Source: Candidatus Woesearchaeota archaeon
GTDB lineage: Archaea > Nanobdellota > Nanobdellia > Pacearchaeales > GW2011-AR1
Reading direction: 5' to 3'
Length of the DNA: 64,000 bases
Assembly (NCBI GenBank): GCA_964613185.1
Contig: CAZTIP010000001.1
Location: forward strand, 129,814-193,813
The notes below the pieces were generated by a model. That model had not been told where the DNA came from and searched no databases. It was given only the letters and a program-made list of their open reading frames with translations. The position numbers were made by a program, and so were the translations under genes. Positions 1 to 64,000 of this stretch are shown piece after piece (positions within the stretch are counted from its first letter, which is position 1; the number at the start of each line of letters is the position of its first letter).

Positions 1-225
1 GCAGATCCTACAGAGGGGATGGTAGATGTAGTTTCTTCAGTTACTAGCAAAGTAGTCGTAGAAATAGTGGGGGCAGAAGAAAGCACATTTTTCCAACTAC
101 CAAAACAATCGGAAAAAGGAAATTACCTTTCACTAATAATTGGGTTAATCATTTTGGGAATAATTATAAGTTGGGTAATCAGTAAGGGAAAGAAAAGAAA
201 ATTCCATTATAGGCCAAAAAATTAA
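1..225 (+). CDS. 3' end of a cell-surface protein gene that starts upstream of the window (TM anchor + basic tail)
   Basis: Frame 1 is open from nt 1. The C-terminus YLSLIIGLIILGIIISWVISKGKKRKF is a hydrophobic helix followed by a Lys/Arg tail, the same design as the next gene. Confidence 0.4.
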   Translation, partial: ADPTEGMVDVVSSVTSKVVVEIVGAEESTFFQLPKQSEKGNYLSLIIGLIILGIIISWVISKGKKRKFHYRPKN

Positions 226-288
226 GATAAAAAATTATTTTAAAATTATTCAAACAAAATTTAAATACTGAGTTTTGTTATTTAAAAA

Positions 289-1884
289 ATGGTAAAAAGA
301 GGATATTTATTTTTTCTTGCAGGATTATTTTTAATCCTACAAGGGAGTGCAGGAACAATTACTGGAGAAGCAACTTCAGATACCACGACAGTATCTTTAA
401 CAGTTTTAGCATCCCCTGCATTAAATCTTTTAAGCCCAGAAAATAAAACTTACTTAAACACGACAATTTTATTAAACTACACTGAAAGCAGTTCAGATAA
501 CTTATTTTATAATATTGACGACGGAACAAACATTACAATCACTGAATCAACAAATATCGTAGTATCTGAAGGAGACCACACATTAAAATTATATGCAAAT
601 AATAGTTTAGGAACAACAATAAGAAGTTCAGATTTCACAGCAAACACTTCAAAAATAAACATAATTTACAATGAATATGCGGGGTCAAAAAAAGGAGATT
701 CAACAGATTTTAATTCAACATTAACTTATGAAGCATTACAAATTTTAGAAGATGTAATTTTAGAAAACACGGACTGGGGTAAAATAGAATTTTCAGAGAC
801 AATTAATTTAACAGATGATTTAGTTTTCGGAGATGGAGAAGTAGATTTAGACGGCAATACAAACATATCAGAAAATTCAATAACCATAAATTCAACAGCT
901 TTACCAAATTTAAATAAATCAGCGACGATATACCTATACAATTTAACTTATTCAAATCCTAGAATTTTAATGGATGGGGAAATTTGTTCATCTGCAATTT
1001 GTACAAAAATTTCTTATTCAGGAGGAACTTTAAAATTTAATGTAACTCAATTCACAACCTATTCTTCGGAGGAAACTCCTGCAGGAGAAGTTGCGGAAAG
1101 TTCAACCTCTCCACAGGCAGGGGGAAGTTCCAAACAAATAATTGAAGAACAAAAGTTTTATTTAGATAAAGAAACGATAAGTGCAGAAGGAAAACCGGGA
1201 ATGACAATAATAAAAGAGATAGAAATTTTTAATCAGCAAGATAACGAGATAAAAATAAATTTAAAAAAATCCGGGTTGGAAGAAATCCTTTCAATTTTTG
1301 GAGAAACGGAATTTAACATTAAACCTTTAGGTTCAAAGAAAGTTAGATTACAGTTCAAAATTCCAAAAGATAAAACGCCAGACATCTACTTAGCAAGATT
1401 AAAAATTTCTTCGGAAGATTCTGAAAAAATAGTCCCTATTTCTTTAGAAGTAAAATCTGAAGAAGAATTATTCTACCTAGATTTACAGATTTTATCGTCG
1501 AGTAAAAAAGTTTCCCCTGGAGAAAGATTAAACACAAAAATAACTATGGATATTTTAGGAAATAAAGAAAAAGATACAAAAATTGAATATATTATAAAAA
1601 GTGGAAACGGAGAAATAATTTATTACGAAGAAGAATACAGAACTTTAAGTGGGAAAACAGAATTTCTAAAAAACTTTGATATTCCAGCAAAAACAATTGA
1701 CGGAAATTATATTTTATATGTTCGAACAATTTCAGAAGAAAAAATGTCGAGTAAAAGTCAGTGGTTTGTATCTGAAGAGAAGTTTGAAATGGAAATTGGA
1801 CTGATAATATTATCAACACTAATAGTAATCCTCATAATTATTTTATTAAGAAAAATAAGAAGAAAGAAGAAAAGAAGATATTAA
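289..1884 (+). CDS. Secreted, N-x-S/T sequon-rich cell-surface protein with C-terminal TM anchor
   Basis: Signal-like N-terminus MVKRGYLFFLAGLFLILQGSAG. More than ten N-x-S/T sequons in the first ~260 aa. C-terminus IGLIILSTLIVILIIILLRKIRRKKKRRY. Confidence 0.6.
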   Translation: MVKRGYLFFLAGLFLILQGSAGTITGEATSDTTTVSLTVLASPALNLLSPENKTYLNTTILLNYTESSSDNLFYNIDDGTNITITESTNIVVSEGDHTLKLYANNSLGTTIRSSDFTANTSKINIIYNEYAGSKKGDSTDFNSTLTYEALQILEDVILENTDWGKIEFSETINLTDDLVFGDGEVDLDGNTNISENSITINSTALPNLNKSATIYLYNLTYSNPRILMDGEICSSAICTKISYSGGTLKFNVTQFTTYSSEETPAGEVAESSTSPQAGGSSKQIIEEQKFYLDKETISAEGKPGMTIIKEIEIFNQQDNEIKINLKKSGLEEILSIFGETEFNIKPLGSKKVRLQFKIPKDKTPDIYLARLKISSEDSEKIVPISLEVKSEEELFYLDLQILSSSKKVSPGERLNTKITMDILGNKEKDTKIEYIIKSGNGEIIYYEEEYRTLSGKTEFLKNFDIPAKTIDGNYILYVRTISEEKMSSKSQWFVSEEKFEMEIGLIILSTLIVILIIILLRKIRRKKKRRY

Positions 1885-1947
1885 ATTTTAAACCAAAAAA
1901 CTTAAAAATCAAAATAATTCTTAAATTATGTAACAGCTTGCTGTTAT

Positions 1948-2248
1948 GCAGTAAGGTAGCTAATTGTCGGTGGCTTGATCTAAAAGGTCAAAGAATTGTA
2001 AAACGAATTCTAGTCGCTGAGGAAGGTCCGCACATCCCACGATGATTTAATTTATCGAGGCTCTTTCGGGAGAATTACTTGTGAAAACAAGGCGTCGCAA
2101 GGCGTGGCTCTGGTATAGAAACGAACCTATTAAGTTAGGATGGAACGAGCACCCTGATTGATGCAATGGTTTTGCACCAGCTTAGTCAGATATTAGCACA
2201 AACTTTTCAGAAATGAAGTTTGACAGAAAGTGGCCTATTCCTTACTGC
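1948..2248 (+). ncRNA. rnpB: RNase P RNA (archaeal type)
   Basis: Conserved P4 strands GAGGAAGGTCCG (2019-2030) and ACAGAAAGTGGCC (2223-2235). Terminal helix P1 is GCAGTAAGG (1948-1956) pairing with CCTTACTGC (2240-2248). GC-rich island with no ORF. Confidence 0.8.
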
Positions 2249-2260
2249 TCATAATTTAAA

Positions 2261-2332
2261 TGGGACTGGAGAGAATCGAACTCTCGACACCACGAGCTTC
2301 AGTCGTGTGCTCTCCCACTGAGCTACAGTCCC
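2261..2332 (-). tRNA. tRNA-Phe (GAA)
   Basis: The reverse complement folds as a cloverleaf: GGGACTG acceptor, GCTC/GAGC D-stem, CACGA-CTGAAGC-TCGTG anticodon arm (GAA), GAGAG-TTCGATT-CTCTC T-arm. Confidence 0.9.
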
Positions 2333-2430
2333 AATAGTTGGAAAGAGTATTTCGTCTTTTTAAGTTTAATCATAAGGACTAGTTATTTTCAGAAAGTTAA
2401 AATCTTTTCAACCTCAAAACAAACCGAACT

Positions 2431-2438
2431 TTTATAAA
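2431..2438 (+). promoter_or_regulatory. TATA box TTTATAAA, 22 nt upstream of the ATG at 2460
   Basis: Same octamer and spacing recur upstream of most genes in the window. Confidence 0.5.
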
Positions 2439-2459
2439 CAATCTTTGGCATAAAAAACT

Positions 2460-3008
2460 ATGAAAAAGAAGGGTGCAATTGAACTATCTATCGGGACAAT
2501 TGTAATAATTGTTTTATCCATGTCGATGTTAATTTTAGGATTAGTCTTAGTAAAAAATATTTTTTCAGGTTCATCAGAGAACATTTTACAAATGAATGAC
2601 AAGGTAAAAGACCAAATTGGTAAATTATTTGTAGATGATAAAAAGACTGTAATTTATCTATCCAATCAAAAGGCAGAAATAAAAAAGGATGAGGAATGGG
2701 GAATTGCATTTGGAATAAAAAACTTAGTGAAGGGCACTCCAGAACCCGGGTCATTTAGTTACGAAGTTAGTGTTTCAGATCCTGATGTTGAAAGTAAATG
2801 TGGAGTTTCAGAATCCTATATTAATGATTGGATAGTTGTAGGAAGGGCAGACAATATGGTTATTTCTCCTGCAGAAACCTATTTCGGAGTTTCAAGAATT
2901 CTTATTCCAGAAAACGCACCTCTTTGCATAGTGAGATTTCATTTAGATGTAAAACTTGATGAAAGAATATACGCAACCGATTTTTTCGATGTAGAAATAA
3001 CAAGTTAA
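2460..3008 (+). CDS. Class III (prepilin-type) signal peptide protein, pilin-like
   Basis: N-terminus MKKKG|AIELSIGTIVIIVLSMSMLILGLVLV is a basic residue plus Gly followed by a hydrophobic helix. Soluble ectodomain with 2 Cys. Confidence 0.55.
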   Translation: MKKKGAIELSIGTIVIIVLSMSMLILGLVLVKNIFSGSSENILQMNDKVKDQIGKLFVDDKKTVIYLSNQKAEIKKDEEWGIAFGIKNLVKGTPEPGSFSYEVSVSDPDVESKCGVSESYINDWIVVGRADNMVISPAETYFGVSRILIPENAPLCIVRFHLDVKLDERIYATDFFDVEITS

Positions 3009-3050
3009 GTAATCAAAAACTTTTATTAACTAAACAAATTACCTATAATT

Positions 3051-4421
3051 ATGCATTCAATAAAACTCTATAACACTTTAACAAGAAAAAAAGAAACATT
3101 CAAACCAATAAAAAAAGGGGATGTTTCAATTTACACTTGTGGGCCTACAGTTTACTGGTTTGCACATGTAGGAAATTTTAGGGCATATATTTTTTCAGAT
3201 ATACTAAAGAGAGTTTTACAATATAACAAGTTAAAAGTTAATCATATAATTAACGTAACGGATGTTGGACATCTAACTAGTGATTCCGACGAAGGAGAAG
3301 ATAAATTAGAAAAAGCATCAAAAAGAGAAAAAAAATCTGCAAAAGAATTATCAAATTTTTATTTAAAAGAATTCCTAAAAGATTTTAAAAAATTAAATTT
3401 AATAAGTCCTAAAAGATTTCCAAAAGCAACCGAGCACATAAAAGAACAAATCAGTATGATAAAAACTATTGAAGAAAAAGGATGCACTTACAAAACGACT
3501 GATGGAATTTACTTTGATACCTCAAAATTCAAAGATTATGGAAAACTATCTCGTAAAAACATAAAAGGGTTAGAGGCAGGAAAAAGAGTTTCTCTAAAGG
3601 AAAAAAAGAATATTACTGATTTCGCACTTTGGAAATTTTCAAAACCTTCAGATAAACGGCAACAAGAATGGAAAAGTCCGTGGGGGGTAGGATTTCCAGG
3701 ATGGCATATAGAATGTTCTGCGATGAGTTCAAAATATCTTGGAGAGAACTTCGATATTCATACTGGAGGAATTGACCACGTCCCCGTTCATCACGAAAAC
3801 GAAATTGCGCAAAGCGAAATAGCCTTTGGGAAAAAACCTTGGGTGAATTATTGGATGCACGGAGAATTTTTAGAAATTAAAGGGGGTAAAATGAGTAAAA
3901 GCAAGGGAAAAACAAAAACCATAAGTCAGCTAGAAAAAGAAGGCATAGACCCATTAGCTTACAAATATTTTACTTATACTGCAAATTACAGAAAACCATT
4001 AACTTGGAGTGAAGAGTCTTTAAATTCATCAATAAATTCTTTCAAAAGGTTAAAAAATTTAACAACAAAATTAAAAAAAGAAGGAACAGAAAATAGAAGA
4101 TACCTAAAAGAATTTGAGAAAAGAATAAATGATGATTTGGATGTTCCTGGAGCATTAGCAGTTTTATGGAAACTTCTCCGAGACGAAAATGCAAAAGGAA
4201 AATTCGAAACAATAAAAAAAATGGATGAAGTTTTTGGATTAAAATTATTAGAAAAAAATAAATTAAAAATTCCAAAAGAGATTATCATTCTCGCAGAAGA
4301 TAGAAAAAGATTAAGAAAAAATAAGGATTGGAAAGGTAGTGATAGATTAAGAATTCAATTAGAAAAAGAGGGCTGGAAAATTCGTGATGAAAATGAAGGT
4401 TATGTTTTAGACAAACTTTAA
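3051..4421 (+). CDS. cysS: Cysteinyl-tRNA synthetase
   Basis: CGPTVY, HIGH-type HVGNFRAY, WHIECS and KMSKS motifs. Confidence 0.95.
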   Translation: MHSIKLYNTLTRKKETFKPIKKGDVSIYTCGPTVYWFAHVGNFRAYIFSDILKRVLQYNKLKVNHIINVTDVGHLTSDSDEGEDKLEKASKREKKSAKELSNFYLKEFLKDFKKLNLISPKRFPKATEHIKEQISMIKTIEEKGCTYKTTDGIYFDTSKFKDYGKLSRKNIKGLEAGKRVSLKEKKNITDFALWKFSKPSDKRQQEWKSPWGVGFPGWHIECSAMSSKYLGENFDIHTGGIDHVPVHHENEIAQSEIAFGKKPWVNYWMHGEFLEIKGGKMSKSKGKTKTISQLEKEGIDPLAYKYFTYTANYRKPLTWSEESLNSSINSFKRLKNLTTKLKKEGTENRRYLKEFEKRINDDLDVPGALAVLWKLLRDENAKGKFETIKKMDEVFGLKLLEKNKLKIPKEIIILAEDRKRLRKNKDWKGSDRLRIQLEKEGWKIRDENEGYVLDKL

Positions 4422-4450
4422 ATAGATAAAGGGGTATTTAACAAAAAGAG

Positions 4451-5851
4451 ATGGCAGTTCAATTTAATTATTTGGCAAAGAAAGGGTGGAAACCAAAAAA
4501 AGCAGACAAAGAGTGGCTAATAACTTTAATAAAGGTAGAATTTAGTAAAACTGCAATTAAGGAAGCGAAGAAAAAATCTTTAAAAAAATTATTTGAAGAT
4601 GCGGCAGCATCAGTAGCTGCAGAATCCTCTACAGGGACCTGGACAAAAGTTTTCTCTGGAAAAGATTCAGGAATTAAGCTTGCAGGAAAAGAAAGGGCAA
4701 TCGCATACGATTTGGATTACAAGAATAAAATGTTCAAAGTAGCTTATCCAATCAACCTATTTGAGCTAGACAATATTTCTGGACTTCTAGCAGGGATTGT
4801 GGGAAATATTGCAGGAATGAAGATGGTCTCTGCGATGAGAGTTTATGATGTAAGATTTCCAGAAAGAATGGTGAAGTCATTTCCCGGGCCAAAATATGGA
4901 ATTGCAGGAATAAGGAAATTTCTAAAAAAACCAAAAGGATGTTTGGTTGCAACAGTTCCAAAACCAAAAATCGGAAGGACTGCAGTTGAACAAAGCCATT
5001 TAGCAAAACAACTTTTTACATCAGGACATGGAACATATGATGGGATAAAAGATGATGAAAATTTAACAAGTCTTTATTTCAATAATTTTGAAAAGAGAGC
5101 AAAATTAGTTTTAAGTGAATTAAAGAAAGCAGAAAAAGAAACAGGAAATAAAAAATTTTATTTATGCAATACTACACATTCAAATTTGGATAAAATGACA
5201 AATCATGCAAAAATCATAAAGAAAAATGGGGGAACTTTTATGATGATAGATGTTGTGACGACAGGATTTACTGCAGTCGACACTATGAGAAGAAAAGATT
5301 TAGGATTGGCAATTCATGCACACCGGGCAATGCACGGATTTTTAACAAGAGATAATTCTCCAGGAGTTCATGGAAATGGAAAATTATATGGGTTTTCTAT
5401 TTCAATGGTAGTTTTAGCAAAACTTTTTAGATTATTGGGTGTAGATTCATTGCACGGAGGTTCTCCGCTTGCTAAAATGGAAGATTATGGAGAGGCAAGA
5501 TACATTCAACAAGCTCTTCAAGAAAAAAATTTAAGACCTCATAAAAAAATTCCAAGTTTAGGACAAAATTGGCATCACATAAAACCTGTTTGGATGACCG
5601 CATCTGGAGGATTGCATCCAGGAGACTTTGAATCTGTATTAAGCGAATTGGGAGAAGATATAATTTTACAATGCGGAGGAGGACTTTTAGGACACCCTGA
5701 AGGGGTTGAGAGAGGAGTAATCGCAATTGAAGAAGCAAGGATGCTTTACGAGAAAAAAATTTCAATGAGAAAATGGGTTAAAGAAAATTCAGATTCTGCA
5801 TTAGCAAAAGCTGTAGAAATTTGGGGATACGGCCCAAGAATCGTTTACTAG
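4451..5851 (+). CDS. rbcL: Ribulose-1,5-bisphosphate carboxylase large subunit, archaeal form III-like
   Basis: GIKDDENL (carbamyl-Lys region), HAHRAMHG, SGGLHPG and QCGGGLLGHP motifs all intact. Confidence 0.9.
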   Translation: MAVQFNYLAKKGWKPKKADKEWLITLIKVEFSKTAIKEAKKKSLKKLFEDAAASVAAESSTGTWTKVFSGKDSGIKLAGKERAIAYDLDYKNKMFKVAYPINLFELDNISGLLAGIVGNIAGMKMVSAMRVYDVRFPERMVKSFPGPKYGIAGIRKFLKKPKGCLVATVPKPKIGRTAVEQSHLAKQLFTSGHGTYDGIKDDENLTSLYFNNFEKRAKLVLSELKKAEKETGNKKFYLCNTTHSNLDKMTNHAKIIKKNGGTFMMIDVVTTGFTAVDTMRRKDLGLAIHAHRAMHGFLTRDNSPGVHGNGKLYGFSISMVVLAKLFRLLGVDSLHGGSPLAKMEDYGEARYIQQALQEKNLRPHKKIPSLGQNWHHIKPVWMTASGGLHPGDFESVLSELGEDIILQCGGGLLGHPEGVERGVIAIEEARMLYEKKISMRKWVKENSDSALAKAVEIWGYGPRIVY

Positions 5852-5889
5852 ATCCATTAACCCTTTAAACCTAAAACCAATCTAAATTT

Positions 5890-6468
5890 ATGAGAGAATT
5901 TATATATTATTCAAAAAACGCAGTTACTGCAGGAAATTTAATTAAAGATAATTTAATGAATGCCGGAAGAATGGATATTGTTTGTAATGTGATAATCGCA
6001 GTTCTTTTTATTTCAAATAAAATGAGGGAAGATATAAAACTACATCTAATTTTTGACGGAGGGCCAAATAATCCAAGACATTTAGTTTTCGAATCAAACG
6101 AGGAAATGCCAATTTCAAAAAAAGACGTTGCAGGTTTGATAAAAAGGATGCTTTACAAATCTCCAAAAACGGAAGGATTAAAAGAAATTTTTCCAGGGGC
6201 ATCGATAGAGAAAAAAAGTTTTGAACAGTTAGTTAAGGAATTGGATAAAGAAGGAAAAGACGTATTACTTTTAGAAGGAAAGGGGGAAGATATAAGAAAA
6301 AAAGATTTAACAAAAAATCCAGTATTTATAATAGGAGATCATGAAGGGTTTCCAAAAGATAAAAGAAAATTTTTAAAAAAAATAGACAAGGTTTCAATAG
6401 GTCCAAAAATTTTATTTGCAAGTCAGGTTATAACTTTAATTCACAATGAACTCGACCGAACATTATAA
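5890..6468 (+). CDS. trmY: tRNA (pseudouridine54-N1)-methyltransferase TrmY-like (SPOUT, COG1901)
   Basis: MREFIYYS... N-terminus, GRMDIVCN and NPVFIIGDHEGF motifs as I recall them for archaeal TrmY. About 190 aa. Confidence 0.6.
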   Translation: MREFIYYSKNAVTAGNLIKDNLMNAGRMDIVCNVIIAVLFISNKMREDIKLHLIFDGGPNNPRHLVFESNEEMPISKKDVAGLIKRMLYKSPKTEGLKEIFPGASIEKKSFEQLVKELDKEGKDVLLLEGKGEDIRKKDLTKNPVFIIGDHEGFPKDKRKFLKKIDKVSIGPKILFASQVITLIHNELDRTL

Positions 6469-6492
6469 AAAACCAAAACACCTAACCAACCT

Positions 6493-6771
6493 ATGAAAAA
6501 AGCGGCAAGATTCATAGTAAAAGGAACTGTTCAAGGAGTTTTCTTTAGACAATTTGTAAAAGAAAACGCAAACAAATTAGATTTAACGGGATTCGTAAGA
6601 AATTTAACTGGAGGAGATTGCGAAATTTTAGTTGAAGGAACTCAAGAAGCCATAGAGAGATTATCAAATTTTGTAAAAAAGGGTCCAAAACATTCCCAAA
6701 TTCGTCAAGTTCAAATTGAGGAAAAAAAATGGTCTGGAAATTTTAAGGATTTTAAGATTTTAAGATTTTAA
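6493..6771 (+). CDS. acyP: Acylphosphatase
   Basis: VKGTVQGVFFRQFV signature, GFVRN, 92 aa. Confidence 0.85.
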   Translation: MKKAARFIVKGTVQGVFFRQFVKENANKLDLTGFVRNLTGGDCEILVEGTQEAIERLSNFVKKGPKHSQIRQVQIEEKKWSGNFKDFKILRF

Positions 6772-6780
6772 TCTATAAAG

Positions 6781-6788
6781 TTTATAAA
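6781..6788 (+). promoter_or_regulatory. TATA box TTTATAAA, 24 nt upstream of the lysS ATG
   Basis: Recurrent octamer and spacing. Confidence 0.5.
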
Positions 6789-6811
6789 CTCTATAAATTT
6801 ATCAAATAATA

Positions 6812-8317
6812 ATGGAATCAAAAGGAAGGGAAAAGCAAATAATTGAAGAAAGGATAAAAAAGATAGAACTTCTAAAAAAAGAAGGGACGAATCCTTATCC
6901 AAATAAATTTAAATTAATGGATTTGAGAACACACTCCTCAAATATTCATGAAGAATTTATTTCATTAAAAGATGGAGAAAATTCCGGCTCAGAAAAAGTA
7001 ATTGCAGGGAGGATTATGGCAAAGAGGAGTTTTGGAAGATTATCATTTTTGAAAATCCAAGATTTAAGAGGGAAAATACAAGTAACTGTTCAAAAAGAAG
7101 AAAGTCCTGAAGAAGTGATCGAAACATTTAGAAAAGTTGATATTGGGGACATTGTAGGAATTCGGGGAATTGCTACAAAAACAAAAACCGGCGAAATTTC
7201 ACTTTTAGCGCAAGAAATTTTTATTCTTACAAAATCTATATTGCCCTTGCCAGATAAGCATAAGGGGTTAAAAGACGAAGAAGAAAAATTAAGAAAAAGA
7301 TATCTCGATATAATTATGAATTCGGAAATAAAAGAACTGTTCATAAAAAAACAAAAATTTTGGCAAGCAGTTAGGATGTTTTTACAGGAAGAGGGATTCC
7401 TAGAAGTTGAAACTCCAATTTTAGAATCGTCTTCCGGAGGAGCATCAGCAACACCATTCAAAACTCATCACGATGCACTTGATACAGACGTTTTTTTAAG
7501 AATTTCAATGGGGGAATTATGGCAAAAAAAATTATTAGTTGCAGGATACGAAAAAACTTTCGAAATAGGAAGGCAATTTAGGAACGAAGGAATGGATTCA
7601 GAACATTTACAAGATTATTCACAGATGGAATTTTATTGGGGATATGCAAGTTTTGAAGAGGGAATGAAATTAGTTGAAAAAATGTACAAAGCAATTGCAA
7701 TAACAACCTTGGGAAAATTAGAATTTGAAAATGGAAATCACAAAATTGATTTAGGAAAGAAATGGGAAAAATACGATTTTGAAAATATAATTAAGGAAAA
7801 AACAGGAATTGGGATTTATGAAGCTTCAAAAGAAGAAATAATGAAAAAGCTAGATAAATTAAAAATGGAATATGATTCAAAAGTTGATAAGTGGAGATTA
7901 GTAGATGTTCTTTGGAAATATTGCCGTAAAAGTTTAAGTGGTCCGGGATTTTTGATAGGGCAACCAGTAGAATTATCTCCCCTTGCAAAAAGGTCTGAAA
8001 AAGATTCAAGAAAAGTAGAACAATTTCAAATAATTCTTGGAGGGAGTGAAGTAGGAAATGGATATAGCGAACTTAATGATCCAATCGACCAAGAAAATAG
8101 ATTTAATGAACAAAGAACTTTAAAGGATGCGGGAGATTCAGAAGCTCACGACCACGACGAAACTTTTGTAGAGGCATTGAAATACGGAATGCCTCCTGCA
8201 TGCGGTTTTGGATTTAGTGAAAGATTATTTTCATTTATGATGGGAAGACCAATAAGAGAATGTGTATTTTTTCCATTAATGAAACCGGAAGCAAAAGTGG
8301 GAAAAAAGAAAAAATAA
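6812..8317 (+). CDS. lysS: Lysyl-tRNA synthetase, class II
   Basis: N-terminal OB-fold anticodon-binding region. Class II motifs FRNEGMDSEHLQDYSQMEFY and GFGFSERL. Confidence 0.95.
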   Translation: MESKGREKQIIEERIKKIELLKKEGTNPYPNKFKLMDLRTHSSNIHEEFISLKDGENSGSEKVIAGRIMAKRSFGRLSFLKIQDLRGKIQVTVQKEESPEEVIETFRKVDIGDIVGIRGIATKTKTGEISLLAQEIFILTKSILPLPDKHKGLKDEEEKLRKRYLDIIMNSEIKELFIKKQKFWQAVRMFLQEEGFLEVETPILESSSGGASATPFKTHHDALDTDVFLRISMGELWQKKLLVAGYEKTFEIGRQFRNEGMDSEHLQDYSQMEFYWGYASFEEGMKLVEKMYKAIAITTLGKLEFENGNHKIDLGKKWEKYDFENIIKEKTGIGIYEASKEEIMKKLDKLKMEYDSKVDKWRLVDVLWKYCRKSLSGPGFLIGQPVELSPLAKRSEKDSRKVEQFQIILGGSEVGNGYSELNDPIDQENRFNEQRTLKDAGDSEAHDHDETFVEALKYGMPPACGFGFSERLFSFMMGRPIRECVFFPLMKPEAKVGKKKK

Positions 8318-8379
8318 TCAACCTCTCAAAAATCTCTTGCACAAAACATTTATATCTCAGACAAATTTTACTTCTAATA

Positions 8380-8880
8380 ATGGAATTAAAAACAAAAGAA
8401 AAAGAATCAGAGCATGACGTGTCTGTTGATGAAAAGGGAAATTTAATCCTCAAAAAAAAATCCTTAGTTTCAAAGGGAAAAAAATCAAAATCATCTGGAG
8501 GGCAATTTGAGCTAAGGGTTAGAAAAGATTTAGAAGAAAAAGGATTTATAGTAGACAAATGGACAAATAATATCGATTTAGAAACAAAATCAATACATCC
8601 TGCAAAAAGAAAATACAATCCATTCGCAAAAGTTATGACCATTGGGACAGGATTTCCAGATTTCATAGCCTTTCAAAAAAGGGAAGATAAAAGGTATGAA
8701 ATTTTAGGAATTGAAGTAAAAACTAACGGAACCTTAAATAAGATTGAGAAAGAAAAATGCAAACTCTATCTCGAAAAAGAAATCTTTAGTCAAATATTAA
8801 TCGCAAAAAAAGTAAAAGAAAAAAACCGAGTAAGAGTAGAATACACAGACGTCAAAGAAATCCTCGATAGAATGCGATAA
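8380..8880 (+). CDS. PD-(D/E)XK nuclease, Hjc-like Holliday junction resolvase candidate with Lys-rich N-terminal extension
   Basis: GGQFELRVRKDLEEKGFIV ... GFPDFIAF ... ILGIEVKTNG matches the E...PD...E-x-K layout of Hjc-type resolvases. I prefer the start at 8380 because a TTTATAT box ends 24 nt upstream. The track ORF start at 8260 overlaps lysS. Confidence 0.45.
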   Translation: MELKTKEKESEHDVSVDEKGNLILKKKSLVSKGKKSKSSGGQFELRVRKDLEEKGFIVDKWTNNIDLETKSIHPAKRKYNPFAKVMTIGTGFPDFIAFQKREDKRYEILGIEVKTNGTLNKIEKEKCKLYLEKEIFSQILIAKKVKEKNRVRVEYTDVKEILDRMR

Positions 8881-8924
8881 ATAGGTTACATAAAAACTTA
8901 TATATTTTTTAAACTATTAAATAT

Positions 8925-9554
8925 ATGAAAAACTCCTTGGTTTTCCTAATTTTCCTAATTTCTATAAATTTAGTTCAAGCAATTCAAATAGATTTCAATT
9001 GTCCAGAAAATGTAAATCTTGAAGAAGAATTCTTATGCGACTTAAAAATTTCGGAATCAGAAGGAATCTATGACGTAAAAATAGAGATTATAAAAGATGA
9101 TTCAAATATCGTAAAAATTTGGAACGAGCAAGAAAAAAAATGGAAGTCGGCATTTTATTATTTAAAAGAATTCATCTCAAATGGAGAAACAGGAGAAATA
9201 AAATTGAAAATAGAATCCGAAGGAGATTTTCAAGGAATAATTAAATTGAGGCAGGGAACTAAAATAGAATCTTCAAACCTTGAAATCTCCGTAGGAGAGA
9301 ACCTCTCCGAAGAAGAAAAAGAAAGGAAACCAAAAAAAGAAGAAAAAATTATATCTGAGGAAATTATCCAAAATAAAGAATTTAAATCAATTGAAAAAAA
9401 AGAAACAATCTTCCTAAATGGAAACACAGTGAAAATTTCTGAAAGAGAAGTGGTTTATGAATCAAAAAGTCAAAGGGCATTAAATTATTCACCTTACGCA
9501 TTTTCAGTATTTTTAATTGCAATAATCTTTATTTTGTTATGGGATAAGTTTTAA
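8925..9554 (+). CDS. Secreted protein with C-terminal TM anchor
   Basis: Signal peptide MKNSLVFLIFLISINLVQA and C-terminal FSVFLIAIIFILLW helix. Confidence 0.5.
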   Translation: MKNSLVFLIFLISINLVQAIQIDFNCPENVNLEEEFLCDLKISESEGIYDVKIEIIKDDSNIVKIWNEQEKKWKSAFYYLKEFISNGETGEIKLKIESEGDFQGIIKLRQGTKIESSNLEISVGENLSEEEKERKPKKEEKIISEEIIQNKEFKSIEKKETIFLNGNTVKISEREVVYESKSQRALNYSPYAFSVFLIAIIFILLWDKF

Positions 9555-9578
9555 AAAAGGAATAATGTTAGAAAACTA

Positions 9579-10043
9579 ATGGTAAGAGCAATTATGATTG
9601 TAGAAATGGCAGGAAGGCCGGCAGAACACGTAAAAGAATCTTTAACAAAGCATGTCGGAGTTTTAGATAAATTAAGTGACATCACAGTTCATAAAACGAC
9701 TGTGAGCGACGCTAAAGAAGTAGAACTTCCAAAAGATGCATCAAAAACCGAACAAATGTTCACCTGTTTTGCAGAAGTAGATTTAGAAACAGAAAACTTT
9801 TCAAGAATGACTCAAGTAATGTTTGATTTTATGCCATCTTCAGTAGAAGTAATCGAACCTTCAAAAGTTTTATTAGATTCAGGAGAAGCGACAGAACTCT
9901 TGAATAATTTATCTGGAAGATTACATCGTTATGATGAGGTAGCAAGAGTTTCACAATTTAAGACTCACCAATTAGAAAGTCAGTTAAAATCAGTACAGGA
10001 ATCAATGCTAGAAAAAGACTCAAAAAAGAAAACAAAAAAATAA
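9579..10043 (+). CDS. Hypothetical cytoplasmic protein
   Basis: Long ORF with normal composition. No recognisable motif. Confidence 0.45.
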   Translation: MVRAIMIVEMAGRPAEHVKESLTKHVGVLDKLSDITVHKTTVSDAKEVELPKDASKTEQMFTCFAEVDLETENFSRMTQVMFDFMPSSVEVIEPSKVLLDSGEATELLNNLSGRLHRYDEVARVSQFKTHQLESQLKSVQESMLEKDSKKKTKK

Positions 10044-11324
10044 TCAATTTCTTTCGACTTTTCCGCTAATTCTTTCAGTATATTTCTTTGAACTTTCCTT
10101 CAATTTTTCCTCAGGGTTTTTTTGAACAGTTTTTTTTGATTTTTTATAGATGATGTATCCGACAATTCCAATAACTACAAAAATAAGAAATCCAATTAAT
10201 CCCCTTGAACTCTTTCCAGAAGTAGAAGAATCTGTAGAATCGCAAGTTCCAACACAACAAAGTTTTCCATCACCACTAAATAAAGGGTCGTTAGAACATT
10301 TTTCAGAAGCACCACAAGTAGTTCCTCCAAGTTCAGAGCAACTTTCTCCAGAAATTTTAACATCATCAAGGTTACCTCCTTCAGGCAAAACAAAAAGATT
10401 TAAGGGGATTCTAAATGAACTTTCAACTCCATTTTGAAAATAACTAACTCTTAAATCTCCTTTAAAATACCCTAATTCTTCTGGAGAAAAAGTAATTGTT
10501 AAGTTAACAGAATCTCTCGAAACAAGAGTTTTAAAATCTTCAATCTCGACAAATTCTAAGTCAGAAGAAATTGTAAAATTCTCCATATTTGAATCTCCAA
10601 AATTAAATAATTCAATAATTTGATCTGTATCTTCTCCCAAAATAAGATTAGAAAGAATTTTAGACGGATTAGTTTTCAAATTTAAATCTTCCGGAATATA
10701 AAAAGAATCATTAGCCGGAAAATAAATTACCGGAACAGAAAATTTCTTGTAAGAAGAAATATTAAGGTACGAAAAAACTTCTGAAGGACTAAATTCAATT
10801 TCCTTAAAGTCTCCTGCAGGAATTCCTAATTCCAAATCAGAATAACTAACATTTAAAGGCCTATCTCCAAGATTGGATAATTTTATAGAGGGTACTTCCA
10901 GAGAAAAGATATATCCTGGCTTTATAGACAAAACTTCGGAATAAGTTTCATTAGTATCTTCATCAAACAAAAGATTTCTAGAAATATTAATTTCTTCCAA
11001 AATTTCACCTGATTTCAAACCATCTGAATCCCTATAAAGAATTTCTGAAATTTCAAGAGTGAAATTTCCTTCACGAGAAGAATAGGCATAAAAATAATGA
11101 ACTCCCTCATAAAAGAGTAAATCAAATTCAAAAAAAACTTCTTTACGTCCCTCAAAAAACTTAACATCAGATTTAGAAATTTCCTGTAAAATTTCTCCAG
11201 AAGTTTCAATTGTAGCAAAAATTGTTTCTCCAACAGAGGTAGCGTTGTGTTGGAAATTAATCTCTACAGAGGCAGACGCTAAAGAAATAAAAAAAATCGA
11301 AATAAAAAGTATTGGCCACCTCAT
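10044..11324 (-). CDS. Secreted protein with juxtamembrane cysteine-knot module, TM anchor and Lys-rich cytoplasmic tail
   Basis: Signal MRWPILFISIFFISLASA. CSELGGTTCGASEKCSNDPLFSGDGKLCCVGTC lies just before LIGFLIFVVIGIVGYIIY-KKSKK. Confidence 0.6.
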   Translation of the reverse strand: MRWPILFISIFFISLASASVEINFQHNATSVGETIFATIETSGEILQEISKSDVKFFEGRKEVFFEFDLLFYEGVHYFYAYSSREGNFTLEISEILYRDSDGLKSGEILEEINISRNLLFDEDTNETYSEVLSIKPGYIFSLEVPSIKLSNLGDRPLNVSYSDLELGIPAGDFKEIEFSPSEVFSYLNISSYKKFSVPVIYFPANDSFYIPEDLNLKTNPSKILSNLILGEDTDQIIELFNFGDSNMENFTISSDLEFVEIEDFKTLVSRDSVNLTITFSPEELGYFKGDLRVSYFQNGVESSFRIPLNLFVLPEGGNLDDVKISGESCSELGGTTCGASEKCSNDPLFSGDGKLCCVGTCDSTDSSTSGKSSRGLIGFLIFVVIGIVGYIIYKKSKKTVQKNPEEKLKESSKKYTERISGKVERN

Positions 11325-11355
11325 AGAAATAAGAGAAAAAACAGATTAATAAATC

Positions 11356-13176
11356 TTACCGAGACATACTTTTGAGTTTATCAAAAGTTCCTGGAAGAGA
11401 ATCTGGGTTTTGAGAAGGTTTTTTCATGGGAGTTCTTGTATTGGGAACCCTTCTTATCGGGGGAAATCCGGGCTTTGGAGGGATTCCAGGACCACCTCCC
11501 TGAATAGAAGAATTTCCTCCCTTATCCTTTTTAAATTTAGACTTAATTTTAAACCATTCAATTTTTAATTTATCTCGAAGAATCCATCCAAGAATTCCCA
11601 TAACAATTAAAATTAAGATTGTGATTATCCAAACAGTTCCCAACCCAGCGTCTTCAGAAGATTTAGTTTTACAACAAATTTGAGAAGAACCAGTATCACA
11701 ACTATAGCCTATAGATTCTTCTTCATCTGAACAAGAACTTTTACAGCTATAAAGGTTAGATTCGCACTCATTTGTATCTTCAGGGACTTCACAATTTCCT
11801 GTACAACAGGCAGGTGAATCTGAAGAATCCCTTTCATTTCCAATACAAACTTCATCTCCTGAACAAACTTCTCCTAAATATTCTGAACAAGATTTTAAGT
11901 TTTCAGTTTCACAACAAGTTGTAGAAATAGAAGAACAATAATAATTATCTAATCTTTCTCCTGAGGGGCAATCAGAACGTGGAATGCAAAAGAAACCGCC
12001 AGAAGAGCAAGTGGTTGTTCCTCCACTAGAAGATCTTCCCTGTCTAGTCGTCAAGGCCCATAAAACCATTGCAGTATCTCTGATAGAATCTTGCCAACAT
12101 CCGCTAGTTGGTTGAGAAAACAATAACCAATCCTTAGAATCCTTAATTTGGCTAGCAGAAGAACCTTCTAAACTAATCAGTGCAAGGGCAGTATCATAAA
12201 ATTTATTATAGGCACTATTTTCTGCCTCCCAGTAATTTCCAAGTCTACGATCTTCCATTAATTGTGCTGCGTAATCTTGATAATTAGTAATCATATAAAT
12301 AAATGCATCCGGAAGGTACCTCTTCTGAGTTTCAGAGAGTGCCATTAAATAAGGAACATATTCGCTAATATCATGTCTAGTTTTAAGTAAAGCAACTGTT
12401 GCCCAGGAAGTAGTTTCATAATCACAAGAAGAATCTCCAAAACATTTTGAAATAACATTAATTGAAACATCTTCAAAAGCAGGTGCATTTTGGGTTCCTT
12501 CAAGAACATGCATTACTGGAGAATTTTTATTTTTGTAAAGTAGAGAAACAGCAAAATCTGCATCACACTGAATTTTAAAATCCTTGTTATAACATGTTGA
12601 ATCAACTTCTAACCAAAAACTTGATTGTGAACGAGTTAAACAAGGTCCAGCGTCTTTATCAAATTTTTTATTTTCTCCAACAGAAACAACATAACTTTCA
12701 GAGTCATAACCTATATTACATGTGGATGGAGAATTAGAATCTTGTTGTAAATACCAAACTAAATCTTCAGGAGTTAATGCCTGGTCGATAATCCAAGCCT
12801 CTGAAGCCGAAGTATCTTTTCCTGCATGTTGGAGTGCAAGAATTGCTAAAGAAGTATCTTTAACATTTCCCCAATTATCGCCAGACTTTTGAGATTCCAA
12901 TTCTGAAACACAGGAATCAAAAACATTATCCGGAGTGGAAAGAATGGTATATGAAATTTCCTGAACTGTTAATCCGGAACAATCACCAACTTTATCTTCA
13001 AGACATTGAAAACCATTTTCTATTTTATCAGAATCCGAATCTCCCGAGTTTGAAGTTCCAGAATCATCATCGGAACTATTCGTATCATTATTAGTATGGT
13101 TTGTAGAAAGAACTCCGGGAGTAATTAGCAAAATTCCAAAAAACAACAAGAATACAAACACACCTATTTTTTTCAT
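11356..13176 (-). CDS. Secreted alpha/alpha-toroid-like (prenyltransferase/terpene-cyclase-type repeat) protein with triple cysteine-knot stalk, TM anchor and Pro/Gly-rich tail
   Basis: Signal MKKIGVFVFLLFFGILLITPG. Repeated helical-hairpin motifs DTSLAILALQHAG, TSWATVALLKT, DTALALISLEG, GCWQDSIRDTAMVLWAL. Three C..C..C....CC modules. TM VWIITILILIVMGILGWIL. Confidence 0.55.
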   Translation of the reverse strand: MKKIGVFVFLLFFGILLITPGVLSTNHTNNDTNSSDDDSGTSNSGDSDSDKIENGFQCLEDKVGDCSGLTVQEISYTILSTPDNVFDSCVSELESQKSGDNWGNVKDTSLAILALQHAGKDTSASEAWIIDQALTPEDLVWYLQQDSNSPSTCNIGYDSESYVVSVGENKKFDKDAGPCLTRSQSSFWLEVDSTCYNKDFKIQCDADFAVSLLYKNKNSPVMHVLEGTQNAPAFEDVSINVISKCFGDSSCDYETTSWATVALLKTRHDISEYVPYLMALSETQKRYLPDAFIYMITNYQDYAAQLMEDRRLGNYWEAENSAYNKFYDTALALISLEGSSASQIKDSKDWLLFSQPTSGCWQDSIRDTAMVLWALTTRQGRSSSGGTTTCSSGGFFCIPRSDCPSGERLDNYYCSSISTTCCETENLKSCSEYLGEVCSGDEVCIGNERDSSDSPACCTGNCEVPEDTNECESNLYSCKSSCSDEEESIGYSCDTGSSQICCKTKSSEDAGLGTVWIITILILIVMGILGWILRDKLKIEWFKIKSKFKKDKGGNSSIQGGGPGIPPKPGFPPIRRVPNTRTPMKKPSQNPDSLPGTFDKLKSMSR

Positions 13177-13217
13177 ACAATTTATAGAGTTTATTTATTT
13201 ATAAAAGTGTTGGTAAA

Positions 13218-14828
13218 TTAATAGTTAGATTTTATTTTCTTTTTTTCCGTTGACAGTTTTTCAAATTTTTTATTTCCAGAATTTTTAGCACGCATAGCCA
13301 TTTTAATTGTATAGTTAATTGGATTTTTTATTCCTTCGGCAGGAGGAGAGTAAATTCCAAATTCCTTGTAAATTGGTTTATCATAATTGGGGGGCATCCT
13401 TTTATTTTTAATATGCCAAAAAATTTGAGATTTAACATATCCAGTTTTTAAGGGGTGATAATTTTTAAGATTCCATTCTTCAATTTTTTCTTCTATAAAA
13501 TCTTGAGGAAATTCCAAGCTAGTAAAAAAAGATAGAATCAAAGAAAGTGCTCGTTTTCTCCCATCATCTTTTATCCCTTCAAGAAGTTTTTTTATAATTG
13601 GAGGATACATTTTTTCAGTAATTGTTAGGCCTTTCAAATCAAGAGAAGCCCCTTCATATTTTTTTGATTTTTCTTTAGGAACATTTTTTCGTCCCCAATC
13701 TAATGCTTCAAGAAGAAGTTCTTTCGCCTCTCCGGGAACACAATCTTTAATGAAGGGAAAAAAAGTTTTAATTTTAAACAAATCTGCATCTGCTGGTTTG
13801 AAATTTTCAATATCTTTCTTTTCAATAACGATTGATGAAAATGAAGTTTTTTCATGGAGTGAATAAGGTGCTCTAAATAAATGCCTGGAAGAAACCAAAA
13901 CAATATCTACCGAATCTTCAGTAGATTTAATTTTATCTTCAATTTTAAATTTAACTTCATCCTTTCTTTTAATGCCTCCGTAAGAACTCGTGCTAGCATC
14001 AATTTTTGCAGTATTAATTTTACACAAGTCGCAAAAATCAATTTTTCTTTCAGAGACTCTATCCATTTTTCCGTAACAATTAGAACAAACCATGGTCTTC
14101 CGATTAGATTTCATGCTCTCCAATTCCCCCTTACACCTAATCTTGTCTCTACAAATATATTTTCCAATAGTTTTTTTGTTAGTTGGATTATTGCATTGAG
14201 GGCAAAGACTTTCGGAAGATAATTCTCCAAGAGATTCCAATTCTTCACGATTACTTAATTTCAAAATTTCTTGATTCATAGGTTCACGAATTAAATGAAA
14301 TATATATCCTGCAATTAATCTCGGCCATTCAGGGAAATTATTTTTCGCTAATTCTCCAGAAACTTCTTCGGGAAATGCCTTAAATGGGACAATAATATGG
14401 AATCCCTTTCCTCCAGAAAATTTTATCCCATAATTTTTAACACCATGTCTTTCAAGTTCACCGATTAAAAGTCTAGCAGCAATCTTTGAATAATCAAAGT
14501 ATTTAGAATCAATATCTATTAAAAAATCCCATCCCATCCGAATTTCATTATATTGTTTAGGTGTCATATCAGTATTAATGTCTAAGGGATTTTCCCAAAT
14601 TTCTTCAGAACAATGGAATGAAGTAGCACCCTGCCTTGCAGAATTTACAATATCTGAAGAATAATCAAAACAATCCGGACGCTTAGCAAAAAACTCATTA
14701 TTAAAATTAGCAACAGTTTCACGATGTTTGCAAAATTCAAAAATCGCCTGTTGAACGTCTTTCCGAGCATAGTAAGAAAGTGCCAAAACTTGAACTTTGC
14801 TCAAAGATTTTTTTGGAGGATAAGCCAT
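13218..14828 (-). CDS. priS: Archaeo-eukaryotic DNA primase, single-chain PriS catalytic domain fused to a PriL-CTD-like helical domain
   Basis: AEP motifs FLIDIDSK (DxD), FSGGKGFHIIVP, SRHLFRAPYSLHEKT. Zn-ribbon insert CPQC...C..C / CSNC...CDLC. C-terminal YPPIIKKLLEGIKDDGRKRALSLILSFF resembles the PriL C-terminal domain motif. Confidence 0.8.
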   Translation of the reverse strand: MAYPPKKSLSKVQVLALSYYARKDVQQAIFEFCKHRETVANFNNEFFAKRPDCFDYSSDIVNSARQGATSFHCSEEIWENPLDINTDMTPKQYNEIRMGWDFLIDIDSKYFDYSKIAARLLIGELERHGVKNYGIKFSGGKGFHIIVPFKAFPEEVSGELAKNNFPEWPRLIAGYIFHLIREPMNQEILKLSNREELESLGELSSESLCPQCNNPTNKKTIGKYICRDKIRCKGELESMKSNRKTMVCSNCYGKMDRVSERKIDFCDLCKINTAKIDASTSSYGGIKRKDEVKFKIEDKIKSTEDSVDIVLVSSRHLFRAPYSLHEKTSFSSIVIEKKDIENFKPADADLFKIKTFFPFIKDCVPGEAKELLLEALDWGRKNVPKEKSKKYEGASLDLKGLTITEKMYPPIIKKLLEGIKDDGRKRALSLILSFFTSLEFPQDFIEEKIEEWNLKNYHPLKTGYVKSQIFWHIKNKRMPPNYDKPIYKEFGIYSPPAEGIKNPINYTIKMAMRAKNSGNKKFEKLSTEKKKIKSNY

Positions 14829-14912
14829 GGAAAAAAAAAGATTTTTTTCTTAATAAACTATTGTAAATTTGAACACAATAATCTTTAAATAAGAACTCAA
14901 ATTAATTAAAAG

Positions 14913-15635
14913 ATGATATTAAAATTAGATAATCCCAAATTATTGAGTGATGCTATTGGAGTAATTTCTGAAATAGTTAATGATGTTCGTATAAAATTAT
15001 TGGAAGACGGAATGAGTATTGTGGCGGTTGATCCCGCAAATGTTGCGTTAATAATTTTTAAATTTCCAAGGGAAAGTTTTTCACAATACGAGGCAGGGAA
15101 CGAAGTCTGGGGAGTAAATTTAGACGATTTAAAAAAGATATTAAAACGTGCTTCAAATTCCTCGAGTATAGTTTTTGAGCAAGAAGATAACAAATTAAAA
15201 ATAACCATCTTTGATAAGGTAAAACGAATTTTCACACTCTCCCTAATTGAAGTAGAATCGGAAGATAAAGATATTCCAGATTTAAATTTTGCGTGCAAGG
15301 TAGAAATGGACTCTGTGAGTTTTTCACAAGCAATAGAAGACACAATGATTGTTGCAGATTCTTGCGCACTGATGGCCGGAGAAGGTTTTTTTATGGTTGA
15401 AGGTAGCGGAAGTTTAAATTCGGCAAGGGCAGAGTTTTCAGGAGACGAAGTCAAAATCACAGGAATAGGAAAATCAAAATACTCTTTAGAATATTTAATG
15501 AAATTCATAAAAGCACAAAAAATCTCGGATAGAGTCGTAGTAAATTTTTCAGACGATTACCCTCTAAGATTAGATTTTCCAGGAGAAAAAATAGGGATTG
15601 GTTTTGTTCTCGCACCAAGGGTAGAAAATAATTAG
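14913..15635 (+). CDS. pcn: DNA polymerase sliding clamp PCNA
   Basis: 240 aa. N-terminus ...LLSDAIGVISEIVNDVRIKLLEDGMSIVAVDPANVALI is typical of archaeal PCNA. TATA-like CTTTAAATAA about 22 nt upstream. Confidence 0.9.
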   Translation: MILKLDNPKLLSDAIGVISEIVNDVRIKLLEDGMSIVAVDPANVALIIFKFPRESFSQYEAGNEVWGVNLDDLKKILKRASNSSSIVFEQEDNKLKITIFDKVKRIFTLSLIEVESEDKDIPDLNFACKVEMDSVSFSQAIEDTMIVADSCALMAGEGFFMVEGSGSLNSARAEFSGDEVKITGIGKSKYSLEYLMKFIKAQKISDRVVVNFSDDYPLRLDFPGEKIGIGFVLAPRVENN

Positions 15636-15665
15636 GAAATTTAAAAGATAATTTTTAAGATAGAA

Positions 15666-15673
15666 TTTATAAA
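15666..15673 (+). promoter_or_regulatory. TATA box TTTATAAA, 22 nt upstream of the ATG at 15695
   Basis: The promoter/leader (gaatttataaa...aaaataaatATG) is nearly the same as upstream of the paralog at 19753. Confidence 0.55.
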
Positions 15674-15694
15674 GTATTAGGCACTAAAATAAAT

Positions 15695-16435
15695 ATGAAA
15701 AAAAGAGGGCAGATAACAATTTTTATAATCGTAGGGATTGTGATTACTGTATCAATACTCTCAATAGTTTTTTTAAGAAGCGGAATAAGTTCACAAACTC
15801 CAAAAAATTTAGGACCACGGCAATTTATCCAAGGGTGTGTAGAAGAATTAGTGCAAGATTCTTTAGAAAAGATTCTTGCAGGCGGGGGAAAAATTTCGCC
15901 AGAATTAAAAATTCAATATATGGATGAAAATTACAATTACCTATGTTATCAGGAAGATCCTTATCTTGGATGTTATAATCTTTATTCAATGTTAGAAAAA
16001 AAAATAGAAGAAGAAATAGAAAATGACACAAAAGAACAAGTAGCCGAATGTTTTGGATTATTAGATGAAGATTTTTCAGAAAGAGGTTATTCTGTAAGTC
16101 AAGAGGATGAAGATTATTCAATTGATTTATTACCTGGAAAAATAAAAATAAATTTAAAAAAGAAAATAGATATTTCAAAAACAGGAGAGGCACAATCATT
16201 TGAAAACTTTGATAATCAAATTTTATCACCGCTTTATGAAATTGTAGAACTCACACGAAAAATAGTAAACGATGAATCAGCATATTGTAGCTTTGATTAT
16301 ATTTATCACATGTCTTTATATCCTCAAGAGAGTATAAGGAGAATAAGTTATGCAGGCAGTAAGCTATACTATATATTAGATAGAAATTCCGGAAAAGAAT
16401 TCAAATTCGCAATAAGAGGATGTGCACAAAATTAA
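15695..16435 (+). CDS. Class III signal peptide protein, 246 aa (cassette A partner of the cysteine-rich giant)
   Basis: MKKRG|QITIFIIVGIVITVSILSIVFL. Paralog of 19753..20496 (shared YLCY, FKFA-x-R). Confidence 0.6.
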   Translation: MKKRGQITIFIIVGIVITVSILSIVFLRSGISSQTPKNLGPRQFIQGCVEELVQDSLEKILAGGGKISPELKIQYMDENYNYLCYQEDPYLGCYNLYSMLEKKIEEEIENDTKEQVAECFGLLDEDFSERGYSVSQEDEDYSIDLLPGKIKINLKKKIDISKTGEAQSFENFDNQILSPLYEIVELTRKIVNDESAYCSFDYIYHMSLYPQESIRRISYAGSKLYYILDRNSGKEFKFAIRGCAQN

Positions 16436-19400
16436 AATGGAAAAAAAACTAGGAAAAAAATTTAACTTAATGTTCTTCGCTGTTTTGATATTCTCTTTTG
16501 GATATTTATTTTATGGAATCAGTTTAACCTCTGCAGAATCAACTGGATGCTGTGAGGTAGATTCAAACGGAGTTCAATGTTCTACGACTACAGAAAGCGA
16601 TTGTTCTTCCCAAAATTTTGCAGGAAACACACAATGTGAATCAACTTCATTTTGTCAAAGGGGATGTTGTTACGACGATTCAACAGGGGTTTATGACCAG
16701 AATGTTTTACAATCAAGTTGTAATTTGGATTGGAATAATGATCCAAATTGCAATTTACCAGGTGCAGCTGAAGGATGCTGTATTCTGGGGAGTTCAACAA
16801 TTTACGAAACTGGGGGCAGGTGTGCAATAGATTCTGTTCAAAGAGGTTACGAGGGGATTGACTGGAGATCTGATTTAAATGAGGCACAATGTGTGACATT
16901 TTCACAATCTCAAGATGAAGGTGCTTGTGTTTTAAATGGTGGAAATTGCAAATTCACAACGGGAGGAAATTGTGCAAGTTTGGGAGGGGATTTTTCACCA
17001 GATTATTTGTGCACTGCAGAAGAACTAGAAACTTCTTGTGAAAAAACAACAGAAACAACTTGCGTGGATGGAAAATACGGAGTTTATTTCACGGACACCT
17101 GCGGAAACATTGCAAATATTTATGATTCAAGTAAAACCTCTGATCAAACCTATTGGGAGACTGCAATCACTCAAGAAAATTCTTGCGGGGCAAACGATGA
17201 AGAAGGAAACGCAAACTCTCAAGATTGCGGGAACTGTAATTTACAGGCAGGAGGATTATGTAGTTCAGCAGAAGAAGATAATTTCAGTCCAGATGATGGA
17301 GACTATTATTGTAAAGAAGTTTCTTGCGAATTTGATGGAGATAATTATGAGAATGGAGAATCATGGTGTGTTTATGACGGAATAATTGGAAATAGCAATG
17401 ATGTTCCAGGTTCAAGACATTGGAGATATGTTTGTAATCAAGGAAAAGTTGAAATAGATCCCTGTGCAGATGCAAGAACTCAGATATGCTTACAATCAAA
17501 TACTGAAGAAAATGGGGGAACGATTTTCAGAAATGCGGCATGTTTAACAAATACAGGAGATAAGTGCTTAGAAATAAATTCCGAGACAAATAATCCAGAA
17601 AGATTAGAAGAATTGTGTAATGAAGAGGCAAATTGCAGAGTTAATTATGTAACAGTTACGGATGATTTTCAATTTAAAACCTGCATCCCAAGATTTCCTC
17701 AAGGATTTGACTTTAAAGATGAACAAGCTCAAGAAAATTCTGCAAACGCATGCAAACGTGCAAGTGCTACATGTGAAATTCAGCGAAGGAAGAATAATTT
17801 GGGAAGATGTAGAATAAGAAAAAATAGTGGTTGTTTAGATATAAAATTTGCAGAGGAGATGAATAATCTTTGCAGGGGTATGGGAGATTGTGGAGGGGAT
17901 ATAAATCTTAATAATGATTTTGTTTCAAATTATCAAACAAGACTTGTGCCAGGGTATGGAAGGACACCTCCAAGAATTAGTTCAGGGTATATCAATGATC
18001 TAGAAGATTTTGGGAGTCAAAATAATAATTTGGAAGGGATATTAATAATCTTAGAAAATTACCTAGATTATATGAGTATTTTAGGGGTTATAATTTATGA
18101 TCCAAGTTACAATGCAACAGCAGCAGAAAATACAAATCTTTTATTAATAGATCAATTATACAGTCAAGAAGGATACAATCATACTGTCTCAGTGGTTCCT
18201 CCAGAAATGGGATCTAGCGGACTTTTTAATTGGTTTGGAGGTTGCACCAATATGAAGTTAACCTATTCTTGTAAAGCATGGCAACCTCCGAGGGGTGGAG
18301 ATGCTTGCGATTTATGTAATGACGACCCATTAAAACCATGTTCAAAATACCGTTGTGAAAGTTACGGTGCAACTTGTGAATTAGCAAATATTGGGACTGG
18401 GGAAGAACTATGTTACGATGCAGGGGTTGATGACGCTAATCCTCCAATTCTAGCTCCTCAAATAGGTTACATCTCAGCAACAGAAAATTATTCAAATATC
18501 ACTGAAAACGGATTTAGCATAACTTCAACTGAAGGCGAGTGTTTAGAAGCTTATTCTCCAATCCATTTCGGAATAACTACTGACGAAGTATCTAATTGTA
18601 GATATGATTTTGAAATGCAAACTTTTGAAAATATGAGTTATGATATGGAAAACGGGCTAGCATCATATAACCACACTCCTCACCAAGTTCCATTCTATCT
18701 TCCAGATCCAAGTCACGGAGAAAGTCAGGGATTAAACTGGTCTGGAGAATTAGACCTATATGTGAAATGCCAAGATGGAAACGGAAATGAAAACCCTAAT
18801 TTCTACAAAGTTTCAATGTGTGTAAATCAAGGGCCGGATTTAACTCCTCCAATTATAATTGCAACATCTCCAGAAAATAATTCACGAATTAGTTTTGATT
18901 CCACTGCGGAAGAAGTAGAATTCATAACAACAGAACTTTCAACTTGTAAGTGGGCAGACAACGATACAGATTATTCATTAATGACAAATCAACTAGTTTG
19001 CGACGAAATCTTCAATGAACCTTCATCAACTCAAGGATATTCATGTAAAACAAATCTCACAATAACTGACACAAAAACCACAAAATACATTAGATGTGCA
19101 GACCAACCATGGTACGAAGAAACAAACGACTCATTAAGAAATTCAAACTCGCAAAGTTTCGTTTACACGTTAAATCAACCAAGCCAGAAAATTAAAATAG
19201 ATTCAATTTCGCCATCATCAGATTTCAAAACAGCAACAGATACAACCACCGTAAATTTAGAAGTTCAAACAATCGGCGGAGGAAACACACACACCTGTTC
19301 ATATTCATTCTCTGGATACGAAAGGATGGCTCCATTTTTTGAAACAGGTTTGGGGAATATTCACAACCAACCTTCACTAAATCTCTTCGCAAAAAAACAT

Positions 19401-19721
19401 GAAATTTTCATAGAATGCAAAGACGAAACAGGGGACACAGAACAACAAACCTCGACCTTTGAAATAATAAAAGATGAAAGCGATGCAAAGATAACAAGAA
19501 TCTGGCAAGAGGAGGGAGAAATAATTTTCCTAACTGAAGAATCTGCAGAATGCAAATTTTCTGAAGAAACTTGTAATTTTAATTGGGAAAACGGAACTTT
19601 AACAGGAACAGGGAGAACACATACAATAGATGCAATCAGAGGAAGAACTTACAGAATAAAATGTTTAGACGATTTTGGAAACAAACCAAGAGGGTGTTCA
19701 ACAATAATTCGCGCGTCATAG
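16422..19721 (+). CDS. Giant secreted cysteine-rich protein A (1099 aa), unknown family
   Basis: Signal/anchor LMFFAVLIFSFGYLFYGISLTSA. N-terminal ~500 aa Cys-rich lobe. Core CKAWQPPRGGDACDLCNDDPLKPCSKYRCESYGATCE. Four C-terminal two-Cys repeats. Alternative start at 16437 (MEKKLGKK) just after the upstream stop. Confidence 0.7.
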   Translation: MHKIKMEKKLGKKFNLMFFAVLIFSFGYLFYGISLTSAESTGCCEVDSNGVQCSTTTESDCSSQNFAGNTQCESTSFCQRGCCYDDSTGVYDQNVLQSSCNLDWNNDPNCNLPGAAEGCCILGSSTIYETGGRCAIDSVQRGYEGIDWRSDLNEAQCVTFSQSQDEGACVLNGGNCKFTTGGNCASLGGDFSPDYLCTAEELETSCEKTTETTCVDGKYGVYFTDTCGNIANIYDSSKTSDQTYWETAITQENSCGANDEEGNANSQDCGNCNLQAGGLCSSAEEDNFSPDDGDYYCKEVSCEFDGDNYENGESWCVYDGIIGNSNDVPGSRHWRYVCNQGKVEIDPCADARTQICLQSNTEENGGTIFRNAACLTNTGDKCLEINSETNNPERLEELCNEEANCRVNYVTVTDDFQFKTCIPRFPQGFDFKDEQAQENSANACKRASATCEIQRRKNNLGRCRIRKNSGCLDIKFAEEMNNLCRGMGDCGGDINLNNDFVSNYQTRLVPGYGRTPPRISSGYINDLEDFGSQNNNLEGILIILENYLDYMSILGVIIYDPSYNATAAENTNLLLIDQLYSQEGYNHTVSVVPPEMGSSGLFNWFGGCTNMKLTYSCKAWQPPRGGDACDLCNDDPLKPCSKYRCESYGATCELANIGTGEELCYDAGVDDANPPILAPQIGYISATENYSNITENGFSITSTEGECLEAYSPIHFGITTDEVSNCRYDFEMQTFENMSYDMENGLASYNHTPHQVPFYLPDPSHGESQGLNWSGELDLYVKCQDGNGNENPNFYKVSMCVNQGPDLTPPIIIATSPENNSRISFDSTAEEVEFITTELSTCKWADNDTDYSLMTNQLVCDEIFNEPSSTQGYSCKTNLTITDTKTTKYIRCADQPWYEETNDSLRNSNSQSFVYTLNQPSQKIKIDSISPSSDFKTATDTTTVNLEVQTIGGGNTHTCSYSFSGYERMAPFFETGLGNIHNQPSLNLFAKKHEIFIECKDETGDTEQQTSTFEIIKDESDAKITRIWQEEGEIIFLTEESAECKFSEETCNFNWENGTLTGTGRTHTIDAIRGRTYRIKCLDDFGNKPRGCSTIIRAS

Positions 19722-19723
19722 AA

Positions 19724-19731
19724 TTTATAAA
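19724..19731 (+). promoter_or_regulatory. TATA box TTTATAAA, 22 nt upstream of the ATG at 19753
   Basis: Recurrent octamer and spacing. Confidence 0.55.
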
Positions 19732-19752
19732 CTAAAATAACTTAAAATAAAT

Positions 19753-20496
19753 ATGAAAAAAAAGGGGCAAGTAACAATTTTTATAATCATAGGGATTGTA
19801 ATTGTAATTTCAATTCTTTCATTTTTCTTATGGTTAAAACCAACTTATTTTTCCGGAAAAAGTGCATCTCTAAATTTTGAAGGATGTATTCAAGATTCGG
19901 TGGAGCAAGGAATTCAACAATTAGGAAAAACTGCAGGTTCGATAAACCCGGAATTCACATTAACAACTCTCGGGGAAAAAATAACTTATCTTTGTTATAC
20001 AAACGAATTTTATAAAACTTGTACCGTTCAAAACCCTTTCATTAAACAACATTTTGAAGAAGAATTAACCAACTTAATAAAAGAAAAGGTAAATACTTGC
20101 TATTCAAATTCTATCGGAAATTTAAGGGCAGAAGGATATGAAGTAGCTTCTGGCGAAGTTTCATACGAAGTAAGTTTAGAGTTAGGAGTGGTAAGATTAA
20201 GTATTGACGCACCAACAAATGTAGGGGCATCAAAATTTACAAAATTCAATATAGAATTAAGTTCACCAATTTATGAGATGGTAATGTTAGCAACATCACT
20301 CATTCAAACAGAATCCAAATTTGGAGAGACAGATACAAGTTACCTGATGACATTATATCCCGATTATTTAATTGAAAAACAAGAACAAGGAGAAGGGACA
20401 AGAATTTATACAATAAACAGTAAGACTTTTGGAAACAAGTTCAAATTTGCAACCAGAAGTTTAGTATTCCCTCCAGGATTTATTCCAAACAATTAA
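19753..20496 (+). CDS. Class III signal peptide protein, 247 aa (paralog of 15695..16435)
   Basis: MKKKG|QVTIFIIIGIVIVISILSFFLW. Shared YLCY...C and FKFATR motifs. Confidence 0.6.
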   Translation: MKKKGQVTIFIIIGIVIVISILSFFLWLKPTYFSGKSASLNFEGCIQDSVEQGIQQLGKTAGSINPEFTLTTLGEKITYLCYTNEFYKTCTVQNPFIKQHFEEELTNLIKEKVNTCYSNSIGNLRAEGYEVASGEVSYEVSLELGVVRLSIDAPTNVGASKFTKFNIELSSPIYEMVMLATSLIQTESKFGETDTSYLMTLYPDYLIEKQEQGEGTRIYTINSKTFGNKFKFATRSLVFPPGFIPNN

Positions 20497-20500
20497 AGAT

Positions 20501-20707
20501 TTAATTTCTACAAGCACCCTTACAAACGCTACATCCGCCAGGACATCGGGAAGATGAACCAATTTCAACATTAATATTTCTATCCGAATAATCTACAGAA
20601 CTTTTTAAACTGTCTCCAGAGTAGGCAACATCATTTCCCGAAACCCCATAAGAATCATTTCTTGCACCCACAGCATACGAATTATCTTTCCCAACATTAT
20701 ATTCCAT
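20501..20707 (-). CDS. Small (68 aa) Asp/Ser/Gly-rich protein with C-terminal CPGGCSVCKGAC cysteine cluster
   Basis: ORF immediately downstream of giant B on the same strand. It has its own TTTATAAT box (20727-20734), about 20 nt upstream of the ATG. No signal peptide. Confidence 0.4.
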   Translation of the reverse strand: MEYNVGKDNSYAVGARNDSYGVSGNDVAYSGDSLKSSVDYSDRNINVEIGSSSRCPGGCSVCKGACRN

Positions 20708-20752
20708 AAAAAATATTAATTAATTCATTATAAAAACCCTCTGATTTAAATT

Positions 20753-23700
20753 CTAAAAGAAATTTCCAGTAGGTCTTACAACTAATGAACAGTCAGCTTC
20801 TTCATTTTTGAATTCATCACGACACTTGATGTAATAAGTATCGTCTTTATTCCAGTCAGTAACATGGGTTGTCGTATTCGCATAAGGCATTTGAGTCCCC
20901 TCATCAAATCCGAAATCACAATCATTCAAACTATATGAGCATTGACTATCCCTGACAGTAACTATTTTCAAGAAAGAATTCTCTTCGTAAACTCTTGCGA
21001 TAACCGGAGCATTTTCATCAATATCTAGATTAAAGTTAAGCGTATCTTCAACCAAATTTCCGCCCTCATCAATACATCGTATATTATATTCATGTTGTCC
21101 CGCTGCCAAGGATTGCATCTGAGTGCTTATTCCGTCAGCATTGTTTGTATCAAAGAAAGAAACATAATCTCCCTCAATACCATTATCCGAATAATAACAA
21201 ATAGAACGCCCACCATCACAACCGAATAGAGTTTCTGCACGAAGTTCAACAGGCATTGGACTAACTGCACCGAAAACAGTACTATTGGGTTTCAAGTTTT
21301 TCATTTTCAACCCAGTACTTCCATGAAGGCTAAATTCAAAACTCTGTGACATTTTATTCCTATCAATATCTGCAGCATTTGGTTGATCCTTACATCTTAC
21401 ATAAAATTGAGTATCCGCTCTAGAAATTCCTTCAAAGTCAGCAGCACATGTCCAAAGATTCTGTGCATTAATTTGGTAGGGTTGACTAGCACATTGCATT
21501 TCATTCTGCATAGAATCATAGTCATTATCCTGAGAGCTCCACCTACATTGTGCAGGTTCGTTAACATAAAATTCTACATTAGCAACATCCTGATTTTCAG
21601 CAACACAAGCCCCATTATTAATTGAAGTAGCTTCTATCGTCGGAGAAGTAGTGTCTGGAGAAGGGTCAATACAGAAACTAACTTCATATTCCGCAGTATT
21701 AGAATTTCCAGTTTTATCCATACATCTAATAAAATAATTCATCTCATTTCCATTCTGTAATTCAAATGATGAATTTTCAAGCAAACCAACACTAGGTAAG
21801 ACAAAACTTTCAGAGTGATTATAAAGGTATAAATTATCTCCTCCAACAAAATTCCTCATCAAATCAAATTCAGTAGTATGATTAAAATCAATCCTACATT
21901 GAGATAACTCATTAGTATTAATCCCAAATTCTATAGGGGTAAAAGCTTTCAAACAGCCATCTGAACTAGATGAATCAATAATTTCAAATCCGGGACTTGG
22001 GGGGGAGTTGACTACATTAGTATATTCAAGTCCTGAAGTTAAAGCACTTTCAGAAGGACTAATTACGGGAGGATTCACATCTCGAGGATTAACATTTACA
22101 CAACTTTCTTGTTCAGTTCCTTGATTAACTATCTCGCAAGTTTGTCCAAGAGATTTACATCTATATTCTGAACAAGGTAATCCATCATCTTCATTACATG
22201 CTTCACAATCATCTCCTCCACGAGGTGCTTGCCAAGGTTTACATTCAAAAGAAACAACTTCGACCTTAGTATCCTTATAGAATACAAGGAAATAAACTAC
22301 AAGTCCAATTCCTCCTGAAAAATACCATTTAGCAAAATTTGTCCCTGTAGTAACAGCCCATGCATTAGTAAGCTGGTAAGTAAATGCAGATGCTGCAATA
22401 GATGTAGCAATGGCATTACTCTCTTCGTCATCCATTCCAAACAAACTCCCTAGCAATAGACCGACACCATAAGCAGTCGCAGTCCACCAAAATGCAGTCC
22501 ACCCAATAGAAGGTAAGGCGGCTGCACCAGCACCAGCTGCAGCACCAGATGCAGCACCAGCTGCAGCACCAGCTGCACCACCAAATGCGGCACCAGCTGC
22601 AGCACCAGCTGCAGTACCACTAGCAATATAAGCTGAAGAAACAAAATAATGCGCGATATAAGTTGCAGTTGCAATTCCTGCGGAAGTCATAAGGAATCGT
22701 TCAAAGTTATTGGCCACTGAAGAATAAGCAAAAGGATCAACAGAATAACCAGAATAACCGTTCCCAATTAAATTTTTCTGGTTAGGCGTGAATCTTTTTC
22801 TTTCTCCATTTATTTTCCAAGAATAACCATCATCTGTAAATTCTTCTTGATAATTAACATAACCTCCACAATCTCCTGCGGCAGAACAAGCACGATTAAC
22901 ACTCAATGCCCACTCATCACTTAAACATTCTCCATTTTCCGCGACATCCCAACTATCTAATAACCCCTTTTCATAAAGAACATCACATCTTGCACTAACT
23001 GCTCCACAAACATTTTTCGCACCACCATCTTCCCAAAAATCTAAACCTGGAGAGTTATTAGGGACACAAACACCAGATTCCATTCGCCTACCATTAGACA
23101 TCAAACCTTCAACAGAAGAAACCCATTTACAATCTCTTATATCATTATTTTCACAATCACTTTTTCCAAGTTGTAGTGTACAATCTTGCCAACGATTTAC
23201 CCTACACGCCGCAGTCCCAAAATCATTTCCAGAAGCAGTTTCAATTTTTCCTTCAATACAAATAGAATTTCTATAATCTGCACATGCCTCAACAGTAACA
23301 TCTCCATCAACACAAATTTCCCTGAAATATCTTGAACCTGCAGGGTCTAAACCTTGTCCAGAAAGTGGGTCATTCACACACCAAGATTCTCCATTTAATC
23401 GACTATCTCCATTTCTATCTATACATTCAGTTTTTTGACAATAATAATCACTATCTGCAGGGCTTCCAAGTCCTAAAACTCCATCCCATTCTGCACAACG
23501 AGTTCCTTCAAGATAATCACAATTTCCACAATCAGTATTCGCATCTGAGTTCGGATCACAAACAGCATCTGCTTCGAGAACTCTCCCATTATTCCAACTT
23601 TTAGACTTATCTGAAGAATAAGCATTCTCCAAATTTCCACAGGAATCTGTCCAATAAACATCCTCTCCATTACAAGTGGTGGAAGTTTGACGAGCACAGG

Positions 23701-24400
23701 CAGTTCCTAATTCTTCGGCAGAGCATAACATATCCTTATAGAATGTTTTTCCAGAAGAAGTTTCGTTAATTCCTTCAACATTATCACTTGCACCACAATC
23801 TGAACGAGTTGTAAATTCACAAATTCTCTCAAAATCCTTTTCAAAGACACAAGCACCCTTATCTTGAGATTGAGCAGCAGCAATGCATGCAACTTCAGAA
23901 TTTATATCAGTCCGATAATTATTTTCCATGCCAAAAAAAGAAGATAATTTTTTACATCTAACTAATGGGACAAAAGATGCTTGGTCTCCAATAATGCAAC
24001 ATCCAAGCTGACATTGAGGAACTTCATTTGCAGAACGGGCATCCCAAAGACCTCCATTATCTGAACAAACACTTTGAGGGGTATTCTCCATACAAATACC
24101 TTCTCCAGAATCATAACAAGTTCCAAGTTTACAATAAGAAGTAGTTTCACAAGAAGTTGGAGAGCTTCGAGAACCGGGGGCACATTGAGATTCATCAGTA
24201 TTAACACAAGAAGCACCATCAACAGTTTTTTCACAACAAGTGCTTGGGTCAGAACTCGCAGTTTCAGCAGAAACAGGCGAAGCAGAATCAAGGATAAAAG
24301 CAAAAGCAAAAAGGGAACTAATCATCAAAACCAGCTGAAAACTAGCAACAGCTTTTTTATTCAAATCAAAACCTCTTCTTTTCATAAATATTTCAGCCAT
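20753..24400 (-). CDS. Giant cysteine-rich protein B (1215 aa), paralog of A with inserted hydrophobic Gly/Ala-rich segment
   Basis: Collinear with A. Core [37 protein letters not shown]. Signal [23 protein letters not shown]. The true start is probably the second Met (24385, MKRRGFDL), which lies 22 nt from the TATA box at 24407-24414. Confidence 0.7.
22514..22621 (-). repeat. Imperfect GCAGCACCAGCT-type repeat tract encoding a (G/A)n stretch inside giant B
   Basis: Plus strand reads ...gctgcaccagcaccagctgcagcaccagatgcagcaccagctgcagcaccagctgcacc... It translates (minus strand) to [34 protein letters not shown]. Confidence 0.8.
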
Positions 24401-24406
24401 CTCTTA

Positions 24407-24414
24407 TTTATAAA
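24407..24414 (-). promoter_or_regulatory. TATA box TTTATAAA for giant B (22 nt from the ATG at 24385)
   Basis: Palindromic octamer. Spacing matches the window-wide rule only for the second Met. Confidence 0.5.
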
Positions 24415-24444
24415 TTCTTTCATAATAAAAACCGCTTCTAAACT

Positions 24445-24452
24445 TTTATAAA
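24445..24452 (+). promoter_or_regulatory. TATA box TTTATAAA for the pilin-like operon (24 nt upstream of the ATG at 24476)
   Basis: Second TATA box in the 75-bp divergent intergenic region. Confidence 0.5.
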
Positions 24453-24475
24453 TCTCTTATATTATATAATCAAGA

Positions 24476-24973
24476 ATGAAAAACTTAAAAAAAAGAGGAC
24501 AACAAACAATGGGATTACCTTTCGGGATGATTTTTTCAATTATTTTAATAGTGGTATTTGTAGTCATCGCATTCATAGCCGTCGGAAGTTTTCTAGACAT
24601 TGGAAAAAGTGCAGGAGTGGGATTATTTTACACAGAGCTTCAAGAAGCAATCGATAATTCTTGGAGAGGGCAATCAAGCGAAACAACTTTCAAAATAAAT
24701 TTACCGTCAGAAATAAAAACAATCTGCTTTTCAAATTTATCTAAAACAATAACTGGAGAAACAGAATATTATAACCAAATAAAAAATTATGAAGTTTATG
24801 AAGCAAACACATTTTTAATTCCACCAGAAAACGCCCAACAAATGCAATGGAAATTAATCAATCATTTAGATATAGAAAAAATAACTGAAAATAAAAATCC
24901 TTATTGCGTAAGTACAAGTCAAAAATTAAAACTCAAAAAAGGTTTCTATGATAAATTGGTCCTAATAGAATGA
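24476..24973 (+). CDS. Class III signal peptide protein (pilin-like), operon gene 1
   Basis: MKNLKKRG|QQTMGLPFGMIFSIILIVVFVVIAFIAV. Stop overlaps the next start (ATGA). Confidence 0.6.
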   Translation: MKNLKKRGQQTMGLPFGMIFSIILIVVFVVIAFIAVGSFLDIGKSAGVGLFYTELQEAIDNSWRGQSSETTFKINLPSEIKTICFSNLSKTITGETEYYNQIKNYEVYEANTFLIPPENAQQMQWKLINHLDIEKITENKNPYCVSTSQKLKLKKGFYDKLVLIE

Positions 24974-25923
24974 TGAAAAAAAAAGCACAGTTTAGCTTCG
25001 CATGGATTTTCGCAATAATTGTAGGGGGTGCAATTTTATTTTTAGCAATTTACGGAGCATTAAAAACTGCAGACACTCAAAGATTTCAAGAAGATACAGA
25101 AATCGCAAAATCAATTTCAATTTTAACAGATCCACTTCAGGCAGGATTCGCAGAAAGTTCATTCGGAAAAATATCTTTCAAACAAGAAACAAGAATAAAT
25201 AATATTTGTTTTGACGGAGAATTTGGAAAAAACGATTTATCAGTTTCAGTTCGTTCAAGTGTAGGAAAACCTTGGAACAATCCAGGGGGGGAAACCTCAA
25301 TAAGAAATAAATACATTTTCTCAGACGAAAAAAACACAGGGAAAGAATACTACCTATTCTCAAAATCTTTTGAATTTCCTTACGAAGTTTCAGATTTACT
25401 TTTTATAACTCCAAAAAATTATTGTTTCCTAACTCCTCCTGAAAAAGTAATTGAAGATTTAGAAGGATTAAACATTCCTAATATTCAATTAGTAGATTCT
25501 CAAGAAGATTGCACTTTAACAGAACCGGTAAAAGTTTGTTTTGGAAATGGAAATGATTGTGATATCACTGTTTCAGGAACTTGCTCAAATTGTGATTCAG
25601 ATTATGATGAAGGAAACGTAGCAAAAGACGGGGTGGGGAAAAAATTCGTAGGAAATTTAATGTATGCAGCAATTTTCTCAGAAAAAAATATTTATGAATG
25701 CAATGTTAAAAGATTATATTATCGGTCGGAAAAAATAGCGGAAGGATTAATTGAAAAAGAAGATTTAATGGATGCAAGAGGCTGTGATTCAAATCTAAAA
25801 AACGATTTACTGCAATGGATCAGCTTATTGGAAAATGAAACTTCGGGAGGCCTCCCAAATTTGAATTCTGCTGTAGAAAATCTAAACAGAAAAAATAGTC
25901 AGGAGCTTTGCAATTTATGGTAA
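24970..25923 (+). CDS. Class III signal peptide protein (pilin-like, 317 aa, Cys-rich ectodomain), operon gene 2
   Basis: MMKKKA|QFSFAWIFAIIVGGAILFLAIYG. Contains CTLTEPVKVCFGNGNDCDITVSGTCSNCDSDY. Confidence 0.6.
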   Translation: MMKKKAQFSFAWIFAIIVGGAILFLAIYGALKTADTQRFQEDTEIAKSISILTDPLQAGFAESSFGKISFKQETRINNICFDGEFGKNDLSVSVRSSVGKPWNNPGGETSIRNKYIFSDEKNTGKEYYLFSKSFEFPYEVSDLLFITPKNYCFLTPPEKVIEDLEGLNIPNIQLVDSQEDCTLTEPVKVCFGNGNDCDITVSGTCSNCDSDYDEGNVAKDGVGKKFVGNLMYAAIFSEKNIYECNVKRLYYRSEKIAEGLIEKEDLMDARGCDSNLKNDLLQWISLLENETSGGLPNLNSAVENLNRKNSQELCNLW

Positions 25924-26441
25924 AAACAAAAAATCAAAACAAAAAAGCACAAATGAAAATTCAACAAATGGCTTTTATGATTGTTGCAGTTTTCTTTTTC
26001 TTTATATTAGTGGGATTGTTTTTTATAAAAGTTCAATTCAGTGGAATACAAAAAAGTGCAGAAGAACTAGAAAAAAAACAGGCAGTCTCGGCACTAGGAG
26101 TGATTTCAAATATGCAAGAATTAAATTGTAATTCAAGAGAAAGTTTATGTTTGGACAAAGACAAATTAAAGATAATGTCTGGAGAATTAAAAGAATCTTA
26201 CAAGCTGTTTTGGCCAATAGCTTCAATAAAAGTTTATCTTTTAGATACAACGTCAACAAACATAATCCAGTGTCCTGCGCTAAACTGCAATTATTTTGAA
26301 ATTTTCGATAACGAACAAACAAATTCAGAGGAATATTCAACTTATGTTTCAGTATGTGAAAAAGTAAGAGAATCAGGATATGTATACAATAATTGCGAAA
26401 TAGCAAAATTAGTAGTTGGGAGAAAGATAAATGAAAAATAA
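25908..26441 (+). CDS. Class III signal peptide protein (pilin-like), operon gene 3
   Basis: ...NQNKKA|QMKIQQMAFMIVAVFFFFILVGLFF. Overlaps the upstream gene by 16 nt. The exact start is uncertain. Confidence 0.55.
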   Translation: MQFMVKTKNQNKKAQMKIQQMAFMIVAVFFFFILVGLFFIKVQFSGIQKSAEELEKKQAVSALGVISNMQELNCNSRESLCLDKDKLKIMSGELKESYKLFWPIASIKVYLLDTTSTNIIQCPALNCNYFEIFDNEQTNSEEYSTYVSVCEKVRESGYVYNNCEIAKLVVGRKINEK

Positions 26442-26922
26442 AGCACAACAAGAAATTGTTGGTTTCGTTTTAATTGTAGCTATAGTGATGGTTGCATTGA
26501 TGGTTTTTTTAGTAATCTCACTAAGAACTCAGCCAACTGAAAGCGAAAGTATCGAGGTAGAAAATCTATTAAATTCAATAATGAAAAAAACAACCGGATG
26601 TGCAATTTCATTCGAACCACAATACGATGATTTTGAAGATTTATTCAAAAGTTGTCACAACGAAGATACTTGCGACAATATTCAAGAAGATTCATGCGAA
26701 TATCTCAAAGAAAGTTTAAACGAAACAATTAAAGGATTATTAAAAACAGAGGCAACAACAAATTCATTTAGATTAAACTTCATAAATCGTGAAGAGGACG
26801 GGGAAGAAGAAATTTTTGAGATTTCAAATGGGAATTGCACTGGTCAAATTTCAGCAGCACAAAAAACTCTACTCTCAGGTTCAGATAAATTAGTAATAAG
26901 AATGAGAGTTTGCAATAATTAA
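26431..26922 (+). CDS. Class III signal peptide protein (pilin-like), operon gene 4
   Basis: MKNKA|QQEIVGFVLIVAIVMVALMVFLV. Overlaps the upstream gene by 11 nt. Confidence 0.6.
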   Translation: MKNKAQQEIVGFVLIVAIVMVALMVFLVISLRTQPTESESIEVENLLNSIMKKTTGCAISFEPQYDDFEDLFKSCHNEDTCDNIQEDSCEYLKESLNETIKGLLKTEATTNSFRLNFINREEDGEEEIFEISNGNCTGQISAAQKTLLSGSDKLVIRMRVCNN

Positions 26923-26926
26923 CAAG

Positions 26927-27283
26927 TTAAATATTCACAATAATTTCGATTTTATCTACAATTAAAACAGGTCTCAAAGATTCTCTTCTACCTATTTTTT
27001 CAGAATGAAATTCAATAAAACCAAATCTTTCAAGAACCTTAATATCTTCCCTAACCGATTTAAAATCTCTTCTTAAAATTTTGGCAAGTCCATAAATTGA
27101 TTTGGGATTTTCAGATTTAAGAACATGCAGAATTCGAGATTTTTCATTACTCAGGAGATTTCTCAAGAGTTTAACATCCGAAAAATCATGAGGTTTATTT
27201 CCTCTCATTAGATTCGAAACAAAACCCTCTGGATTCACATTCATTTCAACATATCTAATTTTTGTTCTTTTTTTCTTCACCAT
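26927..27283 (-). CDS. Winged helix-turn-helix transcriptional regulator (ArsR/MarR-like)
   Basis: RILHVLKSENPKSIYGLAKILRRDFKSVREDIKVLERFGFIEF is an HTH plus wing. Sits between the pilin-like operon and the S-layer gene. Confidence 0.6.
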   Translation of the reverse strand: MVKKKRTKIRYVEMNVNPEGFVSNLMRGNKPHDFSDVKLLRNLLSNEKSRILHVLKSENPKSIYGLAKILRRDFKSVREDIKVLERFGFIEFHSEKIGRRESLRPVLIVDKIEIIVNI

Positions 27284-27428
27284 TTTCAGATTATCCTATA
27301 TGGGGAAAAGTTATTTAGATATATAAAGTTTATCTTTTATAGATATAAGGTATTTTAAACCATATATAAAATTTCCCAGATTTCCAGATTCTCAAAAAAT
27401 ACTTAAATTTAGAGGGGGTAACAAAACA

Positions 27429-27436
27429 TTTATAAA
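27429..27436 (+). promoter_or_regulatory. Distal TATA box TTTATAAA upstream of the S-layer gene
   Basis: First of two tandem copies of (c/g)(a/c)tttataaacaaa. Followed by the hairpin CCCCTTaaaacAAGGGG. Confidence 0.4.
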
Positions 27437-27491
27437 CAAACCCCTTAAAACAAGGGGTAAAAAGAGGTTTCAGAAAGGGGCAGTGACAAGC

Positions 27492-27499
27492 TTTATAAA
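27492..27499 (+). promoter_or_regulatory. Proximal TATA box TTTATAAA upstream of the S-layer gene (implies a leader of about 180 nt)
   Basis: Octamer identical to the other promoters, but about 208 nt from the ATG. Confidence 0.45.
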
Positions 27500-27690
27500 C
27501 AAAAAGTTAGTTAGATATTCAAGCGTTATTGTTTATCAATAATGCATTGACTAGTCAGTGTACATAAAGGGACAACTAGCGATAACAACTTATAACTTTC
27601 CCTAGTTATTAAGTCCGGCCAGGCTATTAGAAAATCTGAATTCGCAAATGCGAAGCCTTGAACAAGGCGGCTAAACTAATGGTGCTGAAA

Positions 27691-27696
27691 GGAGGT
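27691..27696 (+). promoter_or_regulatory. Shine-Dalgarno GGAGGT, 10 nt upstream of the S-layer ATG
   Basis: Complementary to the 16S 3' end ...GATCACCTCCT read from 55125-55145. Confidence 0.6.
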
Positions 27697-27706
27697 TTAA
27701 AAAATA

Positions 27707-30277
27707 ATGAAAAAAATATTTAGAAAAGCTATAACAGTATTAGGAACAGGTTTATTAATTGGTTCCACAGCAGGCATCGCAGCCGCTGCGGCATATCCTA
27801 GTCCTTTTACAAGTAACACAGCTGTTGTTTATGGTTATGATGCTGATGCAAGTGATAGTATCGCTGCAGGTAACATTGTATCTAACTTAGATGCAAATGC
27901 TGCTGGAAGTAGTACAACTACAATTACCGGAGAATCAGCAGATTTAGCTAGTGGTTCAGATCTTCTTTATTTGAATGATGAATTCAGCGAAAACATTCAA
28001 ACTTTAACAAAGAGTGACTTACCTACAGTTTTAGCAGATGAAGTTTTTACAGATAACGATGGAACTAATTACGATTTTGAACAAAAATTAGTAATTGGAA
28101 CCAGTACAAATAATGGTTTTGAATTCGGAAATTCTGACAATGATTTGGATGATCCTGCTTTAATGCTTAAATTATCTACAACTGCAACTGCAACTAATGC
28201 TATTTATGATTTAACTGCAACTTTCAATAGTGCAGTAAATTTTACTGCAAGTGATTCAGAAGGGGAAGATATAACTATCTTCGGAAGAACTTATACTGTT
28301 GCAACTGCTACAGATGATAATACCTTAGTATTGCTAGGAGGTTCTGGAAGTTCCAACATAAATGTTGGAGAAACCAAAAATATCGCTGTAGGAAGTGAAT
28401 CTTACACTGTTACTCTTGATGGTCTTAGTTCTGCTTCAACTACCCAAGCTAGTGTAACTGTTAACGGAGAAACTAAAACATTTACTGAAGGTCAGACTAA
28501 AACTCTCGCTGGATTAGATGTTTATGTTAAAACTGTTTTCAGAACTGGAGATGATGGTTCAGGATATGCCGAGGTTCAACTTGGTGCAGATAAATTAACT
28601 CTAGAGTCTGGAAATGCAGTTCAAACTGGTTCAGATACTGATGATATTGATGGAACTTTAGTTACATTCACACCATCATCAGCAACCGGCGTTCAAGCAT
28701 TAACAGAAATTAAAATTACTGTTGCTGCTGAAGACAACGATGCAAATCATTTATTAAATGGTGAATCATTTGTTGATCCAGTTTTCGGAACAGTTGTTGT
28801 AAACTTTGACAGTGTTCAAAATGGACCTACCTTTTCTGGAGAAAAAGATACTGGTAGAACAGATCTTGAAATCCAAAAAGGAGGAAATAGAGAGCTTCAT
28901 TTATCTTTAACAGATAATGCTGGAGACAGTGCTACTCTTCCATTTACATATAATACTGGTTTAAGTGATGATAATAGTAATAATATTTCCGTAGTAGAGG
29001 GAGAATCAATTTCGGATGATGGGATGTTTATCCTAAATTCAGGAAATAATCAACACTTTATGCAGATTACTAAGTTAAATTTGGATGATGGAGCAAATAG
29101 TGATGTTGCTATGAAGGATTTAATTTCCGGAGAAACTTACACATTTGATGATCATAATTTTGCTAGTGGATATAGTGCGACTATTTCAGGTCAAACTTAC
29201 ACCATTACAAATGATAGTGCTACAACAGTAACTGTTGTTTCTAGTGATTTCACCACAAGTGCAGTTACAGATGGAACAGTAGTTAGTGTGTATCCTTATC
29301 TAGAACTTGTTTCTGGAGAAGATACAAGAGTTGCGATGACTGATTATGTATTGGTTTTAGATGATATTCAAACCGGTTCTACTGGAGTGAATGTAACCTT
29401 AGATCTTCCAACAGGAAGTATTGACATAACTCAAAATGCAACAAATGATAGTCTTCAACTTGGAAGTACAGGTGTAGTAATAACTGAAAACAAGACTGTT
29501 AAGGTAGGATCTGCATATTACGACTTTGTAGTATCTGATGGTACTGGATTAGGTAATGTGGATGTCCGTATTGGTATGGATGATGGTCAAAGTAGTGCAG
29601 GAAATGCAGCTGCAGGAACTATTACAACTGCAGGTATTCTTTTTGTAGAAGATGAAGATAAATCTGAATCAACTACAACTACAAAGAATGCCTTCGTAGT
29701 AACTACAACTGACACAGGATCTTATAGTACAGTTTCTGCTCCTGTTTTCACAGGAACTTCAGACACAGAAACTTGGGACAATACAGACTTTACAGGTTGG
29801 TTGACTAACTATGGTACTTATGTATGGAGGGACACTGGAGATTCTAATCAAAACTTTGTAGGTTTATCCTATGGAAACGAGATTATGTCTGCAGATGTAA
29901 CTTTTGCGGAAGGCGAAGTTTCACCCACAGGTTCAGCAGGTATATTATCTGTAATGGATACTGACGTTGCTAGTGTTGCTGGAATGAACTTAGTTGTTGT
30001 TGGTGGTTCTGCCATCAACTCTGTTGCTGCTGAATTACTTGGTGGTGCATACGGTGGAGATATGTTTACTAGTATGACTGGTGTTTCTGCAGGAGGATTC
30101 TTAATTGAATCTTTCGCAAGAAGCGGTAAAACTGCACTTTTAGTTGCAGGATACAACGCTGCAGATACAACAAAAGCTACCACATATTTAACTAACAATA
30201 TGGATAAAGTTGATACAACTGTTGGTAACAAATATACAGGTAACACTGCTACATCAGCTACATTAACTGTTGATTAA
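27707..30277 (+). CDS. S-layer (surface layer) protein candidate, 856 aa, Cys-free
   Basis: Signal MKKIFRKAITVLGTGLLIGSTAGIAAAAA. Thr/Ser/Asp/Gly-rich with no cysteine. N-terminal YPSPF..AVVYG..ASDSIAAGNI and C-terminal NLVVVGGSAINSVAAELLGG...LLVAGYNAADT resemble methanococcal-type S-layer protein termini. Strong SD, long leader and strong terminator. Composition differs from the neighbours. Confidence 0.65.
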   Translation: MKKIFRKAITVLGTGLLIGSTAGIAAAAAYPSPFTSNTAVVYGYDADASDSIAAGNIVSNLDANAAGSSTTTITGESADLASGSDLLYLNDEFSENIQTLTKSDLPTVLADEVFTDNDGTNYDFEQKLVIGTSTNNGFEFGNSDNDLDDPALMLKLSTTATATNAIYDLTATFNSAVNFTASDSEGEDITIFGRTYTVATATDDNTLVLLGGSGSSNINVGETKNIAVGSESYTVTLDGLSSASTTQASVTVNGETKTFTEGQTKTLAGLDVYVKTVFRTGDDGSGYAEVQLGADKLTLESGNAVQTGSDTDDIDGTLVTFTPSSATGVQALTEIKITVAAEDNDANHLLNGESFVDPVFGTVVVNFDSVQNGPTFSGEKDTGRTDLEIQKGGNRELHLSLTDNAGDSATLPFTYNTGLSDDNSNNISVVEGESISDDGMFILNSGNNQHFMQITKLNLDDGANSDVAMKDLISGETYTFDDHNFASGYSATISGQTYTITNDSATTVTVVSSDFTTSAVTDGTVVSVYPYLELVSGEDTRVAMTDYVLVLDDIQTGSTGVNVTLDLPTGSIDITQNATNDSLQLGSTGVVITENKTVKVGSAYYDFVVSDGTGLGNVDVRIGMDDGQSSAGNAAAGTITTAGILFVEDEDKSESTTTTKNAFVVTTTDTGSYSTVSAPVFTGTSDTETWDNTDFTGWLTNYGTYVWRDTGDSNQNFVGLSYGNEIMSADVTFAEGEVSPTGSAGILSVMDTDVASVAGMNLVVVGGSAINSVAAELLGGAYGGDMFTSMTGVSAGGFLIESFARSGKTALLVAGYNAADTTKATTYLTNNMDKVDTTVGNKYTGNTATSATLTVD

Positions 30278-30289
30278 ATCAAAAACTTA

Positions 30290-30345
30290 AAGAAGGATTT
30301 ATTTCCTTTCTTTTTTTTCTTTTTTTTCTTTTTCTTTTTTTTTCA
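30290..30345 (+). terminator. Hairpin plus long oligo-T tracts downstream of the S-layer gene
   Basis: agaaggatttatttcctttct followed by tttttttcttttttttctttttcttttttttt. Confidence 0.6.
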
Positions 30346-30427
30346 AGAAGGGAGATTTCTATGCGAAATTTTCCAAGAGGATTTTCTAAACAATAGGTTA
30401 TTTAAACAATAAATTTCTTCTAAAAAC

Positions 30428-31006
30428 ATGTTAAGGAAAATAAAAACTCAAGAAGAAATTGCTAAAAAGAAAAAACAAACCCAAATTATCGTCGGAACAG
30501 CGATGATTTTTTTATTAGTAGTTTCAACATTAGGTTTTTCACTTTCAAGCAGAATTTCCGACGATAATACGCAAGAAATTGAACAAAACGGATTTACATT
30601 TTTCCAAGAAAATGGAAGATGGAACACATACATAGAAGGACAAAATTTTAATTTTGTATATCTTCCAGAACAAATCGCAGAAGTCTCGGTTGAAGGTTTT
30701 TACGACTTAACAAATTACGCACAAAAACCATTATACTTTGTAGGAACAAATCAAGCAAGTTCAGAAATTTTAAACACTTTGGGAAGATATGTTTCAAGAA
30801 ATCAAGAAGTCTGCCTAGAGGGGGAAGATTGCATCGGAGATTTACCTATAAAAACTTGCGAAGATAATTTAATAATCTTCAAAGAATCAAAAGATTTAGA
30901 ATCTTCAACAGATAAAGTTTACCAAGAAAATAATTGCGTATTCATAATTGGAGACTCACTAAAAAGTGCCGACGCATTCCTATACAAAGTTTTAAAAATA
31001 AATTAA
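30428..31006 (+). CDS. N-terminally anchored extracytoplasmic protein, hypothetical
   Basis: Basic N-terminus followed by IIVGTAMIFLLVVSTLGFSL helix. 5 Cys in the ectodomain. Confidence 0.45.
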   Translation: MLRKIKTQEEIAKKKKQTQIIVGTAMIFLLVVSTLGFSLSSRISDDNTQEIEQNGFTFFQENGRWNTYIEGQNFNFVYLPEQIAEVSVEGFYDLTNYAQKPLYFVGTNQASSEILNTLGRYVSRNQEVCLEGEDCIGDLPIKTCEDNLIIFKESKDLESSTDKVYQENNCVFIIGDSLKSADAFLYKVLKIN

Positions 31007-31019
31007 AATTTTAAATGTC

Positions 31020-31712
31020 ATGGTTAAAAAGAAAAAAGAAGCCAAAAAAACAGAAACGGAAAAGAAACCATCAAAAAAGATAATCAGCGAAGAGAATCAA
31101 CAATTAATTTGGTTTTTCATAATTATTGCAGTAGTTTTTGCATCTTTTTTAGGACCTTATTTTTACATTGAAGGATTAAAGAAATTTGATTTCGCAGGGA
31201 TAGAATGGGTGCAAGAAGAATACACAAACTTAGAAGTTTATCATGGAAGATTTTTTGCATTCAATGGAGCCGATGTGATTTACAATATTTATTTGAGGAA
31301 TGATCCAAGAACAAACAATGTATCTGTAGAGGGAGATTTTAATATATTTAGGTCTAAAGGGTTCATTGCTTTAGAAAGCAGTTTTGAAAATTGCAGGGGC
31401 GAAGGAGTAAGAGTAATGGCAGATTTAGCTGCGTTTTTAAGGTCAGGAGTAGGGGTAACAAATTTAGATGTTGCGACAACAAATTTAAATTTCGCTAAAG
31501 AATCTGGAAGAACTTTCGCAGATTGTTCAACTCCAAAAGATGTAACTGTTATAAAAATTCAGAAGGGAGATGGTAGTTGGATTTATCAAGATGAAGAAAA
31601 CCCTTTTTGTTACACAATTAATGTAGATACTTGCGACGACATAAAACCGGTGGAAAAATTCATGATAGAAGCAATTTCTGCATTCAAAACAAATTCCTCA
31701 AAAAGCGAATAA
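31020..31712 (+). CDS. N-terminally anchored extracytoplasmic protein, hypothetical
   Basis: Lys-rich N-terminus followed by LIWFFIIIAVVFASFLGPYFY helix. Confidence 0.45.
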   Translation: MVKKKKEAKKTETEKKPSKKIISEENQQLIWFFIIIAVVFASFLGPYFYIEGLKKFDFAGIEWVQEEYTNLEVYHGRFFAFNGADVIYNIYLRNDPRTNNVSVEGDFNIFRSKGFIALESSFENCRGEGVRVMADLAAFLRSGVGVTNLDVATTNLNFAKESGRTFADCSTPKDVTVIKIQKGDGSWIYQDEENPFCYTINVDTCDDIKPVEKFMIEAISAFKTNSSKSE

Positions 31713-32180
31713 ATGGAAAGCCAAATACTCTTCGGATTTTTATTAACCATGCTCCCAATTTTTGAACTAAGGGGAGGATTACCTTTAATTGTAGAATACA
31801 CTGTCAAAAACGGAATATCAGTTTGGCCATATTTTTTAATAGTTTTAATTTTAAACATTCTAACAATTCTAATAGTTTTTTTATTTTTAGATTTTTTTCA
31901 CGAGATATTATTAAACTTAAAAAGTTACAAAAAATTCTTTGAAAAGGTTTTGGGAAGAATACAAAAAAAGATACATAAGGTTCAGGAAACAAAATATATT
32001 GCACTAATGCTTTTAGTTGCAGTTCCACTTCCTGGAACTGGAGCATGGACGGGGGCCCTAATTGCATGGCTCCTAAAATTAAACAGGTTAAAGAGTTTCA
32101 TAGCAATCTCTGCAGGAATAATCATTGCAGGAATTTTAGTTCTTTCAGCGTCTCTTGGATTTTTTTCCGGAGTCTATTAA
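31713..32180 (+). CDS. Small multidrug-export-like membrane protein (COG2426-type)
   Basis: LPIFELRGGLPL and PLPGTGAWTGALIAWLL motifs. About 4 TM helices. Confidence 0.5.
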   Translation: MESQILFGFLLTMLPIFELRGGLPLIVEYTVKNGISVWPYFLIVLILNILTILIVFLFLDFFHEILLNLKSYKKFFEKVLGRIQKKIHKVQETKYIALMLLVAVPLPGTGAWTGALIAWLLKLNRLKSFIAISAGIIIAGILVLSASLGFFSGVY

Positions 32181-32696
32181 ACCAAACAAATATTTTAAAT
32201 CAGAATAAACAGGGATAGTTTTCAAACGAAACAAATAAACCATTAAAATCCAAATTCCAACAACAAAAATAATTGAAACAAAATTCCAAAGTAACCAATG
32301 AACTGCTTCAAAGTAATTAGTTCTAACGATTGAAACAAGGAAAACCAACCGAGACATATTAAAAAAGAAAAGCAGAACAAATGAACTAAGCAAAACAGCA
32401 AGTCTCTTTTTAAAATTTATTTCTCTCGTAGAAAAAACAAAAATAAAAATCAAATAAAAAGCAGAACCGGCAATACAGGCAGGAACTATTTCAAAAATAA
32501 TTCGTTTAAAATGAATTGAATTTCCAATGACCAAGGATTCCCCCGACAAAGAAAGAATAGAATCAAGAATAGAGATTGTAATGGGGGTAAGAAGTTTATA
32601 AAATAAATAAAGATTGCCAAGACCCAAAAGAATAATCAATAAATACCTCGAGAATATTTCAAAAATATTTTTCATCTGTTTATCCATAAAATTCAA
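32145..32696 (-). CDS. Archaeosortase/exosortase-family protein (small, 183 aa)
   Basis: Polytopic membrane protein with the family's Cys/Arg/His pattern in TM context: VPACIAGSAFYL, FFFNMSRLVFLV, AVHWLLWNF. Confidence 0.55.
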   Translation of the reverse strand: MNFMDKQMKNIFEIFSRYLLIILLGLGNLYLFYKLLTPITISILDSILSLSGESLVIGNSIHFKRIIFEIVPACIAGSAFYLIFIFVFSTREINFKKRLAVLLSSFVLLFFFNMSRLVFLVSIVRTNYFEAVHWLLWNFVSIIFVVGIWILMVYLFRLKTIPVYSDLKYLFGLIDSGKKSKRR

Positions 32697-32720
32697 ATGA
32701 TTCTTTGTTTAAAAAAGTTC

Positions 32721-34412
32721 TTAAAATTCAACAGGATTTTTTCTTCGAGAAACCTTTGCGATTAAAGTTAAAAGAATCAAGATAACTAAGGCAATTATTC
32801 CTATAATTGCATAACCTGCAATATCTCCAAGAGAACTAAAAAATCCAGGAACTTCATCAATATTTACAGAAACAGATTGTTTAAAGGATTCTCCGTCAAG
32901 AATAGAATTAATCACAAAAGTATGACGCCCACTAGCAAATGGAACAAACCTCAATGTAACTTCTTCAGCCGAATTTTCCCCAATAATCAATGAAGCTGGT
33001 TCAACACTAACAACCTCTGCCCAAGTATCTATTTCAGATAAAGAGATTGCAAAATTCCCAGTATTTCCATTATTCCTAATTAAAACTTTAACAGAAATTT
33101 CTTCTCCAACAACAGGTTCATTTTGAAGTTTAGCAGTAACTGTAGGTTCTGGGGAAGCACAATCAAGAATTTCAACCCTTATCCTATAATTTTCTCCTAA
33201 GTCATCATCGGAGTTCAAATCATAAGAGAACAAATCTAACTCATCTTCATCATTATCATAATCAAAGTGGTTTACAACTTGCAAGAAATAACTGGACTTA
33301 TCCAAATCTTCAGGCAAATTCACGAAAAAATTAGCATCCCTTCGTTTACCAGATTTAAGATTATCAATCAAGAAAGATTCATCAATTCCCAATTCAAAAC
33401 TATAAAGATTTACCAAAATTTTATCTTCCTTACTACTCCCAATATTATAAACTGGAAAACTCACCGCAATATTTTCAGCACCGCAAGAAGCAGAGATTTT
33501 TTGACCAAATAAATCACTATCCTTGATGATTACAGATTGATCATCTTCACGAATAAATTCTACAGTGTGGTAAGCGTCATCAACATCATTAAAATCATTT
33601 GAAGAAGAAACACAAGACAAAGCTTCATCATCTTCATCATAAGCTTTAATATAAATTGTATAACTCCCTTCGGCTAAATCTGCAGGAACTTCAGGAATAA
33701 CAAACAAGGCAGTATCCTCTTCATTTTCATCAAGATTCTTCAAATCAATAATTTCTTCTTCAAAATCAAAATCATTAGTAACATCATCTCCAGAACTATC
33801 TAAAATCATAATCTCAACAACAATATCTCTAACTTTCTCAGAACCATCATTTTCAATCTCAACTTCAATCTCAACTTCGTCCAAAGGTTCCCACTCATCA
33901 TCTCCTCCATTTCCTAAATTATCCACATAAAAATTCTTTATAGTTAAAGTTCCATTTTCACCTTGTTCACAAAATTCGAAAGGAGGTTGACTAACAACTA
34001 AAGTCACATTAATTTTTCCACGGGATAAAGGCCCAGAATTTAACGCACCAAAAAATTCAATTTCTCCGGTATAAGTTCCAATAGCCTGATTTGAAGGAAC
34101 TTGGATATCTAAAGAAACGTCCAACGAACTTCCACTAACTATAACAGTGGTAGAATTAATTTGGGGAACATTAATATTTGAAGAATCTAAAACATCCGAA
34201 TCACTAATTAAATCAGAAAAATTAAATGAAAGAGTATTCATTGTTGAAGAATAATTGTTCAGGATATTTAAATTCAAACTTGTTAAAGAACCTTGATCTG
34301 CAGAACCTGACAATTCAGTTGGATTAAAAATAGTATTAGCACTAACAAATCCGATTCCCATAACTAAAATTAAGAGAAATCCAACGAACCCAAATGCTTT
34401 TTTTGCTTCCAT
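32721..34412 (-). CDS. Acidic cell-surface protein with PGF-type C-terminal sorting signal (putative archaeosortase substrate)
   Basis: Signal AFGFVGFLLILVMGIGFVSA. C-terminus DEVPGFFSSLGDIAGYAIIGIIALVILILLTLIAKVSRRK is motif + TM + basic cluster. 24 nt upstream of the sortase-like gene on the same strand. Confidence 0.6.
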   Translation of the reverse strand: MEAKKAFGFVGFLLILVMGIGFVSANTIFNPTELSGSADQGSLTSLNLNILNNYSSTMNTLSFNFSDLISDSDVLDSSNINVPQINSTTVIVSGSSLDVSLDIQVPSNQAIGTYTGEIEFFGALNSGPLSRGKINVTLVVSQPPFEFCEQGENGTLTIKNFYVDNLGNGGDDEWEPLDEVEIEVEIENDGSEKVRDIVVEIMILDSSGDDVTNDFDFEEEIIDLKNLDENEEDTALFVIPEVPADLAEGSYTIYIKAYDEDDEALSCVSSSNDFNDVDDAYHTVEFIREDDQSVIIKDSDLFGQKISASCGAENIAVSFPVYNIGSSKEDKILVNLYSFELGIDESFLIDNLKSGKRRDANFFVNLPEDLDKSSYFLQVVNHFDYDNDEDELDLFSYDLNSDDDLGENYRIRVEILDCASPEPTVTAKLQNEPVVGEEISVKVLIRNNGNTGNFAISLSEIDTWAEVVSVEPASLIIGENSAEEVTLRFVPFASGRHTFVINSILDGESFKQSVSVNIDEVPGFFSSLGDIAGYAIIGIIALVILILLTLIAKVSRRKNPVEF

Positions 34413-34524
34413 GTTGTAATTTCTTAATTACGTCACTTTATAAGAATTTATATGATTTCTTGCAACCTTAAATTTTCAGATAAAAATTAATTCACAGAGT
34501 TTACCCTCGACGATTTTCAAAACA

Positions 34525-34532
34525 TTTATAAA
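34525..34532 (+). promoter_or_regulatory. TATA box TTTATAAA, 22 nt upstream of the ATG at 34554
   Basis: Recurrent octamer and spacing. Confidence 0.5.
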
Positions 34533-34553
34533 TTTAAGTTTATTAAGATTTTT

Positions 34554-34922
34554 ATGGTAAAATCACGAGAGAATTTATTTGGGGCATATGCGTTTTTAGT
34601 AGGAGTAGTTTTGGCAATAATTTTTGGATTATTTAACGAATCGCTTGAAAGGGCAGGCGGTGCATTCTATTCTACTTTGGTAGTAATAGGGCTAATAGTT
34701 GGCTTCGCGAATACCGATGATAAAGGTTCCGGAACTTTTTTAATTGCAAGTTTATCATTAGTTCTGGTAGGTGCATTAGGAAAAGACTCTCTAATATTTA
34801 TCGCACAAGGAAACTATGTAGTAACTTCATTAAGGAATATTTTAGGATCTTTAATGGTATTATTCATCCCGGCAACAATTATAGTATCGTTAAAAACAGT
34901 ATTCGCAATGGCAAAAGTATAA
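34554..34922 (+). CDS. Small integral membrane protein (about 4 TM), hypothetical
   Basis: Hydrophobic throughout (FGAYAFLVGVVLAIIFGLF ...). Confidence 0.45.
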   Translation: MVKSRENLFGAYAFLVGVVLAIIFGLFNESLERAGGAFYSTLVVIGLIVGFANTDDKGSGTFLIASLSLVLVGALGKDSLIFIAQGNYVVTSLRNILGSLMVLFIPATIIVSLKTVFAMAKV

Positions 34923-34933
34923 TCTTTTAAAAA

Positions 34934-35326
34934 TTAAAATCTTTCTAATTCTTCTCTAGAAGATTCAGTAACCTCTACAGCACCCTTTTGAATTTCAAAA
35001 ACTTTTGAAGGTGTGGCAATTACCACATTTTCTCCAAAGCCCGCAATCTTCCCTTCCAATGCTTCAACAGTTTTCTTTATTTTAGAAATTGCTCGTTTAA
35101 GTTCAATAACGTCCTTTGATTTCAAAGGTTTAATATCAATAACAGCAATAGTATAACCTTCACGAAGGGAATTCAAAATAGGATTAATATCTTCATAAAC
35201 TTTCAAAACAAAAGTTTTAACTAAAACCTTAGAATCCGATTTTTCTTGTTCTAAATCAATCTCAATAAAATCTGGAGAAACTTCATCCTCTCCGCCCATC
35301 ATTTTTTTGAACTTATCAAATACCAT
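34934..35326 (-). CDS. sepF: Cell division protein SepF (DUF552)
   Basis: 130 aa. ...VLVKTFVLKVYEDINPILNSLREGYTIAVIDIKPLKSKDVIELKRAISKIK..ALEGKIAGFGENVVIATP matches the SepF core layout. FtsZ lies 3 kb away. Confidence 0.7.
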   Translation of the reverse strand: MVFDKFKKMMGGEDEVSPDFIEIDLEQEKSDSKVLVKTFVLKVYEDINPILNSLREGYTIAVIDIKPLKSKDVIELKRAISKIKKTVEALEGKIAGFGENVVIATPSKVFEIQKGAVEVTESSREELERF

Positions 35327-35461
35327 ATAATATTTTTATCCCATCAGTATTTAAATATTTATGTGATTGAGTAAAGTCAGAAGAATAAAAAATAAAAGAA
35401 AACATAGTAATAATAGAATTATAAAAAAAGAAGCTTTTAATCAATAACTATCCTAAAAAAC

Positions 35462-35496
35462 AAAACAAAAAAAACAAAAAAAAGCGACAGTGTCGC
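35462..35496 (-). terminator. Hairpin GCGACAcTGTCGC followed by T-tracts, downstream of prefoldin beta
   Basis: Minus strand reads gcgacactgtcgc tttttttt gtttttttt. Confidence 0.5.
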
Positions 35497-35510
35497 AAAA
35501 GTGAAAAAGA

Positions 35511-35930
35511 TTAACCTTGAATCTTTTTCATAACTTCATCACGAATTGATTCAATCTTTTGAGAAAATTCTTTCTCTTGTTCATCAAGAGTTTTCATTCT
35601 CGTTTCAAGAAGTTTCTTCTTATTTTCCATATCTTCAAGGATTTTTTCCTTTGTAGATTTAATCACAACTTGGTTACCAATTATCCGGGAAATTTCTCCA
35701 TCAGACTTGTTAACTTCTGCAATGATGTGGTCAGTTTCTGTAGATTCTGAAGAAAAAGCATTTTTCTGCATCAAAAGTTGCTGAAAACTTTGCTCTAACA
35801 TTTGAAGTTCTTGAATTTTTCTCTGAGTATCTTCATCCAAATTTCCAAAAGGATTTCCTGGATTAGCTACTGGAGCCTCTTCGTGATCGTGGTCACAATT
35901 TTCATCGTGAACGTGTTCGTCATTTGCCAT
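35511..35930 (-). CDS. pfdB: Prefoldin beta subunit with His/Asp-rich N-terminal extension
   Basis: Coiled-coil QELQMLEQSFQQLLMQ ... beta-hairpin ... KKLLETRMKTLDEQEKEF. Conserved L37ae-RpoP-PfdB gene order. Confidence 0.8.
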   Translation of the reverse strand: MANDEHVHDENCDHDHEEAPVANPGNPFGNLDEDTQRKIQELQMLEQSFQQLLMQKNAFSSESTETDHIIAEVNKSDGEISRIIGNQVVIKSTKEKILEDMENKKKLLETRMKTLDEQEKEFSQKIESIRDEVMKKIQG

Positions 35931-36067
35931 TAATCTGTTTTTAAAGTTTTTAATTTAGTTCGTTGTTTATAAAATATTTTTGAACCACATTCGGGACAAA
36001 CAAATCGCTTATCCAACTCCTTAGATTTAATCTTACTCCCACAATGAAAACATTTGTATTCTGCCAT
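35930..36067 (-). CDS. rpoP: DNA-directed RNA polymerase subunit P (Rpo12), 45 aa, not in the ORF track
   Basis: My translation is MAEYKCFHCGSKIKSKELDKRFVCPECGSKIFYKQRTKLKTLKTD. CxxC...CxxC zinc ribbon followed by K-x-R. The stop overlaps the pfdB ATG (TAATG). Confidence 0.75.
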   Translation of the reverse strand: MAEYKCFHCGSKIKSKELDKRFVCPECGSKIFYKQRTKLKTLKTD

Positions 36068-36110
36068 TATTATTATTAGTATTATTATTATTTGTGAAAT
36101 TTAGGACTAT

Positions 36111-36326
36111 TTAATCCTTTAGGTGGAATGTGCCTCCTGCAAATTCCTTACCACATTTAGTACAATTCCAAATACCCTTAGCTTTCCTCTTTGTTCGCCC
36201 CTTGCAAAAAGGACAATCTTGCCTAATTCTCTGTTTGGCTTCAACAGCTATAAGTCTCTGCTTTACCTTCCCATATCCTGCGCCAAATCTTCCTGCTGCG
36301 CCAATTTTCTTCTTCTTTACTGTCAT
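36111..36326 (-). CDS. rpl37ae: 50S ribosomal protein L37Ae (eL43)
   Basis: GRFGAGYGKVKQR..., CPFC...CTKCG zinc ribbon, 71 aa. Confidence 0.9.
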   Translation of the reverse strand: MTVKKKKIGAAGRFGAGYGKVKQRLIAVEAKQRIRQDCPFCKGRTKRKAKGIWNCTKCGKEFAGGTFHLKD

Positions 36327-36419
36327 TTTATTATTTTATGTTTTGTTTTTTTAAAAAGGGTTCTTGTGCCCTTTGGGTACCATTTTCTATTCTTCCTTGT
36401 TTTGTTTTTATCTATCAAA

Positions 36420-36492
36420 TGGGACCACCCGGATTTGAACCGGGGTCGCGAAGTCCCAAACCTCGAATCATACCAGGCTAGACCATGGTCCC
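36420..36492 (-). tRNA. tRNA-Pro (UGG)
   Basis: The reverse complement starts GGGACCA. Anticodon arm CGAGG-TTTGGGA-CTTCG (UGG). T-arm CCCGG-TTCAAAT-CCGGG. Acceptor 3' strand TGGTCCC. Confidence 0.85.
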
Positions 36493-36524
36493 ATAACTTT
36501 TTGGGGTTTTATTGATTAATAAAC

Positions 36525-37196
36525 TTATTTCTTTTCTTCTTTAGCTTCCTCAGAAGATTCCCCAGAAGAAACACTTTCCTCAGCCTTCTTCTCTTCCTCC
36601 GCAGCCTTTTCAGCATCCTCAGCTTTCTTAACAGCTTCTTGAGCTTCTTCAATAGTTTTAAAGTATGAATCTAATTCAGTTCTTTTTTCAGGGGAAACTT
36701 CAGTTCTTTCAGAACTTATTTCATTAGCATATTTTCCTTCCAAAATTTCTTTTTGAATTTCTTGAGCTTCTTTATTTTCGATTAAAACGCCCAAAGCTTG
36801 ACAAGTTCCAACAACAGATTTAACTGTTGAAATAAATTCATTAGATAAAAGACTTTTATGTTTTGCTTTTGAAATGGAAATAACCTGTTCAATTGCAAGA
36901 TTTCCAACTCTCTGTTTTAGTCTTGCACCAGAAGCCTTTTCAATTCCTAGTTCTTTCTTAATCAATTCAGAAGTTGGAGGAGACAAAACTTTAATAGAAA
37001 ATTCTTTAGTTTTTGAATCAACATCTAAATGAACAGGCACTGTAACTCCCTTAAATTCGGAAGTCGCCTCATTAACTTTAGAAATCAAATCTCCCATATT
37101 AATTCCCATCGGGCCCAACTGCTGAGCAATCGCAGGACCGGGGGTCATTTTTCCACCTTCAACAAGAAGCTTAATTAATACCATTTTATTTTTCAA
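36525..37196 (-). CDS. rpl11: 50S ribosomal protein L11 with ~70-aa Glu/Lys/Ala-rich C-terminal extension
   Basis: KLLVEGGKMTPGPAIAQQLGPMGINMGDL is the L11 N-domain. 223 aa. Confidence 0.9.
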   Translation of the reverse strand: MKNKMVLIKLLVEGGKMTPGPAIAQQLGPMGINMGDLISKVNEATSEFKGVTVPVHLDVDSKTKEFSIKVLSPPTSELIKKELGIEKASGARLKQRVGNLAIEQVISISKAKHKSLLSNEFISTVKSVVGTCQALGVLIENKEAQEIQKEILEGKYANEISSERTEVSPEKRTELDSYFKTIEEAQEAVKKAEDAEKAAEEEKKAEESVSSGESSEEAKEEKK

Positions 37197-37218
37197 GAAA
37201 AGTCGTTTAAAAAACTAA

Positions 37219-37893
37219 CTATTCTTCCAAATCCTCCCTTCTAATTACTCTTACATTATCTAATTTAACCGTTACAGGAATAGGGACTGCCGCACCAAGA
37301 AGCGAAACTACACAATCTCCCTTCAATTTATCTACACGAACAACCTTTGCCTTTTCATTTTTGAAAGGTTCAGAAATTATTTCAACGATATCATTCTTTT
37401 CTATTTTAATCTCTGAAGAAGCGGGTTCAAGCATTTGTTTTATTTCATCATAAGTAACTGTTTTTCCAATAATCCCCCTAACATAAGGCAAATTAAAAAC
37501 TGCTTCCTCGGCATGTTCTCTATCAGGAGATTCCAAAAACATATATCCCCTAAGTCCGTGAGGACGGGCAAGAGCATAAATTCCAATTTTCTTTTTCTTA
37601 ACCTTATCAGAAATCATTTCAAGAGCCTTATCTTCTTTATTTGTAGTAACTTTAACCGCAAAAATAACTGATTCAAATTTCCTCGCAGGAACTTCAACCT
37701 TTTCTTCCTCAACCTTTTCTTCCTCAACCTTTTCTTCCTCAACCTTTTCTTTTTCAGATTTAACTTCTTCAGATTCTTCAGGAACTAAAGAAACTTTGCT
37801 AGCTCCTTTAATTTTAGGTGCAAAGTCCTCAACATTCGCATCGCTATTTTCATCATCCAGGTAGTCAAAATCGTCTTCAAATCCTATTCCCAT
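37219..37893 (-). CDS. spt5: Transcription elongation factor Spt5 (NusG) with acidic repeat N-terminal extension
   Basis: NGN domain (IFAVKVTTNKEDKA...) and KOW (DIVEIISEPFKNEKAKVVRVD). Conserved secE-spt5-rpl11 order. Confidence 0.85.
   Translation of the reverse strand: MGIGFEDDFDYLDDENSDANVEDFAPKIKGASKVSLVPEESEEVKSEKEKVEEEKVEEEKVEEEKVEVPARKFESVIFAVKVTTNKEDKALEMISDKVKKKKIGIYALARPHGLRGYMFLESPDREHAEEAVFNLPYVRGIIGKTVTYDEIKQMLEPASSEIKIEKNDIVEIISEPFKNEKAKVVRVDKLKGDCVVSLLGAAVPIPVTVKLDNVRVIRREDLEE
37696..37755 (-). repeat. Four tandem 15-bp units (aaccttttcttcctc) encoding (EEKVE)n in Spt5
   Basis: Three identical units plus one degenerate unit, read directly. Confidence 0.85.
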
Positions 37894-37975
37894 TATATTT
37901 GCTCCAACTAGAACTTAAAAATCTAAGAACTAGATATCAACAATAGAAAATTCCCATTTAAAAAGATTTTGGTGG

Positions 37976-38158
37976 TTAAAAGAATAAATTCATAGAAATT
38001 GAAATAAGAAAACCAATCGCACCAATCAATAAAAGTCCGACGGCAGAAACTTTAGAGATTGTTTTAAATTCATGCATTGAAGGTTTTTTCAAAAGTCTCC
38101 AAATCCTAACATATTGATTATATTGGGAGACAATCTTTCTTTTTATTTTTTTTACCAT
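37976..38158 (-). CDS. secE: Protein translocase subunit SecE (Sec61 gamma)
   Basis: 60 aa. Basic N-terminus plus a single C-terminal TM (VSAVGLLLIGAIGFLISISMNLF). Position upstream of spt5. Confidence 0.75.
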   Translation of the reverse strand: MVKKIKRKIVSQYNQYVRIWRLLKKPSMHEFKTISKVSAVGLLLIGAIGFLISISMNLFF

Positions 38159-38193
38159 AGTTCATAAAAATTATTTACCTTTTTAAGATTATC

Positions 38194-39309
38194 TTAATCC
38201 TCAAAAAATTCAATTCCAAGCTCTCCTTCCATATCCTTTCTTCTAAGTTCTTCAGAAGGGAGTTTTTCTCCAGAAATTTGAGGGGAATTAACACCAGTAA
38301 TAATTACAATAACTTTAATTGATTTTTCTAAATCTTTAGAAATTTGGGCACCTGAGATAAGTTTGGCCTCCGGAGAGAGCTGTTCTCCAATTTTTTGAAC
38401 TACCTGCTTATATTCTTCTAAAGATAAATCTGTTCCACCAATAACATTAACTAAAGCACCTTTAGCATCTTTAATTTCAACATCAAGTAATGGGTTATTA
38501 AGTGCTCTATCGACTGCTTCAAGTGCCCTATCATTAGAATCCGATTCCCCCATTCCAATCAAAGAGACACCTCCATTTACCATAATAGTTTTGATATCGG
38601 CAAAATCAAGATTAACTAAACCAGAACTAGTAACCAATTCAGTAATACCTTTAACTGCATTAGTCAAAATTTCGTCAGCAACTTTAAATGCAGTCGGTAG
38701 GGGTAAATCTGGGGCCAAATCTAAAAGTTTATCATTGGGAATTATAATTAGGGTATCCACAATACTTTCCATTCGTTCAAGACCTTCATTCGCATTTTCA
38801 AGTCTTTTTTCACCTTCAACAGTAAATGGCAGAGTAACTACTCCTATAACAAGTGCGCCTTGTTTTTTCGCAATTTCTGCAACAACAGGTGCGGCACCAG
38901 TTCCAGTTCCCCCCCCAAGACCACAGGTAACAAAAACTAAATCAGAATTATCCAATTTTTTTTTAATATCTTGTTGTTGTTCCTTTGCAGCTTCTGCACC
39001 AATTCGGGGATTTGAACCAGCACCAAGTCCTTTAGAAATCTCACGCCCTATCAAAATTTTCTGATCCGCATTAGCATAAAGTAAGTCCTGTGCATCAGTA
39101 TTTATTGCAATAATTTCTCCACCTTTAATCCCAATTTCTCTCATTCGAGAAGTGGTATTCCCACCACCACCTCCAACACCAATAACTTTAATTCTGGCAG
39201 ATTGCTTTTTCAAAATTTCTTCAAGCTCTTTATCCAATTCTGAAGAAGAATTAGTCGGATAATTAATTTGAGGTTCCGGAGTATTAACATTATTCATCAC
39301 ATCTTCCAT
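38194..39309 (-). CDS. ftsZ: Cell division GTPase FtsZ
   Basis: GVGGGGGNT and the tubulin signature GLGGGTGTGAAPVVAEIAK. Confidence 0.95.
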   Translation of the reverse strand: MEDVMNNVNTPEPQINYPTNSSSELDKELEEILKKQSARIKVIGVGGGGGNTTSRMREIGIKGGEIIAINTDAQDLLYANADQKILIGREISKGLGAGSNPRIGAEAAKEQQQDIKKKLDNSDLVFVTCGLGGGTGTGAAPVVAEIAKKQGALVIGVVTLPFTVEGEKRLENANEGLERMESIVDTLIIIPNDKLLDLAPDLPLPTAFKVADEILTNAVKGITELVTSSGLVNLDFADIKTIMVNGGVSLIGMGESDSNDRALEAVDRALNNPLLDVEIKDAKGALVNVIGGTDLSLEEYKQVVQKIGEQLSPEAKLISGAQISKDLEKSIKVIVIITGVNSPQISGEKLPSEELRRKDMEGELGIEFFED

Positions 39310-39369
39310 AAATGATTTTAGAAAATTCAGTTTTTAAGGATTTATGGTATTAAGTATATCATTAAAGAA

Positions 39370-40065
39370 TTAGGCCTTCTTATCCAAATTATTTTCTTTT
39401 TCAGATTTTTCAATTTTCTTCGAAGAGGTAGAATCCACAAGTTTACTATCGGTTTTTAATCCAATCAGTTCTTCAAATTTATCAGAAAACATTTTAACAA
39501 ATTGCTCATATTCTTTTCCCACTTTAAATGTTATTTTTTTATCATTGACTTCAAACTCAAACCTTCTCCTAAACAAAAAATCTTGTAAGGCATTAATTTT
39601 TTCATTAAGGTCAGTTATTTTTTTATTAATTTTATAATCATAAGAAATTTTCTTTCCTGCAAGTGGGTTGTTAAAGTCAATTAAAGTTCTTCCACTCGAA
39701 CTAGACAAAACTTTTACTAGTTGACCATCCAAAGTAATTTGCATTCCTCGTTGAGGATTTATTTTTTGTTCATGAAACAATTTAGTGGGAATCATCCTGA
39801 CCATTTGAGGATTCCGTTTTCCAAAAGCATCTTCAGGCTTACATTCAACAGAATAACCTTTCCCAATTTCCTTTCCATCTAAATCCAAATCAAATCCTGC
39901 TGGCAACATTTTATTTCCAACGGATAAAATAAATGGTTTAATATTCTTAGTTTCCAAGCCAGCCTTTTCAGCATCCTTTTTTATATTAGTATCAAAGACA
40001 TCTCCTGTGTCCAAAATTTTTCCAGTAAATTCTATTTCAACAAAATCATTTTTATTTACGTTCAT
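39370..40065 (-). CDS. FKBP-type peptidyl-prolyl cis-trans isomerase (long archaeal type)
   Basis: DFVEIEFTGKILDTGDVFDTN, an IF-insert region, then a C-terminal helical domain. Confidence 0.8.
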   Translation of the reverse strand: MNVNKNDFVEIEFTGKILDTGDVFDTNIKKDAEKAGLETKNIKPFILSVGNKMLPAGFDLDLDGKEIGKGYSVECKPEDAFGKRNPQMVRMIPTKLFHEQKINPQRGMQITLDGQLVKVLSSSSGRTLIDFNNPLAGKKISYDYKINKKITDLNEKINALQDFLFRRRFEFEVNDKKITFKVGKEYEQFVKMFSDKFEELIGLKTDSKLVDSTSSKKIEKSEKENNLDKKA

Positions 40066-40190
40066 AAGATTTCTGGGAAAATAGGCTTTTTAAGATTAGC
40101 GTTTAACCAATTAAAATTTGGGATTTGAATAAATTGAAAAAATAATTAAGATACCCAAGGTTTATAAATAAACTTTTTTTCTGAATATTA

Positions 40191-40580
40191 ATGGTATCAA
40201 AAGTTATTGAAGCAACAGAAATGAGGGTAGGAACTTACCTTTTACTTGACGGTGTAGCTCACCAAGTAAAAAAGATGGATATTTCAAAAACAGGAAAACA
40301 TGGACATGCAAAGGTAAGGTTCGAAGCCTCTTCCATTTTAACTGGAAAAAAGAAAGTTAATGTAGTTCCTGGACACGATAAATTTGAAGTTCCCATGATT
40401 GATAAAAGACAAGCCCAAGTTCTTTCAGTTTCCGAAGATATTGCGAGTATTATGGACAGTGAAAATTTCGAAAATTTCGATTTAAAAATTCCAGAAGAAT
40501 TAAAAGATTCTTTAGTAGATGGAGTAACTGTCGAATATTGGGACGTAGAAGAAGATAAATTAATTAAGCGAGTTATGTAA
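40191..40580 (+). CDS. eif5a: Translation initiation factor 5A (aIF5A)
   Basis: Hypusine-loop motif SKTGKHGHAKV. 129 aa. Confidence 0.9.
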   Translation: MVSKVIEATEMRVGTYLLLDGVAHQVKKMDISKTGKHGHAKVRFEASSILTGKKKVNVVPGHDKFEVPMIDKRQAQVLSVSEDIASIMDSENFENFDLKIPEELKDSLVDGVTVEYWDVEEDKLIKRVM

Positions 40581-40745
40581 ATGGCAACAAAAATATTAGC
40601 GGCACAAAATAGGTTATATAAAAATGCATTTGTATGCAAAGTTTGCAAACACAAGATGAAATTAGAACCGTTAAAAATTCTTACAGGAAAATCAAGGTGT
40701 AGAAAATGTAAGGGAAAAGATTTTCGACCAGTTAGGAAAAAATAA
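40581..40745 (+). CDS. rpl40e: 50S ribosomal protein L40e, 54 aa, not in the ORF track
   Basis: My translation is MATKILAAQNRLYKNAFVCKVCKHKMKLEPLKILTGKSRCRKCKGKDFRPVRKK. CxxC...CxxC plus a basic tail. Starts right after the aIF5A stop. Confidence 0.7.
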   Translation: MATKILAAQNRLYKNAFVCKVCKHKMKLEPLKILTGKSRCRKCKGKDFRPVRKK

Positions 40746-40800
40746 ATCTAATTTTAAATTTATAACAAAACCTTATAAACTAACATCAATTTTATAATCA

Positions 40801-42180
40801 ATGGCAGATTTCTGGGTGTACGACGTAAGCTTTTTAGTTCTATTTACAATTTTCATAATTTTATTTCTTAAAAAAAGAAAACATCAATTAAAGAAGGAAG
40901 GAATAATCTTCCTGTGGAGAACTCAGGCAGGAGTAAAATCAATTAAATGGTTTGCAAAGAAATTTGCAAAAACTTTACATTTTATCAAATATCTAGTTAT
41001 CGGATGGGGACTAATTTTAATGGGGGCAATGATTTGGATGCTCGGACAAACACTTTCAATTTATATAAAACATCCAGAGATAACTCAAACAATCAAAGCA
41101 CCCCCAATCGCTCCACTAATTCCTTACTTCCCTAAATTATTTGGGATGAGTGAAATATTTCCTCCTTTTTATTTCATTTATTTTTTAGTTGCATTAGCAA
41201 TAGTTGCAGTAGTTCACGAGTTTAGTCACGGAATTTATATGAGTTTATTTAAAATAAAGATAAAATCGACAGGGTTAGTTTTCCTTGGACCAATTTTAGG
41301 GGCATTTGTAGAGCAGGGAGAAGAAAGTTTCAACTCAAAAAAGAAATCTGAACAAATGACTGTACTGGCGGCAGGGGTTTTTGCAAATACCTTATTCGCT
41401 TTAATTTTTTATGCATTGTATGTTCTATTCTTCCTGAGTTCTTTCACAGCATCAGGATATATTTTTAATAGTTATGGGATGGCAACAATTCCCTTTGAAG
41501 AAGTATCTGGATATGATTCTACGGGAGATTTAACAAAGGTTTTCGCAGGAAATCAAACATTTTATTTAGACGAAACTTTAGCAGTACAATTGGAGATGAA
41601 CAATATTAAGAATCTAGTAGTTTATCCAGAAGCTCCAGCAGTTTTGGCACAAATGAGGGGAGCAATTATACAAGGAGATAATGTAAAAATAAAAAATCAA
41701 GAAGATTTAAGAAAATTTTTAGAAACAAAAAATCCTGGAGATAAGGCTGTTTTCAAAACAGAAACAAACGAGGGAATCAAGGAATATGAGATAACCTTGA
41801 CAGAACATCCATTAAGTGTAGGGAAAGCATATTTGGGTGTAGGTCATTCAGATCCTCAAAGAAAGGGGACAATCCAAAAGTTCTTAGGAAAATTCATGTC
41901 ATTTAAAGAAAGTTCCACATATTACAAAACAACTTGGGATGGAGATTTTGTTTATTTCATTTATCATTTTTTATGGTGGGTAATGATTATTAATTTGTTA
42001 GTTGCACTATTCAATATGATGCCTCTTGGAATGTTGGATGGGGGAAGGTTTTTTCATCTAACTCTTTGGTCAATTTCAGGTTCGGAAAAATTCGCAAATA
42101 GGGCATTCAAATTTGCAGGATACGCAATATTAGGAATTTTCTTTTTATTAATGCTGTATTGGTTCATTGGGATAATTTAA
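40801..42180 (+). CDS. Site-2 protease family (M50) membrane metalloprotease with PDZ-like insert
   Basis: HEFSHG (HExxH) and NLLVALFNMMPLGMLDGGR (NxxPxxxxDG) motifs. Polytopic. Confidence 0.85.
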   Translation: MADFWVYDVSFLVLFTIFIILFLKKRKHQLKKEGIIFLWRTQAGVKSIKWFAKKFAKTLHFIKYLVIGWGLILMGAMIWMLGQTLSIYIKHPEITQTIKAPPIAPLIPYFPKLFGMSEIFPPFYFIYFLVALAIVAVVHEFSHGIYMSLFKIKIKSTGLVFLGPILGAFVEQGEESFNSKKKSEQMTVLAAGVFANTLFALIFYALYVLFFLSSFTASGYIFNSYGMATIPFEEVSGYDSTGDLTKVFAGNQTFYLDETLAVQLEMNNIKNLVVYPEAPAVLAQMRGAIIQGDNVKIKNQEDLRKFLETKNPGDKAVFKTETNEGIKEYEITLTEHPLSVGKAYLGVGHSDPQRKGTIQKFLGKFMSFKESSTYYKTTWDGDFVYFIYHFLWWVMIINLLVALFNMMPLGMLDGGRFFHLTLWSISGSEKFANRAFKFAGYAILGIFFLLMLYWFIGII

Positions 42181-42233
42181 AATTAAATTAATTAGTAACT
42201 TTAATATTTTTTTTATTTAAATTAAGTTAAAAA

Positions 42234-42608
42234 TCAAAGCATCACGACACCATCTTTTGTTAGGGCGGTAAATCTGACTCCTACTGGCAAACTAAGCAGG
42301 GCAGATTGTAGGGCCATATGTTCTTTTCCATTTCCAGAAGCGATAGAGACTGCAACTTCAAGTCCATCAAATTTTCCATCAAGTTTTTTCTCCAAATCTT
42401 TTTTCAAAGAAACAAGAGGTTTGTCCGGATTAAACTCTACAAAATCAAAAGGAACTCCAGAAACCTGAAAATCTTTTGCAAAAGAAGTTCCAACAACAAC
42501 TATTTTTTCCCATTCTCCTTTTTGCATTAAACCAGATACTTGCCCCCAAGTGCCTTTTCCAGTAGATAATAATGCAACTAATTCCATAAGGATTATTCGC
42601 ATAGACAT
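42234..42608 (-). CDS. Hypothetical protein
   Basis: ORF only. A possible true start is MELVALLSTGKGTWGQ. Confidence 0.35.
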   Translation of the reverse strand: MSMRIILMELVALLSTGKGTWGQVSGLMQKGEWEKIVVVGTSFAKDFQVSGVPFDFVEFNPDKPLVSLKKDLEKKLDGKFDGLEVAVSIASGNGKEHMALQSALLSLPVGVRFTALTKDGVVML

Positions 42609-42754
42609 TTTATAAGGATTGTTGTGATAAAATCAAACAAACAAGAAAATTACATAACATTTATAAACCATTTCTGCCCAAAATTTATACTACAGAATTT
42701 GTAGAAGGCAAGAATAATTCCTGGCCGAAAACAAACACTTCTGTAACAAATAAC

Positions 42755-43387
42755 ATGGAAATTCAAAAAGCATTAGAAGAACTTAGAAAAGAAAAAAAAA
42801 GAAAATTCGTTCAAACATTAGACTTAATTGTAAATCTAAAAAATTTCGACGTGAGAAAAGAAGCATTAAACACTTTCGTTAGCGTTCCAAATTCAAGTAA
42901 GAAAAAAGTAGGGGCATTTTTAACAAAAAGGTCAAGTTTAGTTGAAACAATAACTGAAGAAGATTTTGTAAAATATAAAGAAGCAAAAGACATAAAAAAA
43001 CTCGCAAAAAAATATGACGCATTTATTGCAGTTGCTCCCATGATGGGGAAAATTGCTACAAAATTCGGAAGAGTTTTTGGACCGATGGGAAAAATGCCAA
43101 GTCCTCAGGCAGGAATTATAACACAGGAAAATGAAGATCAAATAAACTCAATGTTAGAAAAAATGGGGAAGGTGATAAGGGTTAGAAATAAAGAAATGGC
43201 AATAAAATTACCTGTAGGAAAAGAAAATATGGATGATACAAAATTAAAAGACAACATAGAAAATGTATTAAAAGAGTTAGAAGGAAAACTCCCTCGGGGA
43301 AAAGACAACATAAAAGAAGTTCTTATTAAATTTACAATGACAAAACCAATGAAGATAGTTGGAAATGCAGTAAAAGAAAAAAAGTAA
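42755..43387 (+). CDS. rpl1: 50S ribosomal protein L1
   Basis: FVQTLDLIVNLK, KIATKFGRVFGPMGKMPSP. Confidence 0.9.
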   Translation: MEIQKALEELRKEKKRKFVQTLDLIVNLKNFDVRKEALNTFVSVPNSSKKKVGAFLTKRSSLVETITEEDFVKYKEAKDIKKLAKKYDAFIAVAPMMGKIATKFGRVFGPMGKMPSPQAGIITQENEDQINSMLEKMGKVIRVRNKEMAIKLPVGKENMDDTKLKDNIENVLKELEGKLPRGKDNIKEVLIKFTMTKPMKIVGNAVKEKK

Positions 43388-43388
43388 A

Positions 43389-44276
43389 ATGGTTGGAAAA
43401 AAAGAAACTCATGTTAGTGAAGCTAAAAAACAGAAAGTTAAAGAATTAGCTGAGCAAATGAAAAGGAAAACTGTGATGGTAGTTTCAATAAAAGGATTAC
43501 CTTCCGCACAATTTCAAGATATAAAAAAGAAATTAAGGGAAAAAGCAAAAATTCAAGTTGCAAAAAAGAGCTTAGTAGATTTCGCATTAGATCATTCAGG
43601 AATAAAAGAACTTCACGAATTAGTTAAATATGTGGATGATAGTACTGCAATATTATTTTCAGACAAAGATGCATTCGAAATTTCAGGAATATTGGCAGAT
43701 GAGAAGAGCCCGGCAAAAGCAAAAGCAGGACAAATTTCTCCAACAGATATCGAGGTTAAGGCAGGTCCAACAGAATTATTGCCCGGGCCAGATATTTCTG
43801 CACTAAGTGCAGTCGGTCTTATTCCAAAGGTAGAAGATGGGAAAATTGCAGTTCTTCAAGACAAGGTAATCGCAAAAGAAGGAGAAACAATAACTCCAGA
43901 ACTAGCCTCTATAATGGCAAAGCTAGATATAATCCCCTTCGAAGTAGGAATAGACCCAATTGCAGCATACACCGAAGGAAAAATTTATGTAGACATCAAA
44001 ATAGACAAGGAGGCAATGATTTTAGGGCTAGAAGAAAGTTTTGGAAAGGCATTACCCTTCGCAGTAGAAATAGCATATCCAACAAAAGAAACTTTAGATT
44101 ATATAATCGGAAAAGCAGGGATTGAAGAAAAAGCAATTGAATCATTAATTGGTGAAGGGAACAAAGAAGAAACAGAAGAAAAAAACAAAGAAGAAACATC
44201 TTCGGAAGAAACAACCGAAGAAGAAGAAAAAAATACTGAAGAAATTAAACCGGAAGGTGAACCTTCTTCAGAATAA
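43389..44276 (+). CDS. rplP0: 50S ribosomal stalk protein P0 (uL10)
   Basis: L10 fold plus an acidic Glu-rich tail. L1-P0-P1 order. Confidence 0.9.
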   Translation: MVGKKETHVSEAKKQKVKELAEQMKRKTVMVVSIKGLPSAQFQDIKKKLREKAKIQVAKKSLVDFALDHSGIKELHELVKYVDDSTAILFSDKDAFEISGILADEKSPAKAKAGQISPTDIEVKAGPTELLPGPDISALSAVGLIPKVEDGKIAVLQDKVIAKEGETITPELASIMAKLDIIPFEVGIDPIAAYTEGKIYVDIKIDKEAMILGLEESFGKALPFAVEIAYPTKETLDYIIGKAGIEEKAIESLIGEGNKEETEEKNKEETSSEETTEEEEKNTEEIKPEGEPSSE

Positions 44277-44282
44277 AACAAA

Positions 44283-44579
44283 ATGGAATACATATATGCT
44301 GCACTTTTGTTGCACAAGACAGGACAGGAAGTAAGTGAAGAAAACTTGAAGAAAGTTATCACTGCAACTGGAGCCGAACTTGATGAATCAAAAGTGAAGG
44401 TACTTGTGGCATCCCTCAAGGGCGTCGATATCGACGAGAAACTTGCTAATGCATCCATCACAGCAGCACCAGCCGCTGGCGGAGCAGGAAGCGAGGCAGA
44501 AGCCGAAGCACCTAAAGAAGAAAAGAAAGAAGAACCAAAAGCCGAAGCGGCAGAAGGTTTGGCTTCATTATTTGGATAA
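44283..44579 (+). CDS. rpl12: 50S ribosomal stalk protein P1 (aL12)
   Basis: MEYIYAALLLH... and C-terminal EEKKEEPKAEAAEGLASLFG. Confidence 0.9.
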   Translation: MEYIYAALLLHKTGQEVSEENLKKVITATGAELDESKVKVLVASLKGVDIDEKLANASITAAPAAGGAGSEAEAEAPKEEKKEEPKAEAAEGLASLFG

Positions 44580-44701
44580 TTTTATTAAATAAAATTCGAA
44601 TAGTAAGGCCAAATAGCCTTGCTGTTTAACTGAAGGATGAAGTCGCATCTAGCGATTGCACCTTTCAAAAAAAATGAAGTCCTTCAAGTCGGGAGATTAT
44701 T

Positions 44702-45517
44702 ATGGATAATTTTAGATTAAAGAAAAAACTTTTTTCAGGAACTATAGAAATTTTTATTTATGAAATAAAATCTAATGGAGATAATTTAATCAATGAAGCT
44801 TATAAGGTTGGATTGAAATTAGAAAAAATTTTTAATTTTTTTGACAAAAAAAGCGAATTATCAAAATTAAATAAAAAAAGAAAAATGGAAGTTTCAGAAG
44901 ATCTTTCAAAAGTTTTAAAATTAGCAATTAAATTATCTAAAGAATCTGCAGGAAAATACGACATATCTCTTGGAAAAAATTTTACAAAAACAAAAAATTA
45001 CAAAAAATTAAAAAAAATTGGGTGCTCATATAATGACATCAAAATTAAAGAAAATTTCGTAGAAATTTTTCATAAAGACGTTTTAATCGATTTGGGGAGC
45101 ATTGCAAAAGGATATATTACGGATAAAATAGCAGAGTTCTTAAAATTAAAAGGGGTTAAAAAAGGAGCAATTAATTCCAGAGGAGATATTTTAGTATGGG
45201 GGGATGAGGAATCTAAGATTAAAATAATCCATCCAAAAAAAGAAAAAAAATTTCTCACATCTATAAAACTAATGAATTCAGGAATTGCAACTTCCGGAGA
45301 ATCAAATCAAAAACATCTTTTAAATAAAAAAAATTATGCATCTGTAACAGTGATTGCACCAACATTAATGGAAGCAGATTTGTATGCAACTGTTTTTTCA
45401 TTAGTTGATAAAAATAAATTAAAAAAGATTTTAAAAACGAAAAAAGGAGTTAAGGTTCTCAGAATCCTTAATAATTTAAATGCTGAAATCTATAATAATT
45501 TTGAGGAAATTAAGTAA
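44702..45517 (+). CDS. apbE: FAD:protein FMN transferase (ApbE family)
   Basis: IDLGSIAKGYITD, NSRGDI, ATSGES, MEADLYATVF motifs. Confidence 0.7.
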   Translation: MDNFRLKKKLFSGTIEIFIYEIKSNGDNLINEAYKVGLKLEKIFNFFDKKSELSKLNKKRKMEVSEDLSKVLKLAIKLSKESAGKYDISLGKNFTKTKNYKKLKKIGCSYNDIKIKENFVEIFHKDVLIDLGSIAKGYITDKIAEFLKLKGVKKGAINSRGDILVWGDEESKIKIIHPKKEKKFLTSIKLMNSGIATSGESNQKHLLNKKNYASVTVIAPTLMEADLYATVFSLVDKNKLKKILKTKKGVKVLRILNNLNAEIYNNFEEIK

Positions 45518-45727
45518 ATGGATAAAGAAAAGAATGAGGACATTTCAGATTATTTTTCAAAAGAATCATTACACTCAAAACCAAAAGAAGAAGAAGAAAA
45601 TGATGAAGATTCGGAAGAATGGTTTATAGATGATAAACCTCCTGGAGATGATGTAAGAGAAATTTTTGTTAAACTTGGAAGTGAAAGCGAAATAGAAGAT
45701 GGAGATTTAGTTAGCGGGGCATCATAA
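45518..45727 (+). CDS. Small acidic hypothetical protein
   Basis: ATG directly follows the apbE stop. Glu/Asp-rich, 69 aa. Confidence 0.3.
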   Translation: MDKEKNEDISDYFSKESLHSKPKEEEENDEDSEEWFIDDKPPGDDVREIFVKLGSESEIEDGDLVSGAS

Positions 45728-45740
45728 CAACTTAACAATT

Positions 45741-46322
45741 TTATTCAATTGTCCAATCGACAAAGAAAACTCCCAAAACTGCACCAATAAAATTAAAGAC
45801 CAAATCAAGTGCCGTATTATAATAACCTCCAACAGCGTCACCAGCATCAGCAAAAACAACCATGCCAAATTCCAATATTTCATTAAGTAATCCTACTCCA
45901 AGAGAGGCTAAAATCGTAAAGAATATTAATGATTTTTTATGTCCCTCACGAAAGTGTTTTTTAATCATAAAATAAATTAAAATAGAGATCACAAAATAGG
46001 TATATGCATGGATAAATTGATCATACTTTAAAATAAAAAATGGACTTCCAACCAAATTCATTAAGATAATGTCATAAAGGCGAATTTCACCAAGATAAAG
46101 ATTCCCTCCAAGAAAATGGGTAACAATCCAAATGGAAAATAAAATAATTGAATATCTTGGAAAATCATAATAATCATCCGCTTTAATTAATAGATAATAC
46201 AAAAAACCAACAACAATTCCATAAACCAAAAATTCCGAATTTCCAAGATATAAATTATAAAAAACCATGCCTAAAATAAAAAGGTAGGTTAGAGAGACAA
46301 CCCATCGAAGAGATTTTTTCAT
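45741..46322 (-). CDS. Integral membrane protein (possibly DUF2238/YjdF-like)
   Basis: 6-7 hydrophobic helices. LNEILEFGMVVFADAGDAVGGYYNTALDLVFNFIGA. Confidence 0.4.
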   Translation of the reverse strand: MKKSLRWVVSLTYLFILGMVFYNLYLGNSEFLVYGIVVGFLYYLLIKADDYYDFPRYSIILFSIWIVTHFLGGNLYLGEIRLYDIILMNLVGSPFFILKYDQFIHAYTYFVISILIYFMIKKHFREGHKKSLIFFTILASLGVGLLNEILEFGMVVFADAGDAVGGYYNTALDLVFNFIGAVLGVFFVDWTIE

Positions 46323-46374
46323 AAAAAAATAAGTTTAATCAACTTTAAAAACCTATTAGTCCCTAAAATATTAT

Positions 46375-46453
46375 GCCCACATCGCATAATGGTAGTGCAC
46401 CGGTCTTGAACACCGGGCCTTTTGGCTTCCAGGTTCGATTCCTGGTGTGGGCG
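46375..46453 (+). tRNA. tRNA-Ser (UGA)
   Basis: GCCCACA acceptor. CCGGT-CTTGAAC-ACCGG anticodon arm. Long variable arm GCCttttGGC. CCAGG-TTCGATT-CCTGG T-arm. Confidence 0.85.
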
Positions 46454-46512
46454 TCCAGGAATCGAAAGTTTAAATTTTTTTAAACAATAAATAACAACAA
46501 AAAAATAAAAAG

Positions 46513-46776
46513 ATGAACAAAAAAGGAAATCGAAAACTGCATACAGAAATTTATAATTACATTTCAAAAGGGATAAAGTATGTGGAAAGAACTTCTATCG
46601 GAAAGAACCTACTTTTAGGAGTTTCAATTTTCGCACCAGGAGGGATTATTTATTTAGGGATGCGAGGGAAAAAATCCTTAGATGGAAGAAAAAACTCACT
46701 AAAAAATTATAGCGAATTGAATTTAGAAAATTCAGAAGAATCAAATAATGAAAATTTGGAAAAAAAAGTAGAATGA
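46513..46776 (+). CDS. Hypothetical small protein with one TM segment
   Basis: ORF only. LLLGVSIFAPGGIIYLG hydrophobic segment. Confidence 0.3.
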   Translation: MNKKGNRKLHTEIYNYISKGIKYVERTSIGKNLLLGVSIFAPGGIIYLGMRGKKSLDGRKNSLKNYSELNLENSEESNNENLEKKVE

Positions 46777-46809
46777 TAATTTTATAAATCCTTCAATATA
46801 TAAATTCTA

Positions 46810-47397
46810 ATGAGAAATATTCTTAAAAAAAAACCAGTAGCAATCTTTTTAATAGCAATTTTACTTATTTTATTTACAGGATTTGTAATAAAAATGGTAG
46901 AAAACATAAACCCGGCAAATGAAAACACAAAGGTAAAATTAGAAACAACTCACGGAGAGATAACTGTAGAATTATATTCTGATATGCCCGTAACTGCAGG
47001 AAATTTTAAAAAGTTAGTACAGGAAGGATTTTATGATGAGGTAATCTTTCATAGAATAATTCCAAATTTTATGATTCAAGGAGGGGATCCAACAGGGACT
47101 GGGATGGGAGGTCCAGGATATTCTATTAAAGACGAATTTATTCCAGGACATTCAAATATTAGGGGAACTCTTTCAATGGCAAATTCAGGGCCAAACTCTG
47201 GAGGAAGTCAATTTTTCATAAATCTCGTCGACAATTCATTTTTAGATTTTGACAAACAACCTCTTTCAAGCAAACATCCTGTATTTGGGGAAGTTATCGA
47301 AGGAATGGAGGTAGTGGATAAAATTGCAGAAGTTCAAACAGGAGCTCAGGATAAACCATTAGAAGAAGTTAAGATTTTGAAGGCAACAATTATTTGA
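46810..47397 (+). CDS. ppiB: Cyclophilin-type peptidyl-prolyl isomerase, membrane-anchored or secreted
   Basis: [44 protein letters not shown]-terminal hydrophobic helix. TATA box 46781-46788, 22 nt upstream. Confidence 0.9.
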
Positions 47398-48868
47398 TTA
47401 AAATTGGTTTAAATTCTTTGATAAACTTGACAGCCCCTCTCATTTTTTTCTTACTTTCGGAATAAAGTGTCATAACAATTTCACCATTTTTTACTTTTCC
47501 AAGATGTTTATGTAAATAAACTCCTGCACCAATAGTTTCGGGAGTTCCAAGAATTCTACAAAGCCCATTAATTTTTTCATTACTTATCTGGGTAATTTTC
47601 CCAGTTTTTTTAGCCTTTATTTTTTTACTAAATTTGGCTAACTTTAATTCCTCAATTTTTTTTTCAATATTATTTTTACCATTTTGAGCATTAACAATTT
47701 CAACAAATTTTTCATAAGCCTTGCCAGAAGACAAAATTTCTTTTGCCTTATTTGCAGAGTCTTTTATTCCACAAAGTTTCATTAATTCAGCAGATAAAAA
47801 CAAGGACTTATTTTTTAAATCTTCAGGGACATTACCTACATTTTTCAAAACTTTCAAAATGTCAAACATTTCTAAAGTTGGGCCAAAACCATTTCCTACA
47901 GGTTGGGAACCGTTAGTATAAACCATTTTAATTTTTAGTTTAAAATTTTTAGCAAGAAGTTTAAACCTATTACCTAATTTTTTTGCAGAAACTAAGGAAT
48001 TAACTTTAGAACCATGACCATAAGGAATATCAATAAGAACATATTTTGAACCTGCAGAAATTTTTTTAGACATAATTGAAGCTAAAAGTTGAGGTTCTAT
48101 ATCTAGGTTTAACAATCTTTCAACCCTGATAATTTTATCGTCTGAAGGTGCAAGGCCAAGGGAACCCCCCCAAGCAAGACAGGCTCCAGTTTTTTTAACA
48201 ATTCGTTTTATATCTTTTAAAGAAAGTTCAACATTCGAGATAGTTTCAATTACGTCTGCAGTTCCAGAGGCAGAAGTTATTGCACGAGAAGAAGTTTTGG
48301 GAAGGATTAATCCTGCAGCAGCACATATAGAGACTACAATTGGAGTTGTACGATTTCCAGCAACACCTCCAATACAATGTTTATCCGCAATATACCTTCC
48401 ATCAAATTTTAATTTAGTTCCAGTTTTAGCCATAGCTTTAGTTAAATTAATAATCTCTTTCATAGACATTCCATTAAGTTTTTCGGCAGCAGCAAAATAT
48501 GCAATTTCTGCCTCAGTAAGATTGTTATGCACAATTTCAGAAATCAGTAAAGTTAATTCTTCACGGTTTAATTCATCTCCTTGGAGTTTTCTTTTTATCA
48601 GGGAAGTCGCATCAGATAATGGAGAAACTCCAACTTCAATAGAAGAGTTATTTTTCATGCCCAATATTTTAGAAAGTTCTTTTGACAATCCAATTTCATT
48701 ATTTTTAACAAGCTTAGGAAAAATATCTACAACTGCATAAACTTTCTTAGAATTTAAAATTTCAATTCTATCATCTACAAAAACATTCATTTTTTTAGAA
48801 GTAACATCATTAAGAATTGCAACTGGACGACCGGCCAACCACTCCAGATTTTTAATTTTTAATTTCAT
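47390..48868 (-). CDS. deoA: AMP phosphorylase (archaeal thymidine-phosphorylase family, DeoA-like)
   Basis: About 490 aa with the N-terminal extension typical of archaeal AMP phosphorylase. [29 protein letters not shown]. Confidence 0.8.
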
Positions 48869-48882
48869 CTTTCAAAACATTT

Positions 48883-49899
48883 TTATTTTTTAAATAATTC
48901 ATCCAATCTTCCTTCACGGTAAAATTCAAGGATAATTAAACAATAGGCCAGAATTAAAGGACCAAGAACAAGACCTGCAATCCCGAAAGAGTAAAAACCT
49001 CCAATAGTTCCAATAATGCTTAATGCAAGAGGTAAATTGGATCGTTTAGATAGGAGATAGGGTCTAACAAGATTATCAATAGTTGAAATAAATAATCCTC
49101 CATAAAGTAACATAAAAATTCCTTCAAAAGAATTGCCTAAGATAATTTGGGAGATTCCGACAGGGAACCAGACCATCCAAGAACCAAGAACAGGAATTAT
49201 GGAAACCAGTCCTGCAACAAATGTTAAAACTAAAGCCTTAGGAATTCCAAGAAAAAATAGCCCTGCACCGACGGCTAAACCTTGAAGAACCCCGATAAGA
49301 ACCTGTCCAAAAACTATCGAATCTGTGATTCCTCGAAATTCCTTAAGGAATTTTAATTCAGTAGATTTTGAAAATGGAGAAAGAGAACTAAGGTAGTCTC
49401 CAAAAGATTCATAGTCTCTAACTGTAAAAAAGAAGGTGAATAAGAAGATTGCAAACTGAAGTGCCAATGAAGGGAGATTAATAAGAAGGTTTGTGAATTG
49501 GTTTAGGGAAGTGGAAAAAAAGCTTCCAATAAAATTATTAAGATTTAAGGTAACTGTCATAGCAAGATCTTTATCTAAAAATCTAGCAAAGAATTTTCCA
49601 AAATTATAATTCTGAAAAAACACATATGTATCGAATATTTCTTTTACAAGTAAAGGTACAAAATAAAATATTGGTAATGCTACTAAAAAAACGATTAGAG
49701 AAATCAAGACTATTGCAGGAAGATTTTTCCCATAAAAAACTTTTTTAAGTTTTTTATAAACTGGGCTAAAAATATATGCAAATAATAAACCAAAGATTAT
49801 TGGGAGGAGTATTTTTTGAATAACCTTAAATGCAAAGAGGAATAAGAACGCAATAAGTAAAACTACCAATCCTCTTTTAACAATACGATTATTTTGCAT
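48883..49899 (-). CDS. AI-2E/PerM family (UPF0118) transporter
   Basis: 8 TM helices. C-terminal STIDNLVRPYLLSKRSNLP...GFYSFGIAGLVLGPL. Confidence 0.7.
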   Translation of the reverse strand: MQNNRIVKRGLVVLLIAFLFLFAFKVIQKILLPIIFGLLFAYIFSPVYKKLKKVFYGKNLPAIVLISLIVFLVALPIFYFVPLLVKEIFDTYVFFQNYNFGKFFARFLDKDLAMTVTLNLNNFIGSFFSTSLNQFTNLLINLPSLALQFAIFLFTFFFTVRDYESFGDYLSSLSPFSKSTELKFLKEFRGITDSIVFGQVLIGVLQGLAVGAGLFFLGIPKALVLTFVAGLVSIIPVLGSWMVWFPVGISQIILGNSFEGIFMLLYGGLFISTIDNLVRPYLLSKRSNLPLALSIIGTIGGFYSFGIAGLVLGPLILAYCLIILEFYREGRLDELFKK

Positions 49900-49979
49900 A
49901 ATCTATTATGTTTTTTTAATTTATAAACTTACTCAAATTCGCCAAAAAGGTTTATAAACAAGTTTTGTATTTTTGATGG

Positions 49980-50684
49980 ATGATTATTAAAAAAATTTTC
50001 GACAAAATTTTCGATGAAGAAGTTCATGCAGATTTTTTAAAATTTGGGAGGGGAGAATATAAAGATAAATATCTTATTGAATGTAAAAAGCAGGCAAAGA
50101 ATTGGTCATTAAAAACAGGTCCAGAATTTGTAAATTATCTTGTAAAAAAATCCTTAGAAAATTTGAATGGAGCTACAGAAATTAAAGGGATTATTGTTTC
50201 AACAATGGATTTATCTGAAGAGGTAGATTTTGAAATTGTAAAAAAAGGGAATTTTCAAGGGATAAGAAAGCTTACAATAAACACAACAATAGAACCTTCA
50301 AAAATAATCGGACTTATGGAAAAATATCCTAAGGTATTTTTTGCATTATCATTTAAGGGAGAAGATTTTGTTTTGAAGGTAAAAGCAAAGGCTCCAAAAA
50401 GTGGGAAACCTGGGAAAGAATCCGAAGATGGACCAAAGATAGATTTTTGTTCTCTAAAAACGAATGATGAAAATTTAATCAATGAAATTTTTTTCGGAGT
50501 GGGAAATTTTAAGGATGCAAAAGTTATCCACACTATTAATATTGACGGAATTATTTATCCAGAAAATATGGAGAGTTTAAAACCTGCAGAAATAAGGGAA
50601 CAAAGTAAGAAAAAAGGAATACTCACGAGAAAAGTAATTGCAGACGGGAAAGAAACAATTACCGAAGCAGAATTTACGGCCTAA
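49980..50684 (+). CDS. Hypothetical protein
   Basis: ORF with a TATA box 49951-49958 exactly 22 nt upstream. No recognisable motif. Confidence 0.45.
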   Translation: MIIKKIFDKIFDEEVHADFLKFGRGEYKDKYLIECKKQAKNWSLKTGPEFVNYLVKKSLENLNGATEIKGIIVSTMDLSEEVDFEIVKKGNFQGIRKLTINTTIEPSKIIGLMEKYPKVFFALSFKGEDFVLKVKAKAPKSGKPGKESEDGPKIDFCSLKTNDENLINEIFFGVGNFKDAKVIHTINIDGIIYPENMESLKPAEIREQSKKKGILTRKVIADGKETITEAEFTA

Positions 50685-50703
50685 TAAAATTTAATTTCTA
50701 AAA

Positions 50704-50949
50704 TTAATCAAACCAACGAACCTTTTCCCATTTAGGCAACTTTTTGATTTCACATTCAATTTTACAAGCTTCCGATTGAGTCCCACATTCTTTTGAAGCC
50801 AACAATTTAAGAAAACCTTTTTGGCGAACATATTTACTCCCCTTCCCAGATTCATGAACTTTCATTCGCCTATCAACATCATTAGTAACTCCAGTATAAA
50901 AAGAACCATCACAACATTCAAGAATATAAACTGACCAAATTTTTTCCAT
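50704..50949 (-). CDS. GIY-YIG domain protein (COG2827-type small nuclease)
   Basis: WSVYILECCDGSFYTGVTNDVDRRMKVHESGKGSKYV. I prefer the start at MEKIW (50949), whose ATG overlaps the upstream stop (TAATG). The track ORF extends to 50988. Confidence 0.7.
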   Translation of the reverse strand: MEKIWSVYILECCDGSFYTGVTNDVDRRMKVHESGKGSKYVRQKGFLKLLASKECGTQSEACKIECEIKKLPKWEKVRWFD

Positions 50950-51599
50950 TAATAATTCAATCCCTTTCGTCCGGCACAGGTTGAACAAATTAGTGCAGTA
51001 TCTTTCAAAGACATAAAATAACGATTACCTTCTTCAAGAGTATCACTAAATTTTTCCCAACCTTCTTCAACAGTCAACTTTCCACTTATCACTTCTTCAG
51101 GAATTTTTTCAGCAGCTTCAAGAAGGTCAGTTCTTTTCTTCCACATTTTATAGTGGTACAAATTAGGTTTTGCAGTTTTAGATAATTTTTTCTTACAAGA
51201 AAAACATTCTACCTGGCTCATCAAAAGTTCCTGTTCTCGAACTGCCCATTCCAATTGGAAATCTGCATCTTGAATCAAATGTTTATAATTTCCAATTCCT
51301 CCAAATCGATTAAACTTCATAAAAATTTTCTCTTCAGGAGTATCTTTATCCGTAACCATGATTTCTCCAATTCTTTTACTATATTTCCAAACAGGATATT
51401 TTCTTTCTTTTCGGGGAGTTACCGAAACCTTACCAATGCGGTAACCTTTCCCACCAGTTTTAATTTTTCCAATTTTTAAATCCTTTTTTCGTGCAATGGC
51501 GCGTGATTTTTTTTCAGCAGTTTTTCTATTCGCTGTTTTTTCTTTTTTAGAGACATACCCTTTCTCTCCGGGAAGTATATTTGGAGTTTTTATAACCAT
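50949..51599 (-). CDS. Hypothetical basic protein with CxxC...CxxC pair
   Basis: CFSCKKK ... CSTCAGRK. Lys/Arg-rich N-terminus. Confidence 0.4.
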   Translation of the reverse strand: MVIKTPNILPGEKGYVSKKEKTANRKTAEKKSRAIARKKDLKIGKIKTGGKGYRIGKVSVTPRKERKYPVWKYSKRIGEIMVTDKDTPEEKIFMKFNRFGGIGNYKHLIQDADFQLEWAVREQELLMSQVECFSCKKKLSKTAKPNLYHYKMWKKRTDLLEAAEKIPEEVISGKLTVEEGWEKFSDTLEEGNRYFMSLKDTALICSTCAGRKGLNY

Positions 51600-51673
51600 T
51601 TTAAAAAAAGCAAATTAGGGTTTATATAATTTACATTACACCTCCGGCAAATAATAAAATTAAGTAATTATTA

Positions 51674-51706
51674 TCATAATCGATAATAAGAACAGTATAA
51701 GAATCC
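51674..51706 (-). other. 3' arm of the 23S processing stem (pairs with 54647-54676)
   Basis: gaacagtataagaatcc (51690-51706) is the exact reverse complement of ggattcttatactgttc (54647-54663). Pairing continues with bulges. Confidence 0.7.
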
Positions 51707-51765
51707 AATTAGGAAGATATGATATTTTGTTTATTAAATAAACAAAGTGTAGCTTTAAATTAAAT

Positions 51766-54610
51766 CCGAAGATTTTATTTTCATGCCTCACTTTTAGTGT
51801 AGCTTTTAGTAGACGCGAACTGAACAAATCGCAAAAGCTCTTGTGCTTACATTCCGTCTCTATCAACGCAGTCTTTTACTGCGGCATATGTTGTTTCGTT
51901 TTGCGGACCGCTTCGTGCTTAGATGCTTTCAGCACTTATCGGTATAAGGCGTAGCTGCCCAGCCTGCTCATAACAACTGGTAGACCAGAGGCCTCGAACC
52001 CACGTTCCTCTCGTACTGGAGGGTCCTTCCACTCAAACAACGACACATCTAGTAGATATCATACAAACTGTCTCACGACGTTCTTAACCCAGCTAACGAT
52101 CCCTTTTAATGCGTGAACTCCGACACCCTTGGATGCTTGTGCACATCCAGGATAGGAAGAGCCGACAGCGATGTACCAAACCGCCCCGTCAATGTGAACT
52201 ATCGGGGGCGACAAGCCTGTTATCCTTGAAGTACCTTTTCTGACGTCTTCGTGATCCATTAAAAATCATCGAAGGTTCGTTAAGCCCAACTTTCATTCCT
52301 GTTTTTCTTGCTTTTCAAAAAACAGTCAGACAAGCTTTTGCCTTTACACTCTACTCCAGATTTCCGACCTGGATGAGCTTGTCTTTGGGCCCCACTGATA
52401 TCTTTTCAGCGGGGTGCCGCCCCAGCCAAACTGCCCGCCAATTGCTGTTCCAATAAGGTTAGTGATTTTACTAAAATTGGGTAGTGTTACACTTTTGCTC
52501 TGTTTCGACCGAAATCTAACATCAACGCTCCTACCTACTCTGGGCAATCATAATAAAATCACAACAACAGGTTGCAGTAAAGGTTTACAAGGTCTTCGCT
52601 TCCCACTAGACGACACCGGCCTTTTCACCGGTAAATGATTTCGGAGGGTTTAAGTTAGGGACAGTGACAACATCGTTAAGCCGTTCATGCACGTCACCAT
52701 TCAAATGACAAGGCATTACGCTACCTTAAGAGCCTCATAGTTAGGCCCGCCGTTTGATGGGCCTTCAACCGGTTGAAACCGGTGTTTGGACACCACCACT
52801 GGGCAGACTTCACCAAGCATACTCGTCCTTTCGGAATTGCGCTTAGCTACGTTTTTGGTAAACAGTCGTGCCATCCTTGTTACTGTGATCTACTCCCCCA
52901 TACAATTAATCATACAAAAGAATAGACATCCCTTCTACCGAAGATACGGGACTATTTATGCCGAATTCCCTTAACTTATTTAACCCTTCATGTCTTAGCC
53001 TTCTCAGCTAGGGTACCAGTGCCAGTTCTTGGTACTGCTCACTACGTTCTATTTTTCAAACTTTTCACTGACTCTTGGACTCGGCGGATTCAGGACGATT
53101 TGTAAACTTCTCTTCATTACAATCCATAAACTTCTCGTTCCTTGTACCTTTCGGCACTCTACCTATCCGAAAGCGATTCAAAAACTTAACAAATGTAGTG
53201 AGTACAGGAATATTAACCTGTTCTCCGTCGTCATATTCAGTTAAGGTATGACTTAGGTGCAGACTAACCCTTGGCTAATTGATAGTGCCAAGGAAACCGT
53301 ACCCTTTCGACATCTTTCGGTTCTCAGAAAGATCAGATCCTACTCACACCATGATTCGCATTATTAGTCGCTCCAGCATCGCTTACGCGAAACCTTCGGC
53401 GCAACTAATACGCCTGCTTACCATAACATCCAACTGGATGTATCCGAAGTATCGGTAGTTTGCTTGAGCCCCGTCCATTTTCGGGGCCTCTATTCTCAAT
53501 GGGTGAGCTGTTACGCTTTCTTTAAAGGATGGCGGCTTCTAGACCTACCTCCCCACTGTCTCAGAATAAAGACTCCCTTCGTTACACTTAGCAAACATTT
53601 TGGGACCTTAACTTCGGGCTCCCTTGTTCGGGTTTCGTAACAGTATCTTACATACCGTCGCTGTTTCCGGTGCTACGCAGTTTACAGGTTCTGAGTTAGA
53701 AAGAGTTCCGTAGTCATTTGACTCTGCAAACCCTATCTGTACTATACCCCGTAAACGAACTACACCGAACTATACCTAGGCATATTTCAGCAGGAACCAG
53801 CTATCGCCAGATTAGAATGGCTTTTCACCCCTATTCCCAAGTCATCCGAGTACATGCACGTAACAACGGTTCGGCCCTCCATTTCTCTTTCAAAAAACTT
53901 CAGCCTGCTCAGGAATAGATCATCTGGCTTCAGGTCTTATCCTTGTGACTAACGCGCTTTCACACTCGCTTTCGCTTCGGCTTCCTTAATTAACCTCGCC
54001 ACAAAAATAAACTCCATGGCTCGTTCTTCAAAACGCACGCTACAACCCCTTGGGGCCGTAGCTATTTTGTAACTATTAGATTTCAAGTCTTTTAACTCTC
54101 TTGTGAGAGTACTTTTCAGCTTTCCCTCGCGGTACTCGTTCGCTATCGGACTTAAATTACTATTTAGGGTTAGCAGTTAATTCTGCCATATTCAGACGAC
54201 TAATCCAAGTCGCCCTACTCTTTTATGAACTGATATATCGTCTTAATCTACGGGGCTATCACCCTCTAAAGCGGTTCTTTCCAGAACACTTCAACTCAAC
54301 GACTTAACCATTATATCACACCACATCTCTAACTTTGTTTCCAAAGCAGATTCGGCTTGCCCTCTTCCCTTTTCGCTCGCTGCTAATAAGGGAATCATTA
54401 TTATTTTCTTTTCCTGCCGGTACTAAGATGTTTCAATTCCCGGCGTTGTTCTCCTTCTCAGGATAATTAAATACGTTTCGCATTCGGAAATCTCGGGGTC
54501 AAAAGTTGCATGCACCTCACCCGAGCATATCGCAGCTTGCCACGTCCTTCATCAAAATTTAAACCAAGCTATCCATCTAATAGTTTCTATAGAATCTATC
54601 TTCCTTACTT
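51766..54610 (-). rRNA. rrl: 23S rRNA (ends approximate)
   Basis: The reverse complement contains GATGAAGGACGTGGCAAGCTGCGATA near the 5' end and GATAAGTGCTGAAAGCATCTAAGCACGAAGC ... GTTGATAGAGACGG near the 3' end. Helix 1 is GGAAGAT/ATCTTC. GC-rich relative to the flanks. Confidence 0.9.
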
Positions 54611-54646
54611 TTCATTTACTCCCCTCGTGAGAGGGGAATGTCAAGT

Positions 54647-54676
54647 GGATTCTTATACTGTTCTCATCGAATATGA
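54647..54676 (-). other. 5' arm of the 23S processing stem
   Basis: See the partner at 51674-51706. Confidence 0.7.
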
Positions 54677-54840
54677 AGTCTCGGCTAGAGACTATTCTCA
54701 AACTCCCCAAACCAGCATAGCTGAATTCGGTTCATCGCCAGTTTTTTAACGAGCTACTCTGCTCCTGTTTTTTGAGATGCTTTTCTGCATCTTCATTCCT
54801 CAAAGGAGAGGGTGAATGTGATTTTCTAATTTAAATTTTA

Positions 54841-54911
54841 TGGACCCGCCGCGAATCGAACGCGGGTATCCTCGGTGCAAGCGAGGTATTCTGCCACTAG
54901 ACTACGGGCCC
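54841..54911 (-). tRNA. tRNA-Ala (UGC) in the 16S-23S spacer
   Basis: The reverse complement is GGGCCCG-TA-GTCT...CCTCG-CTTGCAC-CGAGG...CCGCG-TTCGATT-CGCGG-CGGGTCC-A. Confidence 0.9.
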
Positions 54912-54985
54912 ATTTCTGACGCCTGTGTCTCCACTTGCACCAGATTACAAAATGATTATTCACTTCATTAATTAATAATGAAGCT

Positions 54986-54999
54986 AGATGACCAATTCT
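54986..54999 (-). other. 3' arm of the 16S processing stem (pairs with 56793-56806)
   Basis: agatgaccaattct is the exact reverse complement of agaattggtcatct at 56793-56806. The two arms bracket the 16S. Confidence 0.7.
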
Positions 55000-55124
55000 T
55001 GTCGCTTAATATAATTTAATAATTTATATTTTTAGCATTTTAGTTCGCAGTGTTAAAATTTACAAAGCGTATTTTTGTATGTGAATAAATTTTCACCAAG
55101 AAATAAAAGTTAAAAATTAAATTT

Positions 55125-56565
55125 AGGAGGTGATCCATCTGCAGGTTCCCCTACAGATACCTTGTGACGACTTAACCTACCTTGTCGTGAAAAGGTTCTT
55201 CCCAAAAAGGGCTTCACCCCTACATAACTCGGTTGGTTTGACGGGCGGTGTGTGCAAGAGACAGGGACGCATTCACCGGACAGTGCTAATATCCGATTAC
55301 TACGAATTCCATCGTCATGAGGGTGGGTTGCAACCCTCAATCTGGACTGAGATATGCGTTAGGGGATTAGCTTCTCCTCTCGGAGTCGCATCCATTTGAA
55401 CATACCATTGCCGCGCGCGTGTAGCCCAGGGGATTAGGGACGTACTCACCTAACGTAGCCCGCACCTTCCTCCTTGTTACCAAGGCAGTTTCCATAATGT
55501 ACACATTTCTGTAGTAATTATAGACACGGGTCTCGCCTGTTACCTGATTTAACAGGTCACTTCACAGCACAGGCTGACGTCGGCCATGCATCTCCGCTCA
55601 GCGTGTCAGGTAAGCCCTTTAGACTGACCTTCATCCTGCTGTCGCTCCTGGTGAGGTTCACGGTGTAAAATCTAATTGAACCGCACGCGTCACTCGTTGT
55701 ATGTCTCCCCGCCAATTCCTTTAAGTTTCGATCTTGCGACTATACTTCCCAGGTAGCTCACTCTTCGCCTTCGCTTCAGCACCGAATCCTCCCGAAGAGG
55801 GCCCGATGTTTAGTGAGCAGTGTTTACTGCCAGGACTACACGGGTATCTAATCCGTTTTGCGCCCCTGGCCTTCATCCCTGACTGTCAGATTCGTCCTCG
55901 TAAGGTGCCTTCGCTCATTGTTAGTCCACCGAAGATTAACACATTTAACCGTTACCTCCGGCGTACTCCTTACGTCTACCGATCTCTAGCCATACAGTAT
56001 CTCCTGCAAGCCCCACGCTTGAGACGTAGGATTTCACAAGAGACTTATATGGCAAGCTACGGATGTTTTAGACCCAATAAAAAGGGATGCGACTTGAACT
56101 GCTGGTATTACCGCGGCGGCTGGCACCAGTCTTTCCCAGTCCTTATTCGTCCACATTTTTACAGTGGACAAAAGCCAATCTAAACGATTGGCACTTTGGT
56201 TCGCATTATCACACTTTCGTGCATTGTAAATGATCCGCTCCTGCTGCACTCCGTAGAGCTAGGAATAGTGTCTCAGATTCCTTCTCCGGGCAACTCCGCT
56301 AAGAGCCCGTAATGATCATCGCCTTGGTAGGCAGTTACCCCACCAACAAGCTAATCATCCGCAACCTCATCCTTAGGCACGAGTTTCAGGGTAAGTGCAT
56401 TCCAGCACATAACCCCTATCAAGTATTAGCCACAGTTTCCCGTGGTTATCCTTGACCTAAGGGCAGATTAGTTACGTGTTACTGAGCGGTTCGCCGTCTT
56501 TCGACAAACTTGCATGGATAAGCCCAAACCAAATAGCCGCATCCTCCAGCAGGATAAACTGGAAT
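55125..56565 (-). rRNA. rrs: 16S rRNA
   Basis: The plus strand carries reverse complements of the universal 3' end (AGGAGGTGATCCATCTGCAGG, TACCTTGTGACGACTT), 515-region GCTGGTATTACCGCGGCGGCTGGCAC and the archaeal 5' end (CTCCAGCAGGATAAACTGGAAT). Confidence 0.95.
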
Positions 56566-56792
56566 TAAACAAAATTGTTTTTTATACGATTGTTGATAAA
56601 TCAACAACATAAATCCTTTTTGTTTCTAAAAGATTAAAGGTAACCTTTTAGAATTTGCTACTAATAATATAAAGTATAGATTAATATCTAATAATTTGAA
56701 ATGACATCGCACTGATGTTCCTATAGAACTCAATTTCACAGAGTTAAATAAAAATTACTAGAAAGATCGCTCCATTGCTTTAAGACATAACT

Positions 56793-56806
56793 AGAATTGG
56801 TCATCT
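56793..56806 (-). other. 5' arm of the 16S processing stem
   Basis: See the partner at 54986-54999. Confidence 0.7.
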
Positions 56807-56915
56807 TCACACCCAACTCTCGGTGGGGCACTCATTCTAGCCTCAAAATTATCAATTGAAGCTTTGGATATTATCTCCAAAGTTATCATTTTGTAATAAT
56901 ATTCAACGAGTTTCG

Positions 56916-56923
56916 TTTATAAA
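56916..56923 (-). promoter_or_regulatory. Candidate rRNA operon TATA box TTTATAAA
   Basis: The only consensus octamer between the upstream gene stop (56961) and the 16S processing stem (56793-56806). Confidence 0.35.
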
Positions 56924-56960
56924 TGTTGCGTTAAATAATGAATTTTTTAAAAATTAATAT

Positions 56961-57455
56961 TTAAAATCCTTTCTTCATAGGAAAAACCCAATCCTTAAAA
57001 TAAGCAATTTTTGATTTAAGTGATCCGTAAGAATTTTCGATACCGTCGGAAAAGGAATCTACAATTAAATCATTAGAAACATAACCTTCATTTTTTGCCC
57101 TTTCAAAAAGCATGAGAAATCTTGAAGCATGAAGAGTGTCTGTAAAGATATTAACCCTCTCAACTCCAAGATTATTTATTTCTTCACAAACATACAAAAC
57201 ATTTTCCATAGTATTTGTAGAAGAACTTTCAAGTAAAATATCTTTTTTTGGGACACCTTCCTTTCGAAGAGTTCTATAAATTTTATCGACCTGCGAACCT
57301 AAAAATCTTTCACCTTCAAAACTCCCACTAATAAAAACTACTCCAAAAGAATCTTTTTGGAGATATTCTTTCGCACCAGCAACTGCCCTCTGAATTCCAA
57401 GTTCGTAAGTTGGACCTGTTGGAACAACAAGTGCTTCCAGGTTTTCAGGGTACAT
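56961..57455 (-). CDS. DUF218/YdcF-like protein
   Basis: About 160 aa. VFISGS...TNTMENV...IFTDTLHASR layout resembles the YdcF/SanA-type Rossmann-like domain. Weak call. Confidence 0.35.
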   Translation of the reverse strand: MYPENLEALVVPTGPTYELGIQRAVAGAKEYLQKDSFGVVFISGSFEGERFLGSQVDKIYRTLRKEGVPKKDILLESSSTNTMENVLYVCEEINNLGVERVNIFTDTLHASRFLMLFERAKNEGYVSNDLIVDSFSDGIENSYGSLKSKIAYFKDWVFPMKKGF

Positions 57456-57531
57456 TTACAAAACAAAACCTCTTAAGGATTTATTCTTCATAAAAATATT
57501 CAATAAAAACCCTATAAAAATCTTTGGGAAT

Positions 57532-60096
57532 TCATTTTCTAAAAAGTTTCCAAGATTCAAAGAATAACAAACCACTCAACCCTGAAAGGATACTTATTTT
57601 AAGTTGTTCAAGATTTAAACTAACAAATCCAAATACCGTTCCTAGAGATGTATAAATTGCTAAAAAATGCAAACCTCCAGAAACTAAAACTGCCAAGATT
57701 AAAAATTTATTATTTAAGATTCCTGTTTTAAACAAACTACTTTCAGATTTACAGGAAAAAACAAAAAATAATTCAAAGAAAATTGCAGTAGTGATTGCCA
57801 TTGTTCGTGCAATTTCAACCCCATAGTTTTTAAACCCATAATTAAAAACAAAAAGGGAAGAAATAATCATCAACATTCCTGCAAAAATAATCCATTTCCA
57901 AATTCCCGAAAGAATTCCATCTCCACGAGGTTTTCTTTTCATAACATTTTTTTCTGCAGGTTCTACAGCAAGAGCTAATGCTGGAAGGGAGTCGGTGACT
58001 AAATTCATCCACAAAATTGCAAGAGGTAAAAAGGGTAATGGGAATCCAAGAATTAAAGCAATCAAAACAACAAAAACTTCTCCAAAATTTGCAGCCAATA
58101 AAAATTTAATCGATTTTTTTAAGTTATCAAAAACCCGTCTACCCTGTTTGACCCCACTAATAATCGAAGAGAAATTATCATCAAGTAAAACAATATCTGA
58201 AGAATCTCTAGCAACATCACTTCCTCGAAGACCCATAGAAATTCCAATATCTGCTTTTTTTAATGCAAGAATATCATTGACACCATCTCCAGTAACTGCA
58301 ACAGTTTCATTTTGTTTTTTCAAAATTTGAACAATTTTTAATTTTTGTTGAGGCGTAGTTCTAGCAAAAATAGTTTTAGTTCGAACAGTTTCATCCCATT
58401 TTTCATCAGGCAATTCATTAAGCTCAGAACCTTCGATAGTTTTCCCCTCCAAACCAATTTTTTTAGCAATAGATTCTGTAGTGAGTGCAGAATCTCCAGT
58501 AATAATTTTAACTGAAATTCCGGCATTGATTGCATCAAGAACAGCAGCCTTAACTTCCTTACGTGGAGGGTCTATCATTCCAACAAATCCTGAAAATATC
58601 AAACGGCTTTCAGAATTCTCTTGATTAATTTCAGAAGAAACTTGTTTAAATCCAAAACCAAGAACCCTCAATCCTTCATTTTGCATATTTCTAGAAATTT
58701 TAATTAATTCATTTTTTCTTTTAGGAGTTAATAATTTTATTTTTCCATTAACAAATTCTTTAGTACATTTACCTAAGACATTTAGTGGAGCACCCTTAAC
58801 ATAACTTGTAAAAATTCCATTTTTTTCACGAACAATAGTCATCAATTTTCTTTCAGAACTAAATGGATATTCCACAAAACGGGGATTATTTTCAGTAATA
58901 ATTTTTTTATCGAGACCAATTTTTTCAGCGATTTTTACGAGTGAAGTCTCTGTAGGGTCTCCAAGAATTGAATCCTTTTCACTACGGGCATTGTTACAAA
59001 GGATTCCAATTTCAAGAGTTCGTTTAATTGAACCACTAAATTTCTTCAACCCTTCAATAGAAAATAATTTTCCAGAATAGATTTTATCGACGACAAGTTC
59101 TTCTTCTGTTAAAGTTCCAGTTTTATCTGTACAAATCACCGTAGATCTTCCCAAGGTTTCAACTGCAGGAAGTTTTCTAACTAAAGTATTAGTTTTATAC
59201 ATTTTTTTAATAGCAACTGCCAAAGTTATTGCAATAATTGCGGGAAGTCCCTCCGGAATTGCACCAATTGCAAGACTAACAGAAACAAGAAACATTTCCA
59301 CAGTTTCAATTCCAATAAAAATTCCAATAAGGAAAACTAAGAGAACAAATAAAAGTATGGCAATAGATATATTTTTTGAAAAGATATCTAGTTTTTTTTC
59401 CAAAGGCATTTTTTCATCTTTAGTAATCTGAACAAGTTCTGCTAATTTTCCAAATTCAGTATCTGTGCCAGTATTTACTACAATTGCAGTAGATTTTCCC
59501 CGAACAATTGAAGTTCCTGCATAAAGCATATTTGTTCTTTCAGCCAAGACTACATTTTCATTCAAAACTCTTTCATCCTTATCCACAGGAAAACTTTCTC
59601 CTGTTAAAATTGCTTCATTAACTTTCAAACCATTACTCTCAAGAACTCTACAATCTGCTAAAATTTTATCCCCATTATTCAAAATGACAATATCTCCGGG
59701 AACAAGAAATTTTGAATCAATTTCCTTCTGAATGCCATCTCTAAAAACTAAAACTTTATATCTTAAACTTTTTCTAAGTTTTTCAATAATCTCCTCAGCC
59801 TTATATTCCTGAAAAAATCCAATTCCAGAATTTAAAAAGACAATCAACATAATAACTCCTGCATCCAAAAAATGACCAATCAAAATGGAAACAACAGAGG
59901 CTAAAACAAGGATTAAGACAAGCAAAGACTTAAATTGACTAATAAAAATTCCAAATTTACTCCGCGATTTATATTTTCTTAAAACGTTTTTACCATATTT
60001 TCCAAACCTTTTCTGAACTTCAGATTCGTCCAAACCATTTAGAGAACTTTTCAAATTTTTAATGACCTCCTTAGGAGTTTGAGCATACCAATTCAT
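57532..60096 (-). CDS. P-type cation-transporting ATPase (type II, Ca2+-ATPase-like)
   Basis: TGES, CTDKTGTLT, AIPEGLP (TM4), TGDGVNDILALKKADIGISMG. Confidence 0.9.
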   Translation of the reverse strand: MNWYAQTPKEVIKNLKSSLNGLDESEVQKRFGKYGKNVLRKYKSRSKFGIFISQFKSLLVLILVLASVVSILIGHFLDAGVIMLIVFLNSGIGFFQEYKAEEIIEKLRKSLRYKVLVFRDGIQKEIDSKFLVPGDIVILNNGDKILADCRVLESNGLKVNEAILTGESFPVDKDERVLNENVVLAERTNMLYAGTSIVRGKSTAIVVNTGTDTEFGKLAELVQITKDEKMPLEKKLDIFSKNISIAILLFVLLVFLIGIFIGIETVEMFLVSVSLAIGAIPEGLPAIIAITLAVAIKKMYKTNTLVRKLPAVETLGRSTVICTDKTGTLTEEELVVDKIYSGKLFSIEGLKKFSGSIKRTLEIGILCNNARSEKDSILGDPTETSLVKIAEKIGLDKKIITENNPRFVEYPFSSERKLMTIVREKNGIFTSYVKGAPLNVLGKCTKEFVNGKIKLLTPKRKNELIKISRNMQNEGLRVLGFGFKQVSSEINQENSESRLIFSGFVGMIDPPRKEVKAAVLDAINAGISVKIITGDSALTTESIAKKIGLEGKTIEGSELNELPDEKWDETVRTKTIFARTTPQQKLKIVQILKKQNETVAVTGDGVNDILALKKADIGISMGLRGSDVARDSSDIVLLDDNFSSIISGVKQGRRVFDNLKKSIKFLLAANFGEVFVVLIALILGFPLPFLPLAILWMNLVTDSLPALALAVEPAEKNVMKRKPRGDGILSGIWKWIIFAGMLMIISSLFVFNYGFKNYGVEIARTMAITTAIFFELFFVFSCKSESSLFKTGILNNKFLILAVLVSGGLHFLAIYTSLGTVFGFVSLNLEQLKISILSGLSGLLFFESWKLFRK

Positions 60097-60130
60097 AACT
60101 AAAAAAGGTATCCTAGAATTATAAACTTAC

Positions 60131-60991
60131 CTAAACACCTTCAGTAACTTTCTCACCAACTTGAACACTTTCTTCAGATTCTCCACTCATTTCCTTTTTA
60201 GCCTCTTCATCTGCCTTTTCAGCCAAAGCACGCATTTTTTCTTCAATAGCGCCTTCACCAGTTTTCAATTCTTGTTCTTTCTTTTCTCTAGCAAGTCTTT
60301 TTTTACGAGGTTCTTCTAAAATTAATTCTTCTCCTACAAATTCTTCAAGACTCGGAAGCTCTTTTTCAATTTTATGTTCTTTCATATATTCTCGAGCCAT
60401 CAACCAGAAGAACAATCCAAGAGATTTATTAGATTTATTATTTCCAATCATTACAATATCGATATCTGAAGTGTGGTTATTCGTATCACAAAAGCCAGCA
60501 ACTGGAATTCGAATATTTCTCGCATCAAGTAAAGCATTTTTATCTAACCAAGGGTCACAAATAACCAGCATTTTAGTTTCAATAAAATTATCTAACAAGG
60601 TATTTGTTAAAACTCCTGTAGGGTATTTTTTAGTAAATAATCTAACTCCTGTTAATTCAGAGAACATTTTAGCGGCTCTCCAGCCAGCTTCCCTTTTACA
60701 AACAAGAGTCCAATCCTTAGGTTTAAATTGTTTAATAAATTCAATTCCTTCCATTAATTTCTTGTCAACTATTAAAGTATTCAAAATAGCAAGGCCGTCC
60801 AACCTTCTTCGGTAAACATATTTTCTCATTGTAGGAGTGATTACCTTAGTTCCTAAATAAGAAGCAGTTTTAATATAATCTTCAAGAGGGGTTAAGATAG
60901 TTTGGTCCTCTTTTTTAAAGTCATAACTTTCAACATTTTTAGGCACACCTAAATTAGAAACTTTAACCTTTTCATTTTCGGATTTTTCCAT
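60131..60991 (-). CDS. rps2: 30S ribosomal protein S2 (uS2) with Glu/Lys-rich C-terminal extension
   Basis: YVYRRRLDGLAILNT, LVICDPWLDKNALLDARNIRIPVAGFCDTN. rpoK-eno-rps2 order. Confidence 0.85.
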   Translation of the reverse strand: MEKSENEKVKVSNLGVPKNVESYDFKKEDQTILTPLEDYIKTASYLGTKVITPTMRKYVYRRRLDGLAILNTLIVDKKLMEGIEFIKQFKPKDWTLVCKREAGWRAAKMFSELTGVRLFTKKYPTGVLTNTLLDNFIETKMLVICDPWLDKNALLDARNIRIPVAGFCDTNNHTSDIDIVMIGNNKSNKSLGLFFWLMAREYMKEHKIEKELPSLEEFVGEELILEEPRKKRLAREKKEQELKTGEGAIEEKMRALAEKADEEAKKEMSGESEESVQVGEKVTEGV

Positions 60992-61129
60992 TTTAATAGT
61001 TTATAATTCCGTACAGGAGTTAAAAGAATTTCCGAAGAAAATCTTAATGAACAATCTCATTTTGCTACTACCATTTAACTGGCCCCGCACCTGAAACGTA
61101 AAAAGAAAGGGGATTTTCAGTTTATAAAT

Positions 61130-61423
61130 CTATGCGAGATAATGCCAAATAAAAAAACCAAAAATAATGGCAGATGAAATAATAATTGTCCAAAATATTT
61201 TTTTTGCAGAATTTAAAACATTAACAACTTCGTCATTCCTAGAAAAAACAATTGAAAAAATCCAAAACAAAATTAATGAAATAATTCCTTTTCCAACCCA
61301 ATGATGTCCAGTAAATGCCAATAACTTTTTGAATCCGGAAGAAAGTTCTCCTCCAATCGTCATTAAAACAATTGAAATAGAAGTCCAAATAACAGATTTT
61401 TCCAAGGTTTTTATATTTTTCAT
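61130..61423 (-). CDS. Small membrane protein (3 TM), hypothetical
   Basis: Hydrophobic ORF. The start overlaps the upstream stop (ATGA). Confidence 0.4.
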   Translation of the reverse strand: MKNIKTLEKSVIWTSISIVLMTIGGELSSGFKKLLAFTGHHWVGKGIISLILFWIFSIVFSRNDEVVNVLNSAKKIFWTIIISSAIIFGFFIWHYLA

Positions 61424-61896
61424 AAAGTTCCTCCAATCGCAGAATCAAAACCAGAAGAGATAATGTATCCAAATATAATCATAAGAATGCCTATAAAAAT
61501 ACTAATTCCCAAGAGTAAGAGAATAGCTTTTTGAGCATCTACACCTTTCAAAGTTCCAAGGATATTTTTATATTTTCTAATAAAAAAGAAACTGGCTAAT
61601 GAGGCAAAAGGTAAAAACAAAAATAAATGTTCTTTAGTTTCCATGATAATACTATGTGCCCACGGACGAGGACCTTCCTTAATCACAGGCTTAATCTCAG
61701 AACCATAAACATTTACATAATAATAACCTCCTAAAATCCAGGATAAAAAAAACAGGAAAATTCCGACAACAACAAGTTTCTTAACAAAATCAACTTTCTG
61801 AGGGGTTATTTTTCTCATCTCAATAAATGCCCAGATAAACAAAAAGATTCCAATTTCTCCAACTAATGCATGTAATCCAATCAACGAATTTGCCAT
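61420..61896 (-). CDS. Membrane protein (4-5 TM), hypothetical
   Basis: Hydrophobic ORF downstream of enolase. Confidence 0.4.
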   Translation of the reverse strand: MANSLIGLHALVGEIGIFLFIWAFIEMRKITPQKVDFVKKLVVVGIFLFFLSWILGGYYYVNVYGSEIKPVIKEGPRPWAHSIIMETKEHLFLFLPFASLASFFFIRKYKNILGTLKGVDAQKAILLLLGISIFIGILMIIFGYIISSGFDSAIGGTL

Positions 61897-61910
61897 TTTA
61901 TTTTTAGTCC

Positions 61911-63113
61911 CTAATAAACAAGGGATTTCTCAATATCTACAATTCTTTTTAGTTTAATTAATCTTTCTTTTCCAATAATTCCAGTTTTAATAAAATCTCC
62001 CCCAAATCCTACGCAATAATCTGCTAAAATATCGTCCATAGTTTCTCCAGAGCGGTGAGAAAAAATCAATTTAATATCATGTTTTTTACAAAATTTAACA
62101 ACATCCCTAACCTGAATAAGAGATCCAATCTGATTAGGTTTTATAATCATAGAATTAATGGATTTAGAATTAACTGCACGTCTAACTAATCGAAGATTTG
62201 TAGTCGTTAAATCGTCTCCAACAATTAAAACATTTTTATTAACCGTTCCCAAAATTTCTTTAAATCCAGAAAAATCTTCTTCCTGCATTCCATCTTCCAC
62301 GTAAAAAATTTCAAAGCGTTTAATCAACCTTTCAATATAATCTGCCTGGTCAATTTTATCTCGAATTAATTCTTTATTTTTATAATAGTAATACCCTTTT
62401 TTATAAAAGGTAGAAGATGCAACATCAAGACCAATTCTAACCTTAAATTTTTTACCAACTTTTTTCAAAATTTCCAAAACTTCCTCATTACTTTTTTCAG
62501 TTCTCCAAGCATTCTCATCATTTTTTCCATGGCTTTTAAGTTGTTCTTTAGCGAAATGATACGCCCTCAAATTAATTGTAATCGCTTTAGAAAATGTTTT
62601 TTCTTTAGGAATAAGTAAGAATTCTTGAAAATCGGGACGTTTATTTTTAACAAGTTTGGAATGTAATCCTCCGCCAATACAATTTCCCACTGGCATTGGC
62701 ATTTTGGGTTTCCTTCCATTATTAACGTCGTCATTAATTAATTCCCAAACTTCACGATTAGTATCTGCAGCAGCAGCTTTCAAAAAAACACTCTCCAAAG
62801 CATAAGTTACATTTCCACCAAGATCTCCATAACGTCCTTCAAATCGTTTAATCAAAGAGACAAGTTTTTTTAATCCATCAATATCTTTTATTATAAAATT
62901 TTTATGTTTCAGTAATCTGCAAAATCTTTTCAATAAAGAAAAACTCTTCAAAATCCCCTTAACATTATAAGATTCTACTTCGTTCTTTCCTTTAGATTTT
63001 CCCGACGGAGCAGAAGAAATAAAACGACCTTCATAGGTTTCCAATTTAAGACCAATAGTTTTTTCACCTCTTGAATTTTTTATAATGCTTGGCACAATTT
63101 CTTTAACAAACAT
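61911..63113 (-). CDS. eno: Enolase (short, divergent form)
   Basis: SRGEKTIGLKL, PSGKSKGKNE, DDLTTTN, SHRSGET, IKTG...ERLIKLKRIVDIE. Confidence 0.85.
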   Translation of the reverse strand: MFVKEIVPSIIKNSRGEKTIGLKLETYEGRFISSAPSGKSKGKNEVESYNVKGILKSFSLLKRFCRLLKHKNFIIKDIDGLKKLVSLIKRFEGRYGDLGGNVTYALESVFLKAAAADTNREVWELINDDVNNGRKPKMPMPVGNCIGGGLHSKLVKNKRPDFQEFLLIPKEKTFSKAITINLRAYHFAKEQLKSHGKNDENAWRTEKSNEEVLEILKKVGKKFKVRIGLDVASSTFYKKGYYYYKNKELIRDKIDQADYIERLIKRFEIFYVEDGMQEEDFSGFKEILGTVNKNVLIVGDDLTTTNLRLVRRAVNSKSINSMIIKPNQIGSLIQVRDVVKFCKKHDIKLIFSHRSGETMDDILADYCVGFGGDFIKTGIIGKERLIKLKRIVDIEKSLVY

Positions 63114-63148
63114 AAATATTAAATAAAAAGAACATTAATAAATCTTAT

Positions 63149-63544
63149 CTAAGCTTCAATTTCCTGAGAAGGTTTTTCAGGAGAAAGAGATTCATCTTGA
63201 GAATTTTCTTCTTCGCTAGAGAGTTTCATAATTTCCCCGCTTTCTGCAATTGCTTTTTCTTCTTCAAGTTCAACTTTTTCTTTTTCTGCATCAGTAATTT
63301 TACTTTCCTCAATCTTAACCTTTTCAATATCCTCTTCTCTTCTTTGAGGCATTGGTTTATTCACAGAAATTGGAAGAACTCCCGAATCTAATTCCTTTTC
63401 AGCAATTTTCAAGGGATCATAATTAATTTCTTCTAAAGATTTTTCATCCATTTCAAGTAAAAGTGGGGCATCCATAGAAACTTGCAAACCTCGAGCACCT
63501 ATAATTCTCGCTCTTTCATATTTTGAAAATTCTTTTTTTTCCAT
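63149..63544 (-). CDS. rpoK: DNA-directed RNA polymerase subunit K (Rpo6) with acidic C-terminal extension
   Basis: KYERARIIGARGLQVSMDAPLL core, followed by ~60 aa of Glu/Lys-rich sequence. Confidence 0.85.
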   Translation of the reverse strand: MEKKEFSKYERARIIGARGLQVSMDAPLLLEMDEKSLEEINYDPLKIAEKELDSGVLPISVNKPMPQRREEDIEKVKIEESKITDAEKEKVELEEEKAIAESGEIMKLSSEEENSQDESLSPEKPSQEIEA

Positions 63545-63552
63545 TATATTAT

Positions 63553-64000
63553 TTATTCGAAAACATGTTTTTTAACAACAGGGAAAAGTTCTTTCCAAGT
63601 ATTTGAGGCAAGATCAAGAATAGTTTCCATATCTTCATCAGTAATAACTCCTTCGCCACCTTTTTGCATTGCAGTGATCCTCGGTTCACCATTATTATCC
63701 CCCATAGCGATAGTTAACCTGAAATCTGAAATTGCTTCCTCTTCTTCAGTAACATCTGCAACAATTGTATCCCCAAGTTTATGGAAAGTCATACTAAAAG
63801 AAAGGGCATCCTTGTTTAACGGCAAAGAATCCTTAGTCAATTCAAAATCAATCTTATCTTCTTTTTCATTATAAATTGGCATTTTAGCATTTCCTAAAGC
63901 GATAATTGCACCAAGACCCGCAGCATCAAACATATTTCCATCATCATTAAGAGCAACGATATCCACGAATACTTGCCAAACCTTTTCACCTTCAGAGATG
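63553..64000 (-). CDS. rrp42: Exosome RNase PH-domain subunit (Rrp42-like), C-terminal part; the gene continues beyond the window
   Basis: DIVALNDDGNMFDAAGLGAIIALGNAKMP ... ITAMQKGGEGVIT. The frame stays open to the window end. Confidence 0.6.
   Translation of the reverse strand, partial: ISEGEKVWQVFVDIVALNDDGNMFDAAGLGAIIALGNAKMPIYNEKEDKIDFELTKDSLPLNKDALSFSMTFHKLGDTIVADVTEEEEAISDFRLTIAMGDNNGEPRITAMQKGGEGVITDEDMETILDLASNTWKELFPVVKKHVFE

Follow-up and report, generated by a model that had tools for sequence, protein, structure and literature searches.

An eight-gene cell-envelope module of pilin-like and giant cysteine-rich proteins in Pacearchaeota and Woesearchaeota, a candidate cell-contact machinery

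Four small prepilin-type proteins, encoded in fixed, translationally coupled order beside a Sec-secreted non-pilin protein of ~1,100–1,200 aa, make up the bacterial T4aP/T2SS priming complex (FimU/PilVWX or GspHIJK with PilY1), in which GspK or PilX is much larger than the other small proteins and whose major subunit and motor are encoded elsewhere. In the Sulfolobus bindosome (Bas), class III signal proteins assemble into a complex at the surface and not into a long filament; prepilin-type N-termini mount large extracellular proteins without an obvious fibre, the large sugar-binding proteins bear the class III signal themselves, and the motor is encoded by basEF. Thermoproteales subsystem 4G loci combine small pilin-like proteins with conserved cysteines and two large secreted Ig-rich proteins (adhesin- or S-layer-like, arCOG05616), and are adjoined by ATPase, platform and MinD genes. 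In the clade-1/'system 1' Epd-type pili, found in Methanococci and some DPANN (PMC4858521; 10.64898/2026.04.22.720090, the latter reporting them in DPANN), several pilin-like proteins have Gln at +1, the signature of EppA substrates, and EppA processing of Methanococcus pilins requires this glutamine (PMC4390842). Two large proteins, putative tip adhesins, are encoded in their loci (PMC4858521); the large proteins carry DUF2341, the pilins belong to known arCOG/Pfam families, and the ATPase, split platform genes and EppA are encoded in the same loci. Type-IV-filament loci that pair two large adhesin-like proteins with several Cys-containing minor pilins are known from archaea (PMC4858521; 10.64898/2026.04.22.720090); according to one paper, DPANN genomes have no type IV pilus components, and in size-fractionation data Pacearchaeota appear strongly host-attached (10.1101/2020.05.14.094862).

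The window (the whole stretch of DNA analysed, 64 kb) comes from a DPANN archaeon, specifically a member of the Pacearchaeota, as seen from a pacearchaeosortase (32145–32696), a PACE-CTERM protein, an archaeal rRNA operon and form III RuBisCO; a first-pass annotation made from the letters alone had called it DPANN-like. All nine open reading frames which that annotation had listed were found at their coordinates, and eight of them, coding for six pilin-like proteins and a pair of cysteine-rich giants in the core order S1-G1-S2-G2-op1-op2-op3-op4, constitute a lineage-wide, chromosomally fixed cell-envelope module of Pacearchaeota and Woesearchaeota. The module recurs in hundreds of related uncultivated archaea and is near-universal there (591 confirmed giant matches in species-representative genomes; ~3,900 giant clusters). 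Among the related loci compared, the order S-G-S-G-op1-4 was conserved and the neighbourhood strongly syntenic, and PCNA and primase adjoin the module at the same chromosomal position in dozens of divergent Pacearchaeota and Woesearchaeota genomes; the missing neighbourhood conservation that would have counted against the first-pass proposal was not what relatives showed. Of 83 loci, 81 contained a member of the S family, as a rule with a giant as the next gene downstream. A giant came directly after 117 of 147 S genes, and 94 of these 117 pairs overlapped or lay ≤30 nt apart. The S gene is translationally coupled to its giant across relatives, and S2 is uncoupled in this window by an inversion. 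Median identity to the window proteins was 53–55% for op1 and op2 (PCNA, 57.5%) and ~32–35% for S and G; slow evolution of op1 and op2 and faster evolution of S and G fit a conserved base with more variable distal parts.

Two oppositely oriented cassettes beside a divergent operon, as first described, are present in the window but are not the general layout. All eight genes are co-directional in relatives, and the opposite orientation of G2 (giant B) is a local, lineage-specific inversion in which giant B retained its promoter copy; the ancestral layout is a single co-directional array S-G-S-G-op1-4. The near-identity noted earlier for the leader DNA of S1 and S2 amounts to 27 of the 35 nt directly before their start codons. 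The exact 12-mer AGAATTTATAAA, a BRE/TATA-like promoter element, occurs only three times in the 64 kb, each time 21 nt before a start codon: that of S1, for the S1-G1 unit (15662..15673, plus strand), that of S2 (19720..19731, plus strand) and Met6 of giant B (24407..24418, minus strand). A TATA-like box, TTTATAAA, read directly from the sequence, lies at 24445..24452 (plus strand), 23 nt before the op1 ATG. Because these three identical elements and the fourth box are similarly spaced from their start codons, they imply probable co-expression as leaderless units. Promoter spacing makes Met6 at 24385 (1210 aa) the most likely start of giant B, rather than 24400 (1215 aa), and the giant B/operon spacer, divergent as proposed, then measures 90 bp and not 75 bp. 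For G1 (giant A) the most likely start is the ATG at 16437 (1094 aa), as in database copy P0001, in place of 16422 (1099 aa).

The six small proteins are S1 (246 aa, MKKRG/Q; 15695..16435), S2 (247 aa, MKKKG/Q; 19753..20496), op1 (165 aa, KRG/QQ; 24476..24973), op2 (317 aa, KKA/QF, 10 Cys; 24970..25923), op3 (about 174 aa, KKA/QMKIQQ; 25917..26441) and op4 (163 aa, NKA/QQE; 26431..26922), all on the plus strand, and in all six a [KR][GA]Q-type N-terminus is followed by a hydrophobic, predicted transmembrane helix. The four op genes overlap at every junction (24973/24970, 25923/25917, 26441/26431), which bears out the translationally coupled operon proposed at first reading. Only one other open reading frame in the window (2460–3008, a candidate pilin) has a comparable N-terminus. 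Homologs from up to 83 loci sharing 25–60% identity retained the motif in all five families (S, 139/163; op1, 59/67; op2, 28/34; op3, 21/31; op4, 22/25). As judged from these sequences, the N-termini of all six proteins are putatively of the archaeal class III, type-IV-pilin kind, with glutamine at +1, as had been claimed, and because such N-termini are conserved across families in dozens of divergent genomes, ordinary signal anchors are argued against. Weak but consistent matches, all in the N-terminal helix, were obtained to Pilin_N and an archaeal flagellin (both sub-threshold with op4; Pilin_N E = 0.036–0.056) and to the pilin PilE1 (op1, E = 0.022), and no pilin family reached significance for any module protein. 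Profile comparison related op1 to op2 (hhalign 99.7%) and op4 to the S family (hhalign probability 86%), while the 323 homologs of op2 are all annotated as hypothetical. S1 and S2 are paralogs as first suggested (31% identity over 243 aa, E = 2e-30), and S1 has an alpha/beta ectodomain with conserved cysteines. The AF2 model of S1 (pLDDT 90, pTM 0.79) places a flexible, low-confidence linker between the transmembrane helix and the ectodomain, in contrast to the continuous alpha-1 helix of pilins; the ectodomain gave no Foldseek match at E ≤ 0.001 and no PDB fold match, and as modelled it has no detectable pilin fold.

The collinearity claimed for the giants was evident in both halves (N-half, 33% identity, E = 9e-71; C-half, 34%, E = 6e-80). 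G1 (16437..19721, plus strand), an ortholog of the position-1 giant of relatives, consists of a Sec-type signal, a Cys-rich N-half (~residues 35–530), a disordered linker, then a Cys-knot and some four Ig-like domains (AF2 model, pLDDT 80); G2 (20753..24385, minus strand), an ortholog of the position-2 giant, shares this architecture and adds a Gly/Ala-rich middle, and the position-2 giant is frequently split into two separate genes in relatives. Each giant contains ~64 cysteines (64 in G1) and a disulfide-rich N-terminal ectodomain of ~500 aa, and the family alignment has 92 invariant columns, mostly Cys. The C-terminal ~490 residues form about four consecutive beta-sandwich domains, for which Foldseek returned only tandem Ig/FN3 arrays (cadherins, Aureispira GhpA, RTX adhesins) at probability 1.0 and E 1e-11 to 1e-8, with low TM-scores (0.1–0.3) and 7–13% sequence identity; no counterpart of the N-half was found among such adhesins, and Pfam Big_13 matched at E = 0.028 at best. 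Sec-type signals together with C-terminal Ig-like arrays are typical of adhesins. No significant Pfam or NCBIfam family was found for any of the nine proteins, there was no PDB family match, and PHROGs yielded only weak matches (E ~1e-3 to 1e-2), those of giant B falling on its Gly/Ala-rich middle; as had been remarked earlier, none of the nine could be assigned to a named family.

Compared with the bacterial priming complex, the module has the same four small proteins in coupled order beside a large Sec-secreted protein, with op2 in the size position of GspK and PilX. Neither sequence nor fold homology was detected; where PilY1 has a beta-propeller, the giants have Ig arrays and a Cys-rich domain, each giant comes with an additional pilin-like S adaptor (two in all), the archaeal-type N-termini have Q at +1 and lack the conserved Glu5, and no secretin or motor context is known for the module. 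The Gln at +1 and the multiple pilin-like proteins recall the Epd-type loci, but neither DUF2341 nor their pilin families were detected here. Subsystem 4G resembles the module in its cysteine-containing small proteins and paired Ig-rich giants, and the Foldseek matches to the GhpA grappling hook agree with those reported for arCOG05616; the lineage is different, however, no sequence similarity was found, and of the two only the module has S adaptors, a Gly/Ala-rich middle and the ~500-aa Cys-rich N-domain. The bindosome offers a model for a pseudopilus or non-filament reading, although the signals of the giants are here of Sec type and the module has no linked motor. Both Epd and 4G loci differ from the module in their adjoining machinery: neither the window nor the 10 kb beyond it encodes a PilB/FlaI ATPase, a PilC/FlaJ platform protein or an A24 peptidase, as the first-pass annotation had stated for the window, and none of the 83 related loci has an assembly ATPase, platform protein or prepilin peptidase within 10 kb. 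The eight-gene module also contains no major pilin.

These comparisons give about an even chance to a surface complex in which type-IV-pilin-like proteins anchor and display giant adhesins, comparable to minor pilins with PilY1, and such a complex may be the archaeal counterpart, in logic, of the bacterial one. In this scheme the six N-termini would be trimmed at [KR][GA]/Q by a prepilin-peptidase-like enzyme encoded elsewhere. The op proteins, all four well conserved, would assemble into an initiation or tip bundle resembling minor pilins; the pilin-like S1 and S2 would serve as adaptors for one giant each, so that a short pseudopilus or pilus tip would present the faster-evolving Ig-array giants on the cell surface, where they could bind a partner cell or substrate. 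The envelope genes around the module, the known archaeal loci in which Cys-containing minor pilins accompany two large proteins, and the apparent host attachment of Pacearchaeota speak in favour of this reading. The module is a strong but unproven candidate for the cell-contact machinery of these archaea. Of the pilus-like fibre with giant adhesins for host attachment that had been proposed, the pilin-type N-termini and adhesin-like giants held up; 'fibre' and 'attachment' stay conditional, since a pilin fold in S, a significant pilin family and assembly machinery within 10 kb of the 83 loci were not found, and the last of these is the main weakness of a pilus-tip reading.

The lack of a nearby motor, the linker-tethered S fold unlike known pilins and the published statement that DPANN have no type IV pilus components fit a housekeeping envelope scaffold, in which the small proteins would be N-helix membrane anchors or dedicated partners, possibly chaperones, and would keep the giants within the wall or pseudo-periplasm; every cell would need this complex as structure or spacer, and there would be neither pilus assembly nor host specificity. 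Near-universality points the same way, as do the surrounding envelope genes (pacearchaeosortase, PACE-CTERM S-layer candidate, Cys-rich anchored proteins) and a G2 segment that is probably membrane-embedded, and the invariant cysteines and fixed locus beside PCNA and primase, unusual for an adhesin, suggest a housekeeping role over host-specific adhesion. If the small proteins were plain anchors, however, an invariant Gln behind [KR][GA] in six separate families would be unnecessary; four small pilin-like proteins in fixed order with large non-pilin proteins resemble known pilus tip modules, and op1-4 and PCNA change markedly more slowly than S and G, so that we regard the scaffold as possible but doubtful. 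The middle of G2, an uncharged, hydrophobic, glycine-zipper-like, Ala/Gly-rich stretch of ~150 aa (roughly residues 570–715) between two Cys-rich ectodomains, could alternatively enter a partner membrane or form a channel in the cell's own membrane, so that metabolites could be taken up through a pore or cytoplasmic bridge, with the pilin-like proteins delivering or positioning G2. One giant homolog is named 'glycine zipper family protein' by NCBI, weak PHROG matches fall on the hydrophobic segments of a tail-associated lysin (E = 1.4e-3) and an internal virion protein (4.3e-3), and cytoplasmic bridges and nanotubes between DPANN and hosts have been seen in other lineages. Such a device is nevertheless unlikely: the segment is missing in giant A and strongly variable in length among relatives, the PHROG matches are low-complexity, no fold or sequence link to a known pore former or fusogen was found, and in the sole system resolved by cryo-ET the nanotubes are host-derived and not from the DPANN cell.

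A pseudopilus of Com or T2SS type for uptake of DNA or other substrates, with the op proteins as minor pseudopilins and the giants capturing extracellular polymers, would suit a nucleotide-scavenging organism with AMP-phosphorylase and RuBisCO III salvage genes, and ComGD-GG and GspH-K are likewise sets of four pilin-like genes. It is very improbable, as the vicinity encodes no ComEC- or ComEA-like protein, nuclease or ATPase, no nucleic-acid-binding or enzyme domain was found in the giants, and the adjacency of PCNA and primase, which might otherwise favour it, is perhaps mere inherited synteny. An integrated virus or mobile element with the giants as virion or entry proteins has almost no likelihood left: the Foldseek matches that would speak for it, with phage tail and Ig-domain proteins, are generic Ig arrays of low TM-score, the sole PHROG matches are weak and low-complexity, and the possibility is effectively refuted by the fixed PCNA/primase locus in dozens of divergent genomes, a search of IMG/VR that returned no relatives, and a module GC content like that of the remainder of the window.

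Two further small genes accompany the module. The 68-aa open reading frame at 20501..20707 (minus strand), with an invariant C-terminal RCPGGCSVCKGACR, had been counted as part of the system; it is restricted to the window and two close relatives (L086 and L005) and is a lineage-specific accessory gene outside the core module. Convergent with op4, a winged-helix protein of the HVO_A0114 family (26927..27283, minus strand; Pfam PF25212, E = 9.6e-17) occupies the same position in 18 loci and is a candidate regulator.

All nine ORFs of the first-pass annotation were found at the coordinates it reported: two pilin-like proteins of about 246 aa (S1 and S2), two giant Cys-rich secreted proteins (giants A and B, or G1 and G2), the four pilin-like proteins of the operon beside giant B (op1 to op4), and a 68-aa peptide encoded between S2 and giant B. 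Its reading of S1 (15695-16435) and S2 (19753-20496) as paralogs was upheld by alignment (31% identity over 243 aa, E = 2e-30), and the giants were confirmed as collinear paralogs, aligning in two blocks at 33-34% identity (N-terminal block E = 9e-71, C-terminal block E = 6e-80), with an uncharged Ala/Gly-rich middle of ~150 aa as the extra part of giant B. The upstream DNA of S1 and S2, described there as nearly identical, matched at 27 of 35 nt. Exact copies of the 12-mer AGAATTTATAAA were found at three positions only in the window, each 21 nt 5' of a start codon (S1, S2 and, on the minus strand, Met6 of giant B), and a fourth element, TTTATAAA, was located 23 nt upstream of op1. The module (S1-G1-S2-G2-op1-op2-op3-op4) probably consists, on these promoter-proximal sequences, of four co-regulated, leaderless transcription units, a reading that places the start of giant B at 24385; the start of giant A is most likely ATG 16437, matching the database copy. 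The claimed translational coupling of op1-4 agrees with gene overlaps at all junctions. None of the nine proteins had a significant match to a Pfam, NCBIfam or PHROG family; the first-pass annotation had likewise named none. An HVO_A0114-family winged-helix protein is encoded on the minus strand at 26927-27283; its gene converges on op4, an arrangement seen in 18 related loci, and the protein is a candidate for regulating the module.

The giant family returned 571 matches in a word-indexed search, every one annotated 'hypothetical', and 3,912 clusters (50% identity) at E <= 1e-3 or 1,972 at E <= 1e-30 in an exhaustive HMMER search; in species-representative genomes at least 591 matches were confirmed, labelled Pacearchaeota, Woesearchaeota or Nanoarchaeota almost throughout. 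Gene order was analysed in a sample of 83 related loci, in which ORFs were called and HMMs iterated for each window protein. The canonical order is p426(-), cys606(-), primase(-), PCNA(+), S-G-S-G-op1-op2-op3-op4 (+), HVO_A0114-like(-) and a large secreted protein(+), and the synteny that the first-pass annotation had left to be checked is borne out by the recurrence of S-G-S-G-op1-4 among these loci. The S family is present in 81 of the 83, with about two copies each, and a giant lies directly after S in 117 of 147 cases (overlapping it or within 30 nt in 94 of these). By clustering, giant A is orthologous to the giant in position 1 of the relatives' order and giant B to that in position 2. 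The two opposed cassettes and divergent operon, previously taken as the layout of the module, proved to be lineage-specific: giant B is reversed by a local inversion common to the window and its closest relative (locus L086, 73% identical), the other relatives are co-directional, and a functionally essential role for the divergent arrangement was rejected on the limitation of the inversion to this lineage. Median identity to the window was 53-55% for op1 and op2 and 46% and 40% for the other two operon proteins, with PCNA at 57.5%; S and the giants stood at ~32-35%. The position-2 giant is split in about half of the relatives into an N-half gene (~590 aa) and a C-half gene (~700 aa) with 0-5 unrelated genes between them, examples being L012 5553-9445, L018 14274-19297 and L028 14915-23533. 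The 68-aa ORF (20501-20707, minus strand; L086 14081-14287; L005 ~14090-14290) was found in this small clade only and was rejected as a core component, being confined to three close relatives; its C-terminal RCPGGCSVCKGACR is invariant, its N-terminal part is diverged, Gly/Ser/Tyr-rich and free of a signal peptide. The product may be a small peptide that binds metal or resembles a precursor.

S1, S2 and op1-4 share a class-III-type N-terminus (short basic leader, [KR][GA], the +1 residue and ~20 hydrophobic residues). The [KR][GA]-Q plus hydrophobic helix noted earlier on the operon proteins is present on all six, and it is conserved within families (S 139/163, op1 59/67, op2 28/34, op3 21/31, op4 22/25), with mostly Gln at +1, the residue that determines EppA processing in Methanococcus pilins (PMC4390842). 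By hhalign, op1 and op2 are homologous (99.7%) and the relation of S to op4 is weak (86%). No significant match of the six proteins to pilin profiles (Pilin_N PF07790, Class_IIIsignal PF04021, NCBIfam pilin models) was obtained, the best being op4 alone to Pilin_N (E = 0.036-0.056, ~15 bits, the cutoff being 25.2). Profile searches against the PDB were likewise without significant match for all six families, the hits to PilE1 (E = 0.022) and archaeal flagellin (E = 0.72) covering the N-helix only, and a profile search with op2 returned close relatives only, all annotated hypothetical. A pilin fold has an unbroken N-terminal alpha-1 helix that packs on a beta-sheet or Ig-like head; in the AF2 model of S (pLDDT 90, pTM 0.79), a flexible low-confidence linker separates the TM helix (residues 3-29) from a head made up of three helix-plus-sheet units, and Foldseek against the PDB gave nothing at E <= 0.001. 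Membership of the small proteins in known pilin families is not established by these comparisons. The only further window ORF with a class-III-like N-terminus (2460-3008, plus strand; MKKKG|AIELSIGTIVIIVL, 182 aa) has no family match, is situated away from the cluster and could encode a pilin, either ordinary or major. Upstream of it (L084 3725-11596, in part beyond the left edge of the window) are genes for Thr/Asn-rich secreted proteins of 1551, 309, 195 and 531 aa, likewise with no family match.

Giant A was modelled by AF2 (pLDDT 80) as a Cys-rich mixed alpha/beta N-half (~35-530), a disordered linker (546-600), a Cys-knot and about four beta-sandwich domains. The alignment of giants contains 92 invariant columns, most of which are Cys. 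Foldseek searches against the PDB and BFVD gave generic tandem Ig/FN3 arrays only (probability 1.0, low TM-scores), among them cadherins, contactins, the GhpA grappling hook, RTX adhesins and phage tail proteins; Ig-like profiles scored below threshold (Big_13 E = 0.028, Big_3_3 E = 0.11), and the Cys-rich N-half had no informative Foldseek match because the Ig-array matches swamped the output. Many relatives' giants carry a conserved N-terminal helix, KK-x-ASF[E/Q]-x8-FAF, which in split position-2 giants is found on the C-half gene, the N-half gene having a plain signal peptide. With G or A at -1 in no more than 24 of 79 cases, this helix lacks a consistent prepilin site; as the N-termini of both window giants also read as ordinary Sec signals, class III signals on the giants themselves were rejected.

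No FlaI/PilB-type ATPase, FlaJ/PilC platform protein or A24 peptidase was detected in the 64-kb window, as the first-pass annotation had stated, nor in the flanking 10 kb on either side, and a scan for Walker-A and PDxxxGExR motifs, reaching 10 kb around each of the 83 related loci, gave no such machinery. Type IV pilus components have been described in one paper as absent from DPANN, and a 2026 census assigns some DPANN and Nanoarchaeota the type-IV-filament systems 1 and 4A (10.64898/2026.04.22.720090); no report of type-IV-filament machinery in Pacearchaeota was found in the literature.

The cluster is best filed as a type-IV-pilin-like cluster of archaea that includes large adhesins, built from families without detectable relatives among described ones. 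The best-supported reading, to which we give about an even chance, is a pilin-anchored surface adhesin complex, in which the well-conserved op1-4 would form a minor-pilin-like core and the two S proteins would act as pilin-like adaptors, each paired with a faster-evolving giant; in the window and in relatives the large Sec-secreted proteins adjoin the pilin-like gene set. The proposed complex parallels the bacterial arrangement of four minor pilins with PilY1, and also archaeal type-IV-filament loci, which encode Cys-containing minor pilins and two large adhesin-like proteins (PMC4858521; 10.64898/2026.04.22.720090). Homology of the giants to PilY1 was rejected: Pfam and NCBIfam gave no match to a PilY1 beta-propeller or DUF2341, and the AF2 model shows Ig-like sandwiches. 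With the adhesin complex, the design principle of minor pilins plus a large adhesin would reach the DPANN archaea as well. Castelle et al. 2021 reported Pacearchaeota-specific modules of membrane and extracellular families without predicted function, and no description of an S-G-S-G-op1-4 cluster was found in the literature. Few uncultivated archaea are as abundant as the Pacearchaeota and Woesearchaeota, which have a minimal metabolism and an apparently host-attached life, and no attachment machinery has so far been identified in them; the module offers a concrete eight-gene target that is widespread, fixed in order, wholly unannotated and marked by hallmarks of surface machinery.

The main rival, a housekeeping envelope scaffold unrelated to filaments, draws on the fixed locus, the invariant cysteines, the lack of a recognisable pilin fold in the S model and the missing motor in the regions searched, and is regarded as a possible but rather unlikely explanation. 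A membrane-active role of the Gly/Ala-rich segment of G2 is possible, if weakly supported, and enters a bolder proposal that we consider improbable, namely a self-contained, lineage-defining contact organelle in which the six pilin-like proteins would form a short stalk, possibly without a canonical type-IV-filament motor, that presents the two disulfide-rich giants, the glycine-zipper segment of G2 engaging or breaching the membrane of the partner. Were this true, the module would be the long-sought attachment and uptake device of the ultra-reduced Pacearchaeota/Woesearchaeota and more than another type IV pilus. Origin from a virus or mobile element has a negligible probability; a viral or proviral source was ruled out by the lack of relatives in IMG/VR, by the fixed chromosomal synteny and by PHROG matches that were weak (E ~1e-3) and confined to low-complexity sequence.

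The window is archaeal (~31% GC) and carries an rRNA operon, form III RuBisCO, PCNA and primase; the 10 kb past either edge contain only ribosomal, proteasome and exosome genes. A pacearchaeosortase (32145-32696, minus strand; NF033505, 139.6 bits, cutoff 80) adjoins a PACE-CTERM putative S-layer protein (32721-34412, minus strand; NF033506, 266 bits; also CARDB), which together identify the host as a Pacearchaeote. The latter is a probable sortase-anchored wall protein, and its position beside the sortase indicates that the sortase-anchored S-layer candidate is not a giant; as the PACE-CTERM profile was absent from both giants in the NCBIfam search, the giants were rejected as S-layer protein. 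The neighbourhood of the cluster is rich in envelope genes, among them those of a pair of paralogous, anchored Cys-rich proteins on the upstream side and, downstream, of a large secreted protein rich in Thr/Ser. The former (10044-11324 and 11356-13176, both minus strand; hhalign probability 100%) are secreted and both carry a TM anchor at the C-terminus; the 606-aa member has 28 Cys. Homologs of these proteins were detected in 35 related loci, mostly upstream of primase. The downstream protein (27707-30277, plus strand; 856 aa, Thr/Ser/Gly-rich, without cysteines, no family match) keeps its position relative to the module, but its sequence can hardly be aligned from genome to genome, suggesting a surface protein that evolves fast. 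Form III RuBisCO and an AMP/pyrimidine-nucleoside phosphorylase-like protein (Glycos_trans_3N, Glycos_transf_3, PYNP_C) are encoded at 4451-5851 (+) and 47390-48868 (-), which fits the nucleotide-salvage metabolism described for Pacearchaeota. A full archaeal rRNA operon (51788-56565, minus strand; 16S 55125-56565, 23S 51788-54600, spacer tRNA 54841-54911) explains why GC rises locally to ~45%.

Follow-up and report, generated by a model that had tools for sequence, protein, structure and literature searches.

Two giant, presumably extracellular proteins of a DPANN archaeon end in four homologous units with a predicted Ig-like fold

We found that two giant proteins encoded in a 64,000-nucleotide stretch of archaeal DNA (the whole of which is called the window here) end in four homologous repeat units, and that structure prediction supports an Ig-like beta-sandwich (E-set/Ig-like superfold) for these units. 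The two proteins, giant A and giant B, are paralogs with about 34% identity in their N-terminal and C-terminal halves alike. They are presumably surface proteins, located outside the cell, of a DPANN archaeon of the Pacearchaeota/Woesearchaeota type. We lean, with modest confidence, towards reading their tail as a rigid stalk or scaffold, stapled by disulfides and lying outside the cell, that belongs to a cell-envelope complex specific to archaea of this type.

Results

Layout of the two giant proteins

Giant A begins with a Sec-type signal and a Cys-rich head; after a short linker of weak hydrophobicity come a Cys-knot and four Ig-like units, U1 to U4 (Table 1). The array formed by the 7-Cys knot and U1–U4 makes up the C-terminal 36–39% of either giant. 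The order knot-U1-U2-U3-U4 was present in 155 of 178 homologs, indicating that the number of units is fixed and not variable. The giant A gene has a GTG start at 16422, and an ATG lies five codons downstream.

Table 1. Coordinates in the window of the giant genes, their parts and the neighbouring genes.
Feature	Position	Strand	Residues or size	Remarks
Giant A gene	16422..19721	+	1099 aa	ORF
Giant A Cys-rich head	16539..18011	+	~40-530	42 Cys; AlphaFold2 pLDDT mostly >90
Giant A Cys-knot ('pre')	18261..18422	+	614-667	HMM domain; 7 conserved Cys including CxxC
Giant A U1	18432..18836	+	671-805	Shared Cys pair 726/783; extra pair 707/800
Giant A U2	18837..19187	+	806-922	Shared Cys pair 842/892; extra pair 860/875
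Giant A U3	19188..19481	+	923-1020	Shared Cys pair 959/999 only; Big_13-like unit
Giant A U4	19482..19718	+	1021-1099	Shared Cys pair 1044/1081; extra pair 1051/1092
Giant B gene	20753..24400	-	1215 aa	ORF; layout as giant A plus long Gly/Ala-rich hydrophobic central region
Giant B central hydrophobic region	22256..22693	-	~570-715	Putative membrane-embedded helical segment
Giant B Cys-knot	22085..22255	-	716-772	HMM domain
Giant B U1	21656..22081	-	774-915	
Giant B U2	21311..21655	-	916-1030	Has Cys932, co-varying with Cys1061 of U3
Giant B U3	21017..21310	-	1031-1128	Big_13 match below threshold, 15.3 bits
Giant B U4	20756..21016	-	1129-1215	
p246, pilin-like	15695..16435	+		Directly precedes giant A; begins with KKRGQITIF, then hydrophobic helix
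p247, paralog of p246	19753..20496	+		In related loci, immediately upstream of the second giant
p165, p317, p177, p163	24476..26922	+	165, 317, 177, 163 aa	Conserved [KR][GA]Q and hydrophobic-helix N-terminus; syntenic with the giants
856-aa secreted protein	27707..30277		856 aa	Thr/Ser-rich, Cys-free

All 24 of the linker and cysteine motifs quoted in the original prediction were found, and its boundaries and spacings were revised. It had placed the start of the repeats at 18489 in giant A and at 22003 in giant B, which trims 19–26 aa from U1; the first linkers, DANPPILAP in A and DVNPPVISP in B, really begin at 18432 and 22081. Instead of uniform units of about 100 aa, we found sizes for U1–U4 of 135, 117, 98 and 79 aa in A and of 142, 115, 98 and 87 aa in B. 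The distance between the two shared cysteines, given before as 55–65 aa, is 57, 50, 40 and 37 aa in A and 58, 51, 41 and 39 aa in B. U1 is larger than U3 and U4 by an insertion of 40–60 aa, which in A-type proteins contains the strongly conserved loop LPDPSHGESQG-x-NW-[ST]-G. A conserved N-H-T sequon was also found in U1 in 98 of 123 tails. When N-glycosylation sequons were tried as a sign of extracellular location, their overall enrichment across the 123 tails was not significant.

The four units are homologous repeats

Profile–profile comparison bore out the proposal that the four C-terminal units are homologous repeats. Using unit profiles taken from a 21-sequence family alignment, hhalign matched each of the six unit pairs with probabilities of 91–98% and E values between 9e-7 and 3e-14, and in every pair inspected the first cysteine was aligned over the first and the second over the second. 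Column-shuffled controls stayed at probabilities of at most 9.8% with E values of at least 0.003. The Cys-knot proved unrelated to the Ig units in the same kind of comparison (probability ≤0.4%). BLASTP matches between single non-equivalent units were weak, the best being A2–B4 at 2.9e-5 and A3–B1 at 4e-4 in an 8-sequence database.

Predicted fold and cysteine pairs

The AlphaFold2 model of giant A residues 613–1099 (mean pLDDT 86.3) is all-beta and consists of four consecutive sandwiches of about seven strands each, with no long helix or coiled coil. In a Foldseek search of the PDB this tail model matched tandem Ig/FN3/cadherin-type arrays, including GhpA fragments, PTP-delta Ig-FN and NCAM2, with a best E value of 5e-11 and 336 matches at E ≤0.001. 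Both results back the earlier suggestion of Ig-like or beta-sandwich modules. The Ig-like fold is commonplace among cell-surface proteins.

Twenty-one Cys columns were conserved in at least 98% of the 123 tails, seven of them in the knot and 4, 4, 2 and 4 in U1–U4, and the shared pair of each unit was invariant (123/123). The extra cysteines of U1, U2 and U4 (Table 1) come and go strictly pairwise, and an optional U2–U3 pair (822–954) was complete in 32 tails, missing altogether from 90 and discordant in one. Such gain and loss in pairs is what is expected of disulfides. The two-cysteine, one-disulfide module first proposed describes U3 only, since U1, U2 and U4 each hold a second conserved pair.

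In classical members of the immunoglobulin superfamily (V/C/I-set) a cross-sheet disulfide joins strands B and F, and strand C carries an invariant Trp. The DSSP strand order of our model places the first cysteine on the third main strand (345–350 in U3, for example) and the second on the penultimate strand (380–389), suggesting that the shared pair joins strands C and F and not B and F. On this model the conserved pair would brace each Ig-like domain as a disulfide, the strand assignment being likewise model-based.

Comparison with named domain families

The full-length giants gave no match above threshold to Pfam or NCBIfam. The original prediction had found no named domain for the units. 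This held for U2 and U4, whose orthologs matched no Ig family when scanned unit by unit, and has to be qualified for U3, which partly resembles Pfam Big_13 (PF19077). Among 71 U3 orthologs, 40 matched Big_13 at E ≤0.1 (best 1e-6). Of ten inspected, one reached the gathering score of 27 bits, with 27.4 bits, and the inspected alignments covered only profile positions ~49–102 of 102, the E-F-G half. The U3 of giant A itself gave no match, and that of giant B stayed under the 27-bit cut-off. DUF4625 and Y_Y_Y also matched U3 orthologs, less often than Big_13.

The two domains are alike in their length of about 100 aa, in an opening strand of the D-x-[TN]-x-P-x-I style and in the F-G hairpin [YF]-x-[IV]-x-C/A-x-D-x-x-G-N. 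The invariant Cys pair is characteristic of the giants' family and may set it apart from Big_13. We therefore describe U3 as a borderline, partial Big_13 match as judged from sequence. This partial similarity touches on a match to a well-described domain, which would have counted against the repeats being a new type, yet it does not amount to one.

Several other candidates were rejected. Ig_2/Ig_5 matched 2 of 70 U2 orthologs at E >0.02, which is noise, and DUF3617 matched 18 of 70 (best 7e-4), which we did not take as homology. PDB sequence searches with tail, U3, U2 and head profiles and with p246 returned nothing real. A match to Syncytin-1 (E 0.076) aligned the U3/U4 region with His-tag/TEV sequence and is spurious, so that a link to viral fusion proteins is unsupported, and neuraminidase matches (E ~1.5) were noise. 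A word-indexed profile search with U3 recovered six short fragments, all from the giants' own family.

Head, linker and conserved locus

In the Cys-rich head, 39 Cys columns were conserved at 90% or more. The head model had no Foldseek match in the PDB (best E 0.58) or BFVD (best E 0.2). In other genomes the head and tail are encoded as separate genes. Head-only proteins mostly have an odd number of cysteines (74 of 78), as do tail-only proteins (9 of 10), whereas most fused proteins have an even number (87 of 95). This parity suggests that the tail is disulfide-linked to the head; odd counts could alternatively reflect a free thiol in each half.

Between head and knot there are two classes of linker, one short and non-hydrophobic (A type) and one long and hydrophobic (B type), and long-linker homologs have 2–4 hydrophobic segments in the central region. 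Most homologs combine a Sec-type N-terminal hydrophobic segment with 1–5 hydrophobic segments between head and knot, and none of 146 has one after the knot. In the Gly/Ala-rich central region of giant B no 19-aa window reaches the hydropathy threshold, and its helical segments were judged by eye.

Clustering at 50% identity divides the family into at least 2,395 clusters, at least 585 of its loci were counted in species-representative genomes, and its members stem almost entirely from Pacearchaeota/Woesearchaeota. Every source name was 'hypothetical protein', with no characterised homolog, and no description of the family was found in the literature searched. In a crude, midpoint-rooted neighbour-joining tree of the 123 tails, an A-type clade of 33 was formed mostly by the first gene in the locus.

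The synteny of the giants with six proteins that begin with [KR][GA]Q and a hydrophobic helix is kept in dozens of MAGs, and the pair of pilin-like gene and giant has been duplicated or triplicated as one unit. The [KR][GA]Q and hydrophobic stretch were found in 99 of 108 orthologs of p246, 95 of 106 of p247, 32 of 43 of p165, 25 of 33 of p177 and 23 of 25 of p163; the pattern used found them in 14 of 39 for p317. As far as sequence can tell, all six neighbours carry an archaeal class III (prepilin-type) signal, in which a short basic leader closes with [KR]-[GA] ahead of a hydrophobic helix of ~20 aa and which a prepilin peptidase may cleave. Pfam Pilin_N matched p163 only at E 0.056.

Giant B in the window points the opposite way to its orientation in the conserved gene order. 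No convincing pair of inverted repeats was found around the inverted gene, and in 77 related loci there was no equivalent of the 68-aa ORF that adjoins it.

Discussion

Surface and S-layer proteins with several Ig domains occur commonly among archaea, DPANN included (bioRxiv 10.1101/2023.10.27.564410). If the tail is a stalk, the hydrophobic segment just before the knot would hold its base at the membrane in B-type proteins, and A-type proteins, which have no membrane segment, would be kept in place by association. A disulfide probably links the knot to the Cys-rich head, and U4 would be the free distal end that touches a conserved partner, for example a pilin-like neighbour or the envelope layer. 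The analysis shows the repeats, their predicted fold, the conservation and covariation of the cysteines, the fixed architecture, the distribution and the synteny; the location outside the cell, the strands joined by the shared disulfide, the head–tail disulfide, the role as a stalk and any part in attachment are inferred, and membrane insertion and topology are putative. Mean column identity is 42–49% per tail unit, so that a role in structure or self-interaction fits better than a variable host-binding tip.

This conservation bears on another possibility, which we consider unlikely: that the giants are non-pilin, PilY1-like adhesins on a type-IV-pilus-like fibre whose subunits are the six pilin-like neighbours. 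The Ig tail would then dock on p246/p247 or space the head from the fibre, and the complex would fix the episymbiont to its host. The gene order speaks for such a fibre, with a ~250-aa protein bearing a class-III-type signal encoded directly before each giant and duplicated with it, and with four further pilin-like genes following in conserved order. The giants themselves bear Sec-type and not pilin-type signals, as PilY1 does, and large proteins with signal peptides, likewise encoded in Thermoproteales type IV pilus loci, have been put forward as adhesins (PMC4858521). However, the multi-segment hydrophobic region of B-type proteins is hard to square with travel to a fibre tip, and neither the scanned window ORFs nor the conserved synteny block yielded an assembly ATPase, a TadC-like platform protein or a prepilin peptidase. 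The head also has neither a PilY1-like propeller nor another known fold, and the tail is conserved where a tip might vary.

The same conservation would suit a pillar in which the four-Ig tail bridges membrane and S-layer and anchors the lattice or sets its distance in the manner of SlaB of Sulfolobales, with U4 touching the S-layer protein. Four Ig domains of ~4 nm would span ~16 nm, a plausible gap between the two by a rough estimate that is not derived from the model, and archaeal S-layer anchors are made of Ig-like folds (bioRxiv 10.1101/2023.10.27.564410). A candidate S-layer protein could be the Thr/Ser-rich, Cys-free 856-aa secreted protein, which lies within the giants' conserved block in 22 loci; but it matched no S-layer Pfam family even at E ≤1 and is a candidate only by its composition. 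The C-terminal TM helix and coiled coil of SlaB-type anchors are absent from the giants' tail, and a pillar leaves the Cys-rich head and the pilin-like partners unexplained. We judge it to be quite improbable. That one or more units, especially the enlarged U1 with its insertion, conserved loop and N-H-T sequon, bind carbohydrate or protein and are not spacers seems very hard to credit, although Ig-like domains frequently serve as binding modules too: family scans matched no CBM or lectin family, and conservation cannot tell a binding site from a structural loop.

Keeping to the stalk reading, we can outline a wider picture that is tentative and that we doubt more than we trust. Together with their six prepilin-signal neighbours, the two giants might form a previously undescribed, lineage-defining envelope machine of Pacearchaeota/Woesearchaeota, a membrane-held, disulfide-stapled four-Ig stalk coupled covalently through its CxxC knot to a Cys-rich, new-fold head of ~490 aa, assembled with pilin-like subunits or on them and used for host-cell contact. 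If this is true, head/tail fission and fusion together with the odd/odd/even Cys parity would point to a surface complex of two disulfide-linked subunits for which archaea offer no described parallel.

To our knowledge, Pacearchaeota/Woesearchaeota are uncultivated and how they contact their hosts is not known. The giants' family is among their largest conserved and wholly unannotated presumed envelope proteins. The tail domain by itself would be a divergent, disulfide-braced subfamily of bacterial/archaeal Ig-like domains, useful for annotation and unsurprising. Concrete targets for study are the domain map, which runs from the signal through the new-fold head and the hydrophobic segment to the knot and the four Ig units, the predicted head–tail disulfide and the fixed pilin-like partners. 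The family may also give a function to part of 'module 98', the set of lineage-specific families without known function reported by Castelle et al. 2021 (PMC8204110), provided that it belongs to that set.

Among known systems, the complex of PilY1 and minor pilins at the pilus tip likewise places a large Sec-secreted non-pilin protein inside a cluster of small pilin-like genes. The giants differ from it in being archaeal, with no assembly genes found nearby, and in lacking the C-terminal beta-propeller, with or without vWA, that marks PilY1; their C-terminus is Ig-like, and the B type has internal hydrophobic segments.

SlaB-type anchors and DPANN multi-Ig proteins, such as MJ1_0707 of Nanobdella aerobiophila, are archaeal envelope proteins with 4–5 Ig-like folds, a Sec signal and a membrane anchor (bioRxiv 10.1101/2023.10.27.564410), a layout like that proposed for the giants. 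No sequence similarity to them was detected. SlaB-like proteins are recognised by a C-terminal TM helix and a coiled-coil stalk, neither of which the giants have; the former are anchored by that helix, whereas the giants' hydrophobic region precedes the Ig array and leaves the C-terminus free.

The tandem Ig-like stalks, including GhpA of Aureispira (9flw and others), the extender of an Aeromonas RTX adhesin (6xi1), SbsB and cadherins, are likewise strings of independent beta-sandwiches that form an extended rod. They were the top Foldseek matches (E 5e-11 to 1e-7; identity 7–13%), and global TM-scores of 0.2–0.3 indicate that the similarity is at the level of the domain only. Tandem stalk proteins have tens of near-identical repeats that are often Ca-stabilised, whereas in the giants the domains are always four in number, differ from one position to the next and are stabilised by predicted disulfides.

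The two giant genes and their setting

The window is archaeal; it holds an archaeal rRNA operon in the order 16S-tRNA-23S and also encodes PCNA, the primase small subunit and a RuBisCO large-subunit homolog. GC content is ~32% overall, and the rRNA operon region stands at 44-46% compared with ~32% in the rest. A nucleotide-salvage pathway has been reported for Pacearchaeota, and the RuBisCO homolog together with a protein matching the Glycos_transf_3/PYNP_C families (nucleoside/AMP-phosphorylase type) is consistent with it.

Giants A and B, two large putative surface proteins, are ~34% identical in their N-terminal Cys-rich and C-terminal halves alike, contain 64 cysteines each and, judged by sequence, are paralogs. 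Giant B is inverted against the conserved gene order. In 37 related loci a pilin-like gene, a giant and p165 (a small pilin-like neighbour) follow one another, and in none of them is the giant inverted: it always shares its neighbours' strand. No flanking inverted repeats were found around giant B.

Features of the window and split giants in related loci
Feature	Position	Strand	Remark
RuBisCO homolog; Glycos_transf_3/PYNP_C match	4451..5851; 47390..48868	+; -	
426-aa secreted protein	10044..11324	-	
606-aa secreted protein	11356..13176	-	
Six small pilin-like genes	15695..16435, 19753..20496, 24476..26922		Conserved [KR]-[GA]-Q motif, then hydrophobic helix of ~20 residues
Giant A	16422..19721	+	1099 aa
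Cys-rich head, giant A	16539..18011	+	~Residues 40-530
68-aa ORF	20501..20707	-	C-terminal end CPGGCSVCKGAC
Giant B	20753..24400	-	1215 aa
Cys-rich head, giant B	22870..24280	-	~490 aa
856-aa secreted protein	27707..30277	+	Thr/Ser/Asp-rich, Cys-free; closes synteny block
183-aa multi-pass membrane ORF	32145..32696	-	
563-aa CARDB-domain surface protein	32721..34412	-	
rRNA operon	51788..56565	-	
Split second giant, locus L003	12240..17263		
Split second giant, locus L001	12117..20277		
Split second giant, locus L080	2292..5436		

Four ancient repeats with paired cysteines

The original prediction had both giants ending in four tandem two-cysteine modules of ~100 aa, and all of the linker and cysteine motifs it quoted (24/24) were found in them. 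Single-sequence BLASTP between non-equivalent units (U1-U4) gave marginal matches. When unit profiles built on a 21-sequence family alignment were compared with hhalign, all six pairs reached 91-98% probability with E-values of 9e-7 to 3e-14, and in every pair inspected the first cysteine fell on the first and the second on the second; column-shuffled controls gave at most 9.8%. These scores, the cysteine register and the controls show that the fourfold repeat is real and ancient. The observation is thus confirmed, with corrections. The predicted extents clip U1, whose first linker lies at 18432 in giant A and 22081 in giant B; the units are not uniform, measuring 135, 117, 98 and 79 aa in giant A and 142, 115, 98 and 87 aa in giant B; and the common cysteines lie 37-58 aa apart rather than 55-65. 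The two-cysteine description holds for U3 only, U1, U2 and U4 having four conserved cysteines each. The knot N-terminal to U1, which has seven cysteines, showed no homology to the units in profile comparison.

We took a cysteine census of 123 tails (knot plus U1-U4), drawn from the window and 77 related loci. Twenty-one columns are kept in at least 98% of them, seven in the knot and then 4, 4, 2 and 4 in U1-U4. Loss of the non-shared cysteines is always joint (giant A numbering): two sequences lack both 707 and 800, one lacks both 860 and 875, and two lack both 1051 and 1092. The pair 822/954 is optional, being complete in 32 tails, missing in 90 and discordant in 1. Disulfide partners would be expected to come and go together in this way. 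Since the other cysteines are lost in pairs, the two originally described would, by elimination, be bonded to each other within each unit.

Fold of the tail

AlphaFold2, run on giant A residues 613-1099 with the 21-sequence alignment, gave an all-beta model of four successive sandwiches (mean pLDDT 86.3). Foldseek matched it to tandem Ig/FN3/cadherin arrays in the PDB with E-values to 5e-11, including GhpA grappling-hook fragments, PTP-delta, NCAM2, RTX-adhesin extender repeats and SbsB; global TM-scores were low, so the likeness is per domain and not along the whole chain. Both results support the proposal of Ig-like or beta-sandwich modules. By the DSSP string, the first of the common cysteines maps to main strand three and the second to the penultimate strand; we read these two strands as probably C and F, neighbours in one sheet.

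Against Pfam and NCBIfam the full-length giants gave nothing above threshold, and the per-unit Pfam scan matched no Ig family among U2 and U4 orthologs. Among the 71 U3 orthologs scanned, 40 matched Big_13 at E ≤0.1 (best 1e-6), 13 DUF4625 and 13 Y_Y_Y; the Big_13 matches were restricted to profile positions ~49-102, and one of ten orthologs inspected just passed the 27-bit cut-off. The claim that the signature fits no named domain therefore stands for the window copies, U2 and U4, and gives way where U3 orthologs reach the edge of Big_13. Because of the fold matches and partial Big_13 scores, we place U1-U4 in the Ig-like superfold, with U3, on sequence scores, bordering on Big_13 and the window copies in no named family.

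Head, linker and fission

The head contains 39 conserved cysteines. Its model has pLDDT mostly >90, Foldseek found no match to it in the PDB (best E 0.58) or BFVD (best E 0.2), and it is a candidate new fold. The head-to-knot linker is either short (33/113, mostly 0-1 hydrophobic segments, as in giant A) or long (80/113, mostly 2-4, as in giant B), and no hydrophobic segment was found C-terminal of the knot among homologs. In several genomes the second giant is two genes, a head of ~520-630 aa and a tail of ~680-830 aa with its own signal, sometimes 1-3 unrelated genes apart. One such intervening gene looks radical-SAM-like (CxxxCxxC motif). Cysteine counts are odd in 74/78 head-only and 9/10 tail-only proteins and even in 87/95 fused ones. 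The simplest reading of this parity suggests one disulfide linking head to knot, inter-subunit in split forms; the alternative is one free thiol per half.

Distribution and gene neighbourhood

A full HMMER scan over 1.84 billion cluster representatives returned 2,395 relatives at E ≤0.001 (1,356 at E ≤1e-30), most of 1,050-1,350 aa; source annotation of family members is 'hypothetical protein' throughout. Of 178 sequences examined, 155 have the knot, U1, U2, U3 and U4 in that order, so the family has a fixed number of units, with orthologs specific to each position. At least 585 loci were confirmed in species-representative genomes, nearly all of them under the names Pacearchaeota, Woesearchaeota or Nanoarchaeota; a few are assigned to bacteria or methanogens, seemingly through misbinning.

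Dozens of MAGs share the order primase(-), PCNA, p246, giant, p247, giant, p165, p317, p177, p163, a small HVO_A0114-family gene (-) and the 856-aa Thr/Ser-rich secreted protein, the six p-names denoting small pilin-like proteins by length. Each giant is paired with a ~250-aa pilin-like gene, and some genomes have three such pairs. In form, the N-termini of the six correspond to archaeal class III (prepilin) signals; those of the giants are Sec-type. The window ORFs that were scanned yielded neither a pilus ATPase nor a platform protein nor a prepilin peptidase. The 856-aa protein, without a Pfam match even at E ≤1, is a possible S-layer protein.

The region around the giants is dense in envelope proteins. 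Each of the secreted 426- and 606-aa proteins ends in a TM anchor and is Cys-rich close to the membrane. The 183-aa membrane ORF, with a weak Exosortase_EpsH match (E 0.0017, under cut-off), adjoins the 563-aa protein, which ends in a PGF motif, TM helix and basic tail; they may be an archaeosortase and its substrate. No equivalent of the 68-aa ORF, which lies directly downstream of giant B, exists in 77 related loci; this ORF could be spurious or restricted to the lineage.

Proposed role of the tail

Mean column identity of the tail is 42-49% per unit, and this high conservation speaks for a role in structure or self-assembly and against a variable tip for host recognition. We lean towards a tail whose four Ig-like domains would make up a rigid extracellular stalk or scaffold, braced by disulfides, in a conserved envelope complex. 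In B-type (long-linker) proteins the hydrophobic segment would keep its base at the membrane, the knot would probably carry the head via a disulfide, and U4 would be the free distal end, meeting a conserved partner. That the giants are PilY1-like pilus-tip adhesins seems doubtful, at least one membership test having failed. An S-layer pillar is less probable still, again with at least one such test failing, and a ligand-binding module, which likewise failed at least one, is very improbable.

Relation to known systems

Castelle et al. 2021 (PMC8204110) described a module of 51 Pacearchaeota/Woesearchaeota-specific families, their function mostly unknown, and many DPANN lineage-specific families are predicted to be membrane-bound or extracellular (same source). 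The giants may be one of these families, and their locus offers a good way into the biology of the cell envelope in uncultivated DPANN archaea. No description of the giant family as a whole was found in the literature searched. It is common for surface proteins of archaea, DPANN members included, to carry Ig-like domains in tandem (bioRxiv 10.1101/2023.10.27.564410). U1-U4 share this build, and the fold itself is ordinary; what appears to be new is the combination of a fixed four-domain tail with paired cysteines and a head without a known fold, together with the head/tail fission pattern and the obligatory pilin-like neighbours.

Follow-up and report, generated by a model that had tools for sequence, protein, structure and literature searches.

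Does the Gly/Ala-rich hydrophobic segment in the middle of a giant archaeal surface protein hold this protein in the membrane of its own cell, or is it a membrane-inserting element of the kind seen in viral fusion peptides? Both possibilities had been raised in a first-pass annotation of the stretch of DNA analysed here (64,000 nucleotides of contig CAZTIP010000001.1 from a Candidatus Woesearchaeota archaeon; hereafter the window). The protein, giant B, is encoded in the following context:

15695..16435, plus strand: protein of 246 aa that starts with a class-III (prepilin-like) sequence (MKKRGQ/ITIFIIVGIV); it immediately precedes giant A and overlaps it by 14 nt
16422..19721, plus strand: giant A (1099 aa), a paralog of giant B that lacks the hydrophobic module; mid region at 18030-18257
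19753..20496, plus strand: 247-aa paralog of the 246-aa protein (31% identical), between A and B
20753..24400, minus strand: giant B (ORF with stop codon included; 1215 aa), belonging to a large DPANN family of surface proteins without annotation
24476..26922, plus strand: four small ORFs (165, 317, 177 and 163 aa) oriented divergently from B and prepilin-like at the N-terminus

Five peptide segments had been read from giant B in the first-pass annotation, and all five were found at the same positions in the minus-strand ORF 20753..24400. They belong to a hydrophobic module (residues 566-708) that separates two large lobes. From the N- to the C-terminus, giant B consists of the following parts:

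24266..24400, minus strand: N-terminal signal peptide or signal anchor (residues 1-45; KD19 peak of 2.18 at residues 18-36)
22766..24265, minus strand: Cys-rich N lobe (residues 46-545), beta-rich, AlphaFold2 (AF2) pLDDT 84.2
22622..22696, minus strand: segment a (FLMTS...AYIA, residues 569-593), KD19 1.19, AF2 pLDDT <50
22517..22618, minus strand: G/A tract, (GAAA)8 (residues 595-628), occupying the hypervariable a-b spacer, AF2 pLDDT <50
22436..22516, minus strand: helix b (LPSIGW...LFG, residues 629-655), AF2 helix 630-653, pLDDT ~60
22421..22435, minus strand: short acidic b-c loop (MDDEE, residues 656-660); family-wide 18.7 D/E versus 9.9 K/R per 100 aa
22370..22420, minus strand: helix c (SNAIA...YQL, residues 661-677), AF2 helix 658-681, family median KD17 1.11
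22277..22327, minus strand: helix d (WYFSG...VFY, residues 692-708), AF2 helix 689-707 followed by a strand at 710-720
20756..22243, minus strand: C lobe (residues 720-1215), with a Cys knot (CxPWQAPxGGxxCxxC) and then tandem Ig/FN3-like domains, AF2 pLDDT ~90

The N-terminus shows a basic n-region and an h-region followed by SPVSA/ET, and, judging from the sequence, a signal peptide may be cleaved off. Giant B has no sequence match in Pfam, NCBIfam or PDB, and sequence-profile searches of these databases with both giants, with the neighbouring proteins and with the isolated module returned nothing significant; for the four small ORFs only a weak match to Pfam Pilin_N (E=0.056) was obtained. 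In fold searches the C lobe resembled the Ig/FN3 arrays of adhesins and receptors, with E-values down to 4e-14, and the top 50 listed matches of the full-length B model in PDB and BFVD consisted almost entirely of Ig/FN3-type arrays together with phage tail or structural proteins. The best match of the N lobe alone to PDB folds reached only E=0.1 (probability 0.09).

Giant B is not an isolated protein. A total of 483 homologs were found at E<=1e-3, many with E=0 across 99-100% of the query, and a single-sequence search with giant B in a library of cluster representatives yielded 2877 matches at E<=1e-3 and 1632 at E<=1e-30. They come from Pacearchaeota/Woesearchaeota-like DPANN archaea. The homologs share one layout (signal peptide, Cys-rich N lobe, four Gly-rich hydrophobic segments a-d, Ig-like C lobe), and homology extends over the full length, with a Cys framework in both lobes that comprises dozens of invariant columns. 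No description of this two-lobed giant family was found in the literature.

The module is located between the motifs GDCGGYVNY and CxPWQAPxGGxxCxxC and was present in 81 of the 101 homologs parsed from the list obtained with B and in 67 of the 80 parsed from the list obtained with A. The last 45 residues, which contain helix d, had a KD19 of at least 1.6 in 81 of 101 parsed homologs, and a Gly-rich hydrophobic segment occupied the site of segment a in 89% of 118 homologs. In the alignment of the latter, the columns of b, c and d had a mean occupancy of ~0.76-0.92 with conserved small residues; G655 occurred in 109 of the 118 sequences of this alignment (A1) and was invariant in a second one (A3; 35 sequences). 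The module also differs from the lobes in composition. A KD17 of at least 1.6 was reached by 40-58% of segments a, b and d versus 2% and 0% in the lobes, the density of GxxxG motifs was five-fold higher (2.86 versus 0.56 per 100 aa), and Cys made up 0-0.45% of residues compared with 8.0% (N lobe) and 4.4% (C lobe). In most homologs helix d, and often also a and b, is an uncharged stretch of at least 20 residues with a KD of 2-3.4. The a-b spacer varies in length from 13 to 248 aa, and its columns have an occupancy of 0.2-0.6.

Giant B itself departs from this picture in degree. Its module had been described as strongly hydrophobic; it is hydrophobic, with a mean Kyte-Doolittle value of +0.76 versus -0.35 for the whole protein, but only moderately so. 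The 19-residue peaks of 1.2-1.5 remain under the classical cut-off of 1.6, the summed Hessa insertion energies of the segments amount to +2.5 to +4.2 kcal/mol, and helix c is the least hydrophobic of the four segments. Charged residues account for 21% of giant B, and residues 569-656 form a run of 88 residues without D, E, K or R; in 20,000 shuffles no run of this kind exceeded 64 residues. In the AlphaFold2 model the module contains three helices (b-d) of 19-24 residues, all of low confidence (pLDDT 55-66), and residues 550-633 are disordered and likewise of low confidence. Helix d continues without a break into the C lobe's first beta-strand. No hydrophobic segment is found beyond residue 708, and the protein terminates in an Ig-like domain. 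Segments a, b and d and the tract have an Eisenberg mean hydrophobicity of 0.53-0.77 and a hydrophobic moment of 0.04-0.10 (helix b alone, 0.65 and 0.08), values which are of the transmembrane (TM) class and not amphipathic. Between giant B and the ortholog of a sister strain, identity was 89-92% in the lobes compared with 38% in a, 56% in b, 55% in c and 76% in d, and the module is the fastest-evolving part of the protein between sister strains, a pattern that resembles the evolution of a membrane anchor. Most likely, the segment in giant B is a local, unusually weakly hydrophobic version of the family-wide module.

Of the two readings in the first-pass annotation, TM hairpins with both lobes outside is the better supported, and it is the one we favour with moderate confidence: the module would be embedded in the cell's own cytoplasmic membrane by glycine-zipper helices, with an even number of spans and both lobes outside. 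Its conservation across the family, the AF2 helices of TM length and the low hydrophobic moment support this reading, while the marginal peaks of giant B itself (KD19 1.2-1.5; Hessa +2.5 to +4.2 kcal/mol) and the low AF2 confidence over the module speak against it. Conservation, repeat structure, low-confidence helices of TM length and the lack of fusion-protein hallmarks are observations, whereas insertion into the membrane, an even number of spans, the position of both lobes outside the cell and a partnership of A with B are inferences. In mechanistic terms, the four Gly-rich hydrophobic segments between the two large extracellular lobes would span the cytoplasmic membrane an even number of times, and would in this way keep giant B at the cell surface, its Cys-rich N lobe and its Ig-like C lobe both exposed. 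GxxxG glycine-zipper faces would mediate the packing of helix against helix. Paralog A, which has no TM segment, would probably be held at the surface through B, through the neighbouring prepilin-like proteins, or both. The lobes are placed outside because of the signal peptide and their Cys- and Ig-rich content.

Helix b carries a glycine zipper (G647-x3-G651-x3-G655), and the (GAAA)8 tract shows the same spacing of glycines. Helices b and c resemble glycine-zipper TM domains (PF05433, PF13441, PF13488) in having GxxxGxxxG on Gly/Ala-rich helices joined by a short loop; the known domains differ in that they belong to small lipoproteins or outer-membrane proteins, whereas the hairpin of B lies within a four-segment module of a ~1200-aa surface protein. 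None of these profiles matched giant B, and PF05433 gave a hit in just 2 of the 35 module sequences (best E=5.6e-4). The glycine-zipper profile score of homolog P0111 was 16.3 bits, below the gathering cut-off of 24.2, and one homolog of the family carries the NCBI name 'glycine zipper family protein'. The glycine zipper concept goes back to Kim et al. (2005), and glycine zippers reportedly occur in channel-forming proteins.

The equivalent region of paralog A (18030..18257) is indeed shorter and weakly hydrophobic, as had been noted at first pass (76 aa; mean hydropathy +0.20). BLAST aligned A and B over both lobes with 33-34% identity, and the alignment breaks exactly at the module. About 12-13 of ~260 parsed homologs, giant A included, are TM-less variants, a minority that lost the module. 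TM-less copies usually adjoin a module-bearing copy, and this pairing recurs on the same contigs. Variants with two helices also exist among the paralogs. Module-less and two-helix paralogs imply a location of both lobes on the same side of the membrane. Against this, the short variant P0216 apparently has a single hydrophobic segment, which breaks the even-parity argument, and the number of hydropathy peaks per homolog ranges from 0 to 6 with no clean parity.

No positive-inside charge bias was detected in the alignment-defined loops or in 12-residue flanks, so the topology cannot be fixed from charges. If segment a is a true span, the a-b spacer is expected in the cytoplasm. The spacers of relatives P0002 and L004 are basic, consistent with such a location. 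However, N-x-S/T sequons are nearly absent from the spacers (1 observed versus 44.8+-5.8 expected, with control motifs neutral), a result that was replicated (2 versus 14.8+-3.5); in the equivalent region of TM-less paralogs sequons were neutral (14 versus 12.5). In addition, 7 of 118 spacers contain Cys-rich inserts, and the T/S/G/A/P-rich composition of spacers looks extracellular. Four spans with a cytoplasmic spacer were dropped as a single model on the sequon and Cys-insert results. A cytoplasmic C lobe, preceded by three spans (b, c and d), had been considered because sequons occur at neutral frequency in the C lobe. It was rejected since TM-less paralogs, in which both lobes necessarily occupy one compartment, show the same neutral ratio, and is further countered by the Cys-rich, Ig-like nature of this lobe.

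With sequons almost completely avoided in the spacers, a membrane-inserting or membrane-crossing role of the module is conceivable. The specific analogy drawn at first pass, with viral class I fusion peptides, fails on cleavage site, heptad repeats, C-terminal anchor, fold and conservation. Fusion peptides of HIV-1 gp41, influenza HA2 and paramyxovirus F are likewise uncharged, Gly/Ala-rich hydrophobic stretches of ~20-25 residues, and the proteins that carry them are, like giant B, large Cys-rich surface proteins bearing a signal peptide. Upstream of the segment, however, the sequence of giant B contains only one Arg and lacks any polybasic or furin-like motif. With regard to heptad-repeat helices, those in the AF2 model do not exceed 24 residues, helices of this size are confined to residues 556-707, and the C lobe consists mainly of beta-structure. 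Giant B has no C-terminal TM anchor, and the top 50 matches listed for the full-length model (PDB, BFVD) included no fusion glycoprotein. The G/A tract, moreover, is a lineage-specific filler of a hypervariable spacer, whereas in class I fusion proteins the fusion peptide tends to be the best conserved region. Class I fusion peptides also consist of one segment, whereas the module of giant B has four, which are poorly conserved between strains.

The archaeal fusexin Fsx1 and HAP2, class II fusogens, were compared as well (PMC9259645). As in giant B, an archaeal, secreted, beta-rich and disulfide-rich ectodomain is followed by hydrophobic helices; giant B differs in its N lobe, which lacks a significant PDB fold match (best E=0.1), and in the second large, Ig-like lobe that follows the helices. 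A relationship to fusexins or viral fusogens was rejected, as the matches of the whole model are generic Ig/FN3 arrays and the N lobe matches nothing.

A broader proposal is that the module is a stored membrane-inserting device outside the cell which, on contact, inserts into or crosses the host membrane as a pore, for fusion or as a bridge, with the lobes and the prepilin-like proteins supplying attachment. Spacers that are almost free of sequons and flanked by hydrophobic helices fit this proposal, given that a glycan-free segment suits membrane crossing, and the Cys-rich inserts in seven of them argue for an outside spacer. Segment a of homologs (GFTGLVxAITGLVxGGFGLITG) is compositionally like fusion peptides, the genes belong to a conserved surface-structure cluster of a presumed-symbiont lineage, and glycine zippers are reportedly found in channel-forming proteins. 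Yet hallmarks of class I, II or III fusogens were missing, the fold searches matched neither a fusogen nor a pore-forming toxin, the module is the least conserved part among close strains, and its helices are not amphipathic. Charged spacers of 100-250 residues could hardly cross a bilayer unaided, and, were the module not in its own membrane, B would be left with no evident anchor except a signal peptide that is possibly cleaved. We consider such a device unlikely. Similarly unlikely is an extended form of it, in which two giants and six prepilin-like proteins would build a conserved DPANN apparatus for cell contact, with the module and the strictly glycan-free spacer as the active tip that leaves the symbiont surface and penetrates the host membrane. 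If true, this host-membrane pore or bridge device would be a prokaryotic penetrating or fusogenic system unrelated to the known fusogen classes.

The segment might also have no association with membranes, being a flexible low-complexity linker plus helices that form the buried oligomerisation core of a multimeric surface complex. The marginal hydropathy of giant B, the low AF2 confidence with disorder over residues 550-633, the hypervariable, low-complexity spacers and the missing positive-inside signal are all compatible with this, and conserved small-residue faces suit tight packing in a soluble bundle too. A soluble bundle, however, needs amphipathic helices, and the hydrophobic moment is low; the strong hydrophobicity of d, and often of a and b, in most homologs likewise disagrees with it. 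Moreover, paralogs that lost the module keep both lobes, which implies that it is not needed for the fold. A soluble core is accordingly judged improbable.

The G/A tract calls for separate treatment. Imperfect tandem DNA repeats prone to slippage had been proposed, and the repeat structure and uniform codon usage bear this out. TRF reported a repeat at 22528-22619 (period 12, 7.7 copies, 86% matches, score 142). In codon phase the tract consists of eight 12-nt units of GGTGCTGCAGCT, each encoding G-A-A-A, and includes an exact 24-nt repeat. Its codons are uniformly GGT, GCT and GCA; all 10 Gly codons are GGT, while GGA is preferred in the remaining gene. The GC content is 66% versus 38% for the gene. 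The tract is missing from the relatives P0002 (62% BLASTP identity) and L004 (74% identity). On these sequence features, (GAAA)8 is most likely a young, lineage-specific slippage product and not a conserved functional element; recent replication slippage would have amplified one 12-nt unit within the hypervariable a-b spacer. Simple-sequence tracts of slippage-prone surface genes are similar in their in-frame 12-nt tandem units, uniform codons and atypical GC, whereas the length of the tract in giant B is identical in both assemblies compared.

Slippage of a 12-nt unit, a multiple of 3, would alter the length of the protein and not switch its expression.

These two assemblies, the NCBI contig and an independent Logan assembly (SRR24302422), are identical over all 3648 nt of the gene including the tract, but they may share the same reads. 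The 90% cluster of giant B contains B itself and one fragment only. Exact-flank DNA scans of metagenome and genome collections for the tract gave no match, and a scan for related loci detected one close relative only, whose contig begins just downstream of the tract. Misassembly of a low-complexity repeat, with a true gene that has no tract or one of another length, is hardly tenable as the origin of the tract: short-read assemblers do struggle at this site, as seen from the 100 N placed exactly there in the scaffold of sister strain L001 and from the contig break in the other relative, but the 216-kb NCBI contig and the Logan contig agree at every base, the tract is in frame, codon-phased and situated between conserved helices, and its 102 nt are below typical read length.

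Finally, the locus was compared between the window and relatives L001, L002, L003 and L018. It comprises the two giants with a ~250-aa prepilin-like gene between them, near PCNA and the four small prepilin-like genes. The intervening prepilin-like gene was also present in the distant relatives L003 and L018, and the same four-gene block was found in L001, L002 and L018. Type IV pilus operons with PilY1 and FimU/PilVWXE are alike in that large adhesin-like proteins are encoded beside small prepilin-type proteins. The similarity concerns gene context only and no relationship in sequence or fold; moreover, no pilus ATPase or platform gene adjoins the block at the giant locus, and PilY1, unlike giant B, lacks a TM module in its interior.

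Most members of the Pacearchaeota and Woesearchaeota have not been cultured, and a life attached to other cells is presumed for them. In the narrow sense, the G/A tract that drew attention to giant B is most likely a young slippage product, and the fusion-peptide analogy fails all tests run. The flagged segment nonetheless belongs to a conserved module of a very large, wholly unannotated family of two-lobed giant proteins (~2,900 cluster representatives). Its conserved locus with prepilin-like genes, N lobe without a known fold and sequon-poor spacers make this family a testable candidate for an envelope or host-contact apparatus.

The first-pass annotation had described a strongly hydrophobic Gly/Ala-rich segment, encoded by repetitive DNA, in one of two giant paralogs:

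16422..19721, plus strand, giant A, 1099 aa
20753..24400, minus strand, giant B, ORF of 1215 aa

This observation on giant B is confirmed, with its hydrophobicity toned down. The five peptides quoted for the segment were all found at their assigned positions. Mean hydropathy was +0.76, but 19-residue peaks lay at 1.2-1.5 and summed Hessa energies were positive. The counterpart in giant A proved shorter and weakly hydrophobic, as described (76 aa, mean hydropathy +0.20); both lobes are 33-34% identical between A and B, and the break in their alignment falls exactly at the hydrophobic region. Residues 569-656 of B form a run of 88 residues free of D, E, K and R, the maximum among 20,000 shuffled versions of the protein being 64. 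Tandem DNA repeats were recovered behind the G/A tract (TRF period 12, 7.7 copies, 86% matches, score 142). In codon phase the tract consists of 8 units of GGTGCTGCAGCT, each encoding G-A-A-A, and it includes an exact internal repeat of 24 nt. Its GC content is 66% versus 38% for the giant B gene, and its Gly codons are GGT in 10 of 10 cases, whereas GGA is preferred elsewhere in the gene. With regard to a possible assembly artefact, an independent Logan assembly matched the whole B gene including the tract at 100%.

To judge from sequence comparison, the hydrophobic segment is a family feature and not peculiar to giant B. Searches yielded 483 homologs at E<=1e-3 in a 90% clustered database and 2877 representatives in a 50% clustered library (1632 at E<=1e-30). 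None of these carried a functional name, and the family matched neither Pfam/NCBIfam above threshold nor a PDB sequence. The module is bounded by the conserved motifs GDCGGYVNY and CxPWQAPxGGxxCxxC, and the order of its elements is the same in nearly all homologs:

Element 1, segment a, Gly-rich and hydrophobic, typically GFTGLVxAITGLVxGGFGLITG
Element 2, spacer, low-complexity and hypervariable, 13-248 aa
Element 3, helix b, ALVSGLQWAAIAYxAGQxIGPMxGL
Element 4, b-c loop, short and acidic
Element 5, helix c, ALSTAxAAGFGxYK
Element 6, c-d loop, variable
Element 7, helix d, GIGIGVVVFxxMYK, continuous with the C lobe

Mean occupancy of the b, c and d columns was ~0.76-0.92. Gly655 of B is conserved without exception in the alignment of 35 module sequences and occurs in 109 of 118 sequences of the larger alignment. 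Windows as hydrophobic as those of the module were almost never seen in the lobes, and the module exceeds them five-fold in GxxxG density. In a few homologs (P0047, P0050, P0042, P0082 and P0085) the spacer contains Cys-rich mini-domains with up to 12 Cys, and helices b and c of P0050 are polar; module architecture, and possibly topology, thus varies within the family. Further, the N lobe of many homologs (P0007-P0030) carries a low-complexity insertion, FSNPT..GGFTGNVVAPITG.., which is absent from B. Its 'ITG' repeats resemble segment a, and this raises doubt whether the latter is a true transmembrane helix.

An AlphaFold2 model of B residues 46-1215 (alignment of 58 sequences) had a mean pLDDT of 81.5, and both lobes were confident. 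Segment a and the tract (residues 550-633) scored below 50, and helices 630-653, 658-681 and 689-707 (24, 24 and 19 residues) scored 55-66; two residues separate the last helix from the opening beta-strand of the C lobe. Fold matches of the C lobe were tandem Ig/FN3 arrays from adhesins and surface receptors. The Cys-rich N lobe (22766-24265, B residues 46-545), modelled alone, reached a pLDDT of 84.2 and had no significant PDB neighbour (best E=0.1, probability 0.09); as modelled, it may represent a new fold. The hydrophobic moment of the module helices was low (0.04-0.17), and mean Eisenberg hydrophobicity was 0.53-0.77 for a, the tract, b and d, values that point to the transmembrane rather than the surface-seeking class.

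The alignment columns under the G/A tract are low-occupancy spacer columns. The closest full-length relative, P0002, lacks the tract and has a Lys/Ala-rich spacer. The tract is also missing from a 74% identical relative, L004; its contig opens a short way upstream of helix b, where a strongly basic spacer stretch (KSSPKRNKRTGRG, L004 1-70) takes the place of the tract. In the sister strain L001 the tract position (L001 5343-5442) is exactly 100 N; together with the L004 contig start, this marks a spot that evidently resists assembly, although no alternative tract length has come up. The proposed slippage was borne out in part: codon uniformity and atypical GC point to recent slippage amplification of one 12-nt unit. 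No additional copy turned up when metagenome and genome collections were scanned with exact flanks. Compared with the L001 ortholog, B has 86% nucleotide identity and 89-92% protein identity in the lobes, and identity is 38% in segment a, 56% in b, 55% in c and 76% in d. Such a pattern fits a region whose composition, more than its sequence, is under constraint.

The most likely explanation, at moderate confidence, is a helical module of the glycine-zipper type. Its helices would embed in the membrane of the cell itself and hold the two-lobed giant in place at the surface, and the (GAAA)8 tract would be a young, slippage-born filler of the hypervariable spacer.

Giants A and B both start with a signal sequence, and high Cys content in the window is almost confined to proteins with hydrophobic N-termini. 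Family-wide, Cys makes up 8.0% of the N lobe and 4.4% of the C lobe, and the module is nearly Cys-free. It is wholly missing in giant A and about a dozen similar homologs, and L018 5672-9121, P0231 and P0241 have a two-helix hairpin only. As both lobes of a module-less protein necessarily lie in one compartment, the number of membrane crossings made by the module should be even or zero; P0216, with apparently one hydrophobic segment, does not fit this argument. Module-less and module-bearing copies share contigs in several cases (P0209/P0179, P0218/P0192, P0230/P0173/P0028 and P0232/P0207), and in one other genome both giant copies possess the module. This distribution suggests that the two giants may act as a pair, at least one of them membrane-embedded. 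Charge counts gave no positive-inside signal for any loop, and only the acidic b-c loop showed a clear charge bias. A four-span model would make the spacer cytoplasmic, against which count Cys-rich inserts in 7 of 118 spacers and a T/S/G/A/P-rich composition.

The most striking evidence against that model is sequon avoidance, since a loop never meeting oligosaccharyltransferase should have a neutral sequon frequency. In the larger alignment (homologs among P0002-P0377) the cores of 57 long spacers contained one N-x-S/T sequon versus 44.8+-5.8 expected, with neutral control motifs ([ST]xN, 42 vs 45; DxS/T, 40 vs 41), and an independent representative set replicated the depletion (2 vs 14.8+-3.5). 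Observed/expected ratios were ~0.4 in N lobes and ~1.0 in C lobes. The mid region of module-less paralogs was neutral (14 vs 12.5), which ties the avoidance to the hydrophobic helices. Three readings remain: the spacer lies outside and is obliged to stay glycan-free; a glycan would lock the weakly hydrophobic helices into a wrong topology; or the spacer must cross a membrane. Insertion of the module into the membrane of another cell, an improbable minority view, is kept mainly for this unexplained avoidance. The suggested likeness to a class I fusion peptide fails on each defining feature that could be tested. Such peptides are usually conserved in sequence, in contrast to the low strain-to-strain identity of the B module (38-76%). 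The 50 best matches listed per fold search with the B model and the N lobe included no viral or cellular fusogen.

Other features of the window, which comes from a low-GC archaeon (~31%), are:

14913-30277, locus in the order PCNA, prepilin-like protein of ~250 aa, giant, prepilin-like protein of ~250 aa, second giant, block of four small prepilin-like ORFs, HVO_A0114-family gene, secreted protein of ~800-850 aa
27707-30277, plus strand, 856-aa protein with signal sequence, Cys-free and rich in Thr, Ser, Gly and Asp
51788-56565, archaeal rRNA operon

A tRNA gene lies in the 16S-23S rRNA spacer (54841-54911, minus strand). Giant A is flanked by a 246-aa ORF upstream and a 247-aa ORF downstream (31% mutual identity), with N-termini MKKRGQ/ITIF... 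and MKKKGQ/VTIF...; the prepilin-like assignment in this locus is based on the N-terminal motif, with a weak Pilin_N match (E=0.056) as the sole database support. The GTG start of giant A overlaps the end of the upstream ORF by 14 nt (16422-16435), which suggests translational coupling of the two; an in-frame ATG (MEKKLGKK...) five codons further is the start used in entry P0123. Four further small ORFs with prepilin-like N-termini, divergent from giant B, are followed by the HVO_A0114-family gene and the 856-aa protein. The latter had no Pfam/NCBIfam match, contains 7 sequons versus ~14 expected, and may be an S-layer protein. A 606-aa secreted protein (11356-13176, minus strand) has a Cys-rich C-terminal part (4.6% Cys), then a C-terminal transmembrane helix and a basic Pro-rich tail; it weakly matched small disulfide-rich inhibitor and defensin families. 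The order from PCNA to the secreted protein recurs in the close strain L001 and in L018 (~40% identical); L002, a short close-strain contig, holds part of it and L003 its core. Read from gene order, this is a conserved surface-structure locus. Database labels on homologs of the studied proteins read Candidatus Pacearchaeota, Nanoarchaeota, Woesearchaeota or plain 'archaeon'; with the archaeal rRNA operon, this marks the source as a DPANN archaeon. The giant family is large and locus-conserved, with an N lobe without known fold, and is as such of more interest than the G/A tract.

Follow-up and report, generated by a model that had tools for sequence, protein, structure and literature searches.

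Do two adjacent minus-strand genes of an archaeal contig, one for a small polytopic membrane protein and the other for a secreted surface protein with a C-terminal sorting-type tail, encode an enzyme and its dedicated substrate, and, if so, to which sorting system do they belong? Within the stretch of DNA analysed here (64 kb; hereafter the window), the smaller, 183-aa product is, with high probability, a pacearchaeosortase, a minimal DPANN branch of the exosortase/archaeosortase superfamily of membrane cysteine transpeptidases, and the 563-aa product would be its single dedicated PACE-CTERM substrate, predicted to undergo cleavage and re-anchoring of the kind carried out by ArtA. This reading is supported by matches to curated hidden Markov models (HMMs) above their cutoffs, by a near-invariant Cys/Asn-x-x-Arg/His pattern in the enzyme and by same-strand adjacency of the two genes across related loci.

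The pacearchaeosortase gene and its product

Both open reading frames are real and lie on the minus strand, with the 563-aa gene upstream. The enzyme gene and the intergenic region have the following features.

32145..32696, minus strand: pacearchaeosortase gene, 183 aa when read from TTG at 32696 (NF033505 match, codon-level residue check)
32475..32477, minus strand: Cys74, candidate catalytic residue (codon verified)
32358..32360, minus strand: Asn113, candidate catalytic residue (codon verified)
32349..32351, minus strand: Arg116, candidate catalytic residue (codon verified)
32298..32300, minus strand: His133, candidate catalytic residue (codon verified)
32199..32213, minus strand: PVYSD, family-specific cytoplasmic motif of the sortase
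32697..32720, minus strand: 24-nt spacer between the substrate and sortase genes

The pacearchaeosortase model NF033505 covers sortase residues 12-172 (model positions 2-164 of 167) and scores 139.6 bits against a cutoff of 80 (E = 9.8e-41). The superfamily signature TIGR04178 is passed narrowly (24.7 bits, cutoff 23), and the Pfam exosortase family PF09721 falls below its gathering threshold (18.2 against 25.7); precomputed PF09721 matches are present on several homologs. The true start of the protein is likely the ATG at 32687 (MDKQ..., 180 aa), which we prefer because it agrees with the N termini of homologs. The spacer contains a TATA-like element, TTTTTAAACAAA, at 32704..32715, ~20 nt before this ATG, and through it the sortase may have its own promoter; a sigma-70 promoter and terminator scan was uninformative, the host being an archaeon. 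The sortase gene had no match in the RNA runs searched, and the DNA runs that contain it are of seawater or marine origin. The host is a tiny marine DPANN archaeon.

The candidate catalytic residues are almost perfectly conserved. Among 150 non-redundant homologs (median length 182 aa; a smaller alignment held 35 sequences), Asn113, Arg116 and His133 are present in all 150 and Cys74 in 149, with Gly replacing Cys in the remaining one (P0012). All four residues sit at helix ends in the AF2 model of the sortase (pLDDT 84.7), and this model combined with the positive-inside rule predicts that the helix ends bearing Cys74, Arg116 and His133 face the same side of the membrane. Neither a profile search nor Foldseek (best E 2.5) detected a solved-structure relative of the sortase in the PDB copy.

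The probable substrate, its sorting signal and the linkage of the pair

The features of the upstream gene are as follows.

32721..34412, minus strand: PACE-CTERM substrate gene, 563 aa, with a signal peptide, four Ig-like beta-sandwich domains and a C-terminal sorting signal
34338..34412, minus strand: N-terminal signal peptide of the substrate, MEAKKAFGFVGFLLILVMGIGFVSA (read from the sequence; helix 3-20 in the model; cleavage site putative)
32724..32855, minus strand: C-terminal sorting signal, residues 520-563 (codons verified; profile of 139 tails)
32841..32849, minus strand: PGF within the PGFF linker of the tail
32811..32813, minus strand: Tyr534, at the entry of the transmembrane (TM) helix
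32757..32810, minus strand: TM helix, residues 535-552
32724..32756, minus strand: basic cytoplasmic tail, KVSRRKNPVEF

The putative S-layer protein model NF033506 (PACE-CTERM-PROT) matches the substrate at 266.2 bits against a cutoff of 110 (E = 6.5e-79). Coverage runs from model position 214 to 622 of 627; the N-terminal third is unmatched, so the N-terminal domain differs from that of the model. The protein also carries a Pfam CARDB match, and its ectodomain is strongly acidic, with 100 Asp and Glu against 25 Lys and Arg in 495 residues. Its AF2 model (pLDDT 85.8) contains four beta-sandwich domains, for which Foldseek returned generic Ig-domain arrays only; sequence matches in the PDB were weak.

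The two genes are linked one to one. The substrate gene lies upstream of the sortase gene on the same strand in 77 of 80 related DPANN loci, ~50 of these 77 have a gap of less than 120 nt, and each of the 80 loci has one sortase gene and one substrate gene. The three exceptions are two truncations at contig edges and one divergent arrangement. Relatives are encoded in 411 species-level genomes, nearly all of them labelled Pace-, Woese- or Nanoarchaeota. An earlier note on this DNA had described a compact archaeosortase-like gene with the Cys/Asn-x-x-Arg/His pattern, an acidic secreted protein encoded 24 nt upstream on the same strand, and what looked like a dedicated enzyme-substrate pair; all three descriptions are supported, and the motifs were confirmed codon by codon. 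The note named missing HMM support, non-conserved Cys, Arg and His, and a lack of co-occurrence in related genomes as grounds for abandoning the idea, and we find HMM support, conservation of the residues and co-occurrence.

The tail of the substrate reads EVPGFFSSLGDIAGY-AIIGIIALVILILLTLIA-KVSRRKNPVEF (32724..32855), and no other protein in the 64-kb window has both a PGF motif and a C-terminal TM helix, as the earlier note had also recognized from the absence of PGF in the other anchored proteins. Its description of the signal as PGF-CTERM-type, by contrast, does not survive comparison with the family. A strong C-terminal TM helix is present in 139 of 141 non-redundant substrate-family tails. 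Within these 139, Tyr or Trp marks the TM entry in 93% and Arg or Lys is found in 92%, and the G-h-F element is loosely conserved (G in 56%, F in 58%). The strict PGF motif occurs in 3 of the 139 and PG[ILFVM] in 18, with a median distance of 14 residues from the motif to the hydrophobic core that follows; in the window's own substrate, ~10 residues separate PGF from the TM helix, so that the two are not contiguous. As read from the family's sequences, then, the PACE-CTERM signal combines a loosely conserved G-h-F linker with Tyr/Trp where the TM helix is entered, the helix itself and a basic stop.

This signal is specific enough to separate the family from its surroundings. An HMM built on the tail alone scores the substrate family at 20.6 bits or more and all other C-terminally anchored proteins of the window and the loci at 14.6 bits or less, and it finds no second substrate within the window and related loci. 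We also considered docking of the substrate's terminal KP[EQ]F on the sortase IPVYSD motif at the cytoplasmic side, and rejected it as a strict dependence: IPVYSD is essentially invariant in the 150 sortase homologs, while F or Y is the last residue in only ~47% of tails.

Proposed processing and the envelope gene cluster

By homology with ArtA, we infer cleavage, its position, the nucleophile and the acceptor. The substrate would be exported through Sec by means of its N-terminal signal peptide and first be held in the membrane by TM helix 535-552 together with the basic stop-transfer sequence KVSRRK. The sortase, with Cys74, Asn113/Arg116 and His133 predicted at the outer-leaflet ends of three helices, could then recognize the juxtamembrane signal, that is, the G-h-F linker followed by Tyr/Trp at the TM entry. 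Cleavage would proceed through a Cys74 thioacyl intermediate that an amine acceptor would then resolve. A membrane lipid headgroup has been proposed in this role for Haloferax ArtA and is the most likely acceptor here too; the TM anchor of the substrate would thereby be exchanged for a covalent lipid anchor. DPANN archaea often lack lipid synthesis, and the lipid acceptor is uncertain for this reason.

Judged from gene order in related genomes, the pair is part of a conserved envelope gene cluster, whose other members in the window are listed here with their retention among loci that have enough flank.

27707..30277, plus strand: 856-aa secreted protein without a membrane anchor, archaeal S-layer family PF05124 (44/53 loci)
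30428..31006, plus strand: 192-aa protein with an N-terminal anchor, no Pfam or NCBIfam match (62/64 loci)
31020..31712, plus strand: 230-aa protein with an N-terminal anchor, no Pfam or NCBIfam match (66/69 loci)
31713..32180, plus strand: DedA-superfamily membrane protein (PF06695, 106.6 bits)
34554..34922, plus strand: 122-aa polytopic membrane protein, divergent from the substrate gene, no family match (52/64 loci)

The PF05124 assignment of the 856-aa protein rests on homologs that are 64-68% identical to it and score 36.7-42.7 bits against a cutoff of 23.9; PF05124 was not detected directly on the window's own copy. With this protein the locus has two candidates for the surface lattice, the other being the PACE-CTERM protein, whose curated name suggests an S-layer role and whose fold is four generic Ig-like domains. 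The DedA-superfamily gene is convergent with the sortase gene, the two 3' ends overlapping by 36 nt, and of the 73 loci with enough flank, 57 have a gene of this superfamily directly behind the sortase (PF06695 in 39, VTT/DedA in 18). PF06695 and VTT/DedA have been linked as one DedA superfamily (Okawa et al., bioRxiv 10.1101/2020.12.18.423352). A PAP2 phosphatase gene stands beside the sortase in 15 of 80 loci; tblastn found none in the window, and no PssA/PssD-like gene adjoins the pair there.

These neighbours permit a tentative proposal, which we regard as possible rather than probable, in which the pair forms the membrane-anchoring half of a conserved DPANN envelope module. The lipid-anchored four-Ig PACE-CTERM protein could serve as stalk or base and the anchorless PF05124 protein, encoded ~2.5 kb away, as lattice, a division that may be likened to the logic of SlaB and SlaA. 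The 192-aa and 230-aa proteins could be accessory, and the DedA-superfamily and PAP2 proteins could supply or recycle a lipid or polyprenyl-phosphate acceptor. If true, such supply would be of particular importance to organisms that are thought to take lipids from their hosts.

The same neighbourhood bears on the acceptor step of the proposed mechanism. The sortase could process its substrate without lipid re-anchoring, either releasing the ectodomain by hydrolysis or moving it to an acceptor other than lipid, for which a glycan, a polyprenyl-phosphate-linked intermediate and the S-layer protein encoded nearby without an anchor are candidates. An S-layer-family protein without an anchor is kept in conserved synteny, the DedA-superfamily and PAP2 genes would suit chemistry on glycans or carriers no less than phospholipid anchoring, and the absence of a PssA/PssD-like gene next to the pair also agrees with such an outcome. 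Against it, the sole characterized relative, ArtA, yields lipid-anchored products (PMC6098224), and simple release would make the conserved TM helix, basic tail and dedicated enzyme hard to rationalize. We therefore consider a non-lipid outcome improbable and retain lipid re-anchoring as the working mechanism.

Two further alternatives concern the identity of the pair. Adjacency could be structural or regulatory, with the small polytopic protein serving the surface protein as a chaperone or as a membrane partner without catalytic function. The activity of the sortase is putative, and one homolog in 150 has Gly instead of the Cys; nevertheless, retention of Cys in 149 and of Arg and His in all 150, precisely the residues on which ArtA-type enzymes depend, is not what is expected of a scaffold, and together with membership in a curated family it makes this alternative very unlikely. 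That the pair belongs to the classical ArtA/PGF-CTERM system, as the PGF, TM helix and RRK of the window's tail and the shared superfamily of the enzyme might suggest, is scarcely credible and is refuted by the HMM and tail-motif tests: beyond the rarity of PGF and its distance from the helix, no PGF-CTERM model matches the isolated tail at E <= 10 or the whole protein at E <= 1 (the best CTERM model on the isolated tail, GG_III-CTERM, reaches 19.7 bits, below its cutoff of 22), no ArtA model matches the sortase at E <= 1, the archaeosortase D model scores well under its cutoff, and the sortase is ~100 residues shorter N-terminal to its catalytic Cys (Cys74 against Cys173).

Significance and relation to known systems

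The assignment as a pacearchaeosortase and its PACE-CTERM substrate is a correct rediscovery of a pair already known. NCBIfam names both genes, NCBI records already call homologs 'pacearchaeosortase' and 'putative S-layer protein', and both would receive their names from the curated models in NCBI's standard annotation pipeline, so that the novelty implied by the earlier note falls away; the locus is a further member of a family that already counts several hundred 50%-identity clusters. Among the papers searched, none uses the word 'pacearchaeosortase', and reviews of archaeosortases cover ArtA to ArtE only. Few members of the exosortase/archaeosortase family are as small as pacearchaeosortase. 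With a length of ~180 aa, one adjacent substrate and no solved structure of the fold in the PDB copy searched, it recommends itself as a minimal system for working out the catalytic mechanism and acceptor chemistry of the family as a whole. More broadly, linkage to an S-layer-family gene and to membrane proteins of lipid-carrier type leads to hypotheses, open to test, on how the envelope is built in lipid-scavenging DPANN archaea.

The closest known system is that defined by NF033505 and NF033506 themselves. The pair agrees with it in the scores of both proteins above cutoff, in length class, catalytic residues, tail architecture and the arrangement of one enzyme with one adjacent substrate, and differs in nothing essential, the PGF in the window's tail being a rare variant (3/139).

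ArtA of Haloferax volcanii, in which ArtA-dependent cleavage and lipid anchoring are established (PMC6098224, PMC9263693), shares with pacearchaeosortase the TIGR04178 signature, which the window's sortase passes narrowly, and a membrane-embedded Cys and Arg. The ArtA catalytic residues are numbered 173, 214 and 253, with C173 and R214 essential by mutagenesis (PMC9263693); the Cys-to-Arg spacing is 41 residues in ArtA and 42 in pacearchaeosortase. The third essential residue of ArtA is Arg253, whereas pacearchaeosortase has the invariant His133, and equivalence of the two is putative. The systems also share the logic of motif, TM helix and basic tail, with a major surface protein as target; the Haloferax substrates include the S-layer glycoprotein (PMC6098224, PMC9263693). 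In contrast to the single adjacent substrate of pacearchaeosortase, those of the much longer ArtA are not necessarily adjacent, and they number nine in H. volcanii and up to 52 in other ArtA-encoding genomes (PMC6098224). ArtA substrates have a strict PGF directly next to the TM helix, whereas the signal of PACE-CTERM is a loose G-h-F with Tyr/Trp.

Archaeosortase D (TIGR04175) provides the best, and the only other, match among archaeosortase subfamily models, aligning sortase residues 17-154 with positions 4-138 of 150, and has a similarly miniature size. At 30.5 bits against a cutoff of 125, however, the sortase is not a member. The numbering of the ArtA catalytic residues thus bears out the earlier note's remark that the enzyme is shorter than ArtA, and the 150-position archaeosortase D model shows that it is not uniquely short.

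Finally, sortase A of Gram-positive bacteria has a soluble beta-barrel domain with one anchor and attaches proteins to peptidoglycan precursors, and archaea lack peptidoglycan. Pacearchaeosortase is polytopic and has no homology to this enzyme; its analogy with the sortase A/LPXTG system lies in the overall logic of a C-terminal motif followed by a TM helix and a basic tail in the substrate, with cleavage, predicted in the case of pacearchaeosortase, by a Cys transpeptidase assisted by Arg and His (PMC6098224).

Identity and conservation of the pair

The two genes that the earlier note paired as an archaeosortase and its sorting substrate lie in tandem on one strand:

32721..34412 (-), substrate ORF, 563 aa, ATG start
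32145..32696 (-), sortase ORF, 183 aa, TTG start, 24 nt downstream of the substrate ORF

Both ORFs and every motif quoted for them were borne out at the codon level: Cys74 in VPACIAGS, Asn113-x-x-Arg116 in FNMSRL and His133 in AVHWLLW of the sortase, and a substrate tail that reads EVPGFFSSLGDIAGY, then AIIGIIALVILILLTLIA, then KVSRRKNPVEF. The substrate also begins with a signal peptide, and its ectodomain is strongly acidic (100 D+E versus 25 K+R over 495 residues). NCBIfam already covers this pair with curated models, as both the model matches and the names given by NCBI to database homologs ('pacearchaeosortase' and 'putative S-layer protein') establish. The sortase matches NF033505, 'pacearchaeosortase', over nearly the whole model (139.6 bits, cutoff 80, E 1e-40), and the substrate matches NF033506, 'PACE-CTERM-PROT, putative S-layer protein' (266.2 bits, cutoff 110, E 6.5e-79). 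The sortase narrowly passes the superfamily signature TIGR04178 (24.7 bits versus a cutoff of 23), falls below the cutoff of the model for ArtD, another archaeosortase subfamily (30.5 bits versus 125), and has no match to the ArtA model in the NCBIfam search. Pfam returns only an exosortase match, below threshold, for the enzyme and a CARDB match for the substrate. We did not find the pacearchaeosortase system in the literature searched.

Conservation and co-occurrence support an enzyme–substrate reading of these sequences, as the note had anticipated in pointing to an exosortase/archaeosortase-type enzyme with a dedicated partner. Among 150 non-redundant sortase sequences, with a separate 35-sequence alignment also used, Cys74 is kept in 149 and Asn113, Arg116 and His133 in all 150; the family-specific Arg17, Asp166 and C-terminal IPVYSD motif are likewise conserved. 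The IPVYSD motif (32199..32213 (-), sortase residues 162-166) is essentially invariant, with Pro162 in 149/150 and Asp166 in 150/150, and follows the last TM helix on the predicted cytoplasmic side; the invariant Arg17 sits in the first helix, and neither element belongs to the exosortase core signature. A sortase relative is encoded by 411 species-representative genomes, nearly all of which carry a Pace-, Woese- or Nanoarchaeota label, and the best 80 loci from these genomes were compared. Exactly one sortase and one substrate occur per locus, and in 77 of the 80 the sortase is preceded on its own strand by a PACE-CTERM-type gene, with a gap of <120 nt in about 50 of them; two of the three exceptions are cut by a contig end, and the third has a substrate-like gene on the opposite strand. 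When 1.84 billion representatives are searched with a sortase profile, 183 clusters pass E <= 1e-30, a number that rises to 359 at E <= 1e-10; nearly all of these relatives are 165-200 aa long.

The annotated sortase start (region 32685..32720, -) varies, with TTG in the ORF listing and Met8, giving 176 aa, in the public gene call (P0001). Because homologs begin MDKQ or MNKQ and the spacer behind the substrate gene contains a TATA-like TTTTTAAACAAA ~20 nt ahead of the ATG at 32687, the true start is probably this ATG (Met4, 180 aa), and the sortase may have its own promoter; its transcript is probably leaderless. The sequence recurs across seawater and marine metagenomes, and none of the RNA sequencing runs looked through contains it.

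The sorting signal

Of all the window ORFs whose C-terminus carries a hydrophobic helix, the substrate is the only one with a PGF. Nevertheless, the label PGF-CTERM applied in the earlier note did not hold, and we reject a PGF-CTERM/ArtA system as the identity of the pair: besides the lack of an ArtA match, strict PGF is found in 3/139 non-redundant family tails (PG[ILFVM] in 18/139), and at E <= 10 the isolated tail matched neither PGF-CTERM nor any other archaeosortase/exosortase CTERM model, with GG_III-CTERM the sole model to appear, below its cutoff. Judging from these alignments, the PGF of the window substrate does not define the family. Across the 139 tails, a QxVSVxI strand closes the last Ig-like domain and is followed by a loose linker of G (56%), a hydrophobic residue and F (58%), an Asn (56%) and then Tyr/Trp (93%) at TM entry, a TM helix of 18 residues, Arg/Lys (92%) and a V-S-R-R stop. 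The last residue is F or Y in about 47% of tails, with [EQ]F a frequent ending that does not track the sortase IPVYSD motif. With a tail-only HMM, family members all score at least 20.6 bits and the other anchored proteins of the window and loci at most 14.6 bits, a gap consistent, on the local scale at least, with one dedicated substrate.

The envelope gene cluster

The pair lies within a gene cluster that is conserved across loci; neighbour counts include only loci with enough flank:

27707..30277 (+), 856-aa secreted protein without a membrane anchor; syntenic with the pair in 44/53 loci
30428..31006 (+), 192-aa Cys-containing protein with an N-terminal anchor; 62/64 loci, no Pfam or NCBIfam match
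31020..31712 (+), 230-aa Cys-containing protein with an N-terminal anchor; 66/69 loci, no Pfam or NCBIfam match
31713..32180 (+), PF06695 gene, convergent to the sortase; 3' ends overlap by 36 nt
34554..34922 (+), 122-aa polytopic membrane protein, divergent from the substrate gene; 52/64 loci, no family match
34934..35326 (-), archaeal SepF homolog (PF04472, 40 bits)

The 192-aa and 230-aa proteins are among the sortase's most tightly linked neighbours. Upstream, the 122-aa protein is followed by SepF, prefoldin beta, L37ae and L11, and these last four form a conserved flank of the cluster (39-49/80 loci). S-layer labels are split, with NCBIfam placing one on the PACE-CTERM protein and Pfam PF05124, 'S-layer like family', matching homologs of the 856-aa protein (64-68% identity) above cutoff; the window's own copy escapes the PF05124 model. 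Either of the two proteins may form the lattice.

Directly downstream of the sortase, 57 of 73 loci with enough flank carry a DedA-superfamily gene: a convergent PF06695 gene in 39, as in the window, and a co-directional VTT/DedA (PF09335) gene in 18. Okawa et al. (bioRxiv 10.1101/2020.12.18.423352) place both families in the DedA superfamily, two branches of which share this position. In 15/80 loci (L027, L032, L036, L039, L041, L045, L050, L055, L057, L062, L066, L068, L070, L079 and L080) the sortase has, immediately upstream and on the opposite strand, a gene for a ~205-aa PAP2 membrane phosphatase (PF01569, 73-78 bits). It lies between substrate and sortase in 14 of them; the fifteenth locus, L057, is cut at a contig edge. 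PAP2 genes occur neither elsewhere in the +-6 kb flanks of the 80 loci nor in the window. The presence of DedA-superfamily and PAP2 genes beside the sortase suggests that the cluster may be linked to lipid or lipid-carrier supply; that the pair belongs to an envelope module of two components, partnered by lipid-carrier proteins, seems to us rather unlikely.

Structure models and comparison with ArtA

In the AF2 model of the sortase (pLDDT 84.7, pTM 0.75), two N-terminal helices precede a three-stranded sheet (residues 54-69) and three core helices, and an amphipathic C-terminal helix comes after the PVYSD motif; Cys74, Asn113/Arg116 and His133 lie near the ends of the three core helices. From the positive-inside rule, applied to the basic segments (N-terminal KK...R, REINFKKR in the loop at 90-98, and the C-terminus), we infer an outer-leaflet orientation for each of the three catalytic positions. 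No solved structure of this fold turned up in a profile search or with Foldseek. In the substrate model (pLDDT 85.8), a signal helix leads into four beta-sandwich domains, which a short linker joins to a TM helix (531-555); Foldseek matched this model to Ig-domain arrays of a generic kind.

The one relative that has been characterised is Haloferax ArtA, which cleaves C-terminal signals built in three parts, yielding products that become lipid-anchored; it requires Cys173, Arg214 and Arg253, and maturation in that system also depends on PssA/PssD homologs (PMC6098224; PMC9263693). By analogy, we propose that the substrate would leave via Sec export, be held transiently by its C-terminal TM anchor, be cut close to the membrane interface by way of a Cys74 thioacyl intermediate and then be transferred onto a lipid amine. 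This proposal draws both on ArtA biochemistry and on the near-equal Cys-to-Arg spacing of the two enzymes, which is 42 residues in the sortase and 41 in ArtA.
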